The translations under genes and the position numbers were made by a program. From assembly GCA_964484935.1 (NCBI GenBank), contig CAZAFW010000001.1:135654-199653 (forward strand): a stretch of 64,000 bases of DNA. The letters are read 5' to 3'. This DNA comes from an uncultured Peptostreptococcaceae bacterium (GTDB lineage Bacteria; Bacillota; Clostridia; Peptostreptococcales; BM714). This document shows positions 1 through 64,000 of this stretch, piece by piece. The notes below the pieces were generated by a model, which was not told the origin of the DNA, made no database searches, and saw nothing but the letters and a program-made list of their open reading frames with translations. Each line of letters starts with the position of its first letter. Within the stretch, counting starts at the first letter, position 1.

Positions 1-1290
1 GTTCTCACAGTTGGAACAAGAGTTGTACAATTCAGAAGAATTGGATTCGCATTCAAACTATTATTTTCAAAAGAATCGATGGGTGAAGGAGACATAACTC
101 CTTTCCAGGCGCTTATGACTTCTCTTGCCGCCACGATCGGCACAGGTAACATCGCCGGTGTTGCAACTGCATTGGCAATCGGTGGTCCTGGAGCCATCTT
201 CTGGATGTGGATAACTGCAGCAGTCGGCGGAGCAACAAAATACGGCGAAGCGGTTCTTGCTATAAAATACAGACAAACGAACGACAAAGGCGAAAAATCC
301 GGTGGACCCATGTACTATGCGTGGAAAGGCATGGAAGACAAATTCGGCGGAAACTGGAAATGGCTCGGTGGAGCTTTCGCAGTATTCGGATTCATTGCAT
401 CATTCGGAATAGGCAACATGGTCCAATCAAACTCAGTTGCAGCCGCAATGGAAGAGACCATAGGACTCAACCCTGTTATTTCAGGCGCAGTCGTTGCTGT
501 TCTTACAGCACTCGTTATACTGGGCGGAATCAAAAGCATCGGTAGAGTTACTGAAAAAATCGTTCCTATAATGGCTATAATATATGTACTCGGATCGCTT
601 TTCATTCTTTTCACAAATGCTGGAAAAGTCGGAATGGCATTCAGTCTTATTTTCTCTAACGCTTTCAACGCTAACGCAGTAAGCGGCGGACTCGTTGGAA
701 CTGTAATACGTATGGGTGTTGCACGTGGTGTATTCTCAAATGAAGCAGGACTCGGTTCAGCTCCTATAGCCCATGCAGCCTCAAAGAACGACAATCCTAT
801 CACTCAAGGGATCATAGCTTCTCTAGGCGCTTTCCTTGACACTATCGTAGTATGCTCGATGACCGCTCTCGTAATATTGGTTTCAGGGCTCCTTTCTTTC
901 GATGCAAACGGATTGATGTCAATAACTGACGAACTCACAGGCGCAGCGCTTACTTCAAGGGCTTTCGGGGTCGCAATGCCCGGATTCGGATCCTTCATAG
1001 TATCCTTCGGCCTCATGTTCTTCGCTTTCTCTACAATCATCAGTTGGTACTACTATGGATCGAAATGTGCTGAATTCCTCTTCGGCCTCAAAGCTGAAAT
1101 GCCTTACAAATGGGCTTGGGTTATTCTCACATACGTTGGCGCAACTATTCCTCTTGGATTTGTTTGGAACATTTCAGACGCATTCAACGGACTAATGGCA
1201 ATACCGAACTTGGTAGCGCTTCTCGCTCTCAGCGGATCGATCTTCAAATGGACCAAAGAGTTTGAAGCAAAGGAAAAGCTTAGCGCATAA
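1..1290 (+). CDS. sodium:alanine (amino acid:cation) symporter, AGCS family; 5' end outside window
   Basis: Frame 1 is open from base 1 (VLTVGTRVVQFRRIGFAFKLLFSKES then MGEGDITPFQALMTSLAATIGTGNIAGVATA...), so tracked ORF 79..1290 is a clipped view. It has the GTGNIAGVA motif and many hydrophobic segments typical of AGCS carriers. A hairpin terminator follows. Confidence 0.85.
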   Translation, partial: VLTVGTRVVQFRRIGFAFKLLFSKESMGEGDITPFQALMTSLAATIGTGNIAGVATALAIGGPGAIFWMWITAAVGGATKYGEAVLAIKYRQTNDKGEKSGGPMYYAWKGMEDKFGGNWKWLGGAFAVFGFIASFGIGNMVQSNSVAAAMEETIGLNPVISGAVVAVLTALVILGGIKSIGRVTEKIVPIMAIIYVLGSLFILFTNAGKVGMAFSLIFSNAFNANAVSGGLVGTVIRMGVARGVFSNEAGLGSAPIAHAASKNDNPITQGIIASLGAFLDTIVVCSMTALVILVSGLLSFDANGLMSITDELTGAALTSRAFGVAMPGFGSFIVSFGLMFFAFSTIISWYYYGSKCAEFLFGLKAEMPYKWAWVILTYVGATIPLGFVWNISDAFNGLMAIPNLVALLALSGSIFKWTKEFEAKEKLSA

Positions 1291-1302
1291 TTCACAATCA
1301 AA

Positions 1303-1335
1303 AGCCTGCCGGAATAATCCGGCAGGCTTTTTTTG
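1303..1335. terminator. rho-independent terminator between convergent AGCS symporter and selD
   Basis: AGCCTGCCGG-AATAAT-CCGGCAGGCT, a perfect 10-bp stem followed by TTTTTTT. It lies between two convergent stop codons. Confidence 0.85.
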
Positions 1336-1364
1336 TTCTTTGTTTTCGATCTGTAATACTTTTC

Positions 1365-2411
1365 CTACACAACCTCAATAAAAGTTGCTCCCTTTTCCTT
1401 AACCCTGCCAACTACCGCAAAATCAAGATCGAGAGTATTATTGAATATTTTCAAAAGTTTCTCGGCTTCAGCCTCAGAAAGGCTTATAAGAAGCCCCCCA
1501 GATGTTTGGGGATCATATAGTACATTCTGCCTGTCTATCGAAACCGATTCGGCAAATGAAGCTTCATTGCCTACAAAACCCATGTTCTTGTAAGCTCCTC
1601 CCGGTATTATTCCCATGCCCGCCATGTCGAATGTCCCTTCAATCACCGGAACCTTTTCCGATTCAATGACAAAAGTCATTCCGCTTCCCTTGGCCATTTC
1701 AAACACATGCCCAATCAGACCGAAACCTGTTACATCGGTGCATGCATTCACCTTCACCTGCAACATTCCTTCCGCGGCTTCGCGATTAAGCGTATTCATT
1801 ACCTTTACCGCCCTGTCCACAACTTCCTTTTCGAGCAAATCGGCCTTTATGGCTGTAGAAAGTATTCCGCTTCCGAGGGGCTTTGTCAAAATCAAAACAT
1901 CCCCCGGCTTTGCGCCTGAATTGGTTATGACTTTTTCGGGATGTACAAATCCGGTAACTGAAAGGCCGTACTTTGGTTCGTCGTCTTCCACGGAATGGCC
2001 GCCTATCAAAAGCGCACCCGCTTCTTTTACCTTGTCCGCTCCCCCTTTCAATATTTCTCCTAGTATTTTGATGTCAAGATACTTGGGAAATCCCACTATG
2101 TTCATTGCTATTACCGGTTTCCCTCCCATCGCGTAAACGTCGCTTAGGGAGTTTGTGGCCGCTATCTGTCCAAAAAGATAGGGGTCGTCGACAATCGGTG
2201 TAAAAAAATCGAGAGTCTGTATTATTGCAGTGTCGCCGTTTATCCTATATACTGCGGCATCGTCGGATTTATCGAATCCGACCAATAGATTTTCATCATC
2301 AAACTTAGGCAAATCTCGCAGAACCTGCGATAAGGTTTCAGGACCTATTTTAGCCGCTCAGCCGGAGCTTTTTGAAAGTTCCGTCAGACGCTTTATGCTT
2401 CTTTCATCCAT
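1365..2411 (-). CDS. selD: selenide, water dikinase (selenophosphate synthetase) SelD, selenocysteine-containing (in-frame UGA at 2358..2360)
   Basis: Tracked ORF 1365..2312 (…[14 protein letters not shown]…, AIR-synthase-like fold motifs) lacks the catalytic N-terminus. The same frame continues upstream through one TGA to an ATG at 2411 preceded by AAGGGGGA: [40 protein letters not shown]-x-x-K aligns with the Cys17/Lys20 motif of E. coli SelD. Confidence 0.85.
2316..2360 (-). other. UGA(Sec) recoding site plus candidate SECIS hairpin in selD mRNA
   Basis: TGA at 2358..2360 (minus strand). Hairpin UCGCAG-GUU-CUGCGA at 2316..2330 starts 28 nt 3' of the UGA. A weaker hairpin UAGGU-CCUGAA-ACCUUA lies closer. 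Which one, if either, is the SECIS cannot be decided by eye. Confidence 0.45.
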
Positions 2412-2423
2412 TTTTAATCCCCC

Positions 2424-3020
2424 TTAGTAAATGCGGATGCATTCTTCCATTTCCGCATAGGTTTTTTCACCTATACCCTTTATCTCCATCAGTTCTTCCT
2501 TGCTTTTAAACCCTCCGTTTTCCTGCCTGTATGCAACTATTCTTTCAGCATAAACAGGCCCTATTCCAGGCAGGTCTTCAAGAAGAGACTTGCTTGCCGT
2601 ATTTATGTTTACAAGACCTCCTCCAGTTTCCTCTTCCGTAAGTTCGTCACCCAACGCAGGAATGATTATCTTCTGCTGGTCATATGCCTTTTGCGCCAGG
2701 TTTATTCGCTTTGTGTCCGCAGTTTCCAAAAGTCCTCCGGCCATTTCCACGGCATCGAACACACGGCTGTCCAAAGGCAATTCATAAAAGCCCTCTTCCT
2801 CTACAGCTCCGCATATGTCGACATATATGAACTCCGAGTTTTCCTCCCCGGCATCCTGCAAAGTCGGTTCACTTTCGGTTTCAGATGCTTCCAAAAGCTG
2901 TTTTCTGACCATTGATTCGCGATCCTTTTTCAGTTTAAAACCCCATACGCCAACAAAAACTATGGCCGCGGCCAACAATATGATTGTTATCTTGAATCGG
3001 CTGTCTCTTCCCTCAATCAT
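2424..3020 (-). CDS. comEA: ComEA family DNA-binding protein (helix-hairpin-helix repeats)
   Basis: C-terminus LVNINTASKSLLEDLPGIGPVYAERIVAYRQENGGFKSKEELMEIKGIGEKTYAEM is the classic ComEA HhH pair, with an N-terminal TM segment. Start set at ATG 3020 (MIEGRD…) behind GGAGGGA. The tracked start at 3071 has no SD. Confidence 0.8.
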   Translation of the reverse strand: MIEGRDSRFKITIILLAAAIVFVGVWGFKLKKDRESMVRKQLLEASETESEPTLQDAGEENSEFIYVDICGAVEEEGFYELPLDSRVFDAVEMAGGLLETADTKRINLAQKAYDQQKIIIPALGDELTEEETGGGLVNINTASKSLLEDLPGIGPVYAERIVAYRQENGGFKSKEELMEIKGIGEKTYAEMEECIRIY

Positions 3021-3150
3021 GAGAAATCCCTCCGCAATTCGTGACACAATAATAATACCACATATATCCAAACCTGTGTATAAGCTCTTTCATGGAACAA
3101 GCGGAAGTTTTCTGCTATAATAATTAGTTGTAAAAGAAAGAGGTGATCAG

Positions 3151-4470
3151 TTGGCAAATATAAAAACTCCATTCATTAAACTGCTTTTGATCTTTCCCAT
3201 GATATTATCGATACTGATTGCATTCGCGGTCCCGTCGCACGCGCTCTCGTCATCCGAAATAGTCGGGAAATCCGCAATAGTCATGGATTACGATTCGGGA
3301 AAGATACTTTTTTACAAAAATCCAGACAAGAAAATGTACCCTGCCAGCACAACAAAAATAATGACCGCTCTGCTTTCAATTGAAGCACTTGATCTTGACA
3401 AGAATATCGAAATAGACGGTCAAACACCCTTCACGGAGGGCAGCCGCATATATCTGTTTGAAGATGAAATAATCTCGGTTAAGGATCTTCTTCATGCACT
3501 GCTGCTTGAGTCTGCAAACGATGCGGCCGTAGCTTTGGCAAAAGCCGTTTCCGGCGATGTCGAAAGCTTTGTGGATCTAATGAATAAGCGGGCAAAGGAG
3601 CTTGGCGCAAACAATACCCATTTTGCAAACCCGAACGGCCTTCCGGACGAAACCCATGTTACGACCGTCCGCGACATGGCTCTGATTGCCCGCGAAGCTT
3701 ACGAGAATGAATTATTCAGAGATATTGTACATACTGTCAGCTATGCTATAGCCCCGACCGAAAAACAGCCCGAATCCCGCTATTTAAAAAACGGAAACCG
3801 TTTCCTTTGGGGAACGGGAAGCGGCAACCAGATTTATTATGACGGAAATTGGATAGACATAAAGTATCCAATAGTAGACGGAATAAAAACCGGATACACA
3901 ATCGCGGCGCAGCAATGCCTTGTTGCGACCGCCTCCAAAGGCGGCCGCAGGGTAATAACTGCAGTTTTCAAATCCCAACAAAAGAATATTTACACCGATA
4001 CCCGCAGGCTTATTGACTTCGGGCTCGACTCTTTCGAAAACATGACGCTTTCAAACAAGGGCGAAAGAATAATGACAGCGGACATATCCGGAGGAAAAGA
4101 AGCGTTTCTTGAAGTCATAAGTGGTGAAAACCTGATTCAAACCGTCCCGGCAGGAACACCCAAAGATGCCGTGAAAAGTGAAATTCATCTTCACGAAAAC
4201 CTTAATGCCCCTGTTGCCCAAGGCGAATTGGTCGGTGAAATGACCTTTTCAATGAACGAAAAACTGATAGGAACAGTTCCTCTGACGGCTGAAAAAACAA
4301 TACTCAAAAAAACATGGAAAGACAATCTGTCCGAATTCGCAAAAAAAACTTTCTGGCCCATTGCCTTTTTTATCCTTTTTCTGTTCTATATCGCATGGAG
4401 AACCCGCGTAACAATAAAAAGGCTCAAACAGATTAAAAAAGCAAAGCAAAAAAAGAAAAACTCCCGGTGA
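3151..4470 (+). CDS. D-alanyl-D-alanine carboxypeptidase (serine-type, PBP5/DacB-like) with C-terminal membrane anchor
   Basis: Signal peptide, then PASTTKIMTAL (SxxK), LLESANDAA (SxN) and a KTGYT (KTG) motif. TTG start behind AGAGGTGA. C-terminal hydrophobic segment plus a K-rich tail. Confidence 0.85.
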   Translation: MANIKTPFIKLLLIFPMILSILIAFAVPSHALSSSEIVGKSAIVMDYDSGKILFYKNPDKKMYPASTTKIMTALLSIEALDLDKNIEIDGQTPFTEGSRIYLFEDEIISVKDLLHALLLESANDAAVALAKAVSGDVESFVDLMNKRAKELGANNTHFANPNGLPDETHVTTVRDMALIAREAYENELFRDIVHTVSYAIAPTEKQPESRYLKNGNRFLWGTGSGNQIYYDGNWIDIKYPIVDGIKTGYTIAAQQCLVATASKGGRRVITAVFKSQQKNIYTDTRRLIDFGLDSFENMTLSNKGERIMTADISGGKEAFLEVISGENLIQTVPAGTPKDAVKSEIHLHENLNAPVAQGELVGEMTFSMNEKLIGTVPLTAEKTILKKTWKDNLSEFAKKTFWPIAFFILFLFYIAWRTRVTIKRLKQIKKAKQKKKNSR

Positions 4471-4495
4471 TGTGAATTGCCGGGAGTTTCTCCAG
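4458..4495. terminator. hairpin between convergent carboxypeptidase and ridA genes
   Basis: AAACTCCCGG-N12-CCGGGAGTTT, then CTCCAGTTTTC. It overlaps the carboxypeptidase stop codon. Confidence 0.5.
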
Positions 4496-4501
4496 TTTTC
4501 T

Positions 4502-4882
4502 CTACATGGCTGCAATGACTTCAATCTCAACATTCACGCCCAATGGAAGCCTTGCAACTTCAACACAAGCCCTTGCAGGTTTGTGTTCGCTGAAGTATGT
4601 TCCGTAGACAGCATTTATCATTCCGAAATCATCCATGTTCTTGATGAAAATTGTAGCCTTTACGACATTTTCAAGACAAGTTCCCGCATCAAGTAGTATG
4701 GATTTCAAATTCTCAAGGCATTGCTTGGTCTCGTCCTCGATTCCCGACTTCACTAATTCACCCTTTGAAGGGTCGATAGGCACTTGTCCGGACACGTAGA
4801 TCATTTCGCCCGCTATCACGGCATGTGAATAAGGTCCTACAGCCGCAGGCGCATTATCAGTATTGAACATTTTGATTTTCAT
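4502..4882 (-). CDS. ridA: RidA family reactive-intermediate deaminase (YjgF/L-PSP)
   Basis: NAPAAVGPYSHAV…YVSGQVPIDP…ARACVEVARLPLGVNVEIEVIA is typical RidA. GGAGGT abuts the first ATG (4888), so the ATG at 4882 (6-nt spacing) is the preferred start. Confidence 0.85.
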   Translation of the reverse strand: MKIKMFNTDNAPAAVGPYSHAVIAGEMIYVSGQVPIDPSKGELVKSGIEDETKQCLENLKSILLDAGTCLENVVKATIFIKNMDDFGMINAVYGTYFSEHKPARACVEVARLPLGVNVEIEVIAAM

Positions 4883-4911
4883 TTCCATACCTCCATATAT
4901 TATTTACAGTA

Positions 4912-7368
4912 TTATTTTACTACAATATTGACCAGTTTCCCAGGCACATAAATAAACTTCTTTATTTCCTTTCCTTCTGTCGCAGACTTTATCTTTTCAA
5001 TTCCCATGACAAGTTTTTCAACCGCTTCTTTTCCCGCTTCTCTCTCGATTGTAAGTCTTTCTTTGACTTTTCCATTTATCTGCACGACTATCTCTACAAC
5101 GTCTCGAACTGTCTTAGCCAAGTCGTATGTCGGCCATGACAAGTCGTGCACGCTTCCTTCATGCCCAAGTATCTCCCAAAGCTCCTCCATCATATGCGGA
5201 GCAAAAGGTGCCAGGAGTGTCAGTATTGTCTCAACGGCTTCTTTCATCGTTGCATGGTCGTATTCCATGTCCATATATTTGTAGGTTTCGTTTACAAGCT
5301 CCATAGTTGCGCTTATTGCTGTATTGAAGTTGAAGCGTCCCTCAATATCGTCAGAAACCTTCTTTATTGTAGAGTTTATGTGGTATCGCATTTCTTTTTC
5401 CATCGGACCGTCAACCGACCGTCCCTTCGCCTTGACGTCTTCGAGCAAATAATGAGCAAGCCTCCATACTCTGTTGAGGAATCTGAAAGAGCCTTCCACT
5501 CCGGCATCGCTCCACTCGAGGTCTTTCTCAGGCGGGGATGCAAAAAGTATGAAAAGCCTTGCGGTGTCCGCCCCGTATTTGGCTATTATCTCCTCGGGGC
5601 TTACTACATTACCTTTGGACTTGGACATTTTTGACCCGTCTTTCAACACCATCCCTTGAGTCAGGAGGTTTTTGAAAGGCTCTGTCTCAGGGGACAATCC
5701 CTGGTCATAAAGGAATTTATTGAAAAAACGCGCATACAGCAAATGCAGTATGGCATGCTCCACTCCTCCGATATATTGGTCAACATTCATCCAGTATTTC
5801 GCGTTTTCCCTGCTGAATATCTCCTTGTCGTTTCGCGCGTCTGTATATCTGAGAAAATACCAGGAAGAGCATACGAATGTGTCCATTGTATCCACTTCTC
5901 TTCGCGCCATCCCACCGCAAATCGGACATATTGTGTTTACAAAGGTTTCACTTGTTCCCAGAGGAGAATCTCCCTTTCCGCTGAATTCTACATCGGTCGG
6001 CAGCTTAACTGGGAGATCTTCTTCCGGTACTGGAACCTCTCCGCATTTTTCACAGAACATGATTGGTATCGGAGCTCCCCAGTATCGCTGCCTTGAAATA
6101 AGCCAGTCTCTGAGCCTGAAGTTGACTGTCCTTTTTCCTATTCCGGCCTCTTCCATATATTCGCTGACTTTTTCAATTGCATCTTTGCTGTCAATCCCGT
6201 TGAACTTTCCGGAATTTATCATCTTGCCGCTGCCGATGTAGGCTTCTTTCATTTCTTCGGTCAACATTTTATCTTCCGGCGTTATTACCGGAATTATTTT
6301 TAGGCCGTATTTCTTGGCAAATTCAAAGTCCCTTTCATCATGGGCTGGCACAGCCATTATTGCTCCGGTTCCGTAACCCATAAGAACATAGTTCGCCGCA
6401 TAAATGGGTATTCTCTCTTCATTCAACGGATTTATGCAATATTTCCCTGTGAAAAAGCCTTCCTTCTCTATGTTTGCAGATGTCCTCTCGATGTCGCTCG
6501 AGGATCTTATTTTGTCCATGAAAGCATTGTATCCTGATTCGTACTCTGTTCCTCTGACCATTTCATAAACCAGCGGATGTTCGGGAGCAAAAACCATGAA
6601 AGTGGCACCGTAAGTAGTATCCGGCCTTGTTGTAAAGACTTCCATGCTCTCTTCCATTCCCTCAATTTCAAAAGTCATTTCGGAGCCGAAGCTTTTACCA
6701 ATCCAGTTTTTCTGCATTGTCTTGACTTTTTCAGGCCAGCCCTCAAGCAAATCCAAATCATCAAGAAGCCTTTGGGCATACTCAGTGATCTTGAAATACC
6801 ACTGCTCAAGATTTTTCTTTTCAACAGTTGTCTCACAACGTTCACATTTCCCGTTTACAACCTGTTCATTGGCCAAAACCGTTTCACAGGAAGGACACCA
6901 GTTGACTGCAGATTTTTTTTTGTAAGCCAAACCATTCTTGTATAGCTGAACAAAAATCCACTGAGTCCATTTATAATATTCCTCGTTGCATGTGGTGACT
7001 TCCCTGTCCCAGTCGTAGCTTAGGCCCAATTGTTTAAGCTGGCGCTTCATTTCAGAAATATTCTGCTTGGTCCAGATATCGGGATGGATGTTGTTTTTTA
7101 TTGCCGCGTTTTCCGCCGGCAAACCGAAAGCGTCCCATCCAATCGGATGCAGTATGTTGAATCCGTTCATCTTCTTGTACCGGGCAACTACATCACCTAT
7201 CGAATAGTTTCTCACGTGTCCCATGTGCAATTTCCCTGAAGGATACGGGAACATCTCAAGCACATAGTATTTTTCTTTTTCGAGGTCCTCGTTCACTTTG
7301 AAGATATTCTTGTCTTCCCATTCCTTCTGCCATTTATTCTCGATTTTATTGAAATTGTATCTTTCCAT
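4912..7368 (-). CDS. leuS: leucine--tRNA ligase
   Basis: 818 aa with HMGH ([13 protein letters not shown]) and KMSKS motifs, the CP1 editing domain and zinc-type CxxC pairs. A T-box leader lies upstream. Confidence 0.97.
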
Positions 7369-7384
7369 AAAGGTACTCCTCCCT

Positions 7385-7600
7385 AATTAAAATATGCAAT
7401 AAAAAAAGCACCACTAGAAACATCCGTTCCCCATAGGGACGAGATTTTCTCGCGGTACCACCCTACTTGGCCGTTAAGCCCTCTTAAAGCCTGATAAAGG
7501 AAGCCACTCCTGTTTCGATGGGGCGAGTTCAGATTGTTCCTGTGCCGGCTTCCAGCAATCGTCGGCTCTCTCTGACAGAAGTTTTTTCCTACTGCTCCCC
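7385..7600 (-). promoter_or_regulatory. T-box riboswitch leader of leuS (candidate specifier CUC = Leu)
   Basis: The minus strand carries the conserved T-box sequence AGGGTGGTACCGCG (7451..7464) followed by a hairpin and TTTTTTT (about 7398..7445). Upstream are an AGAGAG box and a GAA-CUC-G specifier-loop-like element (CUC at 7525..7527). This matches the leuS gene downstream. Confidence 0.8.
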
Positions 7601-7627
7601 TTGTTCCATATTCAATTACTATCTATT

Positions 7628-8038
7628 CTAATTATTTTCCAGCAAACTGTCAACATCCAATCGTTCAGAACCGCTCCAAAGCTTTTCCAAGTTGTAAAAC
7701 ATCCGTTCCTCCGGCTTGAATATGTGTACAACAACATCACCATAGTCGAGAAGTATCCAGCTTCCATTCCTATATCCCTCTTTGTGGAAAAGAAACATGC
7801 CTCTCTTTTTAAGACTGTATTCTACTTCATCGGCTATCGCTTTTGTGTTTCTGTCAGATTTTCCCGTAGCGATGATGAAAACTTCCATTTCGCTTGTGAG
7901 TTTTGAAATATTGAGAACTTCAATGTCCATGCCATTTTTGGAATCTACCGCTTTCACTATTTCTTCAATTTTAATTTTGTCTATCTTAAACGCCTCCTTT
8001 AACAATTGTCCTTTTTTACCTTCCTGCCAGCAAATCAT
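7628..8038 (-). CDS. rsfS: ribosome silencing factor RsfS (iojap-like)
   Basis: …IIATGKSDRNTKAIADEVEYSLKK…GSWILLDYGDVVVHIFKPEERMFYNLEKLW is typical RsfS. The start is uncertain. ATG 8038 overlaps yqeK and has no SD. A strong AAGGAGG at about 7993..7999 is followed only by non-canonical codons. TTG at about 8005 is possible. Confidence 0.8.
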   Translation of the reverse strand: MICWQEGKKGQLLKEAFKIDKIKIEEIVKAVDSKNGMDIEVLNISKLTSEMEVFIIATGKSDRNTKAIADEVEYSLKKRGMFLFHKEGYRNGSWILLDYGDVVVHIFKPEERMFYNLEKLWSGSERLDVDSLLENN

Positions 8039-8585
8039 TTCTTGCCATTATTGTATTGATGTTTATCGCCTCGCCTATGCCTATGAGATAGAGAAGCGTT
8101 TTATCTATTGCCGCTATAGTCGCCTTGTCCAAATCCAAAAAAGCTTTTCCCCTGATTTCTTCCACTTCTTCGAAATTCCTGGAAGGTTCAATCATGTCTG
8201 CCAGATATATTATCTTCTCAAGCTTCGACATTCCGGCTCTACCGAATGTATGGTTTCTTACGGCATTCAAAATGTCCAGGTCGTCTATTCCGTATTCCTT
8301 CTTTGCTATGCTTGCCCCAACTATTCCGTGGTAAAGATTTATAGAATCGCAAACAGAAAGATTTTCATCATGCAAATTTTCAGCCTCTATGCGCTTTAGC
8401 ATTTCCTCGTCAGAAAAGTTTTTGGCATAATCATGAAAGAGAGCAGCTGTTTCAGCTTTTTCCTTTGCTACTCCGTATACTTCAGACAGCTGAACAGCCA
8501 CCTTCAAAACGCCCATGACATGGTCAAACCTCTTTTTTTTCAAGTTCGCGAAAAGCCATGCAACTACATCTTCCCGATTAAACAT
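8016..8585 (-). CDS. yqeK: HD-domain bis(5'-nucleosyl)-tetraphosphatase YqeK
   Basis: RFDHVMGV…LFHDYAK… is an HD motif. The conserved position between nadD and rsfS supports the call. Confidence 0.85.
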   Translation of the reverse strand: MFNREDVVAWLFANLKKKRFDHVMGVLKVAVQLSEVYGVAKEKAETAALFHDYAKNFSDEEMLKRIEAENLHDENLSVCDSINLYHGIVGASIAKKEYGIDDLDILNAVRNHTFGRAGMSKLEKIIYLADMIEPSRNFEEVEEIRGKAFLDLDKATIAAIDKTLLYLIGIGEAININTIMARNDLLAGR

Positions 8586-9237
8586 TTATCTCCTCCGAAT
8601 ACAATCCGTTCTTGATTATATAATGCTCCACCGCTTCAGGAAGGAGATACTTTATCGGCCTGTTGCCCGAAATTCTATTCCTTATGTCAGTGGAGGAAAT
8701 GTCCACGGCCGATACGGCCATCGTCTGTATATCTGCAGAATAGTTCTCTTTGTAATACTCTATCATGGACGACATGTTGCTGTTTGTCACGCCGGGTCTT
8801 GTGGCGGCTATGAATTTGCACATCTTAAGCAATTCTGCCGGTTCCTTCCATGATTCGATTGTACTTATTGCATCCGCACCTATTATGAAATAAAATTCCA
8901 CATCTTTGTCCATGTATTTTTTCTTCAGTTCCCTCATGGTCTCTATAGTATATGAAATATCTTTCTTATCTATTTCGATGCGCGAAACATCCAAATATGG
9001 ATTGGTCATTGTGGCAAGCAAAATCATCAAATACCTGTGTTCGCCTTTTGTTATTCGAAGTTCCCTCTTGTGCGGCGGTATGCCAACTGGAATGAAAATG
9101 ACCTTGTCCAGGTTGTAATTTTGCCTTATCTGCTCGGCTATGACAAGATGTCCATAATGAATGGGGTCAAATGTTCCACCCATTATGCCTATCTTGTATT
9201 TTTTATCGTCCTCCAGCACCAATTGATTTTTAAACAT
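8578..9237 (-). CDS. nadD: nicotinate-nucleotide adenylyltransferase
   Basis: IGIMGGTFDPIHYGHL (the (T/H)xGH nucleotidyltransferase motif) and …ISSTDIRNRI… near the C-terminus. Confidence 0.92.
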   Translation of the reverse strand: MFKNQLVLEDDKKYKIGIMGGTFDPIHYGHLVIAEQIRQNYNLDKVIFIPVGIPPHKRELRITKGEHRYLMILLATMTNPYLDVSRIEIDKKDISYTIETMRELKKKYMDKDVEFYFIIGADAISTIESWKEPAELLKMCKFIAATRPGVTNSNMSSMIEYYKENYSADIQTMAVSAVDISSTDIRNRISGNRPIKYLLPEAVEHYIIKNGLYSEEINV

Positions 9238-9273
9238 TCCAACCTCCGCGAAAATTAAATTCCTTTAAAAAGC

Positions 9274-9561
9274 CTACGGCAATTCAATGTTCTTATTCTC
9301 TTTTGATTCTCTGTAAATGACGAATTTCCTTCCTATCGCCTGCACAAATTCGGCTTTCAACTCTTCTGCTACTTCATTTGCGGCTTCCTTTGCCGACAAT
9401 TGGCAATTTTCAAGCACATGAACTTTTAAAAGCTCTCTCGCTTCAAGAATCTGGTCCAATTGGGTCAAAACCGCATCGTTTATGCCTTCTTTTCCTATCT
9501 GCGCTTTTGCAGAAAGTCCATTGGCCAAGGCTTTAAGATAACTCCTTTGCTTCCCCGTCAT
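9274..9561 (-). CDS. yhbY: ribosome assembly RNA-binding protein YhbY (CRM domain)
   Basis: MTGKQRSYLKALANGL…IGKEGINDAVL…ELLKV…GRKFVIYR matches the YhbY/CRS1 domain pattern. Confidence 0.85.
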   Translation of the reverse strand: MTGKQRSYLKALANGLSAKAQIGKEGINDAVLTQLDQILEARELLKVHVLENCQLSAKEAANEVAEELKAEFVQAIGRKFVIYRESKENKNIELP

Positions 9562-9573
9562 TATAACACCCCC

Positions 9574-10860
9574 TTATTCGATATAATCGAATTCATGCCC
9601 TTCTATATCGATTGTCGCACCATCTCCTGCGCCCATTTTTTTCAGTTCTTCGAAAACACCCTTCTTTTTAAGTATCCCCTGAAATCTCTGTACGGAATCC
9701 CAATCCTCGAAATTGGTTGATTTCATGAGCTTTTCAACCGAATATCCCGTGATATGGAATGTTTCGTTTATTTTTTCTATCTCCCAGTCGCGTTCCCTCT
9801 TCTTGTATCGATAAATCTTGTGTTCTTCCTTGTCCTGTTGGCCGTTTCCCGTTTCAACAGCTTGCAGATTATCCAACATTCCGGTTATCTTTTTCATCAA
9901 ATCATCCAGCCCTTCGCTCGCAGCGGCTGAAATGAAGAACACCTCGTATCCTCTGTTTTCCATTTCTTCTCTAAAAGAATCGATATCGGACGGGTCTTCC
10001 GTCAAATCGGTCTTATTGCCCACCACAATCTGTTTTTTGGCGGCCAAATCATCCGAATAGGACCTAAGCTCCTCATTGATCATTTCAAAGTCATTTACGG
10101 GATTTCGTCCTTCGGAGCCCGATATGTCGACCACATGCACAAGCAATCTGGTCCTTTCAATATGCCTCAAAAAATCGTGTCCCAAGCCAGTCCCTTCATG
10201 AGCCCCTTCTATCAGTCCAGGTATGTCGGCCATTGCAAAACTCTTGCCCTTGACAGCTTCGACAACTCCCAAATTTGGATGGATGGTGGTAAAATGGTAA
10301 TTGGCTATTTTGGGTTTGGCCTTTGAGACCTTGGAAAGGATGGTCGATTTACCTACATTTGGCAAACCTATCAATCCAACTTCGGCCAGAAGCTTAAGCT
10401 CAAGTACTAGAATCCTCTCGTCTCCCGGATCGCCCGCCTCGGAAAAATTCGGAGCCTGGCGTATCGAGCTCTTGTATCTGGTGTTTCCTTTTCCGCCTTT
10501 TCCGCCTTTTGCAATTATCACAGATTGACCTTTTTCTACAAGATCCGCAATTATCAGATTCGTTTCTGCATCCTTTACTACGGTTCCTGGCGGTACGCTC
10601 AGGGTCAAATGGCGGCCGTTCTTGCCGAACATTTTCTTTTTCCCGCCGTTTTCCCCATTTTCCGCACTATACTTCGTCTTGTAGCGAAAATCCATAAGCG
10701 TTTTCATGCCGTCATCGACTCGAAGTATAATGTTGCCTCCATTTCCTCCGTCTCCGCCATCGGGTCCTCCATCAGGCACATATTTTTCATGCCGAAATGA
10801 AGTCGCTCCGTCTCCGCCTTTTCCTGCTCTTACCGATATTTTCGCTTCATCTATAAACAT
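9574..10860 (-). CDS. obg: GTPase Obg/CgtA
   Basis: MFIDEAKISVRAGKGGDGATSFRHEKY… has a glycine-rich Obg fold, a G1 motif GLPNVGKST, DIPGLIEGA, and a C-terminal TGS-like OCT domain. Start set at ATG 10860 behind GAGGGTGA. The tracked start at 10890 lies inside the upstream terminator. Confidence 0.95.
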   Translation of the reverse strand: MFIDEAKISVRAGKGGDGATSFRHEKYVPDGGPDGGDGGNGGNIILRVDDGMKTLMDFRYKTKYSAENGENGGKKKMFGKNGRHLTLSVPPGTVVKDAETNLIIADLVEKGQSVIIAKGGKGGKGNTRYKSSIRQAPNFSEAGDPGDERILVLELKLLAEVGLIGLPNVGKSTILSKVSKAKPKIANYHFTTIHPNLGVVEAVKGKSFAMADIPGLIEGAHEGTGLGHDFLRHIERTRLLVHVVDISGSEGRNPVNDFEMINEELRSYSDDLAAKKQIVVGNKTDLTEDPSDIDSFREEMENRGYEVFFISAAASEGLDDLMKKITGMLDNLQAVETGNGQQDKEEHKIYRYKKRERDWEIEKINETFHITGYSVEKLMKSTNFEDWDSVQRFQGILKKKGVFEELKKMGAGDGATIDIEGHEFDYIE

Positions 10861-10880
10861 ATTTTCACCCTCTAACAATA

Positions 10881-10917
10881 AAAAGCCCATACCTCATAAA
10901 GGGCATGGGCTTTTTTT
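10881..10917 (-). terminator. rho-independent terminator immediately after rpmA, upstream of obg
   Basis: Minus strand reads TAG-AAAAAAAGCCCATGCCCTTTATGAGGTATGGGCTTTTTATTG: a GCCCAT/ATGGGC stem with a T-run. Confidence 0.7.
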
Positions 10918-11220
10918 CTATTGAACGTCAACACTTGCCGGATAAACACTGGCCTGTTTTCGATCCTTGCCTTTTCGTTCGAACTTAAGAATCCCGTCAG
11001 ACTTTGCAAACAGCGTATCGTCCCCGCCTCTGCCGACATTCAAACCCGGATGGATTTTTGTGCCTCTTTGTCTGACCAGAATGCTTCCAGCGCTCACAAA
11101 TTGGCCATCAGCCCTTTTGACGCCTAATCTCTTTGATTCACTGTCTCTACCGTTCTTTGAGGAACCAACACCCTTCTTGCTTGAGAAAAGTTGGAGATTC
11201 ATTTTAATCATCATAATCAT
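10918..11220 (-). CDS. rpmA: 50S ribosomal protein L27 with Prp-cleaved N-terminal extension
   Basis: …(M)[31 protein letters not shown]… has a Firmicute-type pro-sequence ending NLQLF before SKKG. The exact start among four clustered ATGs (11220, 11214, 11211, 11202) is ambiguous. AAGGAGGTG lies just upstream. Confidence 0.93.
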
Positions 11221-11548
11221 CGCACCTCCTTACAAGAATATTCACATAATCGGGATAGGTCTCAGCAACGCTTTCATATCCCACATAAATCGTTTCCATT
11301 ATTGCCGCCACCCTTTGTTTTTCCTTTGATGGCAAATTCTTCGGGACAAGGCATCTAAGATAGCCTTCCGCCACCTCATATTCAAAATTGATACCGGTGA
11401 GTTCGCCGAGTGCGTTTACAGCAGTCTGAGCGAGAACTGAAACGCTTGCGCAAACTATGTCCCTTCCGTATTCATCACTTTCAGCGTGCCCGGAAACTTC
11501 AAACCCCATGATTTCTGTGTTTTCTCTAAAAACCATAATTTCTATCAT
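11204..11548 (-). CDS. prp: ribosomal-processing cysteine protease Prp (YsxB/DUF464)
   Basis: …GFEVSGHAE…[20 protein letters not shown]… shows a His/Cys dyad pattern. The gene lies between rplU and rpmA as in other Firmicutes. Confidence 0.88.
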
Positions 11549-11566
11549 GACGTCCTTCCAGCTTTC

Positions 11567-11878
11567 CTATGCGTTGATTGCGTCAATCTTGACTTTTGTA
11601 TACGGCTGTCTGTGTCCTTGCTTTCTTCTGTAGTCTTTCTTGGCTTTATACTTGTAAACGATGACTTTCGGTCCCTTGCCTTGCTCAAGAACCGTTGCAT
11701 CAACCGAAACGCCTTCAATGTAAGGTTTGCCGAAGGAAACTTCTCCTTCCTTGGAAAAAGCGAGAATCTTTTCGAAATTTATCTTTCCGCCTTCAGTTTC
11801 ATTGAGTTTTTCGATGAAAAGTGTATCGCCTTCCTGTACTCTGTATTGTTTTCCACCTGTTTCAATAATTGCATACAT
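11567..11878 (-). CDS. rplU: 50S ribosomal protein L21
   Basis: [25 protein letters not shown]… Start set at ATG 11878 behind AGAGGAGGTG. The tracked 5' extension to 11998 runs through the promoter. Confidence 0.95.
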
Positions 11879-11966
11879 GCCTTGCACACCTCCTCTAAAC
11901 AATCTCGCCGAACTCAGGCGGCAATCGCTCTTAATACCTGGTCCGCGCGGTTCTCCGTGCTCATGC

Positions 11967-11995
11967 ATAATACCACACATGCCGCACATAGTCAA
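11967..11995 (-). promoter_or_regulatory. sigma-A type promoter of rplU-prp-rpmA
   Basis: Minus strand: TTGACT (11995..11990), 17-nt spacer, TGg-TATTAT (11972..11967). It leaves a leader of about 85 nt containing hairpins (CCGCGCGG; UUGCCG-N8-CGGCGA), possibly the Firmicute L21-leader autoregulatory RNA. Confidence 0.65.
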
Positions 11996-12024
11996 CAATC
12001 CGATTATATCACAAACTCTACTAT

Positions 12025-13416
12025 TTATAAATAGATGATTTCAAATTCACCGGGTTTAATATCCTTGTTTTTTCTTATTTTTACAAGCTGTCCGTATCGT
12101 TCCCCAGCAATTTTTTCATATTCTGTTTTCTCCAGCCAAGCTCCTGTTGCCAAGTCTGTGCAAAGCTCCAAATTCTTCATGGATGTTTCTGATTTGATTC
12201 TTGCAAGTTCCTTTTCTATTCTTCCCAAAGTATAGACCGGTTTCTCGAATTCACACTCTCTCATATGCAACCTTCTCGACGAAACGCCTTTTTTCTCCCT
12301 GGACATTTCAAAAAGACCGGCTTTCGTGAATCCATAAATGTCGAACTTGCGGTTGTCGTATTTTTCAAAAATGCCTTCCATCATTTCGCATATCTCTCTT
12401 TGCGCCTTTTTATCGGAATCCAAAAAATCGATGAGAATCATTCCTGAAAGATTCCTCAGGACTATCTGCCTCGCCGCTTCCGCCGACGCCTCGCGGTTTG
12501 TTGTTGAAACGACCCCCCCGCTTGCATTCTTAGCAGAATTCACATCTATTGATGTCAGAGCCTCGGTCTCTTCAATTATTATGTTTCCTCCGCTCGGGAG
12601 CCAAATCTTTTTCTTGACAGACTCTTCCAAGGCCTTGCCCGCAGAATAAAGTGAAAAGGTATTCCAACCTTCCGATATGTCCCGAAATTCGCACATTTCC
12701 CCAACTACTCCAGAACATGAACCCAAAACGGAATCCATGTCATCCGCACAATCAAAAACAATTTTGTCCATGCCTCTGTAGGAATTGTTTATCACTTTTT
12801 CGACTGCAAAATCCGCCCCCTTGTAAATCCTTTTGGGAGCTTTGGCATAAGCCATTTGCGAACAAAGATCTTCCCATTTAGCTTGCAAGTTTCTATAATC
12901 TTGCTTTATGTCTTCATCGGAAAGCTTTTCCGCATGAGTTCTTATGATCATTCCGCAGGATTTTTTGTGCATTTCATATGCCAATTCCTTCAGGCGCCTT
13001 ATTGACTTGGGATTTTCCACTTTGTTTGAAACTGCAATCCTGTTGTTGTCGTCGTCATAAAAAACCAGTCCGTCTCCCTGTATGCTGAGCTTTCCTGTCA
13101 ATTTCGGGCCCTTGCTGCCAGAAGCTTCCTTTTTTATCTGTACCGCTATTTCATCTCCTGCCTTTATCAGGCCGGAAATTTTTTTCTTGCCGTAACCACC
13201 CTTTATTTCATCCTTTTGCAGATAGCCCTTCCTATCCAAACCAATATCCACAAATGCCGCCTGAATGGAGTCGAGGACTTTTTCAACCCTCCCTATGTAA
13301 ATATCTCCTATTACGCCTTCTCCGATTTCTGAAATTTCCAATCTGTATACTATGTCGTCAAAAATTACTGCGACTCTCTTAACTCTTCCGATTGTATTAA
13401 AAACAATTACATTCAT
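12025..13416 (-). CDS. rng: ribonuclease G/E family protein (Rne/Rng)
   Basis: N-terminal S1 domain ([30 protein letters not shown]), then an RNase E/G catalytic core (…[16 protein letters not shown]…). The ATGA start/stop overlap with the upstream gene suggests coupling. Confidence 0.88.
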
Positions 13417-14141
13417 TTAGCCTCCACCTCTGAAACGGTTTCTTCCAAAGAAAGCGGTCCACCTTCAGCTTTTGAGAAAAGATCAATTCTTAAAACATCA
13501 ACATTGTGAGGATCAATATTCCAACCGGTTTTTTCTCCCAGGCCCTTTAAGAGAAACAAAGGATTTAGATTTCCCCGGCTGCCTGCGCTTAAAAGGACTT
13601 TTAGGACAATTCGGTTATTTTTAAAGTTTACCGTTTCATAGCCATGTATGTCCTCCTTTAGATTTTTTTCAACAATCTTGCCGGACTTTGTGCGTTTGCG
13701 CGCTGGAATCGGACCCGATTCCAGTATTTTTTCTAATTCCATAATAGAATCCATGTCTATTTCAGCATCAAGTGGAAAATCAATTTCAAATTCGGAATAG
13801 TCTACCATGCTCATAAGTGATTTTGCTTTTGCGTCCACATAACCTCCGACAATCAACTTGAGCCCGCCTGGAAGAGCTGAGTTCATCTTTTCGATAAATT
13901 TGCCTATTCGAACAGCTTCGGTCACTTCAACATCTATATACTCTCCTATGCTTGAAAACCCTACAGATGAAGGCAGGGCAAAGCTCATTTTGGGATGAGG
14001 ATTGAATCCCTCTGTATATTTGAGGGGGATTCCGATTCTTCTGAATGCCCTTTCAAAAACCTTTATCATTTCCAAATGCCCAAGATATTTTACCCGGCCT
14101 TTTTTTTCATACCTTACTCTTATCCTATACATTGCATGCAC
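13413..14141 (-). CDS. radical-SAM-associated protein, DUF2344 / TIGR03936 family
   Basis: YRIRVRYEKKGRVKYLGHLEMIKVFERAFRRIGIPLKYTEGFNPHPKMSFALPSSVG is the signature N-terminus of this family (recalled from memory). It overlaps the upstream radical SAM gene. Confidence 0.8.
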   Translation of the reverse strand: MHAMYRIRVRYEKKGRVKYLGHLEMIKVFERAFRRIGIPLKYTEGFNPHPKMSFALPSSVGFSSIGEYIDVEVTEAVRIGKFIEKMNSALPGGLKLIVGGYVDAKAKSLMSMVDYSEFEIDFPLDAEIDMDSIMELEKILESGPIPARKRTKSGKIVEKNLKEDIHGYETVNFKNNRIVLKVLLSAGSRGNLNPLFLLKGLGEKTGWNIDPHNVDVLRIDLFSKAEGGPLSLEETVSEVEAK

Positions 14142-15963
14142 CTCTGTAATTTGTCAAAATGCCGCAATTGCAGCATCCCTGCCTGCAGTCCGGCGTCAAT
14201 TGCCCTTTTTTTGCTTTTTCGTTTTCATCTGCAAGAAATTCCTTGTCTATTCCAGCGCTTATATGGTCCCACGGCAAAGCCTGCCCGTATTCTGAAATCC
14301 TGTTTGCATATGCAAGCGGATCGAGCCCTGATTCCCCCATTGCTTTTATCCATTTGCCATAGTCGAAATAATCGCTCCAGCTGTCAAACTTGCATCCCGA
14401 AACCCAAGCCCTGTGCAGCACATCACAAAGCCTTCGGTCGCCTCTTGAAAAAACCGATTCCATGAAGCTGGTTTCCGAATCATGGTAATTGAATGAAATG
14501 GCCTTCTCCCGTTTGAACAGCTTGTTCAAATACCTGTGCTTCTCATTGAAGACTGAAGGCTCGTCCTGCCCTTCCCATTGGAAAGGTGTGAATGCTTTTG
14601 GAACAAAATTGGAAACGCTGACCGTTATTCTAGGCTTCCTTCTTCTTTTTTCCTTTGGCATTTCATAATAAGCCTCTACAACTTTTTTTGCCAGGTCATA
14701 AATGCCGTCGAGATCCTCTTTGGTCTCGGTTGGCAGTCCTATCATAAAATATAATTTGACAGTATCCCATCCCAGGTCGAATGCGTTTTCAACAGATTCC
14801 ATGAGATCCTTTTCATCAATCCCTTTGTTTATTACATCCCTCATCCTTTGAGTTCCGGCTTCAGGGGCAAACGTGAGCCCTGTCTTTCTTACCGTCTGTA
14901 TCCTTTGCAGTATTTCCATTGAAAAGCTGTCCAGTCTAAGTGAAGGAAGCGATATGCCAATGCGTTCGGCTTCATAGCTGCCCAGCAATTTCTCCACCAA
15001 TGTTCCCAAGCCAGAATAATCGCTAGTGCTCAGAGAAGCAAGCGATATTTCTTCGTATCCGGTGTTCTTTATTATTTTATCCACGATTTCGGCAACCGTA
15101 TCCACCGACCGTTCTCTTACCGGCCTGTATACCATTCCCGCATGGCAGAATCTGCAGCCTCTCGTGCATCCCCTGAAAACTTCGACAACAGCCCTGTCAT
15201 GGACCGCATCTGCATAAGGCATGACCTGCCTGTCAGGGAAATAGGATTTGTCAAGATCCATAACCATGTTCTTTTTCAAGACAGGTGGAGCTTCCTTTTC
15301 TATTGTTTTCGTTCCCATGTAGATTCCATCTTTATAAACAGGATCATAGAAGGAAGGTACATATATACCGGGAATATCTGTGATACTTTTTAAGAAATCA
15401 TATTTTGTAGTTGTTTCAGATTTGTGGATTTTAAACCTTTCTATGAACTCGGGCAGAATGTCCTCCGCATCGCCGATAAAAACAACATCGACAAAATCCG
15501 CAATAGGTTCGGGATTGAAAGCGCATGGCCCTCCGGCTATTATTACGGGATGGGAATCGTCCCTGTCTTTTGCAAATACAGGCAATCCCGCCAAATCCAT
15601 CATGTTGAGTATGTTTGAATAACTCATTTCATATTGCAAAGTGAAGCCTATAATATCCAATTCTCCGGCAGGAGTTCTCGATTCCATTGTAAACAATGGA
15701 GTTTCGCTTTCTCTCATCACTTTTTCCATATCTGTCCACGGAGCAAAAAGTCGTTCGCAATATACATCCTCCATGTCATTTAGCAAAAAATACAAAATCT
15801 GCAGCCCCATGAAAGACATCCCCACTTCGTAAACGTCGGGGAAGGCAAAACCGAAACGGACTTGGCCTTGCCTTATTTCCTTGTTTACCGAATTGACTTC
15901 TCCACCGATGTATCTGCTCGGCTTCTCAACTTGTTTCAATAAATAATCTATTTGCATTGCCAT
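14125..15963 (-). CDS. B12-binding-domain radical SAM protein, TIGR03960 family (function unknown)
   Basis: MAMQIDYLLKQVEKPSRYIGGEVNS… and a radical SAM cluster motif CTRGCRFC. 612 aa. Family assignment is from memory of the characteristic N-terminus. Confidence 0.8.
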   Translation of the reverse strand: MAMQIDYLLKQVEKPSRYIGGEVNSVNKEIRQGQVRFGFAFPDVYEVGMSFMGLQILYFLLNDMEDVYCERLFAPWTDMEKVMRESETPLFTMESRTPAGELDIIGFTLQYEMSYSNILNMMDLAGLPVFAKDRDDSHPVIIAGGPCAFNPEPIADFVDVVFIGDAEDILPEFIERFKIHKSETTTKYDFLKSITDIPGIYVPSFYDPVYKDGIYMGTKTIEKEAPPVLKKNMVMDLDKSYFPDRQVMPYADAVHDRAVVEVFRGCTRGCRFCHAGMVYRPVRERSVDTVAEIVDKIIKNTGYEEISLASLSTSDYSGLGTLVEKLLGSYEAERIGISLPSLRLDSFSMEILQRIQTVRKTGLTFAPEAGTQRMRDVINKGIDEKDLMESVENAFDLGWDTVKLYFMIGLPTETKEDLDGIYDLAKKVVEAYYEMPKEKRRRKPRITVSVSNFVPKAFTPFQWEGQDEPSVFNEKHRYLNKLFKREKAISFNYHDSETSFMESVFSRGDRRLCDVLHRAWVSGCKFDSWSDYFDYGKWIKAMGESGLDPLAYANRISEYGQALPWDHISAGIDKEFLADENEKAKKGQLTPDCRQGCCNCGILTNYRGACNV

Positions 15964-15978
15964 CCTCCATACTACTTT

Positions 15979-17085
15979 CTAGAATTTTATTTTCTGCCTT
16001 CTAACTGAAATTCCCAACACAAGACCAATTGCCGCCATGCTTATAATGAGAGAGCTCCCACCGTAACTCATGAAGGGAAGCGTAACACCTGTTACGGGCA
16101 TCATTCCCATTGTCATTCCTATGTTTTGTATTATTTGATAAAGGAACATCGACACTATACCTGCCACAAGCAAAGTTCCGTATGCGTCTTTTGAATTCTT
16201 CGCTACGCTGAACATTCTGTAAATCAAAATAAAATATAGGAGTATAAGGCAAGCTCCTCCGACAAAACCCAATTCCTCGACCAAAACTGCAAAAATGAAA
16301 TCCGTTTCCTGAACAGGCAGGAAATCATACCTTGTCTGTGTTCCCATGAAAAGGCCTTTCCCTGAAAACTGGCCCGATCCTATTGTGATTTTTGATTGCC
16401 GGACATGATAATTGCCCGGCAAATCCGTATTGGACGGATTCAGAAAAGCGTCTATCCTTCTCTTTTGGTGGTCTCCCATGAACCTGTAGGCAACTGGAAT
16501 CATTGCTATTGCGAAGGCACCGCCTCCAATAAAATATTTCCATGGCATGCCGGCAATAAAAAGCATCCCAATCGTGATGACTACAAAAACCAATGCAGTA
16601 CCAAGGTCAGGCTGAATCAAAACAAGAAATATGAAGGGAAGCGGAAAAAGAAGCGAAATTGCAATCTCCACTATATTGTCAATTTTACCGTAGCGGCTTT
16701 CAAGAAACTTTCCATAAGACAATATGAAACCTATCTTTGCAAGCTCAGATGTCTGTATGTCTATGGGGCCGATGTCTATCCAGCTCCTTGCCCCGCCTCT
16801 AACAGCTCCAAGCCCGGGTATATAAACCAAGAGCAACATGAAAATCGACAATACATATACAACCTTGTACAAGTCCCCCAAATAGTTGTAATCGATTATA
16901 ATCACCAAGACCATTATTGCCAGCCCCAAGCAAAATGCTATTGTCTGAATCTTTATTTGCCTGGTAAGCCCATTTTCAGCATAATGGGTCGCACTGGCAA
17001 TGATTATAATTCCCAAGGCAATTATGGACACCATTGTCACAAAAAGAGTCCAATCGAAATGCTTGAGTATTTTTCTTTCAAACAT
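15979..17085 (-). CDS. rodA: peptidoglycan glycosyltransferase RodA (SEDS family)
   Basis: Polytopic membrane protein with …QPDLGTAL…, …QSKITIGSGQFSGKG… and …LPFMSYGGSS… SEDS motifs. Start set at ATG 17085 (MFERKILKHFDW…). Adjacent to mrdA. Confidence 0.92.
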   Translation of the reverse strand: MFERKILKHFDWTLFVTMVSIIALGIIIIASATHYAENGLTRQIKIQTIAFCLGLAIMVLVIIIDYNYLGDLYKVVYVLSIFMLLLVYIPGLGAVRGGARSWIDIGPIDIQTSELAKIGFILSYGKFLESRYGKIDNIVEIAISLLFPLPFIFLVLIQPDLGTALVFVVITIGMLFIAGMPWKYFIGGGAFAIAMIPVAYRFMGDHQKRRIDAFLNPSNTDLPGNYHVRQSKITIGSGQFSGKGLFMGTQTRYDFLPVQETDFIFAVLVEELGFVGGACLILLYFILIYRMFSVAKNSKDAYGTLLVAGIVSMFLYQIIQNIGMTMGMMPVTGVTLPFMSYGGSSLIISMAAIGLVLGISVRRQKIKF

Positions 17086-17089
17086 GAAA

Positions 17090-19954
17090 TCACTCCGTCC
17101 CTCTTGCATTATCCAAAGCATCCGGGTTTTCTGGAAGCGGCAAATCAAGATCAAGGTATTCCGCGATTACATCCCTTGCCACAGGAGCTGCGTATCCCCC
17201 GTGGGCCCCTTGGAAAAGCAATACGGCCACTGCTATCTGGGGATCCTCATAAGGCGCGAAAGCCACAAACCATGCAAAACTTTTATAATCGTCTTTGTAT
17301 CTGTCAATCTCTTCATTGTCAAGGGCTCCGTTTGTGGCCTCGTCAAGCGCATATCTCCATATGGATCCTTTATCCAGATATCCCGCTCTAACTCTTTCAG
17401 CAATTCTCTCCGTTCTCCCTTCTTTTTCAAGCGCCGTTATCTCCTCATTGCGTTCTATGGTGATTTCGTTTACAAGAGATTCCATTTCGACCAATTCTAT
17501 TGTCCCGCCTTCATATTTTCCTGAAGCAGAAAGTTTTTGAAGATATGAATTGTAGTCTTTAAAATGATCCTTCAAATATTGAACTTCATCAATCGGAGGA
17601 ATTTTGCCCTGTTTTTGCGCAGTCCCGGTCTTAGCCCCAACTTTCACCGGAAAATCAGCGAAAAGAGTTCTTGCTGTTCCTTCATTGCCCTGTGTCACTT
17701 CAAGCATTCCTTCTCTTATATATGAAAGATTGCCAATATCCTTCAAATCTATAGCTTGTCCATTTCCACTGTTTTCCCTGTCAAGCGCCAAGTCGTAAAG
17801 TGTTCCTCCGTTAGCGACGGCAGAGATGTATCTTGCCATTTGAATTGTCGTATAGGTATGGCCGCCTTGCCCTATGGCAAGGTTGAAAGTATCTCCAACA
17901 TCCCATGCTATCTGGTTGAAGTAACTGTATTTTATAAGATCGGCAAGATCTTCGACCTTTGAAATACTTGTATTTTCTACATTTTCTTCCCTCACGCCCA
18001 TATTAGAGAGTCTTCTTATTATTTCGCCCCTTGAAGGGTTCTCATCGGCCCATTCAGCAATTTCATCAACCGCTTCATTCAATTTCTCTTCGTTTTCGTA
18101 AATGGACTGAATGAAATAATCCTCTGCAATGCTTTTGATTTTCAGCTTTAAGTAATATTTTTTGTTTGCCACTTCTTTTTCTGGATCCGGAATACCATAA
18201 GCCGCCTCCTCAATTTCAATGCCCGTATTTTCCCCAAGCCCGAATTTCTTTGCATACTCCAACATAGTCTCGACACCCATTTCGAAATCCATTGCCGCAT
18301 CCCTGTAATAATCATACCCGGTTGAAATGCTGTAGAAATAATAATTGCAAGAAACCTCTATCGCTTTTATAAGGTTTGTGAGCCCATGCTTTGCGCGATA
18401 ATCATTCCATATCCAGCATCCGAAATCACGGTCGGAAAGTTCTATCCTTCCGTTCGAATATATCGACTTATTCGGATCCAGCCCCTGTTCAAGCGCCGCA
18501 AGGCCTGTTATCATCTTGAATGTCGATCCCGGCTGAACCGCTGTCAAGGAGGCTATGTTGTACATGGGCCTTGCCGCCAAAGGGTTTCTTGAATTTACTG
18601 GTTGCAGACTGTTCCAGTCGTTTTGATTGATTCCTGTTGTAAAAAGATTCGGGTCGTATGATGGAAAATTGGCCATAGCCAATATTTCGCCGGTGTTTAC
18701 ATCTACCGCTACGGCAGAGCCAGAATCAGCATTCGGTGACTGTTCATTAAAAGCATAATCCCCCCAGGGACTTTCATAGACTTCTTTGGCTTGTATTCTC
18801 TGCAACACTTTTTCCAGCGCATCCTCCGCCGTCTTTTGCAATTCGGAATCAATAGTCAGAGCAATATTCTCGCCTGGAACCGGTTTTTCTTCACTTATTT
18901 CCGATATTAATTGTCCGTATACGTCAACTTCAACCTTTTTTAAACCGTCTTCGCCTTTCAATTCGGTTTCGTAGCTTTTTTCTATTCCTGTTTTCCCTAT
19001 GAATGCATTTGGCGAATATCCCAATCCGCTTATATATCTCTCAATTTCCGATGTTGTGCTTATTTTCCCGAGATATCCAAGCGCATGGGCCGCCAGTTTT
19101 CCTTCAGGATAGTATCTTATAGGTTCAATTTGAACATCTATCCCCGGAAGATGCATTCCTTTTTCCTCAATCAATATTGCGGTTTCTTCAGAAATATCGT
19201 CAGCAAGCGTGATGGGCTGGTATTTCCTGTATCCCTGGTTCTTTATTGCGTTTCTAACAGCAAGAACGTCGAGCGATTCAGATGTATTGTATTCGCTTCC
19301 AATTTTATAATATTCCCTGATTGCATCATAGGCGTTTTCTGCGCCCGAATCATTGTCTAAACCGTATGATTTCAAGAACTCCTCTTTTTTCATCTGCGCA
19401 AGAAACTTCATGCTCTTGACTGAAATAGGAGGAGTTATCCCTTTGTGGGCAAGCAGTTTCTGCGCCTCATAAACACTTAGTGCTTGGTCAATCTCCTCGC
19501 GCATCCTAAGCATGTCGAAAGCTGTCTGCGCATCTTTCGCCTCATACAATTGGTTGCTTTCAAGCCACTCTTCGATATCAAGGTCGTAAGAAAATTCGAA
19601 TTTCCCATTTTCGCCCAACCCTATTGGAAATACAATATGTTCCTCTCCCTTTTGGTCGAGAATTTTCATAAGATCAACTGCTGTTTTTTCAAGATTTTCT
19701 TTCGGCATTTCACTTATGATAAGCTTTACGGTAAATGAAGGTATATTTCCTGCCAGCAAAACGCCGTTTCTGTCGGTTATTTCTCCGCGCCATGCTGTTA
19801 CGGGCAATTCCTTTATTCTTACATTCTCCGAAATTTCCGCATACTCAGCTCCCTCAACAATTGTAAGGGTTGCCAGTCTGAAAAGCAACAAAACAAAAAT
19901 TGCGGCAGTAATTGCAAAAAGTTGATTATTCCTATTCTTGATGAATTCATTCAT
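17090..19954 (-). CDS. mrdA: class B penicillin-binding protein 2 (elongation transpeptidase), unusually long
   Basis: TM anchor, then STFK, SCN and KTGT motifs in order. Start set at ATG 19954 behind AGGTGG (MNEFIKNRNNQ…), giving about 954 aa. It lies in the mreBCD-mrdA-rodA cluster. Confidence 0.9.
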   Translation of the reverse strand: MNEFIKNRNNQLFAITAAIFVLLLFRLATLTIVEGAEYAEISENVRIKELPVTAWRGEITDRNGVLLAGNIPSFTVKLIISEMPKENLEKTAVDLMKILDQKGEEHIVFPIGLGENGKFEFSYDLDIEEWLESNQLYEAKDAQTAFDMLRMREEIDQALSVYEAQKLLAHKGITPPISVKSMKFLAQMKKEEFLKSYGLDNDSGAENAYDAIREYYKIGSEYNTSESLDVLAVRNAIKNQGYRKYQPITLADDISEETAILIEEKGMHLPGIDVQIEPIRYYPEGKLAAHALGYLGKISTTSEIERYISGLGYSPNAFIGKTGIEKSYETELKGEDGLKKVEVDVYGQLISEISEEKPVPGENIALTIDSELQKTAEDALEKVLQRIQAKEVYESPWGDYAFNEQSPNADSGSAVAVDVNTGEILAMANFPSYDPNLFTTGINQNDWNSLQPVNSRNPLAARPMYNIASLTAVQPGSTFKMITGLAALEQGLDPNKSIYSNGRIELSDRDFGCWIWNDYRAKHGLTNLIKAIEVSCNYYFYSISTGYDYYRDAAMDFEMGVETMLEYAKKFGLGENTGIEIEEAAYGIPDPEKEVANKKYYLKLKIKSIAEDYFIQSIYENEEKLNEAVDEIAEWADENPSRGEIIRRLSNMGVREENVENTSISKVEDLADLIKYSYFNQIAWDVGDTFNLAIGQGGHTYTTIQMARYISAVANGGTLYDLALDRENSGNGQAIDLKDIGNLSYIREGMLEVTQGNEGTARTLFADFPVKVGAKTGTAQKQGKIPPIDEVQYLKDHFKDYNSYLQKLSASGKYEGGTIELVEMESLVNEITIERNEEITALEKEGRTERIAERVRAGYLDKGSIWRYALDEATNGALDNEEIDRYKDDYKSFAWFVAFAPYEDPQIAVAVLLFQGAHGGYAAPVARDVIAEYLDLDLPLPENPDALDNARGTE

Positions 19955-20459
19955 TTGACCACCTGCCAGCGCTTTCAAAGCCAATCTTGCCAAGAATTCT
20001 GCCAAAAATTTTATACAAAGCCCAACAGAGGATTGCGTTAATCAGCAATTCTGGCAATACCATACGCAAAAATATTGCCGATAGATCAAATTGCATTCCT
20101 GCAAAATAATATATGACAATCATCATGAAATATTGGCAGATTGTCGCAAAAGCAATCATCACTATTGGAGTTGCGGAACTCTCCTCGAAAAAATTTCCGC
20201 TTAATGCTGAAACGGAAAAAGCCACAGTCAAATAAATGAGTGTGTATATTCCAAAAGCCGGGCTGAAGAAAATATCCTGCAATAGCCCTCCCGCCACAGC
20301 CGCACAAATCCCCATTGGCATTTTAAGCCTGACTGAAAAGACGACAAGTAAGACAATGGCAAGGTTGGGAAGAACCCCAAAAATCCTGATATGCTGGAGC
20401 AGAGTTGTTTGAAGTATGAATCCCGCAAACATTGTCAACGAAGTAATTGCGTATTTCAT
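19947..20459 (-). CDS. mreD: rod shape-determining protein MreD
   Basis: 170-aa polytopic membrane protein immediately after mreC, with a start/stop overlap. Confidence 0.8.
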   Translation of the reverse strand: MKYAITSLTMFAGFILQTTLLQHIRIFGVLPNLAIVLLVVFSVRLKMPMGICAAVAGGLLQDIFFSPAFGIYTLIYLTVAFSVSALSGNFFEESSATPIVMIAFATICQYFMMIVIYYFAGMQFDLSAIFLRMVLPELLINAILCWALYKIFGRILGKIGFESAGRWSNE

Positions 20460-21292
20460 CGCCCTTCCACCTCTTCTGGAGGCAAAAGAACCATTACCCG
20501 GTTTATTGTTTTGAAGTCGACCACTTGTTCAACTTTTATTCTTTTGAGCAACTCGTTTTTTTCAATTATGACATCGCTTACTGTGCCTATAAGCAATCCT
20601 TCGGGATAAATTCCAAGACCTGAAGTTATGATTTCCTGCCCGGCGTATACTTCCGCTTTAGGATCGAAAAGATATCCTGACAAACCTCTTTCGGTTCCGC
20701 CTTCCACTATTCCAATTGAAAAATTCTTTTCGTCCAGAAGCTTGAAACTGACTGAACTTCTATTGTCGATTATGGAAACTACCTTTGCCCAATCCTTTCC
20801 GGCCTCATAGACTATCCCTATCAAACCGTCGCCGTTTATCACCGCCTGCTCCTGATAAACACCGTCGCTTGTCCCTTTGTTGATTATGAACATGTTGAAC
20901 CACGTTCCTGGATCTTTCGACACAACATCGCATGTCAAATAATCATACCCCTTCATTTCAGCATAATTGAGTGCCTTTTCCATTTCAGAAAGATCTTTCA
21001 TTTCTTTTTGGGAAAGCGTTGCCGCAATCAATTTTCGCCTCAGCTCTTGGTTTTCAATCTCTAGTTCCTTGTTTATTTTATCCAGACGCCAAACATTTGC
21101 AACCGGATTGAATATATTGCCAAAGAAATCAGCACCTACTGTAAATCCTCTTTGTAACAAGGCGATATTTTTGCCGGCGAAATTTTCAATCGGACTTATT
21201 TCCCCACCACCTCCAAATGTGGCAACTATTAGGAATAGGAGCAAAAGAATCGCAATACCCGCCATTATTTTCTTTTTTTTGAATTCATTCAC
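20456..21292 (-). CDS. mreC: rod shape-determining protein MreC
   Basis: N-terminal TM segment, a coiled-coil (ELEIENQELRRKL), then the beta-rich MreC domain (…VINGDGLIGIVYEAG…ITSGLGIYPEGLLIGTV). Confidence 0.9.
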   Translation of the reverse strand: MNEFKKKKIMAGIAILLLLFLIVATFGGGGEISPIENFAGKNIALLQRGFTVGADFFGNIFNPVANVWRLDKINKELEIENQELRRKLIAATLSQKEMKDLSEMEKALNYAEMKGYDYLTCDVVSKDPGTWFNMFIINKGTSDGVYQEQAVINGDGLIGIVYEAGKDWAKVVSIIDNRSSVSFKLLDEKNFSIGIVEGGTERGLSGYLFDPKAEVYAGQEIITSGLGIYPEGLLIGTVSDVIIEKNELLKRIKVEQVVDFKTINRVMVLLPPEEVEGR

Positions 21293-21310
21293 TCTTTATC
21301 ACCACTCATG

Positions 21311-22345
21311 TCAATAATTACTCTTTGTTGAAACAAAGACACGCTTATGTTCATCCAAAGTCTCTATTGCTTTTCCTGTCCCCATTACGACGCAATCCAA
21401 CGGATTTTCCGCAATTTTTACAGGCATTTCCGTTTCCTTTCTTATAAGCTCATCCAATCCTGACAAAAGCGCTCCGCCTCCAGTCAGCATTATTCCTGTC
21501 TCCATTATGTCTGAAGCCAGTTCCGGTGGACTCTTCTCTAATGTGTTCTTTATGTTTTCAACGATTACTTTTACAGGTTCTCCAAGAGCATCTTTTATTT
21601 CCAATTCATTTATGCTAATGGTTTTAGGCAATCCAGTAACAAGATCCCGCCCGCTTATTTCCATTTCTTTTATATCGTTTCCGACATATGCTGAACCAAC
21701 TGTCATTTTTATTTTTTCCGCTGTGCGCTCTCCAATCATCAAACTGTATTTTTTTTTCATAAAATTTATTATTGCCTCATCCATCTCATCTCCGCCGACT
21801 CTCACCGACCTGTTGCTTACAATACCACCCATGGATATTATTGCCATTTCAGTCGTTCCGCCGCCTATGTCGACAACCATGCTTCCTACCGGTTCCCCCA
21901 CGGGAAGGCCTGAACCTATCGCCGCAGCCATCGGTTCTTCAATGAGATACGCTTTTTTTGCTCCTGCAGACATCGCCGCATCAATCACAGCTCTTTTTTC
22001 CACTTCAGTCACGCCGCAGGGCACCCCGAGCAATATCCTTGGAGCAAATATGAATGTATTTGTTGAAAACGCCTTTTTTATAAAATATCTGAGCATTATT
22101 TCAGTAGTGTCGAAATCTGCTATCACGCCATCCCTTAGTGGTCTTATTGCTTTTATGTTTCCCGGTGTTCGGCCTATCATAAGTTTTGCTTCGCTTCCCA
22201 CAGCAAGTATTTCATTTGTGACAGTATCGATTGCAACAACCGAGGGTTCTCTTATGACTATTCCTGAGCCTTTTACATAGACCAAGGTGTTTGCAGTTCC
22301 AAGGTCTATTCCCATATCCTTGGCAAAAAAATTTTTGAAACACAT
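21311..22345 (-). CDS. mreB: rod shape-determining protein MreB (actin-like ATPase)
   Basis: [14 protein letters not shown]…, [10 protein letters not shown]…, LTGGGALL are actin-fold phosphate/adenosine motifs. Start set at ATG 22345 behind GGAAGGGGA. Confidence 0.95.
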
Positions 22346-22366
22346 TATTCTATCCCCTTCCAATAC

Positions 22367-23056
22367 CTAAAATAAGCCATTTTCCTTGAGGCTGTAATAA
22401 TCGCCGTCCCCTATCACTATATGGTCGAGAACCTTTATGCCTATAAGGTCTCCCGCCTCGGAGAGTCTCTTTGTTATCTGTATGTCCTCCTGGCTTGGCG
22501 ACGAATTTCCGCTTGGATGATTATGCATTAGTATTACCGCATTACTGCTGTAAACAATTGCCGGCTTGAAAACTTCTCTCGGATGAACTATGGAAGCATT
22601 TAGGCTTCCTACGGAAATATTTTCATCACGCAGTATCTCGTTTTTTGTGTTGAGATACAGAACCTTGAAAATCTCCCTGTCAAGAAATCTAAGCTCGCTC
22701 ATATAGCGGTTTGCCACATCCTTCGGAGAGTGCACATCCACTTTTTTTATGCCTGTAAGCTTGTCCATTCTCTTCCCAAGTTCAAGAGCCGCCAGAAGCT
22801 GGCATGCCTTGGCTTCACCTATTCCGTCAATTTTAACCAGTTCGTCCACCCTGCATCTTCCGAGATAAGCTAATCCACTGCGATCTTCACATAATACTCT
22901 TCTTGAAAGTTCAATTGCAGACAATCCCTTTTTGCCGGTTCTGAGCAAAATAGCCAAAAGTTCCGGGTTGGAAAGACTTCCAGCCCCATTTGTCACGAGC
23001 TTTTCCCTTGGCCTTTCATCCTCTGGCAATTCCTTCATTCCATATGGACTTTTCAT
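22367..23056 (-). CDS. radC: RadC family protein (JAB/MPN domain, UPF0758)
   Basis: HhH region (…IDGIGEAKACQLLAALELGKR…) plus the JAB motif HNHPSGNSSPSQED. Confidence 0.9.
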   Translation of the reverse strand: MKSPYGMKELPEDERPREKLVTNGAGSLSNPELLAILLRTGKKGLSAIELSRRVLCEDRSGLAYLGRCRVDELVKIDGIGEAKACQLLAALELGKRMDKLTGIKKVDVHSPKDVANRYMSELRFLDREIFKVLYLNTKNEILRDENISVGSLNASIVHPREVFKPAIVYSSNAVILMHNHPSGNSSPSQEDIQITKRLSEAGDLIGIKVLDHIVIGDGDYYSLKENGLF

Positions 23057-23057
23057 G

Positions 23058-23618
23058 TCATCCCCCTATTTTTTTAAGCTTCTCGGATAGCCTCCCGACA
23101 GGAAGCCCGACTACATTGAAATAGTCTCCATTTACAGATTCCACAAGGGAAGCTCCAAAACCTTGAATTGCGTATCCGCCAGCTTTCCCCATCGGTTCGC
23201 CCGTACTGATATAACGCTCTATCTCAAGTCTGCTTAATTGTTTTATTTTTACAGAAGAATACTCGAAGTAAACCTCTTTTATGTCTTCACTTATTATTGC
23301 CACACCGGTATATACCCTGTGCGTCTTTCCACTTATTCTTTCAAGCATTTCCACTGCATCCGACTTGTTAGAAGGCTTTCCCAAAACCTTCTCGAAAAAA
23401 ACGACTGTGTCGGCTCCTATAACAAGGCTTTCCGGGTTTTTGACAAATACATCCCATGCTTTTTCAAAAGCCAAAGCCATTACGGTTGTTGCCGGATCGT
23501 CTTCTATGGTTATTTCCGATATGCCGCTCGGCATTGAAACGAACTCAATGCCAAGCGATTTCAAAATATCGATTCTTCTTTCCGACGCTGACGCCAGAAT
23601 TATTTGCTTTTTTCCCAC
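23058..23618 (-). CDS. maf: Maf-like nucleoside triphosphate pyrophosphatase
   Basis: …IILASASERRIDILKSLGI…, …GADTVV…, …KAGGYAIQG… Start set at GTG 23618 behind AGGGGTGG. The tracked ATG at 23669 overlaps the upstream gene and has no SD. Confidence 0.88.
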   Translation of the reverse strand: MGKKQIILASASERRIDILKSLGIEFVSMPSGISEITIEDDPATTVMALAFEKAWDVFVKNPESLVIGADTVVFFEKVLGKPSNKSDAVEMLERISGKTHRVYTGVAIISEDIKEVYFEYSSVKIKQLSRLEIERYISTGEPMGKAGGYAIQGFGASLVESVNGDYFNVVGLPVGRLSEKLKKIGG

Positions 23619-23628
23619 TAGACCACCC

Positions 23629-23886
23629 CTAACGGCGGGCAGCCGCCAAAAGCCCGGCCAACCCTCCAATGAGACCCATTACGTTTACATTGAAAAGCAA
23701 CCCTATATGAAAATCCAGAACATACAATTTTAAAGAAAAGTTGTCCACTCCCAATGGAATGACTTTGGAAAATAAAGGAACAATGCCTGATAGCGCGTTT
23801 CCCGCCAGATTACCAAGAATCATCCCTATGACAACAGCAAGCGAAATTACTAAAACCGACCTGTTTCCTCTTTTCAAACTCTCCAC
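23629..23886 (-). CDS. small membrane protein, DUF4321-like
   Basis: About 85 aa with two hydrophobic segments (…SVLVISLAVVIGMILGNLAGN… and …MGLIGGLAGLLAAA). It sits directly upstream of maf, as DUF4321 genes do in Clostridia (from memory). Start (GTG 23886 versus ATG 23958) is uncertain. Confidence 0.55.
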   Translation of the reverse strand: MESLKRGNRSVLVISLAVVIGMILGNLAGNALSGIVPLFSKVIPLGVDNFSLKLYVLDFHIGLLFNVNVMGLIGGLAGLLAAARR

Positions 23887-23980
23887 TCCCAATCCTTTAT
23901 AAATGTTGAAATTCCAATATTTCAAACTACAATAAGTGTAACATTTCGCATTTGCCATATCAAGCGATTTTTAGTGCAAT

Positions 23981-24017
23981 AAAAAAAAGCGGAAGCGCTT
24001 TTTCAGGCACTTTCCGC
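23981..24017 (-). terminator. rho-independent terminator after rnfB
   Basis: Minus strand: GCGGAAAG…CTTCCGC followed by TTTTTTTT, just after the rnfB stop. Confidence 0.75.
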
Positions 24018-24025
24018 TTTTTGTT

Positions 24026-25018
24026 TTACTTGAGTTTTATGGCATCCTTGGGGCATTTTTCAACACATGCTCCGCATCCGATGCATTTTTGGGCATCCAC
24101 CTTGTGGGGTTTCTTCACTTCTCCCTCGATGGCGTCAACCGGACAAACTTTTGTGCAAAGCGTACATCCAATGCATGCTTGCTCGTCAATCTCGGCCTTT
24201 TTCCTGTTCTCCAAGTTCCCCGCGATGGCTCCTGTCGGACACTTTTCAACGCAAATCATGCACTCCGTGCATTTCTCATAATCAATAACCGCCAAATTGT
24301 CGACTACATGTATGGCGTCGAAGGGGCAATTTTTTTCGCAAATCTTGCAAGCTATGCAACCCACATCGCAAGACGCTTTCACTGCCTTGCCTTTATCCTT
24401 GCTGTTGCATTCTACTATCACTTCATGTCCGTAAGGAACAAGCGCAATTACATTTTTAGGACATGCCTCAATGCAATTTCCACAGGCCGTGCATTTGTCG
24501 TCAATTACTTCGGCAATGCCTTTGTCATTTATAAAAATTGCGTCGAAAGGACATACATCAACGCAAGTGCCCAATCCGAGACATCCGAACGAGCAACTCT
24601 TGCTTCCGCCATTTACTATGTTTGCGGCTTTACAATCCTGTATACCTATATACTCATATTTTTCTCTTGCATTTTCGCATGTTCCGTTGCAAATGACATG
24701 AGCAATCATCTTTGTGCTGTCTTCAACAACCAGTCCCATGATTTCAGCAACTTTTTCAGCTGTTTCAGCTCCACCTACAGGGCATCCGTTGACTTTGGCT
24801 TCGCCTTTTGCCACGGCATTTGCAAATCCGTCGCATCCCGGGTATCCGCAACCTCCGCAGTTGGCGCCGGGAAGAACTTCTCTTACAGCGACTGCCTTTG
24901 GATCTATTTCAACTGCAAACTTCTGTGAGGCATAAGCCAAGCCGGCTCCAAAAATCAATCCCATTCCACCAAGGCTCAAGGTAGAATAAATCAAGCCGTT
25001 AATATTCATATTCATCAC
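24026..25018 (-). CDS. rnfB: Rnf complex subunit B (long polyferredoxin form)
   Basis: N-terminal TM segment, a C-x2-C-x4-C-x16-C motif (CGGCGYPGC…C), then about six CxxCxxCxxxCP ferredoxin motifs. Last gene of rnfCDGEAB. Confidence 0.93.
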   Translation of the reverse strand: MMNMNINGLIYSTLSLGGMGLIFGAGLAYASQKFAVEIDPKAVAVREVLPGANCGGCGYPGCDGFANAVAKGEAKVNGCPVGGAETAEKVAEIMGLVVEDSTKMIAHVICNGTCENAREKYEYIGIQDCKAANIVNGGSKSCSFGCLGLGTCVDVCPFDAIFINDKGIAEVIDDKCTACGNCIEACPKNVIALVPYGHEVIVECNSKDKGKAVKASCDVGCIACKICEKNCPFDAIHVVDNLAVIDYEKCTECMICVEKCPTGAIAGNLENRKKAEIDEQACIGCTLCTKVCPVDAIEGEVKKPHKVDAQKCIGCGACVEKCPKDAIKLK

Positions 25019-25027
25019 CCTTTCCTT

Positions 25028-25609
25028 TTAGACTAGTCCTGCAAAGCCCAGAAATGCCATGGACATAAGGCCTGCAGTAATCAGAGCGATCGGGAAACCT
25101 TTAAACGGTGCGGGTACATCCGAAATTGCAAGTCTTTCCCGAATTCCGGCAAATAAAATGATTGCCAAGGAAAAACCCACCGCCGCGCCAAAGGAATGAA
25201 AAATCGTCTGGACGAAATTCAGTTTATATTGTATGTTGAGTAGCGCCAAACCTAGAACGGCACAGTTTGTAGTTATAAGCGGAAGATACACTCCCAATGC
25301 CTGATACAATACCGGGCTAAGCTTCTGAAGGACTATTTCAACAAATTGCACAAGGGCCGCAATTACAAGTATGAATGCGACAGTCTGCAAATACTCTATA
25401 TGGAAAAAAACCAAAATATACTTTTGTACCAGGTATGTAATCATACCAGCCAATGTTATAACAAACGTAACGGCCATGCCCATCCCTGTAGCAGTTTCAA
25501 CCTGTTTTGAAACTCCGAGAAAAGGACAGATTCCCAAAAATCTCGACAGGACGAAGTTGTTTACGAGAATCGAACTGACCAGGATAACGAAGATACTAGC
25601 GTTTTCCAC
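25028..25609 (-). CDS. rnfA: Rnf complex subunit A
   Basis: 193-aa polytopic membrane protein of the RnfA/NqrE family (…[18 protein letters not shown]…). Confidence 0.92.
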
Positions 25610-25621
25610 TTCAATCCCCCC

Positions 25622-26218
25622 TTATGACAAACTTTTTTTTGATTTGACAACATTATAAAGAGCCAACAATATACCAAGTGCGATGAAGGCTCCTGGAGGA
25701 AGTATCATTATGAGAGCCGGCTTGTATGCGAACGGCAGCTGCCATCCGAACAAGCTTCCTGCTCCAATCAATTCTCTCACAGCTCCCAATACCGTCAATG
25801 CCAAGGTAAATCCGATTCCCATTCCCAAACCATCGAAAATGGAATCAATCACTGTATTCTTAGATGCAAAAGCCTCGGCTCTTGCAAGTATTATGCAGTT
25901 TACCACAATAAGCGGTATGAAAAGGCCCAAAGCCTTGAACAGCGTTGGCAGATACCCTTCCATCAACATTCCAACAATCGTAACGAAACTGGCAATTACG
26001 ACTATGAATGCCGGTATTCTGATTTTGCTGGGTATTATTTTCCTCATCATTGAAATAACTGCATTCGACGCAACCAGTACAGCAGTGGACGCCAACCCCA
26101 TTCCTACTCCGTTTATTGCCGATGTTGTAACCGCCAGAGTTGGACACATGCCTAACAATTGAACGAATATGGGGTTTTCATCCAATAATCCATTCTTGAA
26201 AATTTTCATTAGATTCAA
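25622..26218 (-). CDS. rnfE: Rnf complex subunit E
   Basis: 198 aa, RnfE/NqrD family (…NPIFVQLLGMCPTLAVT…). Confidence 0.92.
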   Translation of the reverse strand: MNLMKIFKNGLLDENPIFVQLLGMCPTLAVTTSAINGVGMGLASTAVLVASNAVISMMRKIIPSKIRIPAFIVVIASFVTIVGMLMEGYLPTLFKALGLFIPLIVVNCIILARAEAFASKNTVIDSIFDGLGMGIGFTLALTVLGAVRELIGAGSLFGWQLPFAYKPALIMILPPGAFIALGILLALYNVVKSKKSLS

Positions 26219-26238
26219 TATAATTCACCTCCGGATAA

Positions 26239-26814
26239 TTACAGGCCAGAAACGATCTTGTAGGCTTCAACAGCCATGTTGACGCCTTCCGTGACCGCTT
26301 TGGACGTTATGGTAGCTCCGGAAATTGCCTGTATTTCATTTCCGGCGGCTCCCGCTTTGACAACTGTCAATTCAGATTCGGTGCTCTTTCCCGCATATTG
26401 TCCGTAAAAGTCCGGCAAAGTCGCATTCGCTCCAAGACCGGGTGTTTCCTGATGGCTTCCTACTCTCATTCCAGTGATTTTGCCATCCAACGAAACCCCT
26501 GTAATAACCTCAACGCTTCCGCCGAATCCACCCGGCAACGACTTAATGGTGTAGCCGACTACACCATCTCCTGTAAGTCCTTCATAAATCTCGACAACCA
26601 GTTCATTTTCATCTTTAACCTTGTCTAGCATATCGGCTTCAATTATTTCAAAAGACTCAGCTTCAGGCAAAACTTCCTGCCTGGACAACTGGCTTGTCAA
26701 TTCTCTTTGCCCAACAATCTTATCGATGGTGAAATCATAAACAAGAGATAGCAATCCCGCCGCAACAGCACATATTAAAAGTAGAATCAATCCTAATTTG
26801 CTGATTTCTTTCAT
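26239..26814 (-). CDS. rnfG: Rnf complex subunit G (FMN-binding)
   Basis: N-terminal TM segment plus an FMN_bind domain with the flavinylation motif SGATITS. Confidence 0.9.
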   Translation of the reverse strand: MKEISKLGLILLLICAVAAGLLSLVYDFTIDKIVGQRELTSQLSRQEVLPEAESFEIIEADMLDKVKDENELVVEIYEGLTGDGVVGYTIKSLPGGFGGSVEVITGVSLDGKITGMRVGSHQETPGLGANATLPDFYGQYAGKSTESELTVVKAGAAGNEIQAISGATITSKAVTEGVNMAVEAYKIVSGL

Positions 26815-27752
26815 TATTTTTTCACACCTCCGAACACATTGGCTTTGACATATTTGTCAATCAAAGGCGTTACAATATTCATAAATAGAATGGAGAAAGA
26901 CACGCCTCCTGGATATCCCCCAAACAGTCTGATTATTACTGTGATTAAACCGCATCCAACAGCATATATGATTTGCCCCTTTGCCGTCATCGGAGATGAT
27001 ACATAATCCGTAGCCATGAAGATGGCTCCCAAAACTAATCCTCCCGCTAGCAAATGGAACATCATGTAGTTTATATTGAATCCACCGTAAAACAATGTCA
27101 AAACAGCCACAGTACCCATGTATGCAAGAGGAATCCTCAGGCTTATAACTCCACGATAGACAAGATAAATTCCTCCTATCAAAAGTGCCAACGCCGAAAC
27201 TTCACCTATGCATCCTCCTATTTTACCAATGAAAAGATTAAAAATGGAAACACTTTCAGGCACAATCCTGCTTCCTTTTATAAGCGCAAGAGGAGTCGCC
27301 TCGGTTACTGCATCGACCGGGTACTTCCATGTGGTCATTTCAATCGGCCAAGATGCTATAAGGAATACTCTTGCCGCCAAAGCCGGGTTGATGAAATTAT
27401 GTCCCAAGCCCCCAAATGCCTGCTTGGCAATTGCTATTGCGAAAATCGAACCGACGATAGGAATCCAAAACGGAACTTCCGGAGGAAGGTTAAGTGCCAG
27501 CAAGAGTCCTGTTACGGCGGCGCTGTAATCCATTACTGTAATGGGTTGTCTTCTTATATTTTGTATTATTGCTTCAGTCGCCATGGCTGCCGCAACTGAC
27601 AGCAATACGACAATCAATGTCTGAAATCCGAAGTAATACATTCCTGCAAGCGTAGCAGGAATGAGAGCTATTACAACATCTCTCATTGTTTTATCAGTCG
27701 CTTCTTTCGACCTGATGTGCGGCGATGAAGTGACTATCAATTTTCTTTCCAT
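26814..27752 (-). CDS. rnfD: Rnf complex subunit D
   Basis: 312-aa polytopic protein of the RnfD/NqrB family (…SSPHIRS…, …FMATDYVSSP…). Confidence 0.92.
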   Translation of the reverse strand: MERKLIVTSSPHIRSKEATDKTMRDVVIALIPATLAGMYYFGFQTLIVVLLSVAAAMATEAIIQNIRRQPITVMDYSAAVTGLLLALNLPPEVPFWIPIVGSIFAIAIAKQAFGGLGHNFINPALAARVFLIASWPIEMTTWKYPVDAVTEATPLALIKGSRIVPESVSIFNLFIGKIGGCIGEVSALALLIGGIYLVYRGVISLRIPLAYMGTVAVLTLFYGGFNINYMMFHLLAGGLVLGAIFMATDYVSSPMTAKGQIIYAVGCGLITVIIRLFGGYPGGVSFSILFMNIVTPLIDKYVKANVFGGVKK

Positions 27753-27765
27753 CTTTACCCTCCTG

Positions 27766-29088
27766 TTATTTTGTTTTCCTTCGTTTTGAAAGTATTTCCC
27801 TTTTGGCCATTCTTATTGAATGGAGCAAAGGCCGTTTCGAAGGACAAATGAAAGAACACGAACCGCATTCGATGCAATCCATTGCATTATTCTTTTCCGC
27901 CATATCGAACATTCCGTTCAATGAATAGGCGCTGATTGCAAACGGTTGAATAAATGAAGGGCATATGTCTACACATTTGCCGCATCTTATGCAAGGATTT
28001 GGCTCAGGCAATCTTGCCTGTTCTTCCGTGAATACCAATACACCCGATGTAGTCTTGGTCGAGGGCAGGTCATCTGTGAATTGAGCAAAACCCATCATCG
28101 GTCCGCCAAGAATGAGTTTTCCCGGCTCGCCTTTGTATCCTCCAGCTTGAGCTATGATTTCACTGATTCTGGTTCCATTTTTTATCATAATGTTTTTAGG
28201 CTCGACAATTCCGTCGCCTGTGACAGTACAAATTCTTTCTATAAGCGGCATTCCTGTTCTGATTGCCTTCGATATCGCCGACATTGTGGCAACATTGCTT
28301 ACGACTGCTCCTGCATCCATCGGAAGGGCTCCTGAAGGAACTTCTCTTTGTGAACATGCGTAAATCAATTGTTTCTCAGATCCTTGCGGGTACTTGGTCT
28401 TTACGACCACAACTTGAATACCCGGTAAATCCTTTGCAGCCTCTTTCATCGAAAGCACAGCATCCATTTTGTTGTTCTCTATGGCTATGAAGGCTTTCTC
28501 AAGTCCCAAGACTTTCATTACTGCCCTTAACCCATAAACAACGTCTTCCGGAGTCTCAAGCATGAGACGGTGGTCCGATGTCAGATACGGCTCGCATTCC
28601 GCTCCGTTTAATATAAGTACATCAATCTTCTTGTCCGGTGGAGGCGACAATTTTACTCTTGTCGGGAAGCCCGCCCCGCCCATTCCTACTATTCCGGCTT
28701 CGTTGATTATATCGAGTATTTCTTTCGGCTCAAGCATCTCGATATCGCCCTTGGGAACAACGCTCTCATGAACTTCATTCAAGCCATCGGACTCGATTAC
28801 GATGCAAGTTCCCGTACCGTTGATAATCATCCTTTTTTCGATTTTCTTTACCGTTCCGGAAATGCTGCTATGGACTGGCGCAGATACAAATCCGCCCGCT
28901 TCACCAATTTTCTGCCCAACCTTGACTTTTTCGCCAACTTCCACAATTGCCTTGCAAGGTGCGCCGATGTGTTGCTGAAGGGGAATTACTACGATTTCAG
29001 GTTCCAAAGCTTTCTCCACCGGTAAATGTTCTGTCATTTCTTTACTGTGTGGAGGATGAATGCCTCCCCTGAATGATAAAAGATTCAT
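27766..29088 (-). CDS. rnfC: Rnf complex subunit C
   Basis: MNLLSFRGGIHPP…, a GMGGAGFPT nucleotide-binding motif, and two C-terminal 4Fe-4S motifs (CIRCGKCVDICP, CIECGSCSFICP). Confidence 0.95.
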   Translation of the reverse strand: MNLLSFRGGIHPPHSKEMTEHLPVEKALEPEIVVIPLQQHIGAPCKAIVEVGEKVKVGQKIGEAGGFVSAPVHSSISGTVKKIEKRMIINGTGTCIVIESDGLNEVHESVVPKGDIEMLEPKEILDIINEAGIVGMGGAGFPTRVKLSPPPDKKIDVLILNGAECEPYLTSDHRLMLETPEDVVYGLRAVMKVLGLEKAFIAIENNKMDAVLSMKEAAKDLPGIQVVVVKTKYPQGSEKQLIYACSQREVPSGALPMDAGAVVSNVATMSAISKAIRTGMPLIERICTVTGDGIVEPKNIMIKNGTRISEIIAQAGGYKGEPGKLILGGPMMGFAQFTDDLPSTKTTSGVLVFTEEQARLPEPNPCIRCGKCVDICPSFIQPFAISAYSLNGMFDMAEKNNAMDCIECGSCSFICPSKRPLLHSIRMAKREILSKRRKTK

Positions 29089-29210
29089 TGATACTCACCC
29101 CTTTATAAATATTCGTCACATTTATACTCATTATATTGCCAAACAAATTACAATATAAATAATATCATGCGAACAAAAAAACACAAAAAAAAAACATATA
29201 GTCCATTAAC

Positions 29211-29239
29211 ATAGTATCTTTAAAGGTTTTTAAAGTCAA
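29211..29239 (-). promoter_or_regulatory. candidate sigma-A promoter for rnfCDGEAB
   Basis: Minus strand: TTGACT (29239..29234), 17-nt spacer, TACTAT (29216..29211). This would give a T-rich 5'UTR of about 120 nt before rnfC. Confidence 0.45.
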
Positions 29240-29243
29240 TCAT

Positions 29244-29261
29244 TGTTAATTGCATAACGAA
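29244..29261. promoter_or_regulatory. candidate Rex (NADH/NAD-sensing repressor) operator
   Basis: TTGTTAA-TTGC-ATAACGA versus the clostridial Rex consensus TTGTTAA-N4-TTAACAA. The left half is 7/7 and the right half 5/7. It ends 4 nt from the -35 of the candidate rnf promoter. Confidence 0.35.
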
Positions 29262-29282
29262 TATTCGGAGCGCTTTTGAAAA

Positions 29283-29825
29283 TCATTGTTTGATTTTTTC
29301 AAGACCTTCTTTAACATGCTCCTTTATCCAGCAAATTACATCGATATTGTTCAACGGCACATCGCCCAAAACTTCTTTGATTTCCCTTGTATCCAATATA
29401 AAACATCTTTCATCTATATAATGTCTGTATATGAAATCAACTTTGATGTCCGATATCACAACTGTAACAACGGTATCTACAATATTGCCGAGAGGAGCAC
29501 GGTCAATATGGTCATATCTGAATGAAGCTGTCAGCTCCGTTCCCTTTCCTACTTCCGATTTCATCTTGAAACTCCCATCGCAATTTTCTGCGGCAGATTT
29601 TAACATTGGTATGCCCAATCCAACTTTTCTTGTTGTCCTGCTTGTGTAGAACGGATTGGTCACTTTTTTAAGCGTTTCCTCATCCATTCCCTTTCCATCG
29701 TCTTTGATGCATATTTCAAGAATGTTCTTTTCTATTTTTTCACAAATCTCAATTTCAACCAGTTTGGAATCAGCATGGACAGAATTTTGAGCTATGTCCA
29801 ATATATGCATAGACAATTCCTTCAT
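29283..29825 (-). CDS. stand-alone HATPase_c (GHKL) ATP-binding protein, no HisKA or receiver domain
   Basis: N-box-like HILDIAQNS, G1 DDGKGM, G2 GLGIPM. A C-terminal domain of about 70 aa has no recognisable motif. Last gene of the six-gene cluster. Confidence 0.75.
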   Translation of the reverse strand: MKELSMHILDIAQNSVHADSKLVEIEICEKIEKNILEICIKDDGKGMDEETLKKVTNPFYTSRTTRKVGLGIPMLKSAAENCDGSFKMKSEVGKGTELTASFRYDHIDRAPLGNIVDTVVTVVISDIKVDFIYRHYIDERCFILDTREIKEVLGDVPLNNIDVICWIKEHVKEGLEKIKQ

Positions 29826-29839
29826 TTTAAGTCCCCCTT

Positions 29840-30553
29840 TCAGCTTTTTCTCAATGATTTGAATATGCTTCGAATATCTTTTTCATCAACTTCCAACCAA
29901 TTGTCACGCTCTGAAATGTCATGAAGATAATGGGCATCCGAATTTGAGACGAAGCAAAAATTCTTATACATAGGGTTCTTTGCTGTGAATTTTTCATGCG
30001 TCGTTATTTTTGAAAGCTCCAAGGCATCCACATTCAAGTCGGGCGGCAAGAAACCCAGATTTGCAATTAGACTAAACGCCTTTCTGTCTATGTGGGCCGG
30101 TATTGCAAGCCCATCATGCTCATGCACCAATTCAACCAATGCATAGATATTTAAACCAACCGAATGTATCAGCAGGCGTTTTTCTTCGCCTTTCAATTCG
30201 TCATTTTCATCGAATATCAATTGCCTTCCCAACAATTCCTCGGGATTGGAAATCCATTCAAAATGCTTGAAGAGTTCGTCTTGAAACGAATTGATCTTTT
30301 CAATTGTTTCGAACAGGCAAAGCACATGCACTTCCTCTTTTGTCTGAACTTCCATTCCCGGTACAACTATTATTCCATTCTTTCGGCCCAACTCCATGCA
30401 AGCCTCACAGTTTGCCGCATTGTTGTGGTCTGTTACCGCTATCGCGTCAAGCCCTTTTAATAAAGACATGTTTATTATATTGTTTGGAGTCATATCCTCA
30501 TCGCCGCACGGTGAAAGCGCCGAATGGATATGGAAGTCGTAATAAAGCTTCAT
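29840..30553 (-). CDS. PHP-domain metal-dependent phosphoesterase
   Basis: MKLYYDFHIHSALSPCGD… (HxH), …AVTDHNN…, …IPAHIDR…, …SNSDAH… are typical PHP metal ligands. Start placed at ATG 30553, forming an ATGA overlap with the preceding stop. ATG 30580 is the alternative. Confidence 0.8.
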   Translation of the reverse strand: MKLYYDFHIHSALSPCGDEDMTPNNIINMSLLKGLDAIAVTDHNNAANCEACMELGRKNGIIVVPGMEVQTKEEVHVLCLFETIEKINSFQDELFKHFEWISNPEELLGRQLIFDENDELKGEEKRLLIHSVGLNIYALVELVHEHDGLAIPAHIDRKAFSLIANLGFLPPDLNVDALELSKITTHEKFTAKNPMYKNFCFVSNSDAHYLHDISERDNWLEVDEKDIRSIFKSLRKS

Positions 30554-30885
30554 TTCATTCCCATCTCGTTTAGTTTGCATGCCAATGTAAAACTGTCAAG
30601 TTCGGAAGTGCATACAATTATATTCTCTTCATCCGCTTTCGCCAAAGTCTCTTCCTCCACTTCAATGGATTCAGGCACTATTACCATAGGCATTTCAAGA
30701 AGTGAGGCAACAGCTATTATGTTGAGGTGTGTCTGAACGGTAATCCAAATATCTCCTTTGCTTCCGTTTGCCATGACCCAACTCAAAAGATCGCAAATAT
30801 AAACTCCGTCCACGATTTTCATTGAATCCTTTTCGCCACTTAGCTGGTTCAATTTCAGTTCATCGATAATTTCATTGATGATCAT
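30550..30885 (-). CDS. DRTGG domain protein
   Basis: 111 aa; …VYICDLLSWVMANGSKGDIWITVQTHLNIIAVASLLEMPMVIV… fits the DRTGG fold pattern and is paralogous in layout to 32596..32955. It overlaps the upstream gene by 14 nt. Confidence 0.7.
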   Translation of the reverse strand: MIINEIIDELKLNQLSGEKDSMKIVDGVYICDLLSWVMANGSKGDIWITVQTHLNIIAVASLLEMPMVIVPESIEVEEETLAKADEENIIVCTSELDSFTLACKLNEMGMK

Positions 30886-32149
30886 TATTAACCTCCTGTC
30901 CTTTTCTTATTATGCAATCGTCAATTGAAGCTTCTCCCCGTACAATATCTTCCGCCAAAGCTCTGCAGCTTGGAGCTCCGCATGTTCCACAGTCTATTCC
31001 CGGCAGTTGCTTGTATATCTTCTCTATCATGTCCATCTTATTTATTGCCACACGAATGTCCGAATCCAATTTCATCACATTTTTAGGCTTAATTTCATCA
31101 ACCCAATCTTTCATTTCTTCATTGATTTTCCCTATGGCTTTTTCCCTGTCAATTGCCTCGAATTGTTTCTCCCCGATTTCTTCGGAAATGCGTCTTATTC
31201 TAGCTTTTGCGATAAATGAATTCTCCATTGTGAGTGGACCTCCAATACATCCATTTACGCATGCATATCCCTCGAAAAAATCCACATCGTTGAGCTTTCC
31301 AAGTTCCATTCCTTCCAATACTTCAATTACATTTTCTATGCCGTCAACAGCAAGATAATTTTTGGCTTTTATGCTGAAACTCTGTCCGTTTGCTTTTGCC
31401 CACCCTATTCCGACACTTGACGAGTTCTGCACTTGTTTTCGTATCTCCACATCCGGATAAATCTTCAAGATCTTGGAATAAACCGATTCTATTGAAATAG
31501 CTCTATCGACATACGACTTTCTTATTCCGACCGGGTTCTTAATGCTTGTTATCTTAGCTGGACATTCCGTTATATAAAATGTCCCAATTTCATCCATAGG
31601 TATTCCGGTTTTTTCCACAGCTTCCTTCTTGGCAAATCTAGCAGCAATTTCCATCGGTGTCTCAAGCTTGATTATCCTGTCTATAAGAGAAGGAAACCTT
31701 ATTTGTATCAGTCTTATTATTGCAGGGCAAAGAGTCGAAATAAGCGGACCTTCTTTTTCTCTGTTTTCCAATCTGTCTTTCAACGCTATTGAAAGATAGT
31801 CAGCGGCCTTGGCAACATCATAAACTTCATCGAAACCCAAATCGTAAAAAGAATTGAATATCTTGTTTATTTTCTTGCTCAAGTGAAATTGTCCATAAAT
31901 CGGAATAGAAACCAGCGCTATATTGTATTTGTATTTCTTCATGTCGGACAATTCATCCGTCAATGCTCTTTTCGCGTGATATGGGCATACTCTTATGCAC
32001 TCTCCGCAATCTATGCAGCGTTCATTTATGATTTCAGCTTTTCCATTGCGTAGGCGTATAGCCTCGGTCGGACATCTTTTCAAGCAATTAGTGCATCCAT
32101 TGCACTTTGTTATATCCAAATTGACTGAATGCCAATAATTTTCCATCAA
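30872..32149 (-). CDS. [FeFe]-hydrogenase-like protein: 2x[4Fe-4S] ferredoxin N-terminus, Fe-hydrogenase large-subunit-like core, RnfB-type C-x2-C-x4-C-x16-C C-terminus
   Basis: CNGCTNCLKRCP and CIDCGECIRVCP. Core motifs are STLCPA (compare TSCCP), ECPAK (compare MPCxxK) and ACVNGCIGGP (compare ExMxCxxGCxxGG). C-terminal CGTCGAPSCRALAEDIVRGEASIDDC. Confidence 0.75.
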   Translation of the reverse strand: MMENYWHSVNLDITKCNGCTNCLKRCPTEAIRLRNGKAEIINERCIDCGECIRVCPYHAKRALTDELSDMKKYKYNIALVSIPIYGQFHLSKKINKIFNSFYDLGFDEVYDVAKAADYLSIALKDRLENREKEGPLISTLCPAIIRLIQIRFPSLIDRIIKLETPMEIAARFAKKEAVEKTGIPMDEIGTFYITECPAKITSIKNPVGIRKSYVDRAISIESVYSKILKIYPDVEIRKQVQNSSSVGIGWAKANGQSFSIKAKNYLAVDGIENVIEVLEGMELGKLNDVDFFEGYACVNGCIGGPLTMENSFIAKARIRRISEEIGEKQFEAIDREKAIGKINEEMKDWVDEIKPKNVMKLDSDIRVAINKMDMIEKIYKQLPGIDCGTCGAPSCRALAEDIVRGEASIDDCIIRKGQEVNNDHQ

Positions 32150-32159
32150 ATTCCCTCCA

Positions 32160-32591
32160 TCAAATATTAAAAATCATTTCCACTTTTGTTTCCGCTCCCT
32201 TGGAAGATTCAATACTGAATTGGTCACTTGTTCTTTTCATATTAGGCAATCCCATGCCTGCCCCAAAGCCCATTTCACGCGCTTCATTCGAGGCTGTTGA
32301 AAATCCTTTTGTCATAGCTTTTTCAATATTTTCGATTCCATTTCCCTTGTCATGTGCTGTTACAGTTATTTTGTCGTGCGAAATTTCTGTGGTGATTTTG
32401 CCTCCTTCAGAATGAATAACTATGTTTATTTCCGACTCGTAAGCAGCTATTGCCACCCTTCTTACAACCTTTGCGTCGATGCCGATTTGATTCAACACTT
32501 TCTTGATGTTGCTTGATGCAAGTCCCGCCTTTGAAAACTCTTCTTTGCCGACTTCGTATTCAAGCTTTATTGTTTTTTCCAATTCAGCCAT
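32160..32591 (-). CDS. RsbW/SpoIIAB-like serine kinase-type HATPase_c protein (anti-sigma-factor-like)
   Basis: 143 aa; N-box AAYESEINIVIHS, G1 DKGNGI, G2 GFGAGMGLPN. Size and motif order match anti-sigma-factor kinases. No STAS partner or sigma factor gene is nearby. Confidence 0.7.
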   Translation of the reverse strand: MAELEKTIKLEYEVGKEEFSKAGLASSNIKKVLNQIGIDAKVVRRVAIAAYESEINIVIHSEGGKITTEISHDKITVTAHDKGNGIENIEKAMTKGFSTASNEAREMGFGAGMGLPNMKRTSDQFSIESSKGAETKVEMIFNI

Positions 32592-32595
32592 ATTA

Positions 32596-32955
32596 TTATG
32601 CCCCTTCTATTTTGATTGCTCCAAGTCCGCTCTTATAGAGCATACCGCTTGCTTCGAACAAAGTATGTTTAACTCCCATTAAAACCATTTTCTTTTCTCG
32701 TGCCAACCTGCAAACCTCTTCGTTGGGCTTTTTCCCCCTTACGAATACAATATTGGACAAATCTAGCATTTCTGCAGTCCTTATTACTTGCAGATTGGTG
32801 AGTCCAGTCAAAAGAAGTACCTTGTCATCAACAAAAGCCAATACATCGCTCATCAAATCACATGAAAAAGCTGCTTCCACTTCCCTGTCCATGTATTCTT
32901 CTCCTGCCAATATTTCGGCATCGAGTATTTCTTTTGCTTCTCTAAGTAACATCAC
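32596..32955 (-). CDS. DRTGG domain protein
   Basis: 119 aa; …AFSCDLMSDVLAFVDDKVLLLTGLTNLQVIRTAEMLDLSNIVFVRGKKP… fits the DRTGG pattern. It overlaps the upstream gene's stop. Confidence 0.72.
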   Translation of the reverse strand: MMLLREAKEILDAEILAGEEYMDREVEAAFSCDLMSDVLAFVDDKVLLLTGLTNLQVIRTAEMLDLSNIVFVRGKKPNEEVCRLAREKKMVLMGVKHTLFEASGMLYKSGLGAIKIEGA

Positions 32956-33854
32956 AATCCCCCTTCAACACCTTCGATTCCTTCGATATAAAGTTCCGAC
33001 AAATCGTCCATGAATCCTTCATTTTCAGTTTCGGCAACTTTAAGCAAAACTTCCTCAACCGATTCATGCCAATCATCAATTCCTTCAAAAATAAATCCAG
33101 CTGAATCGAGATCATCAAGCCTCAGCCTCATACTTTCCAACTCGTCCAACTTATTGTTTGCTGTTTCTTTAAAATCTCCAAGTTTCAAATTTGAATTCAA
33201 ATATGCTACATAATCGGATTGAACCTCTCCAATCATCGAAATCATACTCTCATAATCCTTTACACATGCGAGTGCATCTTCTTCATTGTCCTCCTCATAT
33301 GAAAATTCAACTGTTTTTTCGATCCTGTATAAAAAGGCATCGTCTGCAATATCCCTTGCGGCATTTTTGAAATACTCATCAAGGGCGCTGTCTGCATAGA
33401 CAATATTCAAAACCTTGAAATTGTTCCCGTCTACAATTATTCCTGCCTCACCCTTATCGTCCAATTCACCCAAAAACTTTTCTGCATTTTCCCGCTTTGA
33501 AAATCCTCCAAGCTGATAAGCATAGAGATTCAAATCAATTTGTCCGGTCTTCATGCCAGGCTTTATATTTTCATTTTCAATGCCGGTTTCCACCTGATCT
33601 TCAATTTTTTCTTCCCTAGTTTCATCTTCTTGAATTTCGTCAGGCTTTATTTCCAACATATCCGATATTTCCCTGCTTTGCTCTTCATCGGATCCCGAAG
33701 CTTCAGCCGATATGGGTTTTTCATTTCCTGAAAGCATGAATTTCACTCCGTAAAAACCCACCAATGCCGAAATTACGCATAAAAACAAAATTGAAAGAAT
33801 TATTCTTCCGCTTCTGTTTTTTCTGCTTCTTTTTCTTTTATATCTCTGTGCCAT
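32952..33854 (-). CDS. membrane-anchored protein with acidic linker and SPOR-like domain
   Basis: N-terminal basic stretch plus a TM segment (RIILSILFLCVISALVGFYGV), then an E/D-rich linker. …YAYQLGGFSKRENAEKFLGELDDKGEAGIIVDGNNFKVL… resembles a SPOR repeat. The C-terminal 140 aa are unassigned. Confidence 0.5.
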   Translation of the reverse strand: MAQRYKRKRSRKNRSGRIILSILFLCVISALVGFYGVKFMLSGNEKPISAEASGSDEEQSREISDMLEIKPDEIQEDETREEKIEDQVETGIENENIKPGMKTGQIDLNLYAYQLGGFSKRENAEKFLGELDDKGEAGIIVDGNNFKVLNIVYADSALDEYFKNAARDIADDAFLYRIEKTVEFSYEEDNEEDALACVKDYESMISMIGEVQSDYVAYLNSNLKLGDFKETANNKLDELESMRLRLDDLDSAGFIFEGIDDWHESVEEVLLKVAETENEGFMDDLSELYIEGIEGVEGGL

Positions 33855-33883
33855 AATATCATCCCCGCTTCGTTAATATTATA

Positions 33884-35371
33884 TCATATTTGTTTGTCTG
33901 TATTGTCCAGGATTTTTTTAGTTCTTATTTTTCTTTCCGCCATTTCAACCGGTGATTCAATATAGTCCCTCACCTGCTTGTAGTTTGCCGTCCTTAATAT
34001 TCTGTTTTCTTCAAGTGATACGAATTTTGTCATCACTCCAGACCCGAAGGCAATTACCGTTTGAAGGTCGTTCATCATCTGTATGTTGTAAAGACATTCC
34101 TTACCGGGTTTTGCATATCCTATGTTCTCCATGTTTCCAAGCATGTACTTTTGCCTGTACATATAGTATGGCTCCATACCCAGTGAAACTGCTCCGTTTT
34201 CAGCAATGTTAATCATTTGGGCAACAGCATCCTCGCCAGGAAGCATTTGCACTAAGGAGCTCTTCCTCATTTCGGCATTCTTCTTCAAAGCCAGAGTGTG
34301 TACCGTCAAATTGTCCGGCCTTATTATTGATACATTTTTCATTGTGGATTCCATTTCAGGGATATCTTCTCCCGGAAGCCCGACTATCAAGTCCATATTT
34401 ACTGAATTGAATCCGTACGGCTTGACCATTTCCCATGCTTTGTGCACATCCTCGGATGTATGGCCCCTCCTTACCGTTTCCAAAGTCTTGTTGTTGAATG
34501 TTTGCGGATTTATGCTTATTCTGTCTACACCTGAATTTTTCAACACGGACAGTTTCTTTTCATCTATTGTATCAGGCCTTCCGGCTTCTACTGTAAATTC
34601 CTTCAATCCGCTTAAATCAAGTGTCCCGTTCAAAACGTCCAAGACTTCCCTTAGCATGGGGGCTGACAGTTCCGTGGGTGTGCCTCCACCCATGTAGACC
34701 GTTTCGATTTCATGGTGCGCAATTTCTTTTGCGTAGCGTCTTATTTCCACCGCCAAAGCCTTCACGTACTTTTCTTTCATGCCGTCTGCCGCATTCACCT
34801 TTGTCGGGAATGAACAATAGAGGCATTTGCTGGGACAAAAGGGTATCCCTATATAAACTGAAATTTTTTTTGGATCCGGAGGATAAATAAAATCGTGCTC
34901 CAGACCTGCAACCCTCATGAGGAGATTTATTTTTTCTTTTGAAATCAAATATTCGCTTTCCAATTTAAATCTTATCTCTTCCTGATTCATTCCGCTTTGA
35001 ATCATTTCATGGACAAGCTTGGACGGCTTTATTCCCGTCAGGGTCCCCCACGGAAGAATATTCGCGCTTTCATCCCCGAGAATAGTCTTTACCATCAAAT
35101 GCTTCAACCTTCTGCGCACTTGCCTTTTGTTTTCCCGCGCGTCCCCTGAAGGCTTTTTGACTGTTTCGCTTTTTTCAGAAATTGCGTTTTTTTCGTTCTT
35201 CCATACTACTCTCAAATTGAAGGCATCTTCTTCCCTTTTGTGGATTATTGCCAAAAAGGGACCGCATGCATCCAGGTCCCTCGTAGCTTCCAAATCTTCA
35301 GTTTTAAAGATTGCCTTTGCCAAAGCCTCTATATCGTAACGATAAGTCGAATCCGTCATGTATATCTTCAT
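33884..35371 (-). CDS. hemZ: HemN-like radical SAM protein, HemZ subfamily (coproporphyrinogen dehydrogenase-like)
   Basis: Radical SAM motif CPSKCLYCSF, …GGGTPT…, and the HemN_C region. A long N-terminal extension is typical of HemZ. Confidence 0.8.
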   Translation of the reverse strand: MKIYMTDSTYRYDIEALAKAIFKTEDLEATRDLDACGPFLAIIHKREEDAFNLRVVWKNEKNAISEKSETVKKPSGDARENKRQVRRRLKHLMVKTILGDESANILPWGTLTGIKPSKLVHEMIQSGMNQEEIRFKLESEYLISKEKINLLMRVAGLEHDFIYPPDPKKISVYIGIPFCPSKCLYCSFPTKVNAADGMKEKYVKALAVEIRRYAKEIAHHEIETVYMGGGTPTELSAPMLREVLDVLNGTLDLSGLKEFTVEAGRPDTIDEKKLSVLKNSGVDRISINPQTFNNKTLETVRRGHTSEDVHKAWEMVKPYGFNSVNMDLIVGLPGEDIPEMESTMKNVSIIRPDNLTVHTLALKKNAEMRKSSLVQMLPGEDAVAQMINIAENGAVSLGMEPYYMYRQKYMLGNMENIGYAKPGKECLYNIQMMNDLQTVIAFGSGVMTKFVSLEENRILRTANYKQVRDYIESPVEMAERKIRTKKILDNTDKQI

Positions 35372-35375
35372 TAAA

Positions 35376-36008
35376 TCAATTCCTCATCTGCAATATGAAT
35401 GGATTGCTCTTTCTTTCGATTCCTATTGTTGTTTCGGGTCCATGACCCGGAAATACTCTTGTCTCATCCGGAAATATCATGAGCCTGTCCATTATCGACG
35501 ACATAAGGGCCCCCATCGAACCCTTGTCCAGGTCCGTTCTTCCAATTGAACCTCTGAAAAGAGTGTCTCCCGAAAAAAGCGCATCCTCTATTTGAAGGCA
35601 TATCCCTCCTGCGGAATGTCCCGGAGTATGAATGACAACGGCAATTACGCCGTCTACCCTTATAGTATCTCCGTCTTTCAGCAAGCCGTCTTCATGAAAG
35701 CTTATGTTGTCACCTCCGGACATTGCGGACATGTTTCTTTGCGCATCGTGCAGCATGTATGCGTCTTTTTTATGGATCAGAATCTCCGCATTCGTTATTC
35801 GCCTTAATTCTTCGGCTGCCCCGATATGATCCAGATGTCCGTGTGTCAAAACGATTTTTTTCGCTTTGAGTTTACGCTTTTGTAGATATGCAACTATGTC
35901 TTTAACATTTCCGCCCGGATCCACAACCATGGCTTCGTTCAATTCCCCACCATGTACAATATAGCAATTTGCCGCATAAATTCCTGTTACAAGACGTTCA
36001 ATCTGCAT
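35376..36008 (-). CDS. MBL-fold metallo-hydrolase (glyoxalase II-like)
   Basis: THGHLDHIG (HxHxDH), …HTPGHS…, …GDTLF…. Start set at ATG 36008 behind AGGTGGTG. Confidence 0.88.
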   Translation of the reverse strand: MQIERLVTGIYAANCYIVHGGELNEAMVVDPGGNVKDIVAYLQKRKLKAKKIVLTHGHLDHIGAAEELRRITNAEILIHKKDAYMLHDAQRNMSAMSGGDNISFHEDGLLKDGDTIRVDGVIAVVIHTPGHSAGGICLQIEDALFSGDTLFRGSIGRTDLDKGSMGALMSSIMDRLMIFPDETRVFPGHGPETTIGIERKSNPFILQMRN

Positions 36009-36018
36009 TTTGCACCAC

Positions 36019-36468
36019 CTAAAATTTTTTATTGCTGTCCACCAGCAGTGTGACAGGTCCATCATTTTGTATGTCCACAATCATGTGTGTTTTAAAAACA
36101 CCCGTTTCAACATGAATTCCAAGCATCTTCGCCTCTTCTACAAACATTTCATAAAGCTCGTTTGCAGGCTCCGGCTTAGCCGCGCAGGTAAATCCCGGGC
36201 GTCTTCCTTTTCGGCAGTCGCCAAGCAATGTGAACTGGGATATTACAAGCATTTCCCCTTTTATATCCAAAAGTGAAAGATTCATTTTTTCATTCTCGTC
36301 TTCGAAAATCCTCAGGTTTGCGATTTTATCCACCATGTATTTTGAATCCTTCGGGCCGTCGCCTTCCTCTACCCCCAAAAGCACTGTAAGCCCTTTTTCT
36401 ATTTCCCCTCTTGTCTCTCCATCCACCGAAACGCTCGATGTTGAAACCCTTTGAACAACAGCTCTCAT
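36019..36468 (-). CDS. dtd: D-aminoacyl-tRNA deacylase
   Basis: MRAVVQRVS…, …[10 protein letters not shown]…GRRP…F… are canonical Dtd motifs. Confidence 0.93.
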
Positions 36469-36478
36469 ATTTTTCCTC

Positions 36479-38662
36479 CTAGGAAGTCACACGCTTGACA
36501 TCCATTACTTCCGGTTTGTTCTTTAATTTGGTTATCAGTTTTTCCAATTGGCTTGTATCGAAAATTAGTATGGTCAAATTTATTATTGCCACTTTTTCTT
36601 TTGTTATCTTTGCATTGATTCCAACCACTTCAAGATTGACTTCCGATATTATGTTTGTGATTTCTGAAAGCAAGCCTTTCTTGTCAGGCGCCACGATCTG
36701 TATGCCTGTTTCATAGGAAGTGTCCTTGTCCATGTTCCATTCCACCTCTATGAATCGGTCGGCAGTCTTGTCTTCGTTCTTTATGTTTGGACAATCTTTT
36801 CGGTGAATCGTTATTCCCCTGCCTCGAGTTATGAAACCAATTATGTCGTCTCCCGGAACCGGACTGCAGCATTTTGCAAAACGGACCAATATGCTGTCTA
36901 TCCCCTTCACCGTTATTCCCTGATCCTGTTTTCGTTTCTTCTTGTCCGTTTTATCAGTTTTCTTTTTTGTCTTTTCAGCCAATTCCTCTTCTACTGTCAT
37001 TTTCTTGTCGTCTTTATGCTCAGCCCTGAATTTTTCCTTCAATTTAGGCATTACTTGATTAAGGGAAATGCCTCCATATCCCAAAGACGCATATAAATCT
37101 TCAATGGCATTGAGACTTAGCTTCTTTACCGCCGAATTGAGCCAATCGACCTGCAGAAACTCTTTTGTGGAGTATCCGAGTCTTTTGACTTCCTTTTCGA
37201 GCATGTCCTTGCCCTTTAAAATATTTTCCTCTTTCCTCTCCTTCTTGTACCACTGCCTGATTTTGTTTTTCGCCTGGGTGCTTTTTACAAATTTTAGCCA
37301 GTCCCTGCTTGGGCCGTTGGAATGGGCGCTGGTTATTACTTCTACGATATTTCCCGTTTTCAGCTTGTAGTCAAGCGGAACGATTCTTCCGTCCACCTTG
37401 CCACCTATGCAGCTGTTCCCGACTCCCGAATGTATCTTGTATGCAAAATCAACCGGCGTCGAGCCAACCGGCAGCTCTACTACATCTCCTTTGGGCGTAA
37501 ATACAAAAACCTGGTTTGTAAACAAATCTATCTTGAGGGATTCCACGAATTCCTTGGGATCCTTTAGGTCTCTCTGCCACTCGAGCATTTGCCTCAGCCA
37601 TGTAAGCTTCTTGTCTATGTTTTCCTCTTCCACTCGGCCTTCCTTGTATTTCCAGTGGGCCGCAATACCATATTCGGCTATTTTATGCATGTCTTCAGTT
37701 CTTATCTGTATCTCGAACGGCTCGCCTTTCGGACCTATCACTGTAGTATGAAGAGACTGGTACATATTGGTCTTCGGCATTGCTATATAGTCTTTGAATC
37801 TTCCCGGTATGGGTTTCCACAGAGTATGGACTATACCCAATACACCGTAGCAATCCTTTATGTTGTCGACAATTACACGTATGGCTGTTAAATCGAATAT
37901 TTCTTCGAAACTCTTGTTCTGGTAAACCATTTTTTTGTATATGCTGTAGAAATGTTTTGGGCGCCCGGTAATTTCATACTTGATTTCCATGTCAACCAGT
38001 GATTCGTCAAGCATGCTTATTACGCGCTTAATGTATTCTTCCCGCTCATCGCGTTTTTTGTTTACCTTTTCAATCAATTCATAGTAACCTTCAGGGTCTA
38101 TGAATCTGAGTGAAGTATCTTCAAGCTCCCACTTGATTTTCGATATTCCAAGCCTGTCGGCGATTGGAGCATAGATTTCTATCGTTTCCATCGCCTTTTC
38201 TTTTTTCTTCTCCTCATTCATATACTCGAGGGTCCTCATGTTGTGAAGCCTGTCTGCAAGTTTTATTATTATGACTCGTATGTCCTTTGCCATCGCCAGG
38301 AACATCTTTCTAAGATTTTCAGCCTGCCTTTCCTCTTTCGACTCATACTTGAGCCGGGTCAGCTTTGTAACACCGTCAACCAGCCAGGCGACTTCCTCTC
38401 CGAATTCCTTCGCTATCTCTTTATATTCGTACTTTGTGTCCTCAAGGACATCATGAAGCAAACCCGCGACTATCGTATTGTCGTCCATTTCAAGTTCAGC
38501 CAATATCAGCGCAACCTGCAAAGGATGAGTGAAATACTTTTCGCCGGATTTTCTGACTTGTCCCTCATGGGCGCTTTCAGCAAAGTGATAAGCTTTGATA
38601 ATATTGGTATATTCAATATTAGGATTATGCTGTTGTATTTGTATTATGAAATTCTCCAACAT
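36479..38662 (-). CDS. relA: bifunctional (p)ppGpp synthetase/hydrolase (RSH long form)
   Basis: HD domain (HPLQVA…LLHDVLEDT), synthetase domain (…YQSLHTTV…), TGS domain (…[12 protein letters not shown]…GSTPVDFAY) and a C-terminal ACT domain. Confidence 0.96.
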
Positions 38663-38719
38663 TTATATCCCTCTTTCCTCACAGTGAAAATTTAAATTCA
38701 TTATATACCAAAGGGCATT

Positions 38720-38757
38720 TTAAAACAATGCAGCGGGCAAATAGCATCCGCTGCATT
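38720..38757 (-). terminator. rho-independent terminator after apt
   Basis: Minus strand: AATGCAGCGG-N11-CCGCTGCATT followed by GTTTTAAAA. A second small hairpin (AACGGTT…AACCGTT, 38761..38781) precedes it. Confidence 0.7.
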
Positions 38758-38809
38758 GTAACGGTTAAATGGCAACCGTTTCCTTATTGTCATTGCATAT
38801 GGCAGGAAT

Positions 38810-39322
38810 TCAATATTTAACAACAGATTCAATCCTGTATTTTTCAAGCATATCCCTTCCATTTAGGAATTCCAGTTCCATGAGGAACAAAATCCCAGCA
38901 ACTTGCCCACCCAGTTTTTCAACCATTTTTACGACTGAAGCAATTGTCCCTCCTGTAGCGAGCAAATCATCGACAATCAAAACCCTCTGTCCTTTTTCTA
39001 TCCCGTCGACATGCATTTGCAAAACATCTGTTCCGTACTCCAGCTTATATTCATAGTCCAATGTTTCAGCGGGCAGTTTTCCGGGTTTTCTTACGGGGAC
39101 GAAGCCTTTTTTCATTTCATAGGAAATTGGAGCGCCTATCAAAAACCCTCTCGCTTCAGGCGCAACAATGACATCAAAGGATATGTCCTTGACTTTTTCA
39201 ATGCATGCATCTATAGATTTCTTGTAAGCCTCACCGTCTTTCAAAAGCGTCGTAATGTCCTTGAAACTGATCCCTTCCTTGGGAAAATCCTCAATAACCC
39301 TTATTTTATCTTTCAATTCCAT
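38810..39322 (-). CDS. apt: adenine phosphoribosyltransferase
   Basis: …[18 protein letters not shown]… and the PRPP loop [13 protein letters not shown]. Start set at ATG 39322 behind GGAGGAGG. Confidence 0.95.
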
Positions 39323-39338
39323 GTCTTCCTCCTCCAAA

Positions 39339-41735
39339 TCATATTCTCTGCAAATATTCATTCAAATTCTTGAACAAACCGTTTTCAAATATGTCTATTT
39401 TTTCTTCAGGAGCCTCGCACACATCATATGTTCCGTTCTTAAAATCAATCAGCCCGCAATCCTTTAGTATCCAAAGAGATGCATTCAATTTGAGAAATGG
39501 CACTTCCACTCTTTTTTCAAGTTCCATTTGCCCTATTGGAGCGTTTTTCATTATAATCCTGTAAATATCGACAAGGTGCCTTCTGTCCGGAATCATTTCG
39601 CTTACCATACTCTCAAACGATTTTTGGTCCAAGGGTTCAGACATGTCGATGCAATCCGTTTTACATGCCATTTTATACCCGTCGAAATTGATAATTCTTT
39701 TGTAGCCTCTATCTTCAATCAAGTCATTGTCCGGTAGAACCGCTATATGAAATCTTGCATCTTGCGCTTCCTCGTTTCCAAAATAGAAATTTTCATTAAT
39801 TTTAAAATTTGTGGCAAGATGTTCTTCCATATATTGAACAAGTCTGTACAAACCGTCCAGCGTATATACCGCCACAAGGGTTCCATCCTCAAGCAGCATG
39901 TCCGAAATTGATTTCTTTACTTTTTTTGCCCCTTCTTCACCGAAAAAATCATCCCTTTGAAATGCTCTTTTAATGAATGCCGGAAAAGCGTCAAGATATC
40001 TTCTGCCTAAATCGCCTTTTGCGTAACATGCCGTTTCTTTAATTCTGATGTCCTTGAGATTAAGTTGAATTGATTCGACATTCCTGAATACGTTCTTTTC
40101 AAGATTAAAAACGACATCCATATTTTGATTTCTTTTTAAAAAAGGGCTGTATTTGTCCATATTGAAGCCTATGGCGTCGAAAACCCTATTGTTTTCTGAC
40201 AAAGAGGCCTTAAGATGCTTTCCATTCTTACCCACATATCTGAAACTGTCTAATTTCAAATTTCTCAAAACAAACTTTGGGCGTGGGTTTCCGCATCCGA
40301 ACGGTGCCAGGAAGCCTATTTCATCAATTGTATTGAAATCGATATTTTTGGGGTCTGCCACAGAATCGACATCAATTTTCGCTTCCAGTTCGGATTCAGA
40401 GATGCTCTCCATAGCCAAAACCTCTAATTCCTTTTTGAATGAATTTATATTGTCCTCGGCTATTGAAAAACCGGCAGCATATTTATGCCCGCCGAATTTG
40501 ATGAAGTACGATCTGCATGAATCGAGCAATGCATAAAGGTCTACCATGCCAAAAGAACGGCACGAGGCTTTGCCTATGGATTCATCAATTGCTATCATAA
40601 CAACCGGCCTGTGATATTTTTCGCTTATTTTAGACGCAACTATTCCTATTATTCCAGAATCCCAGCCCTTCTTGCCGACTACAATTATATTTTGCCCGTT
40701 TAATTTACCTTCTTCTATCAGTTCTTCGGCTTCGACTCGTATATTTTCTTCAATGGACTGTCTTTCCATATTCATATCATTCAAAAGGTTGGCCAATCTA
40801 TCTGCATTGCCTGTATCCTGCGACAAAAGAAGATCCAATGCGATGTCCGCACTACCCAACCTTCCGGCTGCATTGATTCGAGGCGCCAGCATAAAGGCGA
40901 TATTCCCGGCATCAACAGGTCTGTCTCCAAGTCCCGAAACATCCCTTAAAGCAATCAGGCCCGGATTCATGCTCACACTCAGCACTTCAAGGCCTTTTTT
41001 AACAATGATTCTGTTTTCATCAGTCAATGACACCACATCTGCAACCGTACCCAGTGCCGACAATTCCAGATAGGGTCCCAGATCATCTTTTTCGCCAAGA
41101 AGCGCCTGAACCAGTTTGAAAGCTATTCCAGCTCCCGCCAATTCCGTAAAGCCGAAACCGCAATCGTCCCTTTTGGGATTGACAACTGCGCAAGCTTTAG
41201 GAAAATCTGCCGGAGGCTTGTGGTGGTCTGTAACGATAACATCCATTCCAAGGCTTTTTGCGTATTCTATTTCATAATATGAGGATATTCCGCAATCCAC
41301 CGTTATAATCAGTCCGCATCCCCTTTTAGATATGATTTCAACGGCCTCACTGTTTAGCCCGTATCCTTCTGTTTTTCTATCGGGTATATAGTGGATTGCT
41401 TTTCCGTATCCAATATTCCTGAAATATATCGATAATATGGCAGTAGATGTCACTCCATCTACATCATAATCTCCATAAATACAAATGGTTTCATTTTCAT
41501 TTACGGCTTTTTTTATTCTTTCAACAGCCTCATCCATGTCCTTCAGATCAAAAGGATTCCTCATGCTGTCCATTGACGGATTCAAATAAACTTTTGCATC
41601 ATTTGGCTCCGCCATATTTCTACTGCAAAGAAGGGAGGCTGTCATATCACTTATTCCAAATGCTTTGACAAGCCTACCGACATCTGCCGGATCAGGTTTT
41701 GGCTTGATTTCCCATCTATTGCTTTTCAATATCAT
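39339..41735 (-). CDS. recJ: single-stranded-DNA-specific exonuclease RecJ
   Basis: DHH motifs (…[12 protein letters not shown]…, …ITVDCGI…, …VTDHH…) and the DHHA1 motif (…GGHKYAAG…), with a long C-terminal extension as in Firmicute RecJ. Confidence 0.93.
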
Positions 41736-41750
41736 TTAAACTCCTGACCA

Positions 41751-42122
41751 TTATTTTTTCTCCACAGCGTCTTTCCCAAGTTCCTCTTTTGCTTTTTCCG
41801 TTCTTTTGGCATCTTCTTCTTCCAATTTGGCCTTTTCTTCAGCAGCTTTGTTTTCCGCCTTTTGGTAACCCTCTATTTCTTTTTCAAGAACCTTTATTCT
41901 GCCGTTTAGTTTTCTGGTTTTCAGACCGCTCTTTAATTTGCTGAATATGGCAAAAAGCCCCATTATAAGCGCGCCGAATGCCGCCGAAACAAGTATTACC
42001 ACCGACTGGGCGACTTCCACCTTTCCAACAAAGTAGCTTATTTCTATCATTGACGAATTTATAACTGCGAAAAGTGCAACAACTACTGCAAACAAAAGCG
42101 ACAATATGAAATAAATTTGCAT
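41751..42122 (-). CDS. LapA/DUF1049-like small membrane protein with K/E-rich coiled-coil tail
   Basis: Two TM segments (MQIYFILSLLFAVVVALFAV…, …VVILVSAAFGALIMGLFAIF), then KVLEKEIEGYQKAENKAAEEKAKLEEE. Confidence 0.6.
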   Translation of the reverse strand: MQIYFILSLLFAVVVALFAVINSSMIEISYFVGKVEVAQSVVILVSAAFGALIMGLFAIFSKLKSGLKTRKLNGRIKVLEKEIEGYQKAENKAAEEKAKLEEEDAKRTEKAKEELGKDAVEKK

Positions 42123-42220
42123 GGCTTTCCCTCCTGTTATTTAATATTAATGACTTCTATATTCATACCCATTTTCCTTCAATGTCATTTAATTTTTATT
42201 ATAGGTCTGAGGTGAAATTC

Positions 42221-42244
42221 AAATGGCGGCATATGCCGCCATTT
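42221..42244 (-). terminator. hairpin terminator after secF
   Basis: AAATGGCGGC-ATAT-GCCGCCATTT is a perfect palindrome. The minus-strand tail TTTGAATTT is only moderately U-rich. Confidence 0.55.
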
Positions 42245-42264
42245 GATCCGTTCGATTTTGTCCG

Positions 42265-43152
42265 TTATGCGGCTTTGTAGCTGTGTTTCTTGCTTTCGTG
42301 GTTTTTCCAGATTGCCCAAACCGGGCTCGCTATGAAAATAGAAGAGTATGTTCCTGTAAGTACTCCAGCCAAAAGCGGCAGGGCAAATTCCTTTATAGAC
42401 TCCACTCCCAGCACATAAAGGCTTCCTATTACAAGCAAGGTTGTAAGCGATGTGTTCAAAGACCTTCTCAGTGTTTGCCTTATGCTTATGTCCGCTACTT
42501 CAAAATGGCTCTTTTTATTCATATACTTTATGTTTTCCCTAAGCCTGTCGAAAACTACAATTGTATCGTTTATTGAATATCCCACGATTGTAAGAATTGC
42601 CGCTATCACAGAACTGTTGACAGGTATTCTGAAAATCGAATATATTGCCATTACTATAAGCACATCGTGCATAAGGGCAATTATTGCGGAAATTCCGAAT
42701 TTGTATTCAAAACGGAAAGTCACATACATAAGCATTCCGATTGACGCAAGCAATATGGAAATCAACGCCTTTTCCTTTATCTCATCCCCAATTGCAGGCC
42801 CGAACTGTTCCGTTTGTCCGAATGCAGAATCATCGATTCCGAATGCCTCTTTTGCCGAATCAAATATTTCTATCCTTTCAGCATTCGAAAGATTTACTTT
42901 TGTCTTTATTATAACTTCATGATTTTCAGATCCCGCGTGTATTATGTCCGCGTCGAGTTCGTACGGGGCAAGAACCTCCTGTATTTCCTCGACATTGAAC
43001 TCTCTTCCCATATCGAATTGCATCATTGTTCCGCCTGTGAAATCGATTCCGAAATTCAACCCGGAAGCTATGGCCACAATCAATCCGATAATGATGATTG
43101 CCGAAGAAATCCCAAACCATATCTTGTAATTTTCGCAAATTTTAAATTTCAT
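42265..43152 (-). CDS. secF: protein translocase subunit SecF
   Basis: …GIDFTGGTMMQF… followed by an RND-like 6-TM bundle. Directly follows secD. Confidence 0.94.
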   Translation of the reverse strand: MKFKICENYKIWFGISSAIIIIGLIVAIASGLNFGIDFTGGTMMQFDMGREFNVEEIQEVLAPYELDADIIHAGSENHEVIIKTKVNLSNAERIEIFDSAKEAFGIDDSAFGQTEQFGPAIGDEIKEKALISILLASIGMLMYVTFRFEYKFGISAIIALMHDVLIVMAIYSIFRIPVNSSVIAAILTIVGYSINDTIVVFDRLRENIKYMNKKSHFEVADISIRQTLRRSLNTSLTTLLVIGSLYVLGVESIKEFALPLLAGVLTGTYSSIFIASPVWAIWKNHESKKHSYKAA

Positions 43153-43166
43153 CTTTGCTCCCCTCC

Positions 43167-44420
43167 CTATGCGCCGTACATCTTGACATTTTTAGTCAAA
43201 TTCATGCCCACAAAAATCCTGAGTAGCATTTTTGTAACTACAACAGCCGTGAACATGCTTGCTACAATACCTATCATAAGTGTTATTGCAAATCCTTTAA
43301 TCGGACCAAGCCCGAAATAGTAAAGCACAATTGCGGCTATAAGTGTAGTCACGTTGGCATCGACAATAGTCCTCAATGCCTTTGTGAATCCCGAGTCAAC
43401 AGACGCCCTTAGCGTCTTGCCATTTCTGATTTCCTCTTTTATGCGTTCAAATATTATTACATTCGCATCCACTGCCATTCCTATGGAAAGAACCATTCCC
43501 GCCACTCCGGGAAGCGTCAGTGTGGCATTCATAAATACAAGGGTGTAAAGAACAATCACAATATAGAGCATAAGGGCTATGCCCGCCACAAGTCCGGGTA
43601 TCCTGTAGTAGCCAAGCATGAATATAAGCACCAGCAATAGGCCTATGAGTCCGGCCTTGGCGCTTGTATTGAGTGAATTTATTCCAAGTGTCGCCCCAAT
43701 CGCCTTGGTCTGAACTTCCGTCAAATCAACCGGCAAAGCTCCTCCTCTTATCAGTGCGGCAAGATTCGAAGCTTCGTCTACAGTAAAATCTCCTACTATT
43801 ATTGCAGTTCCTCCAGATATTTCACTGTCAACCCTGGGAGCTGAAATTATTTCGTCATCGAGCACTATTGGCATCAAATTGTTTGGAGACGCCAAACTTG
43901 CCACTTCCTTGGTTCCAAGCCTGAAAGCCTCAGTACCGTCTCCGTTGAATTCAAGCGCTACGGCAGGCTTGTCCGTCTTCGGATCAAACGTCAATTCCGC
44001 ATTCTTGACTTGCTCTCCTGTCAGAATGACAGTCCCATCAACCATTACAAACTGCAGCTGAGCGGTCTTGCCTATTGCCTCTATAGCGTCCTGCGCGTCT
44101 CTGACTCCCGGAAGTTCGACTCTTATCCTTTTTGTCCCCTCTCGGACTATGTTCGGTTCCGTCAATCCCATTGCGTCAACTCGCCTTCTTATAACTTCCT
44201 GGGTTTGATCCATTGTCCTTGCCAAAGCTTCCCCCGTTTCATCGGTTTCCGCTTCCAAGACCACATATGCTCCACCCTCGATGTCAAGTCCTAGTTTCAT
44301 TGAATCGCTGATGGAACCAATCTTCAAATTCCCCGCATCGATGCCGTTTAAAGCTGTAAAAACTGCTGCAATTACAACCAAGACTACGACTATGAAAAGT
44401 GTGATGTTCTTTGTTTTCAT
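43167..44420 (-). CDS. secD: protein translocase subunit SecD
   Basis: …LGLDIEGGAYVVLEA…, a periplasmic P1 domain, and a C-terminal 6-TM bundle (…AVDANVIIFERIKEE…). Confidence 0.94.
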   Translation of the reverse strand: MKTKNITLFIVVVLVVIAAVFTALNGIDAGNLKIGSISDSMKLGLDIEGGAYVVLEAETDETGEALARTMDQTQEVIRRRVDAMGLTEPNIVREGTKRIRVELPGVRDAQDAIEAIGKTAQLQFVMVDGTVILTGEQVKNAELTFDPKTDKPAVALEFNGDGTEAFRLGTKEVASLASPNNLMPIVLDDEIISAPRVDSEISGGTAIIVGDFTVDEASNLAALIRGGALPVDLTEVQTKAIGATLGINSLNTSAKAGLIGLLLVLIFMLGYYRIPGLVAGIALMLYIVIVLYTLVFMNATLTLPGVAGMVLSIGMAVDANVIIFERIKEEIRNGKTLRASVDSGFTKALRTIVDANVTTLIAAIVLYYFGLGPIKGFAITLMIGIVASMFTAVVVTKMLLRIFVGMNLTKNVKMYGA

Positions 44421-44441
44421 AGCATCTTTCCTCCTTGTGTT

Positions 44442-44942
44442 TTATTTATAATCCGACGCCAATTCTACGTAATTTTTAGCTGAAACTTCAAAATAATCCA
44501 TTTCCTTTTTTGTCAGCGGTCGCACTACCTTGCCCGGCGTCCCCATGACCATCGATCCGCTGGGAATTCTCCGGCCCGGAGGCACAAGGCTCCCGGCTCC
44601 TATTATAACATCATCCTCTATGACTGCGCCATTTAAAATAATTGCGCCCATTCCAACCAAGACTCTGTCACCTATTGTGCATGCGTGGACTATGGCGCCA
44701 TGACCCACAGTCACATTCTCTCCCAATATGCATGGAAAGTCGCGCGAGATGTGCAATGTGCAATTGTCCTGTATGTTGGTTCCCTTTCCGATTTCCACAT
44801 AATTCTCATCTCCTCGGACAACGGTTCCGAACCATACATTTACATCTTCCTTGAGTATCACATTACCAACGATGTCTGCTGTTTCGGATATATAGCATGA
44901 GGAATGGATTTCCGGCATTATTCCTTTGTAGCTCTTTATCAT
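44442..44942 (-). CDS. gamma-carbonic-anhydrase-like / hexapeptide-repeat (LbH) protein
   Basis: Left-handed beta-helix repeats (…GNVILKEDVNVWFGTVVRGD…IGKGTNIQDNCTLH…VGHGAIVH…) with the YrdA/PaaY-like His pattern. Confidence 0.85.
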   Translation of the reverse strand: MIKSYKGIMPEIHSSCYISETADIVGNVILKEDVNVWFGTVVRGDENYVEIGKGTNIQDNCTLHISRDFPCILGENVTVGHGAIVHACTIGDRVLVGMGAIILNGAVIEDDVIIGAGSLVPPGRRIPSGSMVMGTPGKVVRPLTKKEMDYFEVSAKNYVELASDYK

Positions 44943-44952
44943 GTCTGCACCC

Positions 44953-46335
44953 CTATATGAGTTTTCTTTGTTCTATACCCTTTTCATTCAACGCCGCCTT
45001 TACGTATATTGCGCATTCGACACGCTTTTTTTCCATTTCGCAGCCCAATTCATAGGGCTCGAAGATATTTCCGTTTGAATAGTAGGCATTTGCATGGCAG
45101 CCCCCGCCGCAATAGAATCTTGCCCAGCAGTTCCTGCATGCCTCCTTTTTATAGACATGTGCATTCTTGAAATCCAGCGGTTTCTTCAAATCTTCATAAG
45201 AATCATCAAGCGTACCCATTTCCATCGACTTTTCCCCTACGAACTGATGACATGGATAAAGTTCTCCTTCGGGTGTTACTGCAAGATACTCTATTCCCGC
45301 ACCGCATCCGGAAAGACGCTTGTATGCGCACGGTCCCTGGTTTAAATCCACTTCAAAGTGATAGTAGTTTATCGGTTCGCCTTCCTCATGGCGCTTTATT
45401 ATTTCATCGGCCAATGCTTCATATTGTTCGAAAATTACCGGAAGATGCTCTTCCTTGAGCACATACGGCTCGGTGGGTTTTGTCACAACCGGCTCAAGAG
45501 ACAGGCTGTCGAAGCCGCTGTCGGCAAGAAAACGGACATCCTCCGAAAAATTCAAATTGTAAGATGTGAACGTTCCCCTAGCAAAATACAAGCGATTTTC
45601 ACGCATTTTCACGAATTTCTTTAATTTATCGTAGATGTCGTCAAAAGACCCCTTCCCGCTTGCATAATATCTCAACCTGTCATGATTCTCTTTCTTTCCG
45701 TCTATGCTCAGGACCACATTGTCCATGTTCTTGTCTAAAAATTCCATTACCTCGTCTGTCATTAGAACACCGTTTGTAGTCAGTGTAAAACGAAAGTGCT
45801 TCCCGGTCTCTTTTTCCCTTTTTCTTCCGTAATGGACAAGTTCTTTTACGACATCAAAATTCATCAAGGGCTCGCCTCCAAAAAAATCGACTTCCAGATT
45901 CCTTCTGTTTCCCGAATTTTCTATAAGATAGTCCAAAGCCTTTATACCTGTTTCCAGGGACATGAGGCTTCTCTTTCCGTTGAAGTCCCCCTGGGCGGCA
46001 AAACAATACTCGCATCTGAGATTACAGTCGTGGGCGACATGAAGACACATAGCTTTAACTACCGGTTTTGCGGCAAGCAGCGGATTTTCACCCAATATGT
46101 CGTCTGCAAAAAGTTCTTTTCCTTCTATAAGGGTATCAATTTCAACCCTTGCCTCTTCAACCGTTTTCTTGCCATGTAATTCCATGCACTTGCTGAAAGC
46201 CTCATTTTCTTTGTCCAGTCCATTTTCCGAATATGAATCAAGAAGATCAAATGCCGCATCATCCACAACATGAACCGCTCCACTGTTTATATCTAAAACA
46301 ATGTTAATTCCATTTTGTCTATACTTGTGAATCAT
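44953..46335 (-). CDS. scfB: radical SAM/SPASM thioether-forming maturase of the SCIFF peptide
   Basis: CNLRCEYC radical SAM motif, plus a C-terminal SPASM Cys cluster (…CAYKRLSGCGAG…YPCHQF…CRNCWARFYCGGGCHANAY). It lies immediately downstream of the SCIFF precursor. Start set at ATG 46335 behind GGGAGGAAAG. Confidence 0.9.
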   Translation of the reverse strand: MIHKYRQNGINIVLDINSGAVHVVDDAAFDLLDSYSENGLDKENEAFSKCMELHGKKTVEEARVEIDTLIEGKELFADDILGENPLLAAKPVVKAMCLHVAHDCNLRCEYCFAAQGDFNGKRSLMSLETGIKALDYLIENSGNRRNLEVDFFGGEPLMNFDVVKELVHYGRKREKETGKHFRFTLTTNGVLMTDEVMEFLDKNMDNVVLSIDGKKENHDRLRYYASGKGSFDDIYDKLKKFVKMRENRLYFARGTFTSYNLNFSEDVRFLADSGFDSLSLEPVVTKPTEPYVLKEEHLPVIFEQYEALADEIIKRHEEGEPINYYHFEVDLNQGPCAYKRLSGCGAGIEYLAVTPEGELYPCHQFVGEKSMEMGTLDDSYEDLKKPLDFKNAHVYKKEACRNCWARFYCGGGCHANAYYSNGNIFEPYELGCEMEKKRVECAIYVKAALNEKGIEQRKLI

Positions 46336-46365
46336 AGTCTTTCCTCCCACTAAATACGCAAAGAG

Positions 46366-46392
46366 AAAAAGCAGCTTTCAAGCTGCTTTTTT
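46366..46392 (-). terminator. hairpin with U-tract between SCIFF precursor and maturase (candidate attenuating terminator)
   Basis: Minus strand: AAAAAAGCAGCT-TGAA-AGCTGCTTTTTCTCTTT. A 6-bp GC-rich stem extended by A:U pairs, starting 3 nt after the scfA stop. Confidence 0.6.
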
Positions 46393-46394
46393 GA

Positions 46395-46535
46395 TTACTT
46401 TGTGTTTTCACAAACTTGGTTTCCAACAGTGCATGAGGTTTTGCATGCCGACTGGCAAGATGTTTGACATTCTCCGCAGCCTTTGTTTTTAATTTCCTTC
46501 AATTTGCCCCTGCTGAGGGTTTTTACATGCTTCAT
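46395..46535 (-). CDS. scfA: six-cysteine ranthipeptide precursor SCIFF (46 aa); absent from the ORF track
   Basis: Own translation of the minus strand: MKHVKTLSRGKLKEIKNKGCGECQTSCQSACKTSCTVGNQVCENTK*. ATG at 46535 is preceded by AAAGGA. The N-terminus and the six-Cys spacing match the SCIFF family as I remember it (MKHIKTL…GGCGECQTSCQSACKTSC). Confidence 0.9.
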   Translation of the reverse strand: MKHVKTLSRGKLKEIKNKGCGECQTSCQSACKTSCTVGNQVCENTK

Positions 46536-46588
46536 CCGTTCATCCGTCCTTTCACAAACAATCCATTTTCAATGCCTTGATATTTTGA

Positions 46589-46858
46589 TTATTCCTCGAC
46601 TGTTCCTATGGCCCATTTGCTTAGCTGGAGCTTGAGCTTGTCCGCTCCGATTTCCAATGTAAGCACTTCATCGTTGATTTTTACAATTGTTCCATTGATT
46701 CCTCCAATGGTCACAACTTTGTCGCCGACTTTCAGGTTTTCACGCATTTTCTGAATTGCCTTGTTCTTCTTTTGTTGCGGTCTTATCATAAGAAAATACA
46801 ATATTCCAATGAACAACAACGGAAACAAAAGCTGAATAGCAGATGAATTATTCATCAA
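46589..46858 (-). CDS. yajC: preprotein translocase subunit YajC
   Basis: 89 aa; a single TM segment, then …MIRPQQKKNKAIQKMRENLKVGDKVVTIGGI.G… is the YajC signature. Confidence 0.92.
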   Translation of the reverse strand: MMNNSSAIQLLFPLLFIGILYFLMIRPQQKKNKAIQKMRENLKVGDKVVTIGGINGTIVKINDEVLTLEIGADKLKLQLSKWAIGTVEE

Positions 46859-46888
46859 TACTTCCCCCTTAATTTTTTTACATGTTTT

Positions 46889-49062
<2,174 letters not shown>

Positions 49063-49071
49063 TTTTTGCTC

Positions 49072-50643
49072 CTACTCTATAGTTGTATCCTTGTAGTAAA
49101 AGGATAGTATTTCCCTGTAGTCATAACCATTCTCAGCCATAGCCTTTGCACCCTCCTGGCTCATGCCGAGACCGTGTCCCCAGCCTTTTCCTTCAATGGT
49201 GAATCTTTCAGGCTCCGGATTCTCCTTTTCTCCGGCAGATCCAAGAACATAGCAATTCTCGAAGCCGGTTTGGCTTATTTCTCCGTCGCCGCTTAAAACG
49301 GAAATCCCCTTTGCATTGACTCTCTCCGTCGAAATCGATCCGTTCATGCAGTAGAGGTCATTGTCCTTTTTAACATCGAAAAGTGTACTTCGAAGCCTGT
49401 CATAGCCGAAAATGGTCCGCATATTGTTTTTTAGAAGTATTACGTCCGGTTTTTCAGATTCTATCAAAAGCTCAAGGACATGATGATTCGAGCTTTTGCT
49501 CGCAATAGATACGTCAATCGATTTGCCCACTTCGTACCCGGCATCTTTAAGCATTCTTGAAATAGAATTTTCAGTATACTCGATCCTCCAGCTGTAATTG
49601 GACCCGCCTATGGAGAAGTCGTCCCGGATCCCCCTTAGATATGGAACTTCCGAAGACCATATGTTTTCGCTATTTTCAGTAAATCCTCCGCTGTTGGCAT
49701 GGTAGAATGCGCTGACAATTTTTCCGTTCCACATAAGCAACTGCCCTTCCGTTTCGTCGACGGCGCGGTTGCAGGAAGACCCTTCATAGTCGTAGCCCAC
49801 ATAGGCCTGTGAATTATGGGTGTTGCATAGATTGAATCCAAGATAAGAGTATTTTCCGTAGTTGGAAATCGCAAAGTTTCTTGCCGCCACCGCCTGAGCC
49901 TTTAGAGCCTCGAGCGGCCAGGTCTTTGACATTTCCCACGGAAGCACTCCGTAAAGATATTCAGACATACCCAAATGGTTTATAATCGTCAAATCGCTTC
50001 CGGCAAAACGCTTAACCATTATTCCGCCCCTATAATTGTGTCCGCCGTATGAAAATATAGGAACATCTCCATTCTCTGCATATGGCTTTATTACATGCTC
50101 TCCGTCCATGCAGTCGTAAGCCAGTACAGTCCGACCTGCAGACTCCACAACAACCAATGATCCGTATTCCTCGAATGCGAAGTTGATGCCTTCTGTTCTA
50201 CCTGAAAAATCCTTCAATGCCGATTCTGCTTCCGATTTGCTTGAATAAGGGCCTGCGCTTAAAAACCATCCATCGTCATAGGCTGCAAAAAAAGTTTCAT
50301 CGGTTTTTTCAAGCATTTCAAAATTTCCCGAAAGACTCTCCAAATTCTCAGACACATTCCCCGCCCTGACAAGAAAAACATTTTTCGAGAGATCTTTGGA
50401 AGCTTTTCTTACTACCAAGTCCCTAAAGTCCATCCTACAGCCCATATCTTCGTATTCATCGCCATTCAAACCCAAAAATTCGAATCCCTCATTTGAAGAC
50501 AATGATATACTCTCAAGCGACGGGTCTTTGTATGTCAATCCTATTCTTATTGTTTCCGGAATGCTTTCAGATCCATATGCGAATAAAAATGACAGCATGC
50601 ATATCGACAGAGAAAAACCCACACTTGCGATTACCCGTTTCAT
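49072..50643 (-). CDS. SpoIID/LytB domain protein (lytic transglycosylase / amidase-enhancer family)
   Basis: Signal/TM N-terminus. The C-terminal half has …LEALKAQAVAARNFA…, …CNTHNSQAYVGY…, …AFYHANSGGFTENSENIW…, …GKGWGHGLGMSQEGA…. Start set at ATG 50643 behind AAGGAG. Confidence 0.85.
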   Translation of the reverse strand: MKRVIASVGFSLSICMLSFLFAYGSESIPETIRIGLTYKDPSLESISLSSNEGFEFLGLNGDEYEDMGCRMDFRDLVVRKASKDLSKNVFLVRAGNVSENLESLSGNFEMLEKTDETFFAAYDDGWFLSAGPYSSKSEAESALKDFSGRTEGINFAFEEYGSLVVVESAGRTVLAYDCMDGEHVIKPYAENGDVPIFSYGGHNYRGGIMVKRFAGSDLTIINHLGMSEYLYGVLPWEMSKTWPLEALKAQAVAARNFAISNYGKYSYLGFNLCNTHNSQAYVGYDYEGSSCNRAVDETEGQLLMWNGKIVSAFYHANSGGFTENSENIWSSEVPYLRGIRDDFSIGGSNYSWRIEYTENSISRMLKDAGYEVGKSIDVSIASKSSNHHVLELLIESEKPDVILLKNNMRTIFGYDRLRSTLFDVKKDNDLYCMNGSISTERVNAKGISVLSGDGEISQTGFENCYVLGSAGEKENPEPERFTIEGKGWGHGLGMSQEGAKAMAENGYDYREILSFYYKDTTIE

Positions 50644-50656
50644 AGCCACAGCTCCT

Positions 50657-50872
50657 TTACCTTTTCCCAAAAATAAGATTGAGAAAAAACGTCAACACAA
50701 TACTGACAATTATACTCGAAAGCAATGGGAAATAAAAGGTTGCACTTCCTTTTTTGATAACAAAATCCCCAGGAAGCTTTCCTATTCCCCAAAAAGATCC
50801 CGCAATAAGGAGAACTCCCGTTAATATTAGGATTGTTCCAAGCGTTATTATCGGCCTTCCTCCAAATCCCAT
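50657..50872 (-). CDS. DUF2905 small membrane protein
   Basis: 71 aa; …[35 protein letters not shown]… is the pattern I associate with DUF2905. It overlaps the ruvB 3' end. Confidence 0.7.
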
Positions 50873-51900
50873 ATGGTTATCTCCTCTTCGCCCTTCTTCT
50901 CCATTCCCAGATGCCTGTATCCCCTTGAAGTGACAACCCTGCCCCTGGGTGTCCTGTTTATGAATCCAAGCTGAAGAAGGTATGGCTCATACACGTCTTC
51001 TATCGTATTTCTTTCCTCCCCGGTGGATGCGGCAAGCGTATCCAGTCCAACCGGACCTCCATCGAACTTGACTATTATTGTTTCAAGTATTTTTCTGTCC
51101 ACACCGTCCAATCCCAGAGGATCAACCTCCAGCAGCGTCATTGCCTTTGAGACAGTATCCTCGTTTATCGAACCGTCACCCATTACCTGGGCATAGTCCC
51201 TCACTCTTTTGAGCAGTCTGTTTACAATCCTGGGCGTTCCCCTGCTCCTTACCGCTATAAGTGAAGCTGATCCGTCATCGATTGGAACCCCCAGTATATC
51301 CGCCGAACGCAATACTATCTTCTTTAGATTCTTTACTTCATAAAGGTCAAGCTTGCATATGACCCCAAACCGGTCTCTCAATGGCGAAGTCAAAAGACCC
51401 GCTCTCGTTGTTGCCCCAATGAGAGTGAACCTAGGCAAGTCCAAACGCACCGTTCTCGCACTCGGGCCCTTCCCTATTATTATATCAAGAGCATAGTCCT
51501 CCATTGAAGGATAAAGCACTTCCTCGACGCTTCTGCTCAGCCTGTGGATCTCATCTATAAAAAGCACATCGTTTTCCTGCAGATTGGTAAGTATGGCGGC
51601 AAGATCTCCTGGCCTTTCTATTGCCGGCCCAGACGTGATTCGTATGCTGACTCCCATCTCATTGGCGATTATTGACGAAAGAGTGGTTTTCCCAAGCCCC
51701 GGAGGACCATAAAGCAATACATGGTCGAGTGATTCATCCCTCATTTTAGCAGCATCGATAAATATTTTCATTTTTTCCTTAAGCTTTTCCTGCCCTATGT
51801 ATTCATCCAAGCATTTTGGCCTAAGAGAAAGTTCTATTTCAGATTCATCCCTTTTTTTATCCGGGGTTATCACCCTTTGGTCCCGATTGTTTTCAATCAT
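50848..51900 (-). CDS. ruvB: Holliday junction branch migration helicase RuvB
   Basis: …[12 protein letters not shown]…, Walker [10 protein letters not shown], Walker B LFIDEIHR, and a winged-helix C-terminus. Confidence 0.97.
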
Positions 51901-51910
51901 TTCAGTCTCC

Positions 51911-52516
51911 TCATCTCTTCAGCAAAGTCTTGAGCGCCTCTTTTATAATTGTTTGCGCTTTCATCCCCTCTTCATAAACCGACTGCACGGCATTTGATGC
52001 GTCTGTGCTTCCGTAGCCCAGTGCCATCAGAGCGTCCACCGCATCTCTGTGTTCTGCTTTCGAAGGAATTTTCCGGCTATGTCTTGCGCTGTCAGGCATA
52101 TCCATTTCACCGAATTCTTTGATTACCTTCTCCTTCAAATCCAATATTATCCGCTGAGCAGTTTTTTTTCCGACTCCGGAAACACTTGTAAGAGATTCGC
52201 CATCGCCCAATGCTATGAATCTTGCCACATCGTTGTAGTCGATAGTAGACAACACTGCCAAAGCTAATTTCGAACCTATTCCATTTACCTTGTTGAGCAT
52301 CCTGAACATTTTAAGTTCGCTTTTGTCGTAAAAGCCATAGAGGCTTATATCGTCTTCCCTCACCGCCATGTCCGCATATATCTTTAATTCATCTCCATCA
52401 CGGATTTCCCCGATTGTATTCATCGAAGTAAATATGCGATAACCTATTCCGTTGTTCTCAACAACTATGAAATTTTCTCCCGTATCTTTTACAATCCCTT
52501 TTATATAATCAATCAA
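51911..52516 (-). CDS. ruvA: Holliday junction DNA-binding protein RuvA
   Basis: MIDYIKG.V…GIGYRI…, HhH motifs (…[10 protein letters not shown]…, …[12 protein letters not shown]…), and a C-terminal domain III. Confidence 0.95.
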
Positions 52517-52527
52517 GACCGTTCACC

Positions 52528-53022
52528 TCATTTAATTTTAAAATGTTTTTGCATAATTCCCGAATGGGCATGGCAAATTCCCACAGCCAAAGCGTCTGCA
52601 GCATCGTCAGGCCTTGGGATATCTTTCATATTAAGCAAAGTCTTGACCATTATCTGGACCTGCTTTTTGTCAGCTCTACCGTAGCCTACAACTCCCTGTT
52701 TTACCTGCAGCGGAGTATATTCGTAAATTTCAAGATTTGCTTTAGCCGCGGCTACAACGGCAGCACCCCTTGCATGTCCTACCATAAGAGCTGTCGTGAC
52801 GTTCCTGCTGAAAAACAATTCTTCAATGGCCACGGCATCAGGCTTGTATTTTTCAAAAAGAACATGAAGGTCTTCATAAATTTTTTTAAGCCTGTCCGGC
52901 AACTCCATATCCGGGCTTGTCTTTACTGTTCCATATTCAATTACATCAAACCTGTTTCCTTCGTACGAAATTACTCCGTATCCCAAAATCGCATATCCCG
53001 GATCAATCCCTATAATCAGCAT
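52528..53022 (-). CDS. ruvC: crossover junction endodeoxyribonuclease RuvC
   Basis: MLIIGIDPGYAILGYGVI…, …AIEELFF…, …DAADALAVGICH…. Start set at ATG 53022 behind AGGTGAAAG. Confidence 0.93.
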   Translation of the reverse strand: MLIIGIDPGYAILGYGVISYEGNRFDVIEYGTVKTSPDMELPDRLKKIYEDLHVLFEKYKPDAVAIEELFFSRNVTTALMVGHARGAAVVAAAKANLEIYEYTPLQVKQGVVGYGRADKKQVQIMVKTLLNMKDIPRPDDAADALAVGICHAHSGIMQKHFKIK

Positions 53023-53104
53023 GCCGTCTTTCACCTGCCTTCTTTTTCTTCTATAGTTTTCCAACATATTAAAAGGATACAGTCAATCGCCGTATCCCAA
53101 ATAA

Positions 53105-53197
53105 TCATCCAAAAAGTGATACCAGTCCACCGAAAGCCGATATAACCATTACTACAGCAATCGCAATTGCAATAATTTTAGCCGTTCCCCTGTTCAT
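53105..53197 (-). CDS. 30-aa single-TM micro-protein (DUF4044-like), tentative
   Basis: MNRGTAKIIAIAIAVVMVISAFGGLVSLFG* behind a strong AAGGGGTGA SD at 5-nt spacing. The SD overlaps the stop of the preceding small ORF. The longer tracked ORF (to 53329) has no SD. Confidence 0.45.
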   Translation of the reverse strand: MNRGTAKIIAIAIAVVMVISAFGGLVSLFG

Positions 53198-53213
53198 TTT
53201 TTCACCCCTTAAT

Positions 53214-53354
53214 TTATTCAAAATCATCATCAAATATTGTTGTGCTTTCGTCGTTTTCGGTCTCTTCCGGCTTTTTGCCTTCTCTGAACTTTCTGAAGTC
53301 CCAAAAAACCAAGAATATGCCTGCAGCAACTAAAAATGTCAAGACAGGATCCAT
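53214..53354 (-). CDS. 46-aa micro-protein: N-terminal TM helix plus acidic tail, tentative
   Basis: MDPVLTFLVAAGIFLVFWDFRKFREGKKPEETENDESTTIFDDDFE*. AAGGGGA lies 12 nt upstream of the ATG. An extended -10 (TGTTATAAT, plus-strand coordinates 53385..53393) lies just upstream on the minus strand. Confidence 0.4.
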   Translation of the reverse strand: MDPVLTFLVAAGIFLVFWDFRKFREGKKPEETENDESTTIFDDDFE

Positions 53355-53413
53355 AAGCGTCAAGTGTCCCCTTTTTTTTTTAACATTATAACATAAATTT
53401 TTCAAAAAAACTA

Positions 53414-53442
53414 TTTACAAAGAACACACGTTCTATTATAAT
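53414..53442 (+). promoter_or_regulatory. near-consensus sigma-A promoter of the YneA-like gene
   Basis: TTTACA (53414..53419), 17-nt spacer, TATAAT (53437..53442). The spacer is filled by LexA box 1. Confidence 0.75.
53421..53434. promoter_or_regulatory. LexA (Cheo/SOS) box 1
   Basis: AGAACACACGTTCT has a perfect GAAC-N4-GTTC core and is 12/14 to CGAACRNRYGTTYC. It lies between -35 and -10. Confidence 0.75.
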
Positions 53443-53450
53443 GGATTTAT

Positions 53451-53464
53451 AGAACACTTGTTCG
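53451..53464. promoter_or_regulatory. LexA (Cheo/SOS) box 2
   Basis: AGAACACTTGTTCG has a perfect GAAC-N4-GTTC core. It lies between the -10 and the SD (GAGGTGA), i.e. over the expected transcription start or early leader. Confidence 0.7.
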
Positions 53465-53474
53465 AGGTGATATT

Positions 53475-53780
53475 ATGAAAAAGCGCTACAAAATAGCAAA
53501 TCGCAGAAAATTCATAACAAGCACAGCTCTTTTACTGTTCATTTCATTTTGCATCTTTTCAGTGCCTTTGAGGCTTGTTCAGGCAAATGGGATGCAGGAA
53601 AAACAGTACAGAGAAATCGTAGTCAAGCCGGGCGAGACAATATGGAAAATAGCCGAATCGCAAAATCAGGACCGAGACGTCAGGGAAACTGTCTTTGAAA
53701 TATTTGAAACCAATCATTTGTCCAGCCACACAATAAGACCCGGACAAACGATACTGGTTCCTGTAAAACTTACCGAATAG
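53475..53780 (+). CDS. YneA-like SOS-regulated protein: N-terminal TM anchor plus LysM domain (candidate cell-division inhibitor)
   Basis: 101 aa. Basic N-terminus, TM segment (ITSTALLLFISFCIFSV), and LysM (YREIVVKPGETIWKIAESQ…TNHLSSHTIRPGQTILVPV). ATG behind GAGGTGA. Two LexA boxes sit in the promoter. Confidence 0.75.
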   Translation: MKKRYKIANRRKFITSTALLLFISFCIFSVPLRLVQANGMQEKQYREIVVKPGETIWKIAESQNQDRDVRETVFEIFETNHLSSHTIRPGQTILVPVKLTE

Positions 53781-53824
53781 AAAAACAGGCAAATTCAGTT
53801 TTTAGCGAATCTGCCTGTTTTTAT
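53781..53824. terminator. bidirectional rho-independent terminator
   Basis: AAAAACAGGCAAATTC-N10-GAATCTGCCTGTTTTTATTT lies between convergent stops and is flanked by an A-run and a T-run. Confidence 0.8.
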
Positions 53825-53832
53825 TTGCATTC

Positions 53833-54171
53833 CTATGCTTCCAATTCATTTGCCTTTTCTTTAAGCTTGTCCTCTGCTCTATGATAATTTTCCTCGAACT
53901 CGAATCTTATTTTTTTTATTCTGTTTTCCTCGTTCCTGAAAATCATAACATTTCTGCCACGGACATTCTGCGTTTCCACAAATCTGTAGCGGTCATTGAG
54001 CAATTTGCATATTGTTTCGATGTTGTAGGATAGCTCCTTCTCCATCTCTTTCTTCTCGTGCAAATAGTTTTCCCTGGAACTTTCCCTCAGTGTTTTTGTT
54101 GAATCCTTGTCATGGGACCTGAGATAGCTCGTTGAAACTTTTTTTACTTTTGGCGAATACCTGACACTCAT
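53833..54171 (-). CDS. hypothetical K/E-rich protein (112 aa)
   Basis: ATG 54171 is preceded by a strong GAAGGAGGA SD (MSVRYSPKVKKVST…). No motif recognised. A predicted helical, charged C-terminus (…AEDKLKEKANELEA). Confidence 0.55.
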   Translation of the reverse strand: MSVRYSPKVKKVSTSYLRSHDKDSTKTLRESSRENYLHEKKEMEKELSYNIETICKLLNDRYRFVETQNVRGRNVMIFRNEENRIKKIRFEFEENYHRAEDKLKEKANELEA

Positions 54172-54245
54172 AAGAATCCTCCTTCTTTTGAATGGCAACC
54201 GGTGTCTTATTCTTTATATACCAAAAGCATGGTGCTCTAAACCCG

Positions 54246-54986
54246 TCATTCGAAATTCGAATATTCATCCATTTCCCAATTATGATGCATATTCTGCACG
54301 TCGTCATTATCCTCAAGCATATCTATCAACTTTTCCATTTTTTCTATGTCGCCGCTTTCTTCGAGTTTTGTCATTGTTTGGGGTATATATCCCAATTCTG
54401 CCTTGGCAAGCTTGTATCCGCCTTCCAGTAAAAAATCTCTTACCTCCGTAAAATCCTCCATGGATGTTATTATTTCGGCGAATCCGTCTTCAAACTGTAT
54501 GTCTTCCGCTCCGGCTTCAAGTGCCTCCATCAAAAGAGTTTCCTCATCAAGCTCGTTGTCTTCCTCCGAAAGCAACAGTATTCCCTTCCTGTCAAACATG
54601 AATGAAACACATCCGTTTGAACCGAGATTTCCTCCGTTTTTTGAAAAGATGTGCCTGACATCAGCCGCTGCGCGATTTTTGTTGTCGGTCAAGATTTCAA
54701 CCATTACCGCGACCCCGGAAGGTCCGTAGCCCTCATATATAAATTCCTCGAATTGCGCTCCATCTGTCTCTCCGGAACCTTTTTTTATTGCCCTGTCTAT
54801 ATTGTCGTTTGGCATATTGTCCGCTTTTGCCTTCTCCACTGCACTTTTAAGGGACATGTTGTATTCTATTTCAGGACCGCCTTCCCTTGTCGCCACCATT
54901 ATGGCTCTTGCGTGCTTTGTGAAAATCTTGCCGCGTTTGGCATCCTGCTTACCCTTTCTGTTGATTATGTTTCCTATTCTTCCCAC
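54246..54986 (-). CDS. YebC/PmpR family DNA-binding transcriptional regulator
   Basis: …[29 protein letters not shown]…[28 protein letters not shown]…[19 protein letters not shown]… Start set at GTG 54986 behind AGAGGTG (5-nt spacing). Confidence 0.88.
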
Positions 54987-55071
54987 TATTGCACCTCTAA
55001 TCCTTCTATCGGTCTTCATTTGACATATTGACCGATTTTAATTTATGGATCTTTCCGTCTTGCGCGAAAAT

Positions 55072-55824
55072 TTAAAATTCCGGCGCCTGAGGCGGCATTT
55101 CCCTCTTATGCTCCGTACGCTTATGCATTGTTTCGATTATTTTACGGTCTTTTTCCGGTATTGTTTTGCCTTCAAGATAATCGTCAATCATATCGTAGGT
55201 GGTGCCCATCTCGCCTTCGTCGGTCTGCCCTTCCCAAAGTCCAGCCGATGGAGCCCTTTTCAGAACGGATTCAGGAGCTCCTAAAACTTCTCCCCACTTA
55301 TATACATCCCTTTTGGGGAGTCTCGATATGGGCAGCAAGTCAACGCCTCCGTCACCGTATTTTGTGAAATATCCCGTGTGTGTTTCAGCGGCATTGTCAG
55401 TACCAACAACCATGTAGCTCATCGCTCCCGCTATTGCATACAAAGTGCTCATTCTAAGCCTGGCTCTCAAATTTGCATCGGTGAGCCTGATGCGGTTTTC
55501 GTCAAACGCTTTTACCCCTCTTAGCTTTTCCATGACATTCTTAAGTATAGTCTCATGGGCCTCGCTCAGCTCGACCTCTACGGTATCTATTCCGCAGGCC
55601 TCAGCGCACAAAATGGCATCTTCACGGTCCTTTCCGCTGCTTTTGCATGGAAGTATTACCCCAAGCGAATCATTGGGAAAAGCCCTCTTGATAAGTCCCG
55701 CCACCACCGTTGAATCGATGCCTCCGGAAAGTCCTACCAAAAGCCCCTTTGCCCCGCTCGACTTTACCATTTCCCTCAACCAGTCAACTGTCAAATCAAT
55801 CTTCTGTTCAATCGTCTTGTCCAT
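55072..55824 (-). CDS. nadE: ammonia-dependent NAD+ synthetase
   Basis: PP-loop LLVGLSGGIDSTVVAGL, …VVGTDNAAE..TGYFTKYGDGG…, about 250 aa. Confidence 0.92.
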   Translation of the reverse strand: MDKTIEQKIDLTVDWLREMVKSSGAKGLLVGLSGGIDSTVVAGLIKRAFPNDSLGVILPCKSSGKDREDAILCAEACGIDTVEVELSEAHETILKNVMEKLRGVKAFDENRIRLTDANLRARLRMSTLYAIAGAMSYMVVGTDNAAETHTGYFTKYGDGGVDLLPISRLPKRDVYKWGEVLGAPESVLKRAPSAGLWEGQTDEGEMGTTYDMIDDYLEGKTIPEKDRKIIETMHKRTEHKREMPPQAPEF

Positions 55825-55879
55825 TTCTACCTCCGTGAATTAATTATGGAAAAATTATAACACAAATGGGCTTTACCAT

Positions 55880-56293
55880 CTATAGAATTTCTTTTGCCCT
55901 TCTGTTGAGTTCAGCCATTACGCAACCTTCCGTTACGGCATCAATCTCCAATTCTTCCGTTTTTTTTATTGCCGCCTCGTCCATGGTTCCAGGCTGAAAC
56001 CAAACATGTGAAACTCCGGCTTTTTTGATTGAATCAAGAAGTCTTGTCCCGATTTCGGGTTTGACCACCATATCGATGCATTCAGGCACGACGGGCAAGT
56101 CTCCTATACTTGCATACACCTTGTCTCCGTCTATTGTTTCGCAACCCGGATTCACCGGGTATACCTCATATCCAAATCTCTTTAAAGTCTTGTATATCTT
56201 GTATCCGAAATTTTTCTTGTGGGGGCTTGCGCCAATTACGGCCCAAGTCTTCTTCCCCAGCATCATTTCTTTAAGTTCTTCTTGCGATTTCAT
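55880..56293 (-). CDS. CoA-binding domain protein (YccU/YneT-like)
   Basis: …KTWAVIGASPHKKNFGYKIYKTLKRFGYEVYPVNP…VYASIGDLP…VWFQPG… Start set at ATG 56293 behind GAGGAGGA. Confidence 0.8.
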   Translation of the reverse strand: MKSQEELKEMMLGKKTWAVIGASPHKKNFGYKIYKTLKRFGYEVYPVNPGCETIDGDKVYASIGDLPVVPECIDMVVKPEIGTRLLDSIKKAGVSHVWFQPGTMDEAAIKKTEELEIDAVTEGCVMAELNRRAKEIL

Positions 56294-56304
56294 TTTCTTC
56301 CTCC

Positions 56305-56952
56305 TCAATCAATGATTTTTCCATCTATTACTAAATGGAAGCCTGCGTCCGACCTTTCCATTTCAGCCTTTCCGTTTGTAATATTAATAATGTTCGTTTT
56401 GAATTCATCGTCGTCTTCAGGACGTGAATATATGAACATGTGTACATTTTCGTCAAACTCGGTTTTTTCAAGGATGTATTTGCTGTCATAAAGGAAATTT
56501 TGAATTTTCCCGTGCATCGAATAATCGACATTGACTGCAAACAGGGAAAGCAAAGTCTTTCTAGCTATGCCTGCCTCTTCAAAGGCCTTTTTCGCGACAT
56601 GTGTGTAAGCCCTCACGAGGCCTCCCGTTCCAAGCTTGATCCCTCCGAACCAACGCGTTACAACAACAACTAAATTGGTCAATTCCATGTTCTTTATCAT
56701 TTCAAGAATAGGTACACCGGCGGTGCCGCTCGGCTCTCCATCATCGCTGCAACGCTGTATTTCTTGCCCTTCCCCCAATACGAAAACCGGAACATTATGT
56801 CTTGCATCCTTATTTCTTTTTTTTATTGTCCCAATGAATTCATTCGCTTCTTCTTCCGTCTCAACCGGCTTTACATAAGCTATGAATCTTGATTTTTTGA
56901 CTTCCTCTTCCCATGAAGCCTGTTTTAGCAATGTCTTGTATTCTTTTTTCAT
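56305..56952 (-). CDS. yigZ: YigZ/IMPACT family protein (UPF0029)
   Basis: …EEEVKKSRFIAYVKPV…, …ARHNVPVFVLG……DDGEPSGTAG.PIL…, …VVVTRWFGGIKLGTGGLVRAY…. Confidence 0.88.
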   Translation of the reverse strand: MKKEYKTLLKQASWEEEVKKSRFIAYVKPVETEEEANEFIGTIKKRNKDARHNVPVFVLGEGQEIQRCSDDGEPSGTAGVPILEMIKNMELTNLVVVVTRWFGGIKLGTGGLVRAYTHVAKKAFEEAGIARKTLLSLFAVNVDYSMHGKIQNFLYDSKYILEKTEFDENVHMFIYSRPEDDDEFKTNIINITNGKAEMERSDAGFHLVIDGKIID

Positions 56953-58268
56953 TGCGCATCATCTTCCCCTGCGATAAATTTCCTGTATCTTCCCGCATCC
57001 TTTCGGCTCAGCTCAACAAAAGCCTTTATGCCGTTTTCTTCGTAAACGGTTTCAATTACATTGTGCCTTTCTTTTATTTCAGAATAGACTCCCCCATCCG
57101 AGTAGGGAATGAGAATCCATATCTTGACCATGCTTTTAAACAGTACGCCTTGAATCCTTTTTATCAGCTCGTCAATTCCGAAACCCGTTTTCGCCGAAAC
57201 ATCAATGTCTGTTTTAGCATCGCCCAAAAGCAAAGTCCCTTCTTCCACAAGATCCATCTTGTTGTATACGACAATTTCAGGTATTTCCTCCGAAACTCCT
57301 ATTTCCTTCAAAACCCTGTCTGTCGTATCCTTTTGCATGAGATAATCCGGGTTTGATGCGTCTACCACATTCACCAGCAAGTCCGCATCAAGAACTTCCT
57401 CGAGTGTCGACTTGAATGCCTCGACAAGCAAATGAGGAAGGTCACTCACAAACCCTACTGTATCGGTCAATACGAAAACCTTTCCTTTTTCCATCTCAAT
57501 GCGCCTAGTCGATGTGTCAAGAGTGGCAAAGAGCATGTTTTCCTCGTATACCTTGGTTCCAAGGAGTTCTTCGTCCAAGCTTTTTTCAATGAAATGGTTC
57601 ATAAGGGAAGACTTCCCCGCATTTGTGTAGCCTACAAGTGCAACCATGGGAATCTCTTTTTCCGTCCGCTTCTTTTTCTGCACCTGCCTGACTTGATCGA
57701 TTTTCCTCAGTTGCCTCCTGATTTCAGCAATCCTGTTCATTATATGGCGGCGGTCGATTTCGAGCTTCTGCTCCCCCGGGCCCCTCGTTCCTATCCCTGC
57801 ACCTGTTCTCGAAAGGGCATTGCCCATTCCTCTTAGCCTTGGCAAACGATATTTGAGCTGGGCAAGCTCCACTTGAAGCTTGGCTTGCCTTGTTGTCGCC
57901 CTCAAAGCAAAAATATCCAGTATCAGGATGGTCCTGTCTATTACCGTCTTGTCCGTCGCCTCCTCGAGGTTCCTTATTTGTGATCCGGTGAGTTCACTGT
58001 TAAAAATAATTATGTCCACTTGCAGGCCTTCTGCAAAACTGCGGATTTCATCCACCTTTCCCTTGCCGATGAAAAAAGCCGGATCCGGCCTTTCTCTTTT
58101 CTGCCTTACTCTGTCTACAACTACCGCCCCGGCGGCTTCGCAAAGGCCCTGGAGTTCGTTCAAAGACTCTTCTATTGGCAATTCCGTAAAGCCCGGCCCT
58201 TCGACCCCTACTATCATTGCCTTTTGTTCTCTGTTTTCTTTATTATCCATTAGCTTTATCGCTCCCAT
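56949..58268 (-). CDS. hflX: GTPase HflX
   Basis: HflX N-domain (…QVELAQLKYRLPRL…GPGEQKLEIDRR…) and G-domain (GYTNAGKSSLMN, DTVGF, NKMD). The true start may be ATG 58250 (MDNKEN…, GGGAG upstream) rather than 58268. Confidence 0.92.
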   Translation of the reverse strand: MGAIKLMDNKENREQKAMIVGVEGPGFTELPIEESLNELQGLCEAAGAVVVDRVRQKRERPDPAFFIGKGKVDEIRSFAEGLQVDIIIFNSELTGSQIRNLEEATDKTVIDRTILILDIFALRATTRQAKLQVELAQLKYRLPRLRGMGNALSRTGAGIGTRGPGEQKLEIDRRHIMNRIAEIRRQLRKIDQVRQVQKKKRTEKEIPMVALVGYTNAGKSSLMNHFIEKSLDEELLGTKVYEENMLFATLDTSTRRIEMEKGKVFVLTDTVGFVSDLPHLLVEAFKSTLEEVLDADLLVNVVDASNPDYLMQKDTTDRVLKEIGVSEEIPEIVVYNKMDLVEEGTLLLGDAKTDIDVSAKTGFGIDELIKRIQGVLFKSMVKIWILIPYSDGGVYSEIKERHNVIETVYEENGIKAFVELSRKDAGRYRKFIAGEDDAQ

Positions 58269-58382
58269 ATTCTATGTTTGTTACAATTCTTTCATTATTG
58301 CCAAACGCCTTTCTTCTTATGTTATAATATTATAGCATTTGATTGCAATAATATTCACAGAAACAACCTTCGGAGGTATGAA

Positions 58383-61300
58383 ATGGACCATAAAAAACCA
58401 AAACCCAAAAGCAAGAAAAACAGATTCAAAAGCGCTCTCAAGATAATGCTTGTCGTGATACTTCTAGCAGGATTCGTAGCTGCAGGCATGACAGCCGGAC
58501 TGGTGGCCGCAAGCCTTAAAAACATCAAGAAAGTAGATACTTCGCGGATAAACCAGATTCTTGACGAGAACTCTTTCATATTGGACCAGAACGGTCTAGT
58601 CATCGAGAAAATTCAAAGTGACGGACTGCGTACCATAGTCGACTACGAGGACATAGACGAGGACCTCAAAAACGCTTTCATAGCAACCGAGGACAGAACC
58701 TTCTTCGATCACCACGGATTCAACTACAAAAGACTGGTGGGCGCAGTGCTCCAGGGCATCTCAAAAGGAGGCCGCATAAGCGGCACAAGCACAATAACCC
58801 AGCAGCTGGCAAGAAACCTCTATCTGGAGGAGATAAAAAGCACACGCACCCTCTCCCGCAAGATAAAGGAAGCCTACTACGCAGTGCAGCTTGAAAAAGA
58901 ACTGCGTAAAGAACAAATCTTCGAAGCCTATCTCAATACCATTTACTTGGGAAGCGGAGCATATGGCGTAAACGCGGCATCTCAAACCTATTTCAGCAAA
59001 AATGCCGACGACCTTACCATACCCGAAGCCGCGCTTATTGCCGGAATAACTCAGCACCCCGCAACTCATTCCCCAATAAAAGTCATCAAGAAATCCGATG
59101 TAGGCGAAGACGACTTCGTGATAGATTCAAACGATGAAATATACACAACTGTATTCAATGAAAGCAGCCTTGACAGATACAAGAGCGTACTAGGCTTCAT
59201 GAAGCTTGAAGGATATATAACAGAAGAGGAATACCAGGACGGCATGACAATCGACTTGAAAACAATTCTGAACCCAAGCCAAAACAAAAATTCCGAAATT
59301 TCATCATATTTTTCAGACCTTCTCAAGGAGGAAGTAATCGCGGCCCTTATGGAATCATTGAATACAACGAGAGAAAGGGCTCAAGAAATACTATACACAC
59401 AGGGACTCAAGATTTATTCCACGCTCGATATGGACATACAAAGGAATCTCGAGAGTGTATACTCTGATTCCGACAATTTTCCAAAACTTGTATACCCAAA
59501 AGACAGAAACGGAAATATTCTTGTCATAAGGAGAGATTCTAAAACAAACCAAGTAATCAGTAACAAGATTATTTTGTACAGTTACGACAACATAGTAGAC
59601 AAAAGCGGCGATCTTTTAATTCCGAAAACCGATTACAGATATGACGAAAGCGGAAATCTTGTTCTGCTTAAGAACAAACGCCTCAATTTCATCTCTTTAT
59701 ATGAAGGCGGAAAAGTTGTCGGCATCCAGGTCGTGGTCAAGGACACATATAAAGCCGACACATCTAAAGAGCAATATCTCCCCCAATCGGATGAATACCT
59801 GATACCGGAGATAATGATATACAAAGGTCAAAAGGTTTCCATACCTCCTGAAAGCAAAACTTATGACGATTCCAAAAATCTGCTTGTGAGCAAGGATTTC
59901 CTTGATTCAAACCCAACCTTTTTCAATATGGACGACTCTGAAAATTTAACAATAGACAAAGAGAATTTTTCAATCAGCTCCAAGGGTGTAGTTCAGCCCC
60001 AGTCCGCTTCTGTTGTCATAGACTATTCGACCGGATCGATAAAGGCCCTTATGGGCGGGCGGAACATAAGCGGACAGAAAATATTCAACAGGGCAATAAA
60101 TCCAAGGCAGCCGGGTTCTTCAATTAAGCCTCTGGCCGTCTACACACCTGCGATAGACATGGGCATGACCCCCGCAACAGTCATAGACGATATACCCCAC
60201 TACGGAGCGGACGGATCCCTCTGGCCCAAGAACTGGTACAAGGAGAAATACTGGGGCCTCTCGACTATCCGTGAAGCAATTGTCTGGTCTCAAAATGTAG
60301 TTGCGGTAAAAACCGAAGAGCAGGTGGGCCTTGCAAATTCGGTGGACTATCTTAAAAAAATGGGAATTACTACGGTAAGGGAATCCGGGGCCTACAATGA
60401 TATCAACCTGTCAGCCCTAGCCCTCGGCGGCATGACAGAAGGAATTTCGCCTCTCGAGATGGCTGCCGCATACGGATCGCTTGGAAACAGCGGAATATAT
60501 GTAAAGCCCAGGACTTTCACAAAAATAACCGACAACAGCGGCAATATAATTTACGAAAATGATCCCTGGAAAGAATTTGTGGTGGATGAAAAGACCGCTT
60601 TCCTTATGACCGACATGCTTCATGAAGCCGTGACGGCCGGTACGGGAGCAAGAGCGAAATTTGAATCCAGCAACTCCAAAATGCCTGTGGCAGGCAAAAC
60701 CGGTACAACTACTGACAATTACGACGCATGGTTTGTAGGATACACTCCTTATTACTCTGCGAGCGTATGGATAGGCAACGACCTTCAGGTAGAGCTTGAC
60801 AGCGGAAGCCGCTCGAGCGCAATTTTATGGCAGTCGTTCATGAGCAAAATACATGAAGACTATCCTGACACCTCATTTGAAAAACCGCAAGGAATAGTAA
60901 CTGTTGCAGTAGACACAAAGTCAGGCAAACTGCCCACCGAGCTTTCTTACATGGACACCAGAAATACTGTACGCAACGAATACTTCGCTGAAGGCACCGA
61001 ACCTGTGGAATATGACGATGTTCATGTGCAAATGACCGTATGCGCCGACAGCGGTCTGATTCCAACCGGATATTGCCCCATAACCTCGCTCGAGAACAGA
61101 GTGTTCGTAAAAAGGGCTGTCCCCTATATCCCATCCGAGCATTTGGACAAAAACGAATATGCTCTTGTTCCAAGGGACTGGATCTATGAAATACCTCAAA
61201 AATACTGCAATGTCCACGGATACGGTTACCTTTACCAATACAACATGGACAACCTTCCCGATGAAGCCATACAGATGCCTGACGGCACAGTTCAACTGCC

Positions 61301-61574
61301 CGGGAACGTATTGCTGATGCTTGACGGATCATTCATGCTTCCAAACGGTCAAATAATACCGCCTCAACCGAGTGTAAACGAATACATTGAAAGCAATCCC
61401 AATTTGATAAATTCGCCGGACCCGACAACAGGGCAGCTCCTTCCTCCCCAAGGTTTCATGCCGCCGGAACCGCCGGTTGAAATTGTCCCTGTTGTAGAAG
61501 AAGATACTTCCGTTGATGATGAAGACATTGGCGATAATGAAGAAACCGAAAGCGAAGAAACTGAAAGCGAATAA
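58383..61574 (+). CDS. class A penicillin-binding protein (glycosyltransferase + transpeptidase), long form with acidic C-terminal tail
   Basis: Start ATG 58383 behind GGAGGT (MDHKKPKPKSKKNRF…, TM). GT51 motifs EDRTFFDHHGF, GTSTITQQLARN, RKIKEAYYAVQLE. TP motifs SSIKP, SQN, KTGTT. Tail …EEDTSVDDEDIGDNEETESEETESE. The tracked start at 58278 has no SD. Confidence 0.92.
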   Translation: MDHKKPKPKSKKNRFKSALKIMLVVILLAGFVAAGMTAGLVAASLKNIKKVDTSRINQILDENSFILDQNGLVIEKIQSDGLRTIVDYEDIDEDLKNAFIATEDRTFFDHHGFNYKRLVGAVLQGISKGGRISGTSTITQQLARNLYLEEIKSTRTLSRKIKEAYYAVQLEKELRKEQIFEAYLNTIYLGSGAYGVNAASQTYFSKNADDLTIPEAALIAGITQHPATHSPIKVIKKSDVGEDDFVIDSNDEIYTTVFNESSLDRYKSVLGFMKLEGYITEEEYQDGMTIDLKTILNPSQNKNSEISSYFSDLLKEEVIAALMESLNTTRERAQEILYTQGLKIYSTLDMDIQRNLESVYSDSDNFPKLVYPKDRNGNILVIRRDSKTNQVISNKIILYSYDNIVDKSGDLLIPKTDYRYDESGNLVLLKNKRLNFISLYEGGKVVGIQVVVKDTYKADTSKEQYLPQSDEYLIPEIMIYKGQKVSIPPESKTYDDSKNLLVSKDFLDSNPTFFNMDDSENLTIDKENFSISSKGVVQPQSASVVIDYSTGSIKALMGGRNISGQKIFNRAINPRQPGSSIKPLAVYTPAIDMGMTPATVIDDIPHYGADGSLWPKNWYKEKYWGLSTIREAIVWSQNVVAVKTEEQVGLANSVDYLKKMGITTVRESGAYNDINLSALALGGMTEGISPLEMAAAYGSLGNSGIYVKPRTFTKITDNSGNIIYENDPWKEFVVDEKTAFLMTDMLHEAVTAGTGARAKFESSNSKMPVAGKTGTTTDNYDAWFVGYTPYYSASVWIGNDLQVELDSGSRSSAILWQSFMSKIHEDYPDTSFEKPQGIVTVAVDTKSGKLPTELSYMDTRNTVRNEYFAEGTEPVEYDDVHVQMTVCADSGLIPTGYCPITSLENRVFVKRAVPYIPSEHLDKNEYALVPRDWIYEIPQKYCNVHGYGYLYQYNMDNLPDEAIQMPDGTVQLPGNVLLMLDGSFMLPNGQIIPPQPSVNEYIESNPNLINSPDPTTGQLLPPQGFMPPEPPVEIVPVVEEDTSVDDEDIGDNEETESEETESE

Positions 61575-61582
61575 GCGAATAT

Positions 61583-61621
61583 AAAAGAAAGATGCCGACA
61601 AATTGTCGGCATCTTTCTTTT
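61583..61621. terminator. bidirectional rho-independent terminator
   Basis: AAAAGAAAGATGCCGACAA-TT-TTGTCGGCATCTTTCTTTT is a long perfect palindrome between convergent genes. Confidence 0.85.
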
Positions 61622-61653
61622 ATATTCTACTGGTCGTCTATAGCATTCGTTTT

Positions 61654-62010
61654 CTATCTGCGCCTTCGTTCAGGCTTTGTCATTCCCGTTATCGCCATGT
61701 TAAGAAAAGTAAGCATTATCGATGCCAACACAGCTGTCGCAAAGCTGTCTATAACGAATCCTCCCACGAAAAAATCCACAGCTTTCAGCATGAAACCATT
61801 CAGTATAAATGTGAATATGCCAAGTGTCATTATGTTTATGGGAAGCGTCAAAACAATCAAAACAGGCCTTATCAGCATGTTCAGTACGCTAAGCAGCAAT
61901 GCGGCGGACATGGCAGTGGCAAAGCCCTTTACTGCAACCCCTTCAAACAACCACGCTATGACATATATGGAAATGGAGTTGACGATCCATCTGTTCAAGA
62001 ATTTCGCCAA
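61654..62010 (-). CDS. DUF360 / 'phage holin family 4'-type membrane protein (YvlD-like)
   Basis: 118 aa, four hydrophobic segments, …WIVNSISIYVIAWL…LLLSVLNMLIRPVLIVLTLPINIMTLGIFTFILNG… is a typical DUF360 pattern. No phage genes are nearby. Confidence 0.75.
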   Translation of the reverse strand: MAKFLNRWIVNSISIYVIAWLFEGVAVKGFATAMSAALLLSVLNMLIRPVLIVLTLPINIMTLGIFTFILNGFMLKAVDFFVGGFVIDSFATAVLASIMLTFLNMAITGMTKPERRRR

Positions 62011-62024
62011 TTCAAAAACCCCTT

Positions 62025-63200
62025 TCAGTTGACGGTTATTTGTCTGATTGTTTTTTCCGAAACTGCTTTTTCTATAAGCTCTTCCGATTCAATGTGCTTT
62101 TCCGATTCGAGCATCCTGGACAATCTGGGTTTTGTAAGAGGCTTTTTCGGAAGAAAAACCGTACAACAATCCTCAAATGGAAGTATCGATGTTTCGAACG
62201 TTCCGATTCTTTGGGCTATTTCCATAATATCCACCTTGTCGGAGGCTATGAGAGGCCTGATAACCGGCAATTGAACAGACTGGTTGGTTACGGATATGCT
62301 TTCAACCGTTTGGCTGGCAACCTGCCCGAGGCTTTCTCCTGTAATCAAAGCCTGGCAATTTCTTTCCATTGCAATTTTTTCCGCTATTCTCATCATGAAA
62401 CGCCTTGAAAGTATTGTCATTTCCTCGGCCTTGCAGTTTTCGTTTATCGCCTTCTGTATCGGCAATAGATTGACGCTGTGTACAACTATGATGTTTACGT
62501 ACCTGCACAGATGCCTGGCCAGGTCCATAACTTTTTCCTCCGCCCTTTCGCTTGTGAACGGGTAACTGTGAAAATGAACAGCCTCGATTTCCAGTCCTCG
62601 CTTAGCCGTCATCCATCCTGCTACCGGGCTGTCAATCCCTCCGGACAAGAGGAGCATTGCGCGCCCGCCCGTTTTGTATGGAAGGCCTCCCAATGCGTAT
62701 ATCCTTTTAGTGAAAACCAGATTGTATGAACGTATCTCTACAAAGACCATCATGTCGGGATTATGGACATCGACTTCAAGCCCTTCTATGTTTTCAAGTA
62801 TCAATCCTCCAAGAGACATGCATACCTCTGGTGATTTCATCGGAAACTTCTTATTGACCCTTTTAGTCTCTACCTTGAAGCTTTTTACAGGTATTACCTC
62901 GACGTGTGCCCTTGCCGCCCTAAGCACGACATCCTCTATTTCTTCCATGCCCCCATCGAACTTTAAAGCTGGTATTATGGAATATATGCCGAAAACCTCT
63001 TTCAAAAGCCCAATTAAGGATTCTTCCTCTTCCGGCCGGTAGCCTTCAATATAAACCCTTCCCTGGTCTCTTGAAACTACAGCCTTGTCGAAATCCCTTA
63101 TTTTAAACTTTATGTTCTTTATCAGCTGGCTGATGAAGATGGATTTGTTCATGCCCTTGAGGCTTACCTCTCCGTAGTTTATAGCTATTATATTCTCCAT
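62025..63200 (-). CDS. thiI: tRNA 4-thiouridine(8) synthase ThiI
   Basis: N-terminal ferredoxin-like and THUMP region, then the PP-loop LLLSGGIDSPVAGWM. No rhodanese domain (short Firmicute form). Confidence 0.93.
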   Translation of the reverse strand: MENIIAINYGEVSLKGMNKSIFISQLIKNIKFKIRDFDKAVVSRDQGRVYIEGYRPEEEESLIGLLKEVFGIYSIIPALKFDGGMEEIEDVVLRAARAHVEVIPVKSFKVETKRVNKKFPMKSPEVCMSLGGLILENIEGLEVDVHNPDMMVFVEIRSYNLVFTKRIYALGGLPYKTGGRAMLLLSGGIDSPVAGWMTAKRGLEIEAVHFHSYPFTSERAEEKVMDLARHLCRYVNIIVVHSVNLLPIQKAINENCKAEEMTILSRRFMMRIAEKIAMERNCQALITGESLGQVASQTVESISVTNQSVQLPVIRPLIASDKVDIMEIAQRIGTFETSILPFEDCCTVFLPKKPLTKPRLSRMLESEKHIESEELIEKAVSEKTIRQITVN

Positions 63201-63204
63201 TTTT

Positions 63205-64000
63205 TCATCTGCCCTTTCCTTTTATTATTTTGCGTATCTCTTCCACATTTTTTTTAAGGCTGTTAATCAGAATTGCAATTTCATCATGATTGTTCTCCCA
63301 TGTAAAGCTTATTCTTAAAGCGCCGCCTATATATTCTACGGGCACCCCTATAGCTTCAAGCACATGGCTGCTCCCCTTTTTTTTAGAGGAACAGGCAGAA
63401 CCGGATGAAACAAATATTCCGTCGTTTTCCAATGAATGCAGCAAAACCTCGGCGCGAACATCCTTGAAGCATGCATTGACTATATTAGGGGAATACCCCG
63501 GACCGTCAGATAGAATCATGCAGTCGGTCAAATTCTTTTTAAGTCCTTCAATTAGACTGCCTTTATAAAGTTCCATTTTGCGGCGGTTGGCATCCTTTGA
63601 CTTCATCATGTCGCAAACGGCAGCTCCCATGCCCGCTATGGCCGGCACATTTTCGGTTCCGCTCCTTATTCCCGATTCCTGATTCCCCCCATAAAGCAAA
63701 GGACTTATTTTGATCCCTTTCCTTATATAAAGAAAACCAATCCCCTTCGGACCATGGAACTTGTGCCCGCTGCCTGATAGCAAGTCTATTCCCATCCTTT
63801 TTACGTCTATTTCCATTTTGCCCAAAGCCTGCACGCAATCCACATGGAATGCAGTATCCGGGTTCAATGCCTTTACAGCCTTTCCTATCTCCATTATGGG
63901 CTGGACCGATCCTATTTCATTGTTTACTGCCATTACACTCACCAAGGCGGTATTGCTGTCGATGCTTTTTTTAACATCCTCAAGTTGCAAGAATCCATTC
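63205..64000 (-). CDS. class V aminotransferase cysteine desulfurase (NifS/IscS-like); 5' end outside window
   Basis: The frame stays open to the window edge (…NGF-LQLEDVKK…). …LVSVMAVNNEIGSVQPI…, …HVDCVQALGK…, …SGHKFHGPKGIGFLY… (PLP Lys), …SSGSACSS… (catalytic Cys loop). Adjacent to thiI. Confidence 0.9.
   Translation of the reverse strand, partial: NGFLQLEDVKKSIDSNTALVSVMAVNNEIGSVQPIMEIGKAVKALNPDTAFHVDCVQALGKMEIDVKRMGIDLLSGSGHKFHGPKGIGFLYIRKGIKISPLLYGGNQESGIRSGTENVPAIAGMGAAVCDMMKSKDANRRKMELYKGSLIEGLKKNLTDCMILSDGPGYSPNIVNACFKDVRAEVLLHSLENDGIFVSSGSACSSKKKGSSHVLEAIGVPVEYIGGALRISFTWENNHDEIAILINSLKKNVEEIRKIIKGKGR

Follow-up and report, generated by a model that had tools for sequence, protein, structure and literature searches.

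The minus-strand gene at 1365..2411 of the window, by which we mean the whole 64,000-nucleotide stretch of DNA analysed here (C1:135654-199653 of the assembly of an uncultured Peptostreptococcaceae bacterium), encodes a member of the SelD, selenide,water dikinase, family with a predicted role in selenophosphate synthesis. It carries a single in-frame UGA in the column of Cys17 of E. coli SelD. We are highly confident in the overall reading, in which SelD would be translated from the ATG at 2411 with selenocysteine (Sec) inserted at the UGA by way of SelB and a downstream mRNA hairpin, hairpin B. The gene is a typical representative of Sec-type SelD, which is common in anaerobes, and its assignment is correct but not novel. 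In the passage of PMC1717018 that cites them, Guimaraes et al. (1996, PNAS 93:15086) are credited with the first report of a bacterial Sec-type selD, in agreement with the preliminary description of this DNA, which held that the type was already known in anaerobes and is not a new protein class. Only two features are mildly unusual, namely a distal SECIS loop near the published upper limit and a turnover of SECIS type among the orthologues.

Results

Reading frame and start of selD

Translation of 1365..2411 with TGA read as U gives 348 residues, of which U18 is the single recoded one (Table 1). A table-11 ORF listing contains solely 1365..2312 on the minus strand, a product of 315 aa opening at a TTG. 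The preliminary description maintained that this start removes the catalytic N-terminus, and that an ATG at 2411 opens the same frame. Alignment does place the Sec/Lys loop upstream of the TTG, and the sequence and its translation bear out the ATG; the coordinates and sequence statements of that description are correct throughout. Around the start the minus strand reads TAA-GGGGGATTAAAA-ATG GAT GAA AGA, and the Shine-Dalgarno-like AAGGGGGA (2425..2418) shares bases with the TAA stop (2426..2424) that ends the ComEA-like gene upstream.

Table 1. Features in and around selD (window coordinates) and related genes elsewhere in the assembly (contig coordinates, C). Loop positions count the U of the UGA as 1.
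Feature	Location	Strand	Description and basis	Loop downstream of UGA
selD CDS	1365..2411	-	348 codons plus TAG stop, one in-frame UGA (Sec18); translation with TGA=U	
ATG start codon of selD	2409..2411	-	sequence; N-terminal peptide kept in five same-genus genomes and the wider order	
Shine-Dalgarno-like AAGGGGGA	2418..2425	-	6 nt spacer to ATG; read from sequence	
TTG taken as start by table-11 ORF calling	2310..2312	-	spurious start; would delete conserved Sec/Lys loop	
UGA, predicted Sec18 codon	2358..2360	-	counterpart of E. coli SelD Cys17; alignment to 3u0o and 2yye; TGA column 110/110 orthologues	
Lys21 codon	2349..2351	-	counterpart of catalytic-loop Lys20 in E. coli SelD; alignment; upstream of TTG start	
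Hairpin A	2333..2346	-	AGGU-CCUGAA-ACCU, weak 4-bp stem, A15-U28; probably not the SelB-binding element	
Hairpin B, probable SECIS	2316..2330	-	UCGCAG-GUU-CUGCGA, 6-bp stem, U31-A45, loop G37-U38-U39; fold and covariation	GUU, 37-39
ComEA-like helix-hairpin-helix DNA-binding protein gene	2424..3071	-	ends with 12-nt gap before selD start	
agcS, amino-acid (alanine/glycine) carrier	79..1290	+	convergent with selD; TIGR00835 452 bits	
GC-rich hairpin, 14 bp	1300..1331	.	8 of 14 pairs GC; A-run/T-run flanks, T tail; sequence	
selA	C1:133842-135203	-	612.6 bits, cut-off 267.9; no internal stops	
selB	C1:131929-133803	-	366.8 bits, cut-off 242.25, full length; no internal stops	
tRNA-Sec (selC)	C1:131752-131845	-	RF01852 70.2 bits (gathering score 47); ARAGORN tRNA-SeC, anticodon TCA	
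selU, tRNA 2-selenouridine synthase	C42:3105-4001	-	TIGR03167 301.9 bits, cut-off 219.75	
GrdA	C10:27799-28272		CFVUTAAGAMD; PF04723 spans U	
GrdB	C10:26458-27768		TSTUGTCTRCG; PF07355 579 bits	GGU, 22-24
GrdB-like	C24:19276-20583		PF07355 546 bits	GGU, 22-24
PrdB-like	C2:113850-114704		TAGUGTC	GUUAUAG, 25-31
CopA-type P-type ATPase	C4:55151-57610	-	second HMA domain GMTUASC	GGGC, 29-32
Peroxiredoxin (Prx)	C92:2019-2783		FTFVUATE	AGUU, 21-24
TlpA/redoxin-like protein	C46:3189-3782	+	WYSTUPSC	
HesB-like candidate	C5:60216-60563		GVGUSG; no Pfam match, candidate only	UGGAC, 29-33

Protein family and the Sec column

The profile check suggested in the preliminary description returned a full-length SelD above the cut-offs of both curated equivalog profiles for SelD, selenide,water dikinase. 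The read-through protein scored 408.4 bits against TIGR00476 (cut-off 125; profile positions 1-310 of 311) and 357.9 bits against NF002098 (cut-off 299; positions 5-345 of 347), with the AIRS domain PF00586 at 95.7 bits and AIRS_C PF02769 at 77.6 bits. Its best matches among solved structures were E. coli 3u0o (6e-77) and Aquifex aeolicus 2yye/2zod (9e-77). In E. coli 3u0o the residue opposite U18 is Cys17, within the G-A-G-C-G-C-K loop, and the one opposite Lys21 is Lys20, and in the Aquifex crystal chain 2yye U18 falls on the Cys of the SSG-C-AAK motif; the TGA had been assigned to the Cys17 column, with the Lys three residues later, and these two alignments agree.

The E. coli protein, a Cys-type SelD, shares fold, length and catalytic loop geometry with the one described here, and its Lys20 is conserved, but it has Cys17 (G-C-G-C-K) where the present gene has Sec18 (G-U-A-A-K), without the second Cys. 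Aquifex SelD belongs to the same family, TIGR00476, and reads SSG-C-AAK[IV]GP against SSG-U-AAKIGP here. Bacterial Sec-type SelD likewise has the UGA in the Cys17 column and a SECIS shortly downstream within the coding region, and we found no categorical difference between the present protein and either Aquifex SelD or the bacterial Sec type. The gene differs from known Sec-type selD genes in the position of the SECIS loop, which at +37 comes close to the upper end of the published 16-37 nt, and in that selD and selAB-selC do not share an operon but are separated by a convergent agcS.

Sec machinery in the genome

The preliminary description proposed a search of the genome for selA, selB and tRNA-Sec, and all three are present just past the left edge of the window, on the same contig and 2-6 kb from selD. 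Elsewhere in the genome TGA acts as a normal stop: it ends 336 of the 1002 ORFs of at least 300 codons, and there is no genome-wide reassignment. A selU gene also occurs, so that selenophosphate has two uses in this organism, in Sec and in selenouridine. A TIGR00476 search of the assembly (91% complete) for a second or Cys-type selD gave the window's selD as the sole match, which makes the proposed dependence of selenophosphate synthesis on its own product plausible. The idea of a possible SelD autoregulation goes back to Guimaraes et al. 1996, at least as they are cited in PMC1717018.

Conservation of the UGA

The sample comprised 40 relatives: 6 belong to the same genus, and the other 34 represent 11 further families of the order. 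A selD match at E <= 1e-40 was present in 33 of them, and the best-scoring 30, the window's own included, each had a single TGA, no more and no less, inside the gene. An internal TGA is missing from three distant SelD homologues (41-44% identity; G013:C78:93041-93967, G024:C26:21254-22258 and G035:C3:32619-33635); presumably these are Cys-type or SelD-like proteins, and they are confined to one family (f8) of the order. A scan of GTDB species genomes added 80 further selD loci, the nearest of which (88-93% identity) come from MAGs labelled uncultured Peptostreptococcaceae or Clostridiales, while the remainder belong to Tissierellia and Clostridia at about 56-63% identity.

In all 110 orthologous loci, from independent assemblies and many families, the TGA stands in the same column. 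The flanking peptide is conserved on both sides, LT.[LM][ST]..[SA]G before the TGA and A[AG]K[IL]GP after it, and the Gly codon directly before the TGA varies synonymously among orthologues (GGC, GGA, GGG, GGT). Conserved flanks together with synonymous variation indicate that the TGA is translated across, and they exclude a sequencing error or a pseudogene. We give hardly any credence to the alternative of a genuine stop codon, a pseudogene lesion or an error of assembly, with a truncated SelD made from the TTG at 2312 or the gene being dead. Such a reading would draw on the fact that ordinary ORF calling yields exactly 1365..2312 and that TGA is a common stop in this genome, but it is opposed by the recurrence of the same TGA in every one of these assemblies, by the conserved peptide around it and by the complete selA-selB-selC set that adjoins; moreover, a start at the TTG would delete the loop that holds the counterparts of Cys17 and Lys20.

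Hairpin B as the probable SECIS

The preliminary description named two SECIS candidates, UCGCAG-GUU-CUGCGA and a weaker hairpin at +13. The first (hairpin B) does start at the 28th nucleotide after the UGA, at positions 31-45 when the U of the UGA is numbered 1, and it was singled out by covariation; the +13 hairpin (hairpin A) did no better than slid controls. Single-sequence folding was no better than that of shuffled sequences (z = +0.58 for the 67-nt fold, at -12.5, and z = -0.59). An Rfam scan of 2150..2480 with E values up to 10 gave chance snoRNA-like matches only and no matching bacterial SECIS family. The choice of the SECIS thus had to rest on comparison.

Among 30 taxon-sampled sequences, 75.4% of the cells in the eight pairs of hairpin B (two outer pairs included) were paired, against 26-52% in slid controls, in which the partner strand was moved by 1-3 columns. 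Cells changed on both sides numbered 38 against 5-13, and the covariation score was 0.317 against at most 0.148. With 105 distinct sequences the values were 83.5% against 27-54% for pairing, 112 against 12-43 for double-sided (compensatory) changes, and 0.343 against at most 0.156 for covariation. None of 500 shuffles reached the pairing, the double-sided count or the covariation score of hairpin B, in either sequence set.

Five of the eight pairs change on both sides among orthologues. Each of the four Watson-Crick forms is found at pair 33/43 (AU 45, GC 22, UA 10, CG 4); base 33 falls on the third, synonymous position of an Ala, Ser or Thr codon, and base 43 is the first, amino-acid-changing base of a codon 10 nt on, the resulting codon pairings being GCA-UGY (Cys), NCG-CGN (Arg), GCU-AGY (Ser) and GCC-GGY (Gly). 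Pair 36/40 joins two synonymous sites (CAG/CAA with CUG/UUG). The patterns at these two pairs are inexplicable by selection at the protein level. The loop reads GUN in 86 of the 105 sequences.

The bacterial SECIS model (bSECISearch), as quoted in PMC13188914 (Fig. 2 legend), has an apical loop of 3-9 nt and an upper stem of 4-16 bp, a G in the first two loop positions, usually as GG or GU, a distance of 16-37 nt from the UGA to the apical loop, and an MFE <= -7.5 kcal/mol. On these rules, hairpin B passes with a loop of 3 nt, a stem of 6 bp, a loop starting G-U and a spacing of 33 nt. Its energy is -6.5 kcal/mol for the bare 15-nt stem and -12.5 in a 67-nt context, and the outcome at the -7.5 threshold accordingly depends on the stretch that is scored. 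A strict version of bSECIS, with a contiguous stem and the -7.5 cut-off, rejected 50 of 110 orthologues including the window's selD; since the energy rule seems to us too stringent where a bare stem is scored, this was not counted against the SECIS. The E. coli fdhF SECIS and the consensus model likewise have a stem-loop inside the coding region downstream of the UGA, its small apical loop starting G-U. Hairpin B differs from the fdhF element in having no sequence similarity to it, and from the consensus model in its triloop, which lies at the outer end of the allowed spacing, and in a bare-stem energy that falls short of -7.5. With a good deal of confidence, resting on these sequence comparisons, we take hairpin B to be the SECIS, and SelB is predicted to bind it.

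It is unlikely, in our estimation, that SelB instead binds the proximal hairpin A (2346..2333) or an element made up of both hairpins, with hairpin B serving some other role such as ribosome pausing or mRNA stabilising. The loop of hairpin A (+19..24) is at the loop position of the GrdB, Prx and PrdB-like genes of this genome, some SelD lineages have a proximal hairpin only, with its loop at +24, and on C46 the redoxin gene likewise shows a pair of hairpins downstream of its UGA. Against the rules in PMC13188914, hairpin A passes on loop (6 nt) and stem (4 bp) but fails on three, since its loop opens C-C, its spacing is 15 nt and its MFE is -1.9 kcal/mol. Nor is it distinguished by conservation: over 105 sequences its paired cells amounted to 60.8%, slides of +1 and +2 gave 60.2% and 59.8%, and its covariation score was 0.147 against up to 0.210 in slid controls. 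In many Tissierellia selD sequences (GAUAUAUUG) hairpin B is perfect and hairpin A essentially absent. A long proximal register (A', positions 17-33), obvious in some relatives, was also tried; at 52.7% paired it was no better than slid controls, and it was set aside as not general.

Changes of SECIS type among orthologues

On a maximum-likelihood tree of 106 SelD proteins, midpoint-rooted and hence giving no reading of the direction of change, hairpin B (loop at +37) occurs in 77 of the 106 rows, which are distributed across most of the deep clades. Eleven rows carry a long proximal hairpin of 7 bp whose loop is at +24 (GGCCGGA-UGU-UCUGGCC is one example); they fall in two separate, well-supported clades, one of which is nested, with 99/99 support, beside a hairpin-B clade. 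The selD genes of Clostridium sensu stricto have neither hairpin type, and Ile AUA replaces Val GUN in them. Well-supported branches force at least three changes of SECIS state, which indicates that the SECIS has been replaced in place while the UGA stayed fixed. A review (PMC13188914) notes that the SECIS elements of bacteria show little likeness from one gene or species to another, which fits such a turnover.

Other genes with an in-frame TGA

A genome scan looked for reading frames whose codon usage is good both before and after a TGA, and the candidates were then checked with Pfam. The expectation that ordinary (table-11) ORF callers would split other selenoprotein genes was borne out by seven Pfam-supported genes and one further candidate (Table 1). 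We conclude from the sequence that at least seven other genes carry a Sec-type TGA, and probably eight, which suggests that the Sec trait is in active use. Their families all appear in published selenoprotein family lists. Five other high-scoring read-through candidates (C1:194249-194722, C6:10389-11138, C14:18681-19748, C42:10540-10935 and C128:668-1525) were dropped as antisense or low-complexity-looking frames.

GrdA, both GrdB copies, PrdB-like, Prx, the redoxin and the HesB-like candidate each have a hairpin 15-35 nt downstream of the TGA. The selD loop, at +37, is more distal than the tabulated loops of the genome's other selenoprotein genes (+21 to +33), which calls for some reserve about hairpin B as the SECIS. 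In the redoxin-like gene two consecutive hairpins follow the UGA, with loops at +21..24 and +39..41, a two-hairpin layout as in selD; from these two genes the organism may have a composite SECIS architecture. The CopA-type ATPase has two HMA domains, the first with GMTCSAC and the second with GMTUASC, so that Sec stands for the first metal-binding Cys in the second domain only; a 'Cation-transporting ATPase, E1-E2' is already entered as a selenoprotein family in PMC1976440.

Gene neighbourhood

The 12-nt gap between the ComEA-like gene and selD makes co-transcription of the two probable. The functional pairing is odd, and the TAA stop of the ComEA-like gene lies inside the selD Shine-Dalgarno sequence. 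On the other side, the GC-rich hairpin at 1300..1331 is probably a bidirectional terminator common to selD and agcS. With agcS in between, selD is kept apart from the selA-selB-selC unit, whose orientation is divergent, and a glycine carrier beside Sec genes fits an organism with glycine reductase.

Clusters of selD-selA-selB-selC were reportedly described by Gursinsky and co-workers in 2000 in Eubacterium/Peptoclostridium acidaminophilum, among amino-acid-fermenting Clostridia. In the E./P. acidaminophilum cluster, as in the present one, a Sec-type selD stands close to selA, selB and selC, and both organisms have selenoproteins of glycine and proline reductase; the difference is that selD here is split from selA by an oppositely oriented carrier gene and directly follows a ComEA-like gene.

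Discussion

According to the mechanism that we propose, translation of selD would start at the ATG at 2411, and at the UGA (2360..2358) SelB with Sec-tRNA(Sec) would insert selenocysteine in place of termination. SelB would be recruited by the mRNA hairpin at 2330..2316, which presents a GU-containing triloop 33 nt past the UGA. Sec18 and Lys21 would form the N-terminal glycine-rich catalytic loop, and the selenophosphate produced would feed both SelA, for Sec-tRNA synthesis, and SelU, for tRNA selenouridine. We further infer a positive feedback, insofar as the sole selD found would need its own product.

The same self-dependence lends some appeal to the idea that the UGA is decoded mainly in another way, either as Cys carried on tRNA-Sec or by near-cognate Trp read-through, since this would be a possible selenium-independent start-up route for the first SelD molecules. 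Misinsertion of Cys or Trp at UGA does occur in other systems. Nevertheless, the complete set of Sec genes and the covariation behind the SECIS point to Sec as the selected reading, and SelD protein is inherited from mother cells, so that no separate start-up route is required; we consider decoding mainly as Cys or Trp very improbable. Insertion of Sec remains the reading that we favor.

Taking the orthologues and the genome together, a joint reading can be offered, tentatively and at somewhat less than an even chance. The distal hairpin B, widespread as it is, would probably be the older element in clostridial SelD and would have been replaced at least twice by unrelated proximal hairpins (+24). 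The SECIS would then turn over while the UGA is fixed, SelB would tolerate a range of 13 nt in the distance from UGA to loop, and a single Sec-type selD would constitute an obligate positive-feedback loop for the use of selenium.

Sec-type SelD is one of the two commonest prokaryotic selenoprotein families, and current understanding of it is unchanged by the present gene. For annotation, the proper selD product is 348 aa from 2411, not 315 aa from 2312, and at least seven, probably eight, other genes of this genome need UGA annotated as Sec to be read correctly. For the biology of the organism, the results mark this uncultured Peptostreptococcaceae-like anaerobe as selenium-dependent: it has reductases for glycine and proline, it has a gene for selenouridine synthesis, and its one selD would depend on itself.

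Follow-up and report, generated by a model that had tools for sequence, protein, structure and literature searches.

Six genes were re-located on the minus strand of the window, the 64-kb stretch of DNA from an uncultured Peptostreptococcaceae bacterium analysed here, at the coordinates and with the tight packing of the original prediction. In gene order, they were DRTGG1 (D1, 32596-32955), coding for a stand-alone DRTGG protein of 118-119 aa with an ATG start at 32952; K1 (32160-32591), for a 143-aa GHKL ATPase or Ser kinase similar to SpoIIAB/RsbW; the HydS-like gene (30872-32149), for a group D (M2e) [FeFe]-hydrogenase homologue of 424-425 aa (gene callers choose the ATG at 32146, which gives 424 aa); DRTGG2 (D2, 30550-30885), for a second stand-alone DRTGG protein of 111 aa; PHP (29840-30553), for a metal-dependent phosphoesterase of the PHP family (237 aa); and K2 (29283-29825), for a stand-alone GHKL ATPase of 180 aa. 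The spacings in this order were 4, 10, -14, -4 and 14 nt, the two negative values being the overlaps of DRTGG2 with HydS and with PHP, respectively. As predicted, the module ended 194 nt before the start of rnfC. The operon that follows, rnfCDGEAB (24026-29088, minus strand), encodes the ferredoxin:NAD+ oxidoreductase and is possibly regulated; it consists of rnfC (27766-29088), rnfD (26814-27752), rnfG (26239-26814), rnfE (25622-26218), rnfA (25028-25609) and rnfB (24026-25018). RnfC matched TIGR01945 of NCBIfam at 7.7e-166, and the six rnf products fell into Pfam families on identical metagenome contigs. The Pfam scan of the larger ORFs of the 64-kb window found no gene for NuoE/NuoF/HydA or hydEFG, and none for a sigma factor, STAS, HisKA or receiver domain, in agreement with the claim that there are no local genes for catalytic partners or maturases and no domain that binds DNA or is of a classical signalling type.

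The module proteins were assigned to families by Pfam and NCBIfam profile searches, which agreed with the domains originally proposed. The HydS-like protein contained a Fer4 dicluster, Fe_hyd_lg_C (1.4e-27) and the PF04060 FeS domain (5.8e-15). In the alignment of related loci, the N-terminal cysteines (C16/19/22/26 and C45/48/51/55), the H-cluster residues (C141/C196/C297/C301, plus K199) and the C-terminal Cx2Cx4Cx16C motif (C387/390/395/412) were invariant. The charged residues conserved in group D were present (R32, R34, K37, R44, K60, D386, E400, D401 and D411), L140 occupied the position of CpI C299, and T194 that of M353. By the criteria of PMC8163306, the protein bears every sequence hallmark of a group D (M2e) [FeFe] hydrogenase, because it has the complete set of cysteine motifs, lacks a PAS domain and carries other residues in place of C299 and M353 (Thr in the latter case). 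TamHydS, a biochemically studied representative of this group, was proposed to be a putative H2 sensor (PMC8163306, PMC13104023). The description of the module as uncharacterised was therefore too broad, as its core protein has the group D motifs and a studied relative. For the signalling partners of group D HydS, PMC13104023 says outright that they have yet to be identified.

The window HydS belonged to a monophyletic "Gln-type" subclade (18 loci, versus about 61 Glu-type loci) in which the residue equivalent to TamHydS E252 is Gln and that equivalent to S249 is Ala or Val; the window counterparts are Q256 and A253. Together with the bulky side chain that replaces CpI C299, these changes are predicted to disrupt the group D proton relay in this subclade. 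In TamHydS, the glutamate E252 is indispensable for H2 oxidation: less than 0.01% of this activity is left in the variants E252V and E252D, which do not respond to H2 (PMC10407848). By analogy with these variants, the window HydS may fail to respond to H2 altogether.

DRTGG1 matched PF07085 at 27 bits. The best fold matches of its AF2 model (pLDDT 91) were AF1212 (2ioj, TM 0.80), the DRTGG domain of a CBS-pyrophosphatase and the HPrK/P N-domain, and no STAS match was obtained in this search. The motifs DLMSD, LLTGL, RTAEM and RGK.P were invariant. DRTGG2 scored 23.4 bits against PF07085, just below the 25.2-bit cut-off, with a weak Hpr_kinase_N match; its family profile matched the 3l2b DRTGG domain and 2ioj, and these profile and fold matches confirm the domain identity. 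Its invariant residues were DLLS, T49, N55 and VA. K1 matched HATPase_c_2 of Pfam at 1.2e-09 and, below the family cut-off, the SpoIIAB model TIGR01925 of NCBIfam at 1e-13, and its family profile aligned over the full length with SpoIIAB structures (3e-11) and RsbW (9e-06). The N-box (E..N...H), DxGxG and GFGAGMGLPN were invariant. The PHP protein (PF02811) had an entirely invariant metal site (D.H.H, TDH, E, H, PAH, SDAH), as well as the invariant motifs LSPC and MTP. Its family profile matched Endonuclease Q (5.5e-10), 3e0f, RNase AM, 2yb1 and the PolC PHP domain; the solved structures nearest to it belong to nucleases or nucleotide phosphoesterases and not to protein phosphatases, so a kinase/phosphatase pair working on one protein is unsupported. 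K2 matched HATPase_c (8e-14) and HATPase_c_3 (3e-10) of Pfam, with conserved N, G1, F and G2 boxes. Its AF2 model (pLDDT 92) showed a Bergerat fold followed by a small C-terminal alpha/beta domain. The best whole-chain matches were the MutL N-terminal domain (TMq 0.58), GRP94 and Topo VI-B, and histidine-kinase CA domains matched over only about 105 columns, so that the fold of the whole chain resembles the MutL/Hsp90 class no less than kinases. Since K1 and K2 have invariant ATP-binding motifs and PHP an invariant metal site, the three proteins are predicted to be catalytically competent.

The comparison set comprised 80 related genomes or loci, and counts were made over evaluable loci only. 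The order DRTGG1-K1-HydS-DRTGG2-PHP was kept, with all four partners present, in 65 of the 72 evaluable loci. This recurrence places the arrangement far beyond chance and bears out the expected conservation of the gene set. Individual partners were found beside HydS in 74/77 (K1), 74/75 (D1), 72/78 (D2) and 71/77 (PHP) evaluable loci. The five genes overlapped or were less than about 40 nt apart, and a gap of 107-580 nt then preceded the NuoE operon. The usual home of K2 was this next operon, NuoE-K2-Fdx-NuoF-HydA, which encodes the bifurcating hydrogenase, with K2 lying between NuoE and Fdx (20 loci); it was divergent from the module in five loci and directly followed PHP in nine, the latter being the arrangement of the Gln-type subclade. 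Where K2 followed PHP, the nearby hyd operon was devoid of it (L002, L016, L088, L089, L091). This observation and the variable position of K2 assign it to the signalling system and not to the enzyme. The six-gene unit thus exists in the window, whereas the conserved unit is five genes plus one, because K2 normally lies within the hydABC operon. These genes form the conserved set of helpers that accompanies a putative H2-sensing [FeFe] hydrogenase of group D, and the module is not wholly uncharacterised.

The predicted linkage to energy-conservation genes was recovered in a modified form, the usual context being upstream of hydABC. The rnfCDGEAB operon came next after the module in 9 of the 18 Gln-type loci, from several genera, and in none of the about 61 Glu-type loci. 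Caminicella sporogenes, Thermohalobacter berrensis and a contig similar to Brassicibacter are among these loci; by locus number, the adjacency was seen in L001, L087, L090, L092 and L093. The HydS proteins of the rnf-linked loci were 46-63% identical to that of the window, with the exception of L001 (95%). Two layouts existed in the Gln-type loci, K2-rnf and NuoE-K2-Fdx-NuoF-rnf. In the Thermoanaerobacterales (L010, L014), the SPOR gene and the five-gene core were followed by NuoE-K2-Fdx-NuoF-HydA, a small ORF and maf-radC-mreB-mreC; in the window, the SPOR gene and the six genes were followed by rnfCDGEAB, DUF4321 and maf-radC-mreB-mreC. The rnf operon therefore fills the chromosomal slot held by hydABC in the Thermoanaerobacterales.

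The K2-rnfC intergenic region (29089-29282, minus strand) contained a T-rich tract, a Rex-like box, TCGTTATGCAATTAACAA, at 29243-29260, with two mismatches to the consensus TTGTTAANNNNTTAACAA (PMC8457756, PMC4600107), and a promoter-like site, TTGACT-17-TACTAT, at 29211-29239. From this site, rnf appears to have its own promoter in the window. Rex boxes with at most two mismatches were present upstream of the NuoE operon in 7/29 loci and of the module in 7/39, compared to about 0.3 in shuffled sequence; Rex binds the five-gene hyd operon of C. thermocellum (PMC8457756). On the other side of the module, the stop codon of orf300 (32952-33854, minus strand), a membrane protein gene with a weak Pfam SPOR match (E = 0.0014), overlapped the DRTGG1 start. 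In about 13 other loci, the gene immediately before DRTGG1 was a homologue of orf300 (E = 7e-13), and a SPOR gene held the same position in L087, L090, L092 and L093. This gene may accompany the module as a conserved partner or just belong to the conserved backbone. The SPOR gene upstream and DUF4321-maf-radC-mreB downstream were equally conserved neighbours with no evident redox role. From the module back to relA, the largest gap was 29 nt and no minus-strand terminator-like site was found between the genes, as had been claimed; the relA-dtd-MBL-hemZ linkage proved to be lineage-specific and is not conserved in relatives, whereas the linkage to Rnf is.

We propose, with moderate confidence, that the module is a signalling device for redox state or H2 that depends on ATP and is coupled to the machinery of ferredoxin oxidation, and we infer the whole chain from domain content and gene order. 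A signalling device with H2 or the ferredoxin redox state as its possible input had been suggested in the original prediction, and we judge this reading right. In this model, HydS, whose H-cluster site lies between a pair of N-terminal [4Fe-4S] clusters and a C-terminal [4Fe-4S] domain, is the redox/H2 input. It would be co-produced with, and probably bind, the small DRTGG adaptors D1 and D2, K1 and PHP, while K2 would move together with the energy-conserving genes under regulation. H2 and/or reduced ferredoxin would set the reduction state of HydS and thereby alter its conformation, which would gate the ATP-dependent binding or phosphorylation by K1 in a HydS-D1-K1 assembly. D2 and PHP would reset the signal, K2 would relay it post-translationally to NuoF-type NAD(H)/ferredoxin complexes, and Rex would separately handle transcription of the target operons. 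The target in most Clostridia would be the bifurcating HydABC hydrogenase. In the Gln-type subclade, with K2 moved to the module end, the device most likely reports reducing pressure to ferredoxin re-oxidation by Rnf, since the proton relay appears disrupted, K2 has moved and rnf occupies the hydABC slot.

The conserved rnf adjacency may be backbone synteny. The HydS set would then serve HydABC or another target encoded elsewhere, its place next to rnf being an inherited arrangement without functional coupling to Rnf, an explanation that we consider rather unlikely. It is consistent with the conservation of the SPOR-like gene and DUF4321-maf-radC-mreBCD flanks, which are unrelated to redox metabolism, with other Gln-type genomes that keep hydCDBA a few kilobases upstream without rnf nearby, and with the relatives that have a terminator-like hairpin between K2 (or NuoF) and rnfC and separate promoters before rnfC, to which the promoter-like site in the 194-nt gap of the window can be added. 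The restriction of rnf adjacency to Gln-type loci, in two layouts, argues against it, as does the flank beyond the SPOR gene, which differs in every genus while module and rnf stay together, and the retention of K2 beside rnfC after the loss of NuoE, Fdx, NuoF and HydA.

The output could also be transcriptional, K1 sequestering a sigma factor encoded elsewhere, with the DRTGG proteins as antagonists and PHP as phosphatase. The full-length SpoIIAB and RsbW matches of K1 point to this, and the combination of one kinase-like protein with a hydrolase and a pair of small proteins echoes the RsbW/RsbV/RsbU logic. However, neither a sigma factor nor a STAS gene adjoined the module in the 80 loci, K1 scored far under the SpoIIAB and RsbW family cut-offs, D1 has the DRTGG/HPrK N-domain fold and not that of STAS, and the solved kin of PHP act on nucleic acids or nucleotides, not on phosphoproteins. 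We find such a circuit improbable, and a partner-switching device of the classical type is not supported. Alternatively, HydS would be a low-rate hydrogenase exchanging electrons with ferredoxin and feeding or draining Rnf, the other proteins being assembly or maintenance factors (a GHL-type ATPase, a phosphoesterase). TamHydS does interconvert H+/H2 at low rates (PMC8163306), the ferredoxin-like clusters, H-cluster ligands and K199 of HydS are invariant, and the whole-chain fold of K2 is like MutL/Hsp90-class ATPases. Against this very improbable role stand the window HydS itself, in which two of the four positions of the proton relay hold Gln and Ala, the near-complete loss of H2 oxidation in the TamHydS E252V/E252D variants, the lack of any linked maturase or small subunit and the conservation of two regulatory-type GHKL proteins with HydS. 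H2-driven ferredoxin reduction is, moreover, thermodynamically unfavourable without bifurcation.

The proposed signalling device can be compared with several known systems. Mitochondrial PDK/BCKDK, GHKL-fold Ser kinases which with their phosphatases form a post-translational on/off switch of a redox enzyme complex, show that a GHKL protein can act on a dehydrogenase complex. BCKDK was among the K2 fold matches, but the analogy is functional only, as these kinases are eukaryotic and have a four-helix N-terminal domain that K2 does not. In SpoIIAB-SpoIIAA-SpoIIE and RsbW-RsbV-RsbU, as in the module, a small GHKL protein with intact ATP motifs (here K1) lies beside small single-domain proteins and a metal-dependent hydrolase; the module has no STAS protein, PP2C phosphatase or sigma factor, and its small proteins have the DRTGG fold. 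In HoxBC-HoxJ-HoxA of Ralstonia eutropha, as summarised in PMC5707799, a low-activity hydrogenase feeds a kinase chain controlling energy-converting hydrogenases. The likeness lies in a hydrogenase of low activity as the proposed input of kinase signalling; the [NiFe] sensor, PAS/DHp histidine kinase and DNA-binding response regulator have no counterpart in the module. The group C (M2f) HydS/HfsB proteins (Thermotoga maritima HydS, Ruminococcus albus HydS, Thermoanaerobacterium hfsABCD) are also hydrogenase-derived sensors that have the same C-terminal [4Fe-4S] cluster as an extra. Their genes lie with those for a Ser/Thr kinase and a phosphatase, in linkage to fermentative hydrogenases, and the proteins were proposed to report the H2 partial pressure (PMC5707799, PMC11837493, PMC13104023). 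They have a fused PAS domain and a serine phosphatase, whereas the window module has no PAS, two DRTGG proteins, PHP and two GHKL proteins.

TamHydS of Thermoanaerobacter mathranii, the group D representative, has the same two [4Fe-4S] clusters, H-domain and C-terminal Cx2Cx4Cx16C cluster without PAS, the loss of C299, a hydroxyl residue for M353, the charged residues around the clusters and a flanking GHKL ATPase gene. As early as 2012, group D genes were seen to lie close to those for kinases and bifurcating HydABC (PMC3561251), and the module supplies concrete candidates for the signalling partners of group D HydS that hydrogenase researchers say they are still missing. The Thermoanaerobacterales HydS (L010, L014) were about 52% identical to that of the window and had the same four partner genes. 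The window HydS differs from TamHydS by Gln for E252 and Ala for S249 (residues 1 and 3 of the proton pathway) and by Glu for P354, and from most of group D by Leu instead of Ala at the CpI C299 position. New here is this Gln-type variant, with an altered proton relay, in a module followed by rnf and not by hydABC.

The six open reading frames of the module were found on the minus strand exactly where the original prediction had placed them, and the profile searches returned the predicted domain for each product. In the order of transcription these were D1 (32596–32955), with a DRTGG profile match; K1 (32160–32591), a SpoIIAB-like HATPase_c_2 protein of 143 aa; the HydS-like gene (30872–32149), encoding a ferredoxin-like dicluster, an Fe_hyd_lg_C domain and a PF04060 FeS domain; D2 (30550–30885), whose DRTGG match fell just under the Pfam cut-off; PHP (29840–30553), encoding a PHP domain; and K2 (29283–29825), encoding a second, stand-alone HATPase_c protein of 180 aa. 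The successive spacings from D1 to K2 were 4, 10, −14, −4 and 14 nt, the rnfC start lay 194 nt beyond K2, and upstream of the module no gap exceeded 29 nt all the way to relA. The rnf operon was complete (C, D, G, E, A, B), with Pfam families assigned to the six products and a TIGR01945 match of 7.7e-166 for RnfC. The backbone of the window consisted of housekeeping genes (ruvABC, queA, tgt, secDF, recJ, apt, relA, dtd and hemZ, then maf, radC, mreBCD, a PBP gene, rodA, RNase E/G, obg and leuS). The Pfam scan of the larger ORFs in the rest of the 64-kb window revealed no gene for a hydrogenase subunit, a maturase (hydEFG included), a sigma factor, a STAS protein or a receiver. A near-identical locus was present on several metagenome contigs, where K2 was 100% identical, and HydS was 95% identical in a Peptostreptococcaceae MAG. 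The length of HydS was 424–425 aa depending on the gene caller, the callers beginning one codon after the start of the 425-aa ORF; the shorter versions on some metagenome contigs were due to the caller's choice of start and not to gene disruption.

Some other features of the window were observed. A radical SAM/SPASM gene was located at 44953–46350, and the segment upstream of it (46351–46888, approximately 540 nt) contained no ORF of 150 aa or more. The only long plus-strand genes of this otherwise minus-strand window were at 58278–61574, encoding a class A PBP of 1098 aa in which a long insertion separates the transglycosylase from the transpeptidase domain, and at 61603–62274, a 223-aa ORF without Pfam match. 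The GC and AT skew switched sign at these plus-strand genes (58278–62274).

The HydS sequence displayed the features of a particular class of hydrogenases. Eight N-terminal cysteines (C16, C19, C22, C26, C45, C48, C51 and C55), the set for two [4Fe-4S] clusters, were invariant among 13 aligned sequences, and the region gave Fer4 dicluster Pfam matches. The Fe_hyd_lg_C domain was matched at 1.4e-27 and the H-domain also aligned to solved hydrogenases. The H-cluster cysteines C141, C196, C297 and C301 were kept in all 73 HydS proteins compared, and the CN-binding lysine K199 in 67 of them. Position 194, which corresponds to M353 in the reference hydrogenase CpI, was Thr in 42 proteins, the window HydS among them, and Ser in the 31 others, while the C299 position of CpI was occupied by L140 in the window. 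The C-terminus contained C387, C390, C395 and C412 in the arrangement Cx2Cx4Cx16C (PF04060, 5.8e-15), all four unchanged in the relatives aligned, and no Pfam match to a PAS domain was obtained. This C-terminal motif without a PAS domain is one of the hallmarks of group D (PMC8163306). The charged residues conserved around the group D clusters (R30, R32, K35, R42, K58, D378, E392, D393 and D403 in TamHydS numbering) were also present. On these motifs HydS very probably belongs to the group D (M2e) [FeFe] hydrogenases. In the sole characterised member, TamHydS from Thermoanaerobacter mathranii, a functional H-cluster is bound; its turnover is low, its affinity for H2 is high, and it is seen as a putative H2 sensor (PMC8163306). 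The C-terminal cluster is stated not to be reduced by H2 (PMC13104023). The module had been described as uncharacterised. This no longer applies to HydS, which falls in a recognised and partly characterised class, so that the system is not categorically new; it does apply to the partner genes. The DRTGG literature searched mentioned hydrogenases only in unrelated contexts, and searches linking PHP, kinase or anti-sigma genes with hydrogenases turned up no work on these partners. It is reasonably probable that the module has a sensory or regulatory role.

The catalytic motifs of K1, K2 and PHP were intact. The K1 family profile matched SpoIIAB structures (3e-11) and RsbW (9e-06) over the full length, and the N-box, DxGxG and GFGAGMGLPN motifs were invariant; the K1 protein itself scored short of the SpoIIAB/RsbW family cut-offs. 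In all probability short of proof, K1 works as an ATPase or Ser kinase. K2 had the complete set of ATP-binding boxes of the histidine-kinase type, and its AF2 model (pLDDT 92) combined a Bergerat fold with a small alpha/beta domain. For the whole K2 chain the best fold match was the MutL N-terminal fragment, at a TMq of only 0.58 and an rmsd of about 5 Å, followed by GRP94 and Topo VI-B; these belong to the GHL ATPases, in which a transducer-like second domain follows the Bergerat fold. Catalytic domains of histidine kinases, and BCKDK, fitted at most the first ~105 residues, and there the kinase CA domain fitted better than MutL. The D1 model (pLDDT 91) matched AF1212 (TM 0.80), the CBS-pyrophosphatase DRTGG domain and the HPr kinase N-domain, and D1 and D2 shared an invariant D-L-(M/L)-S motif. 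In the CBS-pyrophosphatase the DRTGG domains contact each other in the DRTGG-DRTGG' dimer, and only the enzymes with DRTGG respond to diadenosine polyphosphates; by analogy, D1 and D2 may be dimerising adaptors or ligand-binding modules. The metal site of PHP was complete. Among solved structures it was closest to Endonuclease Q, RNase AM, nucleoside-bisphosphate phosphatases and the PolC PHP domain, and it could act on a nucleotide or a nucleic acid instead of a phosphoprotein.

Several known types of device were considered for this set of proteins. The original prediction had named a partner-switching or phospho-signalling device. A SpoIIAB-type GHKL protein is indeed present, but the window and the 80 related loci contained no STAS protein, PHP takes the place of the PP2C phosphatase, and a sigma factor was absent within 10 kb in every locus looked at; a classical partner-switching module is not supported. 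The DRTGG proteins could not be read as STAS analogues, the fold search with D1 giving no STAS match. A two-component histidine kinase does not fit: domain searches, and the model in the case of K2, showed K1 and K2 to consist of the catalytic ATP-binding domain only, without a HisKA/DHp domain bearing a phospho-acceptor His, and no receiver partner was found nearby. The reading of PHP as a protein-tyrosine-phosphatase of the CpsB/YwqE type found no support in sequence or profile searches. Anti-phage defence of the Ppl or PDC-M49 type was also discarded, the PHP-domain matches to defence-system protein models being weak (24 bits at most); the other module genes gave nothing against these models save a marginal 17.5-bit match between the HydS ferredoxin region and BrxP. 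Fusion proteins were looked for among the best 120 homologues of HydS, K2 and D1, and only proteins of a single architecture were observed.

The conservation of the gene set, a check named in the original prediction, was evaluated by a genome scan with one genome per species. At least 562 relatives were detected, and the best 80 loci were analysed by tblastn and ORF clustering. In these best 80 loci K1 was present in 74 of 77 evaluable cases, D1 in 74/75, D2 in 72/78 and PHP in 71/77, and the order D1-K1-HydS-D2-PHP with all four partners was kept in 65 of the 72 loci where it could be evaluated. Module loci were distributed among Peptostreptococcales, Oscillospirales, Christensenellales, Thermoanaerobacterales, Coprothermobacterota and two deltaproteobacterial MAGs. 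Genes of the five-gene core overlapped or were separated by less than about 40 nt, which suggests that they are co-translated and perhaps form a complex. The few loci without D2-PHP (L007, L012, L015, L020, L041 and L060 among the related loci) kept D1-K1-HydS or only D1-HydS. In two of them (L007, 8493–14022; L041, 9065–12096) a CheW-like gene preceded (D1-)K1-HydS and a carbon-nitrogen hydrolase gene followed; L007 had in addition a PAS-GGDEF protein downstream. These variants suggest that the sensor core can also be wired to other outputs (chemotaxis or c-di-GMP). A SPOR-domain membrane protein gene of approximately 300 aa was observed directly upstream of D1 (gap of 17 nt or less, or overlap) in many loci of several orders, for instance in L087 (8233–9162), L090 (7215–8135), L092 (7262–8164), L093 (7261–8157), L010 (8425–9198), L014 (7364–8164) and the window (32952–33854), where its stop codon overlaps the D1 start. 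This gene is perhaps a seventh one associated with the module, or simply belongs to the conserved backbone.

The position of K2 was variable. K2 followed NuoE in 26 loci, with the NuoE operon 59–580 nt behind PHP, and the full string NuoE-K2-Fdx(2Fe-2S)-NuoF-HydA was found in 20 loci. In five loci the NuoE-K2 operon was divergent from the module and K2 had moved along with the operon. K2 was located directly behind PHP in nine loci including the window, and where PHP and K2 were adjacent a nearby hydrogenase operon was devoid of K2 (L002, L016, L088, L089 and L091). Since K2 is missing from the nearby hydrogenase operon where it lies behind PHP, it is a single-copy member of the system and not a hydrogenase subunit. 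The predicted six-gene module is better described as five genes plus one, K2 usually being elsewhere.

The active site of the window HydS differed from that of TamHydS. The proton pathway of TamHydS runs through E252-E289-S249-D265, and below 0.01% of H2 oxidation remains in the variants E252V and E252D, which hardly react to H2 (PMC10407848); E252 has been termed highly conserved in group D (ACS Catalysis paper). These positions, mapped by motif spacing, published residue numbers and mutagenic primer sequences, are occupied by Q256, E293, A253 and D269 in the window HydS, which does not keep the complete pathway. Among the 73 module HydS proteins, position 256 was Glu in 61, Gln in 11 and Ala in one. 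The 11 Gln proteins formed one clade in a neighbour-joining tree, and Gln was found in all of the best 120 database proteins closest to the window HydS. The Gln-type and Glu-type proteins, named after this residue, differed in a handful of columns, and the radical changes were all at the active site: E to Q at 256, S to V/A at 253 and A to Y/L/F at the CpI C299 position. The Gln-type was otherwise unchanged, H-cluster ligands included. Gln-type members were the window (30872–32149; L140, E195, A253, Q256) and the related loci L001–L004, L016, L025, L050, L052, L059, L070 and L087–L093. Judging by this pattern of substitutions, the proton relay seems to have been lost in a concerted way. A Gln-type HydS may bind H2 without turning it over, or may sense the redox state through its FeS clusters. 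No mention of such a subclade was found in the literature examined.

The linkage of the module to rnf and to relA, both proposed as worth examining, gave opposite outcomes. The genes relA, dtd, MBL and hemZ were upstream of the module only in the window's own lineage and other genera differ there; the relA linkage is not conserved. For rnf, 18 Gln-type loci were available from the genome scan and seven further look-ups, and rnf was the next operon in nine. K2 was followed by rnfCDGEAB in six of them (the window, L001, Caminicella sporogenes CP126462, a JGI contig, a Brassicibacter-like contig and Thermohalobacter berrensis), and NuoE-K2-Fdx-NuoF, without HydA, was followed by rnfCDGEAB in three (L050, L052 and L070). 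This HydBC-type flavoprotein module was situated at 11880–15125 in L050, 8241–11551 in L052 and 12625–15883 in L070, and rnfCDGEAB began after 330–500 nt. Another four loci of the 18 had hydCDBA without K2 a few kilobases upstream, and in none was HydA directly downstream. Among the Glu-type loci examined none had rnf downstream, and two (L046 and L061) had it 3.8 kb upstream. The arrangement in Thermoanaerobacterales (SPOR, D-K1-H-D-P, NuoE-K2-Fdx-NuoF-HydA, a small ORF, maf-radC-mreB-mreC) was co-linear with that of the window (SPOR, D-K1-H-D-P-K2, rnfCDGEAB, DUF4321, maf-radC-mreB-mreC), and thus rnf sits in the slot of the hydrogenase structural genes. The main rival to a functional link is that rnf lies next to the module through inherited synteny of the backbone; the SPOR gene on one side and maf-radC-mreB on the other are neighbours of the module just as conserved. 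That Rnf is the direct target of the module is a tentative and somewhat doubtful proposal.

The neighbouring operon's transcription could be under separate control. Consensus scans for promoters and terminators between 23.5 and 39.5 kb gave site numbers no higher than in shuffled sequence, so that the operon boundaries cannot be set from the sequence. The whole window gave no hit in Rfam and tRNA scans, and no riboswitch or leader family was found in the 194-nt K2-rnfC gap. This gap contains a promoter-like TTGACT-17-TACTAT and, at 29243–29260 just upstream of the rnfC −35 element, a Rex-like box TCGTTATGCAATTAACAA with two mismatches to the clostridial Rex consensus TTGTTAANNNNTTAACAA. The box was kept in L001 with one substitution. 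Rex-like boxes with up to two mismatches were located before the NuoE operon in 7 of 29 loci and before the module in 7 of 39, compared to about 0.3 in shuffled sequence, and several boxes upstream of the hyd operon or the module in other loci were perfect. In C. thermocellum, Rex is known to bind the hydrogenase operon, which comprises five genes (PMC8457756). A hairpin resembling a terminator separated K2 or NuoF from rnfC in several relatives. These boxes, hairpins and the promoter-like site suggest that transcription of the neighbouring operon is seemingly controlled by Rex and separate promoters, which fits a module without DNA-binding domain and points to a post-translational output. A palindrome, TGTATACA, was also observed 60–230 nt upstream of rnfC in five relatives (L052 at 12362, L070 at 16166, and the K2-rnfC gaps of L087, L092 and L093), as a variant in L090, and in the PHP-NuoE gaps upstream of the hyd operons of L011, L024 and L028. 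It was absent from the window and not enriched overall, and could be the operator of some regulator.

We propose the following chain of events, in which the signalling steps are inferred. The conformation of HydS would shift with the redox or H2 state, and a HydS-D1-K1 assembly would spend ATP to bind or phosphorylate a partner. D2-PHP would reset the signal, and K2 would pass it to NAD(H)/ferredoxin complexes of the NuoF type, with HydB as target in most genomes and RnfC in the window. The scheme makes physiological sense: HydABC and Rnf are the two alternative sinks for reduced ferredoxin, and under rising H2 the flux should pass from HydABC to Rnf. A bolder version, which we hold to be unlikely, is that the Gln-type proteins are pseudo-hydrogenases that no longer split H2 and would read ferredoxin or cellular redox through their FeS clusters. 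Joined by D1 and D2 as adaptors, by the SpoIIAB-like K1 as kinase, by the PHP esterase and by the mobile K2, they would form an undescribed post-translational switch acting on NuoF-type subunits, re-targeted during evolution from HydB to RnfC.

These observations bear on the way in which H2 and reducing pressure are sensed by anaerobes that ferment or are acetogenic, and on how such organisms choose between sending ferredoxin electrons to H2 (HydABC) and to energy conservation (Rnf). One group D enzyme has been characterised in detail, and finding the interaction partners of HydS has been called the critical next step for understanding its signalling (PMC13104023). A list of candidates that recur in about 90% of loci is now available; it comprises the DRTGG proteins D1 and D2, the SpoIIAB-like kinase K1, the PHP esterase and, as mobile GHKL ATPase, K2. 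Together with a natural "proton-relay-dead" subclade tied to Rnf and with cultured organisms sharing the layout, such as Caminicella sporogenes, this list makes the question directly testable. Should the Rnf link prove functional, Rnf would be under a dedicated control of the post-translational or sensory kind, of which no case was found in the hydrogenase and module-gene literature at which the searches were aimed. The class of HydS was already known and partly characterised; the quantified partner set, K2 as a mobile component and the Gln-type, putatively proton-relay-deficient subclade recurrently coupled to Rnf are new. Compared to the usual context of group D, where a bifurcating group A HydABC operon is a frequent but not obligatory neighbour (downstream or divergent in at least 25 of 81 loci), the window HydS has rnfCDGEAB downstream instead.

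What the first reader, a model, noticed from the sequence alone, without database searches (positions are those of the whole stretch)
44953..46535. Unannotated SCIFF ranthipeptide precursor with its radical SAM maturase, embedded in the tgt-yajC-secDF housekeeping block
A 141-nt minus-strand ORF falls below the track's size cut-off. It encodes MKHVKTLSRGKLKEIKNKGCGECQTSCQSACKTSCTVGNQVCENTK, with six Cys in the last 27 residues in the SCIFF pattern. The gene 59 nt downstream encodes a 460-aa radical SAM/SPASM enzyme (CNLRCEYC plus a C-terminal CxxCx5Cx3C-type cluster region), the thioether (sactionine/ranthionine)-forming maturase. The family has been described bioinformatically and the cross-linking chemistry shown in vitro. 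To my knowledge the biological role of the mature peptide is still unknown. No dedicated exporter, protease or immunity gene accompanies it here. Instead the pair is wedged between yajC and a gamma-CA-like gene followed by secD/secF, with no terminator after yajC. That layout argues for a housekeeping or physiological function rather than an antibiotic one.
Basis: partly seen in the sequence, partly recalled or inferred. Interest (0 to 1): 0.7.

Follow-up and report, generated by a model that had tools for sequence, protein, structure and literature searches.

The report
Known SCIFF peptide and its maturase
This is an ordinary copy of the SCIFF peptide gene and its radical SAM maturase, a pair found in nearly all Clostridia and already named in GenBank; its place inside the yajC-secDF operon is an old gene order shared by several clostridial orders.

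Summary
A 46-aa minus-strand ORF (46395-46535) scores above the curated cut-offs of TIGR03973 and PF13165. The 460-aa gene 59 nt downstream (44953-46335) scores 659.9 bits on TIGR03974 (cut-off 425). It is 53% identical over its full length to CteB (PDB 5WGG), with every cluster cysteine conserved. It is not an anaerobic sulfatase maturase.

It is not new. The identical peptide is in GenBank as 'six-cysteine ranthipeptide SCIFF' (HKL10702.1), and an identical ScfB is in NCBI, JGI and ENA. Only the JGI and ENA gene calls for these contigs skip the small ORF. Reviews already argue that ubiquity in Clostridia speaks against an antibiotic role. A 2020 knockout study proposed a quorum-sensing role.

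What I add:
- The order queA-tgt-yajC-(TIGR04086)-scfA-scfB-(hexapeptide)-secD-secF recurs in Peptostreptococcales, Tissierellales and Ruminiclostridium.
- CteAB of A. thermocellus and a Lachnospiraceae MAG also sit just upstream of secDF.
- About 70 of 80 sampled species genomes, mostly gut MAGs labelled Oscillospiraceae, Lachnospiraceae or simply Clostridia, lack this context.
- A terminator-like hairpin follows scfA in 75 of 83 distinct loci.
- The window's lineage has lost the TIGR04086 membrane gene.

Interest is low.

The parts
46395..46535 (-). scfA, the SCIFF ranthipeptide precursor (46 aa). The leader is about residues 1-19. The core is GCGECQTSCQSACKTSCTVGNQVCENTK.
   Evidence: ORF. 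TIGR03973 76.7 bits (cut-off 50) and PF13165 82.8 bits. The identical sequence is GenBank HKL10702.1, 'six-cysteine ranthipeptide SCIFF'.
46358..46392 (-). Terminator-like hairpin in the scfA-scfB spacer: A-run, GCAGC stem, UUGAAA loop, GCUGC stem, then UUUUUCUCUUU. It is probably a partial terminator or attenuator.
   Evidence: Sequence. The scan flags the same stem at 46365-46392. The spacer folds with an MFE of -17.4 kcal/mol. A strong hairpin after scfA is present in 75 of 83 distinct related loci (z < -2, median z -4.3).
44953..46335 (-). scfB, the radical SAM/SPASM thioether-forming SCIFF maturase (460 aa).
   Evidence: TIGR03974 659.9 bits (cut-off 425). Radical_SAM, Fer4_12 and SPASM Pfam domains. 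Matches CteB (5WGG/5WHY) at E 3.7e-158 over residues 1-447. 53% identity, with all radical SAM and SPASM-region cysteines conserved.
44442..44942 (-). Hexapeptide-repeat, gamma-carbonic-anhydrase-like gene. It starts 10 nt after the scfB stop.
   Evidence: NF050158 190 bits (below its cut-off of 250) and Hexapep Pfam. The same gene sits in the same position in C. aceticum, Caldisalinibacter, R. josui, Fusibacter and Paeniclostridium loci.
43167..44420 (-). secD, 21 nt after the hexapeptide gene.
   Evidence: SecD_1st, SecDF_P1_head and SecD_SecF_C Pfam families on the identical public gene.
42265..43152 (-). secF, 14 nt after secD. A GC-rich stem-loop (GGCGGCAU/AUGCCGCC, about 42223-42246) follows and probably ends the transcription unit.
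   Evidence: Pfam families. Stem-loop read directly from the sequence. Gaps.
46589..46858 (-). yajC, 53 nt upstream of scfA. No terminator-like site lies between them.
   Evidence: TIGR00739 83.1 bits and PF02699 99.8 bits. The scan finds no site in the spacer.
46889..49062 (-). queA (48040-49062) and tgt (46889-48025), the upstream members of the co-directional, tightly spaced block.
   Evidence: Queuosine_synth and TGT Pfam families on the identical public genes. Gaps of 14 and 33 nt.

Best explanation
This is a canonical scfA/scfB (SCIFF ranthipeptide) locus of an uncultured Peptostreptococcales-like clostridium.

**Mechanism, by homology to CteB/CteA and Tte1186/Tte1186a (inferred here)**
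- The N-terminal leader-binding (RRE) region of ScfB binds the ScfA leader (MKHVKTL...).
- The CX3CX2C [4Fe-4S] cluster cleaves SAM to a 5'-deoxyadenosyl radical.
- The radical abstracts a hydrogen atom from a Thr side chain of the core.
- A core Cys, held at an auxiliary SPASM cluster, then forms a non-alpha-carbon thioether.
- The expected link is Cys31 to Thr33 or Thr36 in window numbering. These correspond to Cys32-Thr34 or Cys32-Thr37 of CteA.

**Transcription (inferred from spacing and hairpins)**
- The pair lies inside the ancestral yajC-secD-secF operon and is probably transcribed with it.
- Gaps are 53, 59, 10, 21 and 14 nt, all on one strand. The only hairpins are one after scfA and one after secF.
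- The hairpin after scfA most likely acts as a partial terminator. It would give excess precursor mRNA while letting some transcripts run on into scfB, the hexapeptide gene and secDF.

**Biological role**
- The role of the product is not settled.
- The near-invariant core, the single copy per genome, and the absence of exporter, protease, immunity or receptor genes all fit a conserved physiological role. They fit a bacteriocin poorly.
For: - Both family HMMs score above their curated cut-offs and better than all sibling models. Pfam gives SCIFF, Radical_SAM and SPASM.
- ScfB aligns over its full length to CteB at E 3.7e-158. Identity is 53%. C104/C108/C111 and the nine C-terminal cysteines (336, 344, 362, 400, 403, 409, 413, 432, 441) are conserved.
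- The identical peptide and an identical enzyme are already in public databases; NCBI names the peptide SCIFF and names homologues of the enzyme SCIFF maturase.
- The core CGECQTSCQSACKTSC-[T/G]-V-[A/G]-NQ-x-CE is invariant or nearly so in 88 loci from many clostridial families.
- scfA lies directly upstream of scfB in every locus where the contig allows it to be seen.
- A hairpin follows scfA in 75 of 83 distinct loci. Median MFE is -20.8 kcal/mol, against -10.0 for control segments inside scfB.
- There is no room for a promoter between the hairpin and the scfB Shine-Dalgarno sequence.
- The same gene order occurs in C. aceticum, Caldisalinibacter, R. josui and Fusibacter. Variants that keep secDF occur in A. 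thermocellus (CteAB itself) and a Lachnospiraceae MAG.
- The thioether chemistry and the Cys32-Thr34/37 assignments come from the literature as summarised in PMC8326336 and PMC8172795.
Against: - Nothing argues against family membership.
- The mechanistic details are not shown here. No expression, modification or transcript data exist for this uncultured organism.
- The acceptor residue is disputed in the literature (Thr37 in vitro, Thr34 in E. coli co-expression).
- The window hairpin on its own is only modestly better than shuffles (z -1.6). Its significance rests on recurrence across loci.
- The promoter scan is no better than shuffles (20 sites found, 17.1 expected), so co-transcription with yajC is inferred only from spacing.
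Confidence: 0.95

Rival explanations
1. The peptide is a secreted quorum-sensing or signalling molecule, as proposed for C. beijerinckii and C. ljungdahlii.
For: Chen et al. 2020, as summarised in PMC8102284 and PMC8326336, disrupted the precursor and radical SAM genes. Sporulation genes went down and the agr locus went up. A 2026 preprint extends the idea to a whole ranthipeptide cluster group.
Against: - The core peptide is essentially invariant across 88 loci from different clostridial orders. It therefore cannot carry species-specific information.
- The window and related loci show no exporter, leader protease, histidine kinase or response regulator next to the pair.
- ScfA has no signal peptide or double-glycine leader (read from the sequence).
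- Knockout transcriptome changes are equally expected from loss of an intracellular factor, or from polar effects on downstream genes where scfAB precedes secDF.
Confidence: 0.25
2. The pair is a bacteriocin or antimicrobial RiPP cluster, which is how genome-mining pipelines often file it.
For: antiSMASH-type rules flag TIGR03973 as a ranthipeptide or sactipeptide biosynthetic cluster, and several papers count these among bacteriocins.
Against: - No immunity, ABC exporter or protease gene is present.
- The core is invariant, and the preprint reports at most one ranthipeptide cluster per species (for the core).
- The literature notes the lack of characterised antimicrobial activity and argues that ubiquity speaks against such a role.
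- The locus sits inside a housekeeping operon.
Confidence: 0.04
3. ScfB is really an orphan or differently targeted SPASM enzyme (anaerobic sulfatase maturase, QhpD-like, PapB-like or 'not_ScfB'), and the small ORF is incidental.
For: Sibling models give partial scores: not_ScfB 556.6, PapB 289.2, QhpD-type 264.2 and anSME 105.9 bits.
Against: - All of these scores are below their curated cut-offs (855, 340, 453 and 349). TIGR03974 is well above its own.
- The small ORF itself passes two independent HMMs.
- The small ORF is conserved immediately upstream of scfB in 88 of 90 loci. The two exceptions are cut by contig ends.
Confidence: 0.01

Closest known systems
CteA/CteB (thermocellin) of Acetivibrio (Clostridium) thermocellus; PDB 5WGG/5WHY
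   Same: - Same families (TIGR03973 and TIGR03974).
- ScfB is 53% identical over its full length, with all cluster cysteines conserved.
- The core is identical apart from three residues near its C-terminal end: G38 (Ala in CteA), V41 and N44.
- Both Thr acceptor candidates are present.
- CteAB also lies just upstream of secD-secF.
   Different: - The upstream neighbours in A. thermocellus are lspA and rluD, not tgt and yajC.
- An HD-domain gene replaces the hexapeptide gene between scfB and secD.
- The window leader is one residue shorter (KNKGCGEC against KKGGCGEC).
- No strong hairpin lies in the first 60 nt after cteA.
Tte1186a/Tte1186 of Caldanaerobacter subterraneus
   Same: This was the first SCIFF pair characterised in vitro. 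It forms one thioether from the fourth Cys to a Thr (literature). The window peptide has the equivalent Cys31 and Thr36.
SCIFF loci of C. aceticum, Caldisalinibacter kiritimatiensis and Ruminiclostridium josui
   Same: Gene order is queA-tgt-yajC-...-scfA-scfB-hexapeptide-secD-secF.
   Different: They carry a TIGR04086/DUF3792 membrane-protein gene between yajC and scfA. The window has no homologue anywhere in its 64 kb.
'TSCGV'-type SCIFF loci of gut Clostridia MAGs (labelled Oscillospiraceae, Lachnospiraceae, Christensenella and others)
   Same: Same scfA-hairpin-scfB unit and the same invariant core up to the fifth Cys.
   Different: - Gly replaces Thr36 in 70 of 88 loci.
- The leader starts MKRI....
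- In 57 of 80 sampled loci the upstream gene is an Orn/Lys/Arg-decarboxylase-family gene.
- No yajC, tgt or secDF lies within 6 kb.
PapA/PapB (freyrasin) and QhpD
   Same: Radical SAM/SPASM enzymes that form non-alpha-carbon thioethers (literature). They give partial HMM similarity.
   Different: Scores are below their cut-offs (PapB 289 of 340; QhpD-type 264 of 453). PapA uses repeated Cys-X3-Asp motifs, which are absent here.

Membership tests
SCIFF precursor (TIGR03973 / PF13165) | Profile HMM score above the curated cut-off | tested here: met
   TIGR03973 76.7 bits against 50. PF13165 82.8 bits against 27.
SCIFF precursor (TIGR03973 / PF13165) | Peptide of about 45 aa with six Cys in a conserved C-terminal core | tested here: met
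   46 aa. Cys at residues 20, 23, 27, 31, 35 and 42. The core matches the invariant columns of 88 related loci.
SCIFF precursor (TIGR03973 / PF13165) | Encoded immediately upstream of, and co-directional with, a TIGR03974 radical SAM gene | tested here: met
   59-nt spacer on the same strand.
SCIFF precursor (TIGR03973 / PF13165) | Found in Clostridia | tested here: met
   The closest genomes are Peptostreptococcaceae and Clostridia MAGs, with 87-92% ScfB identity. GenBank names the identical peptide in such MAGs.
SCIFF precursor (TIGR03973 / PF13165) | The mature product carries a Cys-to-Thr non-alpha-carbon thioether | not testable with these tools
   Needs mass spectrometry or NMR. The candidate residues Cys31, Thr33 and Thr36 are present.
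SCIFF maturase ScfB (TIGR03974) | HMM score above the cut-off and higher than all sibling models | tested here: met
   659.9 bits against 425. not_ScfB 556.6 (<855), PapB 289 (<340), QhpD-type 264 (<453), anSME 106 (<349).
SCIFF maturase ScfB (TIGR03974) | CX3CX2C radical SAM motif plus SPASM auxiliary-cluster cysteines | tested here: met
   C104/C108/C111 and Cys 336, 344, 362, 400, 403, 409, 413, 432 and 441 each align with a Cys of CteB.
SCIFF maturase ScfB (TIGR03974) | N-terminal leader-binding (RRE) region | tested here: met
   The alignment to CteB starts at residue 1. The N-terminal block MIHK..G.NIV.D.NSGAVHVVDD..FD.LD is strongly conserved. Binding itself was not tested.
SCIFF maturase ScfB (TIGR03974) | SAM-dependent thioether formation on ScfA | not testable with these tools
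   Needs a biochemical assay.
Anaerobic sulfatase-maturing enzyme (TIGR03942) | HMM score above the cut-off | tested here: not met
   105.9 bits against 349.45.
Bacteriocin-type RiPP cluster | Dedicated exporter, leader protease or immunity gene in the cluster | tested here: not met
   The neighbours are yajC, a hexapeptide gene, secD and secF. No such genes appear in the window or in the named related loci.
Peptide quorum-sensing system | Strain- or species-variable signal with an adjacent exporter, processing enzyme or receptor | tested here: not met
   The core is invariant across 88 loci. No kinase, regulator or exporter is adjacent. Distant receptors cannot be excluded.

The most novel reading that the evidence does not exclude
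The SCIFF peptide may be an intracellular or membrane-associated factor functionally tied to the YajC-SecDF accessory translocon. Alternatively the hairpin after scfA may be a regulatory element that meters secDF expression.

**For**
- The order yajC-(TIGR04086 membrane protein)-scfA-scfB-(hexapeptide or HD gene)-secD-secF recurs in at least four clostridial lineages, including the biochemically characterised CteAB locus.
- scfAB stays with secDF in two lineages where yajC and tgt have moved away.
- No paper in the searchable library mentions both SCIFF and secD.

**Against**
- Most sampled loci of the 'TSCGV' type have no secDF nearby.
- Paeniclostridium and Paraclostridium keep yajC-scfAB but have lost secDF from the locus.
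- Retention of an ancestral gene order is therefore a sufficient explanation.
Probability: 0.1. Interest if true: 0.6.

Novelty: already known. Interest (0 to 1): 0.18.

Why it matters
As a finding it matters little. The family was defined in 2011, has a crystal structure, and is named automatically by NCBI and antiSMASH. This exact peptide is already in GenBank.

Three modest points are worth keeping:
1. Metagenome gene callers (JGI and ENA here) still skip the 46-codon scfA, so SCIFF loci in such data look like orphan radical SAM genes.
2. The comparative data bear on two open questions about SCIFF. Thr33 (Thr34 of CteA) is invariant in 88 loci. Thr36 (Thr37 of CteA) is Gly in 70 of them. 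So a Cys-Thr37 link cannot be the universal modification. The invariant core also fits a species-specific pheromone poorly.
3. scfAB precedes secDF in several model organisms, including A. thermocellus. Knockouts of scfAB could therefore have polar effects on secDF, which should be controlled for when phenotypes are interpreted.

Tried and rejected
- **Rfam:** a gathering-threshold scan of the whole window found no known RNA family. The scfA hairpin is therefore not a described riboswitch or leader.
- **Promoters:** the scan found 20 sites against 17.1 expected from shuffles, so it gives no usable promoter evidence. The 9/12 match inside the 3' end of tgt (46933-46905) is not evidence.
- **Window hairpin alone:** z is -1.6 against shuffles, which is not convincing by itself. 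I rely on its recurrence across loci.
- **PDB search with ScfA:** the only hit was the ferredoxin motif of epoxyqueuosine reductase QueG (5D6S; E 0.0098, domain i-E 0.22). I rejected it as Cys-pattern similarity. That queA and tgt lie nearby is best read as coincidence.
- **Primary papers:** I tried to read Haft & Basu 2011 (PMC3133131), Hudson et al. 2019 (PMC6622460) and Bruender et al. 2016 (PMC4829460). None is held. What they say is taken second-hand from reviews. I could not check whether Haft & Basu already noted the yajC/secDF/TIGR04086 neighbourhood.
- **Species-genome scan:** the loci were retrieved through peptide patterns taken from the window's ScfB, so the 8-of-80 figure is not an unbiased frequency of the secDF context. 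I ran no further search on it.
- **Lineages not examined:** Clostridium sensu stricto (C. beijerinckii, C. ljungdahlii) and Thermoanaerobacterales contexts could not be examined, because no protein ids for them appeared among the top 120 hits of the two homology searches.
- **Structure prediction:** not run, because a 53%-identical crystal structure exists.
Full report
**1. The observation**

The minus-strand ORF 46395-46535 encodes exactly the quoted 46-aa peptide. Its six Cys are spaced CxxCx3Cx3Cx3Cx6C. After a 59-nt spacer, an ATG at 46335 opens a 460-aa gene that ends at 44953. A GGGAGGAAAG ribosome-binding site precedes that ATG. The CNLRCEYC motif gives C104, C108 and C111. The CxxCx5Cx3C motif gives C400, C403, C409 and C413.

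**2. Family tests**

- ScfA scores TIGR03973 76.7 bits (cut-off 50) and PF13165 82.8 bits (cut-off 27).
- ScfB scores TIGR03974 659.9 bits (cut-off 425).

All sibling models fall below their cut-offs: the 'not_ScfB' exception model (556.6 < 855), PapB (289 < 340), QhpD-type (264 < 453) and anaerobic sulfatase maturase (106 < 349).

ScfB aligns over its full length with the crystallised SCIFF maturase CteB (5WGG/5WHY, E 3.7e-158). Identity is 53%. The three radical SAM cysteines and nine C-terminal cysteines are all conserved.

**3. Already in the databases**

- An identical ScfB (P0001) is held by NCBI, JGI and ENA. NCBI names many homologues 'thioether cross-link-forming SCIFF peptide maturase'.
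- The identical 46-aa peptide is GenBank HKL10702.1, 'six-cysteine ranthipeptide SCIFF [Clostridia bacterium]'. A near-identical cluster mate comes from a Peptostreptococcaceae MAG.
- The window matches JGI metagenome 3300007712, contig Ga0102929_1000001.
- In the gene calls held for that contig and for two related contigs, nothing is called between yajC and scfB. 'Unannotated' is therefore true of those calls only.
- The closest species genomes are Peptostreptococcaceae and Clostridia MAGs with 87-92% ScfB identity.

**4. Literature**

Reviews state the following.
- Tte1186 and CteB each install one thioether from Cys32. The acceptor is Thr37 in vitro and Thr34 (a C-gamma link) on co-expression in E. 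coli.
- The class was renamed ranthipeptides.

Chen et al. 2020 disrupted the genes in C. beijerinckii and C. ljungdahlii and proposed a quorum-sensing role. A 2026 survey found ranthipeptide core peptides in 32,512 metagenome samples, calls them ubiquitous to Clostridia, and notes that they lack characterised antimicrobial activity.

**5. Local anatomy**

All genes from ruvC to relA lie on the minus strand. Around the pair the gaps are:

| Junction | Gap (nt) |
|---|---|
| queA-tgt | 14 |
| tgt-yajC | 33 |
| yajC-scfA | 53 |
| scfA-scfB | 59 |
| scfB-hexapeptide gene | 10 |
| hexapeptide gene-secD | 21 |
| secD-secF | 14 |
| secF-next gene | 142 |

- The yajC-scfA spacer has no terminator-like site.
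- The scfA-scfB spacer holds an A-run/GCAGC-UUGAAA-GCUGC/U-run hairpin. About 30 nt follow before the scfB start, too little for a promoter.
- A GC-rich stem-loop follows secF.
- The simplest reading, which is inferred, is one transcription unit: at least yajC-scfA-scfB-hexapeptide-secD-secF, with a partial terminator after scfA.
- From general knowledge, yajC-secD-secF is a classical operon in E. coli, and stem-loops between precursor and modification genes are common in RiPP operons.

**6. Comparative test of the neighbourhood**

*(a) Species genomes.* I retrieved 80 species-genome loci through ScfB. They were compared by tblastn and phmmer with the window's neighbours and with SecDF, YajC and TIGR04086 sequences from other loci.
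- Eight loci share the layout: L001-L006, L068 and L075, from Peptostreptococcaceae-type MAGs, Paeniclostridium, Paraclostridium and Fusibacter.
- Six of the eight include secDF.
- Paeniclostridium and Paraclostridium have yajC-TIGR04086-scfA-scfB-hexapeptide, followed by an ABC1 kinase and recJ, with no secDF.
- The other loci (about 70) show no tgt, yajC or secDF within 6 kb.
- In 57 of the 80, an Orn/Lys/Arg-decarboxylase-family gene lies just upstream of scfA.

*(b) Gene-call contexts for chosen ScfB homologues.*
- C. aceticum, Caldisalinibacter (Tissierellales) and Ruminiclostridium josui have (spoIID-)queA-tgt-yajC-DUF3792-SCIFF-ScfB-hexapeptide-secD-secF.
- A. thermocellus (CteAB itself) and a biogas MAG have lspA-rluD-SCIFF-ScfB-HD-secD-secF.
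- A Lachnospiraceae MAG has pyrBI-DUF3792-SCIFF-ScfB-secDF(fused)-recJ-relA.
- A cluster of 2,153 member sequences has SCIFF-ScfB-secDF(fused).
- DUF3792 is the TIGR04086 membrane-protein family. It has no homologue in the window.

*Conclusion.* The layout is old and shared by several orders, and the window's lineage has lost TIGR04086. Breaks occur on both sides of scfAB: yajC is lost in Acetivibrio and the Lachnospiraceae MAG, and secDF is lost in Paeniclostridium and in all 'TSCGV'-type loci. Retained ancestral synteny is therefore a sufficient explanation. The sample was retrieved by sequence patterns and is not an unbiased census.

**7. Peptide comparison**

In 88 loci the core CGECQTSCQSACKTSC is invariant apart from two single substitutions, and NQ-x-CE is invariant. 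Position 36 is Thr in 18 loci and Gly in 70. The 18 Thr loci are exactly those with a yajC, TIGR04086 or secDF context. Thr33 is invariant.

Two inferences follow.
- A Cys-Thr37-type link cannot be the universal SCIFF modification, whereas a link to the invariant Thr (Thr34 of CteA) could be.
- An invariant core fits a species-specific pheromone or a diversifying bacteriocin poorly.

**8. The hairpin is a conserved feature**

I folded the first 60 nt after the scfA stop in 83 distinct loci.
- 75 fold with z < -2 against dinucleotide shuffles. The median z is -4.3.
- Median MFE is -20.8 kcal/mol, against -10.0 for control segments inside scfB.
- The stem sequences differ between lineages.
- A. 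thermocellus and R. josui lack a strong hairpin within those 60 nt.

**9. Verdict**

This is a correct identification of a well-known, automatically annotated system, so novelty is 'already known'. The only reading with some novelty is a functional link between SCIFF and YajC-SecDF, or regulation of secDF through the scfA attenuator. I give it about 0.1 probability. No paper in the searchable library holds both 'SCIFF' and 'secD', but the founding paper could not be read.

The rest of the window is ordinary housekeeping, including leuS, obg, RNase G, rodA, mreBCD, rnf, relA, recJ and ruvABC.

Noticed in passing
window 46536-46588 (yajC-scfA spacer); compare L084:4280-4663, L085:4293-4679, L086:3792-4160, L089:4236-4640, L005:5260-5643: A TIGR04086/DUF3792 small membrane-protein gene sits directly upstream of scfA in C. 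aceticum, Caldisalinibacter, R. josui, Paeniclostridium and a Lachnospiraceae MAG. It is missing from the window, its closest MAG relatives and Fusibacter. tblastn finds no copy anywhere in the 64 kb.
   Followed up: partly
ScfA residue 36 (window about 46428-46430) and 88 related loci: There are two SCIFF subtypes. 'MKH(I/V)KT...TSCTV' occurs in 18 loci, all with a yajC, TIGR04086 or secDF context. 'MKRI...TSCGV' occurs in 70 loci, most with an Orn/Lys/Arg-decarboxylase-family gene upstream. The Thr reported as acceptor in vitro (Thr37 of CteA) is Gly in the second type. Thr34 of CteA is invariant.
   Followed up: partly
L081:9748-10000, L082:5276-5528, L083:1543-1795: The JGI and ENA gene calls for the contigs that carry this locus leave scfA uncalled. 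In those data sets ScfB looks like an orphan radical SAM gene. NCBI-annotated genomes do call the 46-aa gene.
   Followed up: yes
window about 42223-42246 (-): A GC-rich stem-loop (AAAUGGCGGCAU/AUGCCGCCAUUU) lies about 20 nt after the secF stop. It is probably the terminator of the yajC...secF unit. The consensus scan did not flag it because its T tract is short.
   Followed up: no
window 46395-46535 against PDB 5D6S: ScfA's only PDB sequence hit is the 4Fe-4S ferredoxin motif of epoxyqueuosine reductase QueG (E 0.0098). The queuosine genes queA and tgt lie just upstream. I judged this to be Cys-pattern similarity and coincidence.
   Followed up: partly
window 29283-32149 (-): Directly upstream of the rnfCDGEAB operon (24026-29088) lies a trio: an Fe-only-hydrogenase-like protein with Fer4 and FeS domains (425 aa), a PHP-domain protein (246 aa) and a small HATPase_c protein (180 aa). 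It may be a redox-sensing module.
   Followed up: no
window 32952-33854 (-): A 300-aa ORF with no Pfam match at E <= 1e-5 lies between the hydrogenase-like gene and a 495-aa radical SAM gene (33884-35371) that has no SPASM domain.
   Followed up: no
window 17090-20005 (-): The PBP2-type penicillin-binding protein next to rodA and mreBCD is unusually long (971 aa). Both the PBP_dimer and transpeptidase domains are stretched by large insertions relative to their Pfam models.
   Followed up: no
window 53105-53405 (-): Small overlapping ORFs upstream of ruvC, called as 46-aa and 40-aa genes in the JGI annotation, have no family assignment. One has a hydrophobic C-terminal segment.
   Followed up: no

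Follow-up and report, generated by a model that had tools for sequence, protein, structure and literature searches.

A probable yneA orthologue under two predicted LexA boxes, adjoining the ruvC unit rather than lexA, in an uncultured lineage of Clostridia

SosA of Staphylococcus aureus and ChiZ (Rv2719c) of Mycobacterium tuberculosis are small SOS-induced membrane proteins that inhibit cell division. In B. subtilis, yneA is part of the yneA-yneB-ynzC operon, the lexA-yneA region of Bacillus carries three LexA boxes, and residues K5, E6, F10, V11 and F14 of the YneA TM domain are critical. YneA is cleared by CtpA/DdcP, and CtpA-type proteolysis is said to end the YneA checkpoint in B. subtilis. 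Accounts of B. subtilis YneA were reportedly given by Kawai in 2003 and by Mo and Burkholder in 2010. The TM domain of YneA binds TM7 of FtsW, and peptidoglycan binding by the LysM domain is required as well (PMC13396833). The substitutions D46A, T47A and I81A abolish activity, D46A abolishing both peptidoglycan binding and toxicity (PMC13396833). Outside Bacillus, a LexA target has been described in Clostridium (Acetivibrio) thermocellum, the YneA-like Clo1313_1450, with a conserved LexA site and in divergent orientation to lexA (PMC8457756).

The gene considered here lies in a 64-kb window (the whole stretch of DNA analyzed, 64,000 nucleotides) of a MAG of an uncultured Peptostreptococcaceae bacterium, comprising 135 contigs and 2.12 Mb and 91% complete. 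The open reading frame (53475-53780, plus strand) codes for 101 amino acids and starts with ATG at 53475, 4 nt after the Shine-Dalgarno sequence GAGGTGA (53464-53470). Upstream, the -35 hexamer TTTACA (53414-53419) and the -10 hexamer TATAAT (53437-53442), both on the plus strand, were read from the sequence and recovered by a consensus scan. They are separated by a 17-nt spacer (53420-53436), and the combination scores 11 out of 12 as a sigma-A promoter. Predicted LexA (Cheo-type) box 1, AGAACACACGTTCT (53421-53434), fills this spacer. Predicted box 2, AGAACACTTGTTCG (53451-53464), begins 8 nt past the -10 hexamer, 30 bp from box 1 centre to centre, and lies over the predicted transcription start and the 5' UTR. 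Both boxes have perfect GAAC-N4-GTTC cores and are the only such sites in the window. All these elements were found where the original prediction, made from the letters of the sequence, had placed them. Immediately downstream of the gene, a hairpin (53781-53822) is shared as a terminator with a convergent ORF of 121 amino acids. Its folding energy is -17.7 kcal/mol (z = -4.6), and none of 200 shuffled sequences folds as well. On the plus strand the hairpin is preceded by an A-run and followed by a U-run, so that the terminator can work bidirectionally, and its position directly after the stop codon makes the gene monocistronic. In this respect the gene, with a terminator of its own, differs from the B. 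subtilis operon. In other respects the likeness to B. subtilis YneA is close, as both proteins are about 100 residues long, have a single TM helix with the N-terminus inside and an extracytoplasmic LysM domain, and are preceded by multiple LexA boxes in the promoter. Clo1313_1450 resembles the gene in the same way, being a clostridial YneA-like TM and LysM protein with a LexA site.

The assignment of the product to the YneA family, likewise part of the original prediction, is borne out by sequence and structure searches. The protein has a basic N-terminus and one TM helix, and its LysM domain is recognized by Pfam at residues 49-96 (1.1e-10). An AlphaFold2 model, computed from a 6-row alignment (pLDDT 77.7), consists of a long helix (residues 10-39) followed by the beta-alpha-alpha-beta LysM fold (residues 44-97). 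Every match in PDB sequence and Foldseek searches was a LysM domain. Six Lys or Arg residues fall within residues 2-12, which fits an N-in topology with the LysM domain outside. The sole strong NCBIfam match is NF010723, 'cell division suppressor protein YneA'. Residues 16-98 align to positions 5-87 of the 87-position profile and score 62.4 bits (61.9 bits in the genome-level search) against a curated equivalog cut-off of 60. The pass is narrow, and the margin of only 2.4 bits counts against the YneA reading, but the model is specific: among 14 control genomes it exceeded the cut-off only in B. subtilis.

Two features set the protein apart from B. subtilis YneA. One is a longer basic N-terminus bearing a motif conserved across the order. 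Residues 1-13 (53475-53513), like the corresponding region of the orthologues, contain a basic cytoplasmic motif of the approximate form R-I-x-N-K/R-x-R-F ahead of the TM helix, in which I7 and F13 are found in at least 90% of the aligned orthologues. This motif lies N-terminal to residue 16, where the match to the Bacillus-based profile starts. The other feature is a Glu in place of the Asp of the peptidoglycan-binding motif GDTxW. The motif reads G53-E54-T55-I-W, with the Thr kept. E54 is unique among 22 aligned orthologues, the other 21 having Asp, and an assembly error is unlikely because 13 contigs encode the very same protein. E54 apparently corresponds, within the motif, to D46 of B. 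subtilis YneA. Glu would keep the carboxylate and may or may not substitute for Asp.

The promoter and its boxes are conserved together. Each of the seven species of the genus has perfect cores in both boxes, and their proteins are 67-89% identical. In the alignment of the intergenic regions of the genus, both hexamers (the -35 being TTTACA in 7/7 species) and all four half-sites are invariant. By contrast, the N4 centre differs among species in either box, as does the segment separating the -10 from box 2. Such invariant half-sites with variable centres are, as judged from the alignment, a classical footprint. At a larger evolutionary distance, the same layout (-35, 2 nt or in one locus 3 nt, a 12-bp core, 3 nt, -10, second box) is kept in 23/23 orthologous loci, which represent 11 of the 12 sampled families of the order. 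The -35 is TTTACA or a TTGAC-type variant throughout. Box 1 keeps its position in 22 of the loci and differs by 1 nt in the last, where the spacer is 18 nt. The centres of the first and second boxes are always 28-38 bp apart, the second being downstream, and in many loci a third box is present about 30 bp upstream. Conservation of the boxes upstream of orthologues had been named beforehand as a test that could overturn the proposal, and it is found in every one of the 23 loci.

A genome-wide box scan, also suggested in the original prediction, returned 22 perfect GAAC-N4-GTTC cores in the 2.12-Mb assembly. About 29 are expected from base composition, and thus the motif is not enriched genome-wide. 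The cores include those at three predicted SOS promoters. The genome has a single canonical lexA (C1:40072-40683, minus strand), which, in agreement with its reported absence from the window, is located elsewhere on contig C1, and its own -35 is overlain by the box CGAACCTATGTTTG. Perfect boxes are also present just upstream of recA (CGAACATTTGTTCT) and of the gene for a Y-family polymerase, dinB (CGAACGTTTGTTCG), the identity of both genes having been confirmed. A one-mismatch scan of intergenic DNA revealed no convincing SOS genes beyond lexA, and neither uvrA nor uvrB was located. A one-mismatch site 5' of a small DUF1858-like gene on contig C57, as well as other sites of this kind, looked like chance.

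Several further boxes or LexA-like sequences were observed outside the window. At C36:11874-11924 a gene for a 197-residue protein, in which we detected no Pfam family, is directly preceded by a TATAAT with the perfect box CGAACATATGTTCT adjoining it. The geometry of box and -10 is that of yneA box 1, and an ORF for an 86-residue coiled-coil protein is divergent. This could be an uncharacterized SOS gene. The perfect boxes AGAACGTGTGTTCG (C29:1161-1174) and AGAACACGTGTTCG (C95:4077-4090) each precede a copy of an IS605 OrfB/TnpB-type gene, the distance to the listed ORF being about 40 bp for C29 and about 110 bp for C95. These boxes may represent the element's end or LexA control of the element. 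The only LexA-like match in the genome other than LexA itself is on contig C108 (C108:3-1916, minus strand). It is a frame of at least 638 residues, interrupted by the contig ends, which combines a UvrD-type helicase, HSDR_N_2 and a C-terminal LexA-like S24 peptidase domain. Its relatives have frames of about 820 residues and end in S24 likewise. As an alternative repressor this protein was rejected, since the LexA DNA-binding domain is not seen in this UvrD-type helicase fusion. It may be a self-cleaving, damage-responsive helicase.

Two other explanations of the locus have to be weighed. It might be argued that the palindromes are not LexA operators, having arisen by chance or belonging to some other regulator, and that the gene is constitutive or otherwise controlled. 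The missing genome-wide enrichment speaks for this explanation, which we nevertheless consider very improbable. At the observed density, only about 0.01 pairs of cores less than 40 bp apart are expected per genome, so that the pair formed by box 1 and box 2 is not due to chance, a point settled by its conservation among orthologues. The footprint pattern across the seven species and the identical architecture in all 23 loci argue in the same direction. Moreover, boxes of like motif at lexA, recA and dinB, together with the lack of a second LexA-like repressor (the helicase fusion being the only other LexA-like match), indicate that the yneA boxes are best read as LexA operators.

The alternative that accepts LexA repression concerns the product, which might be an SOS-induced LysM membrane protein with a different envelope role, for example in remodelling of the wall, in anchoring or, as with SpoIIIM, a protein of the same topology, in a sporulation-type function. 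The combination of a TM helix and LysM is a generic architecture, found also in B. subtilis SpoIIIM, and neither the TM nor the LysM domain of SpoIIIM can replace that of YneA (PMC13396833). The NF010723 score just above the cut-off, E54 in place of an otherwise invariant Asp and the order-wide basic motif outside the profile match would also agree with a role other than inhibition of division. Set against this are the YneA model as the sole strong NCBIfam match and the presence of the orthologue in the canonical lexA-divergent position in 31 genomes of the order. In addition, when two operators overlie a very strong promoter, the product is typically toxic and in need of tight repression. On balance we regard a non-inhibitory role as improbable, though less so than operators that do not belong to LexA.

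The gene is thus most probably a yneA orthologue of an uncultured Clostridia lineage, encoding a monocistronic, LexA-repressed SOS division inhibitor, for which we infer both LexA binding and induction by DNA damage. Apart from the narrow profile score, E54 and the lack of linkage to lexA count against this assignment. In undamaged cells, LexA dimers on both operators would shut the near-consensus sigma-A promoter. At box 1 LexA would occlude the spacer between the hexamers, and at box 2 it would cover about +2 to +15 of the 5' UTR of about 25 nt. DNA damage would activate RecA, and RecA-stimulated self-cleavage of LexA would then allow the promoter to fire. The 101-residue product would enter the membrane with its N-terminus inside. 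On the model of B. subtilis YneA, its TM helix may dock on the septal peptidoglycan polymerase FtsW, while the LysM domain may bind peptidoglycan and block septal wall synthesis until repair is finished. A CtpA-type protease would probably clear YneA afterwards. Candidate partners are present in the genome, namely one CtpA-type protease and two SEDS proteins (C1:70976-72028 and C1:151650-152699) as possible counterparts of FtsW. By description, SosA and ChiZ are similar LexA-controlled small membrane proteins that block a late step of division. ChiZ has a LysM domain as well, whereas SosA has none. SulA of E. coli is alike in logic, as a LexA-repressed division brake removed by proteolysis, but its fold is unrelated, and it is a cytoplasmic protein that binds FtsZ.

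The genomic position is where the gene departs from the Bacillus arrangement. It lies at C1:189128, about 148 kb from lexA, whereas B. subtilis yneA is divergent from lexA. The same holds for the comparison with Clo1313_1450, because here the gene is apart from lexA and back to back with the promoter of a micro-peptide/ruvCAB unit. The divergent neighbour is a pair of genes for peptides of 46 and 30 amino acids, followed by ruvC, in line with the micro-peptide/ruvCAB unit of the original prediction. Throughout the genus the genes are arranged as ruvC <- 30-aa peptide <- (46-aa peptide) | yneA -> <- 121-aa ORF <- yebC. To place this arrangement in the context of the order, 121 genomes were searched with the YneA and LexA models and the coordinates of the matches were compared. 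Among the 59 genomes with a strong YneA-type match, yneA is divergent from lexA in 31, belonging to families f2, f3, f9, f11 and f12. It is on another contig or far from lexA in 27 (7/7 in f1, 6/6 in f8, 13/13 in f10, and one f2 genome at a distance of 7.5 kb), and in the remaining genome the comparison is broken at contig ends. Therefore, the gene was rightly described as lying apart from lexA, but the implied rarity does not hold: separation from lexA is a lineage trait of three families. We also considered the ruvC neighbourhood as a common trait of the lexA-unlinked families and rejected it. There is no ruvC within 1.5 kb of yneA in f8 and f10, and hence adjacency to ruvC is specific to the genus.

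The number of boxes also differs, with two at the gene here and three in the lexA-yneA region of Bacillus. In this genome lexA has one box and yneA two, which is what the split of an ancestral three-box intergenic region would leave. Directly 5' of lexA, on the same strand, is a tyrosine-recombinase-like gene for 370 amino acids (C1:40770-41882, minus strand), which occupies the place that yneA has in other families. A protein with a similar N-terminal sequence adjoins yneA in one orthologous locus (L024). The recombinase-like gene may have a connection with the rearrangement by which yneA and lexA became separated.

The divergent promoter, given here as context and not as part of the SOS gene, has an extended -10, TGTTATAAT (53384-53392, minus strand, reverse complement). 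All seven species of the genus have it in the form TGnTATAAT, always equally far from box 1. Box 1 covers about -44 to -57 relative to the predicted minus-strand start. Classical LexA repression of ruvCAB is therefore not supported by position, and the caution expressed earlier on this point was fair. A literature search for LexA control of ruvAB in Firmicutes gave nothing usable, and we make no claim in this regard. It is conceivable, if unlikely, that in this genus the module was moved back to back with the ruvCAB promoter and that LexA at box 1 might also lower the activity of the divergent promoter in part, perhaps by interfering with contacts of the alpha-CTD or the UP element. If so, Holliday-junction processing and two membrane micro-peptides would come under partial SOS control via a common operator. 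A terminator-like hairpin was also observed on the minus strand between the gene for the 30-aa peptide and ruvC (53074-53098). Expression of the micro-peptides may be to some extent independent of ruvCAB transcription.

For SOS biology, these results are a confirmation rather than a discovery, since LexA-controlled YneA-like genes in Clostridia have already been published (PMC8457756). What the comparisons support is that an uncultured lineage has a member of the known YneA family, whose linkage to lexA has been lost as is typical of that lineage, the only twist being that the gene adjoins the ruvC unit rather than lexA. In relatives the gene carries no more specific GenBank label than LysM domain protein, and it now gets a confident functional name. 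The yneA promoter and its two operators travel as one fixed module, with or without lexA adjacent.
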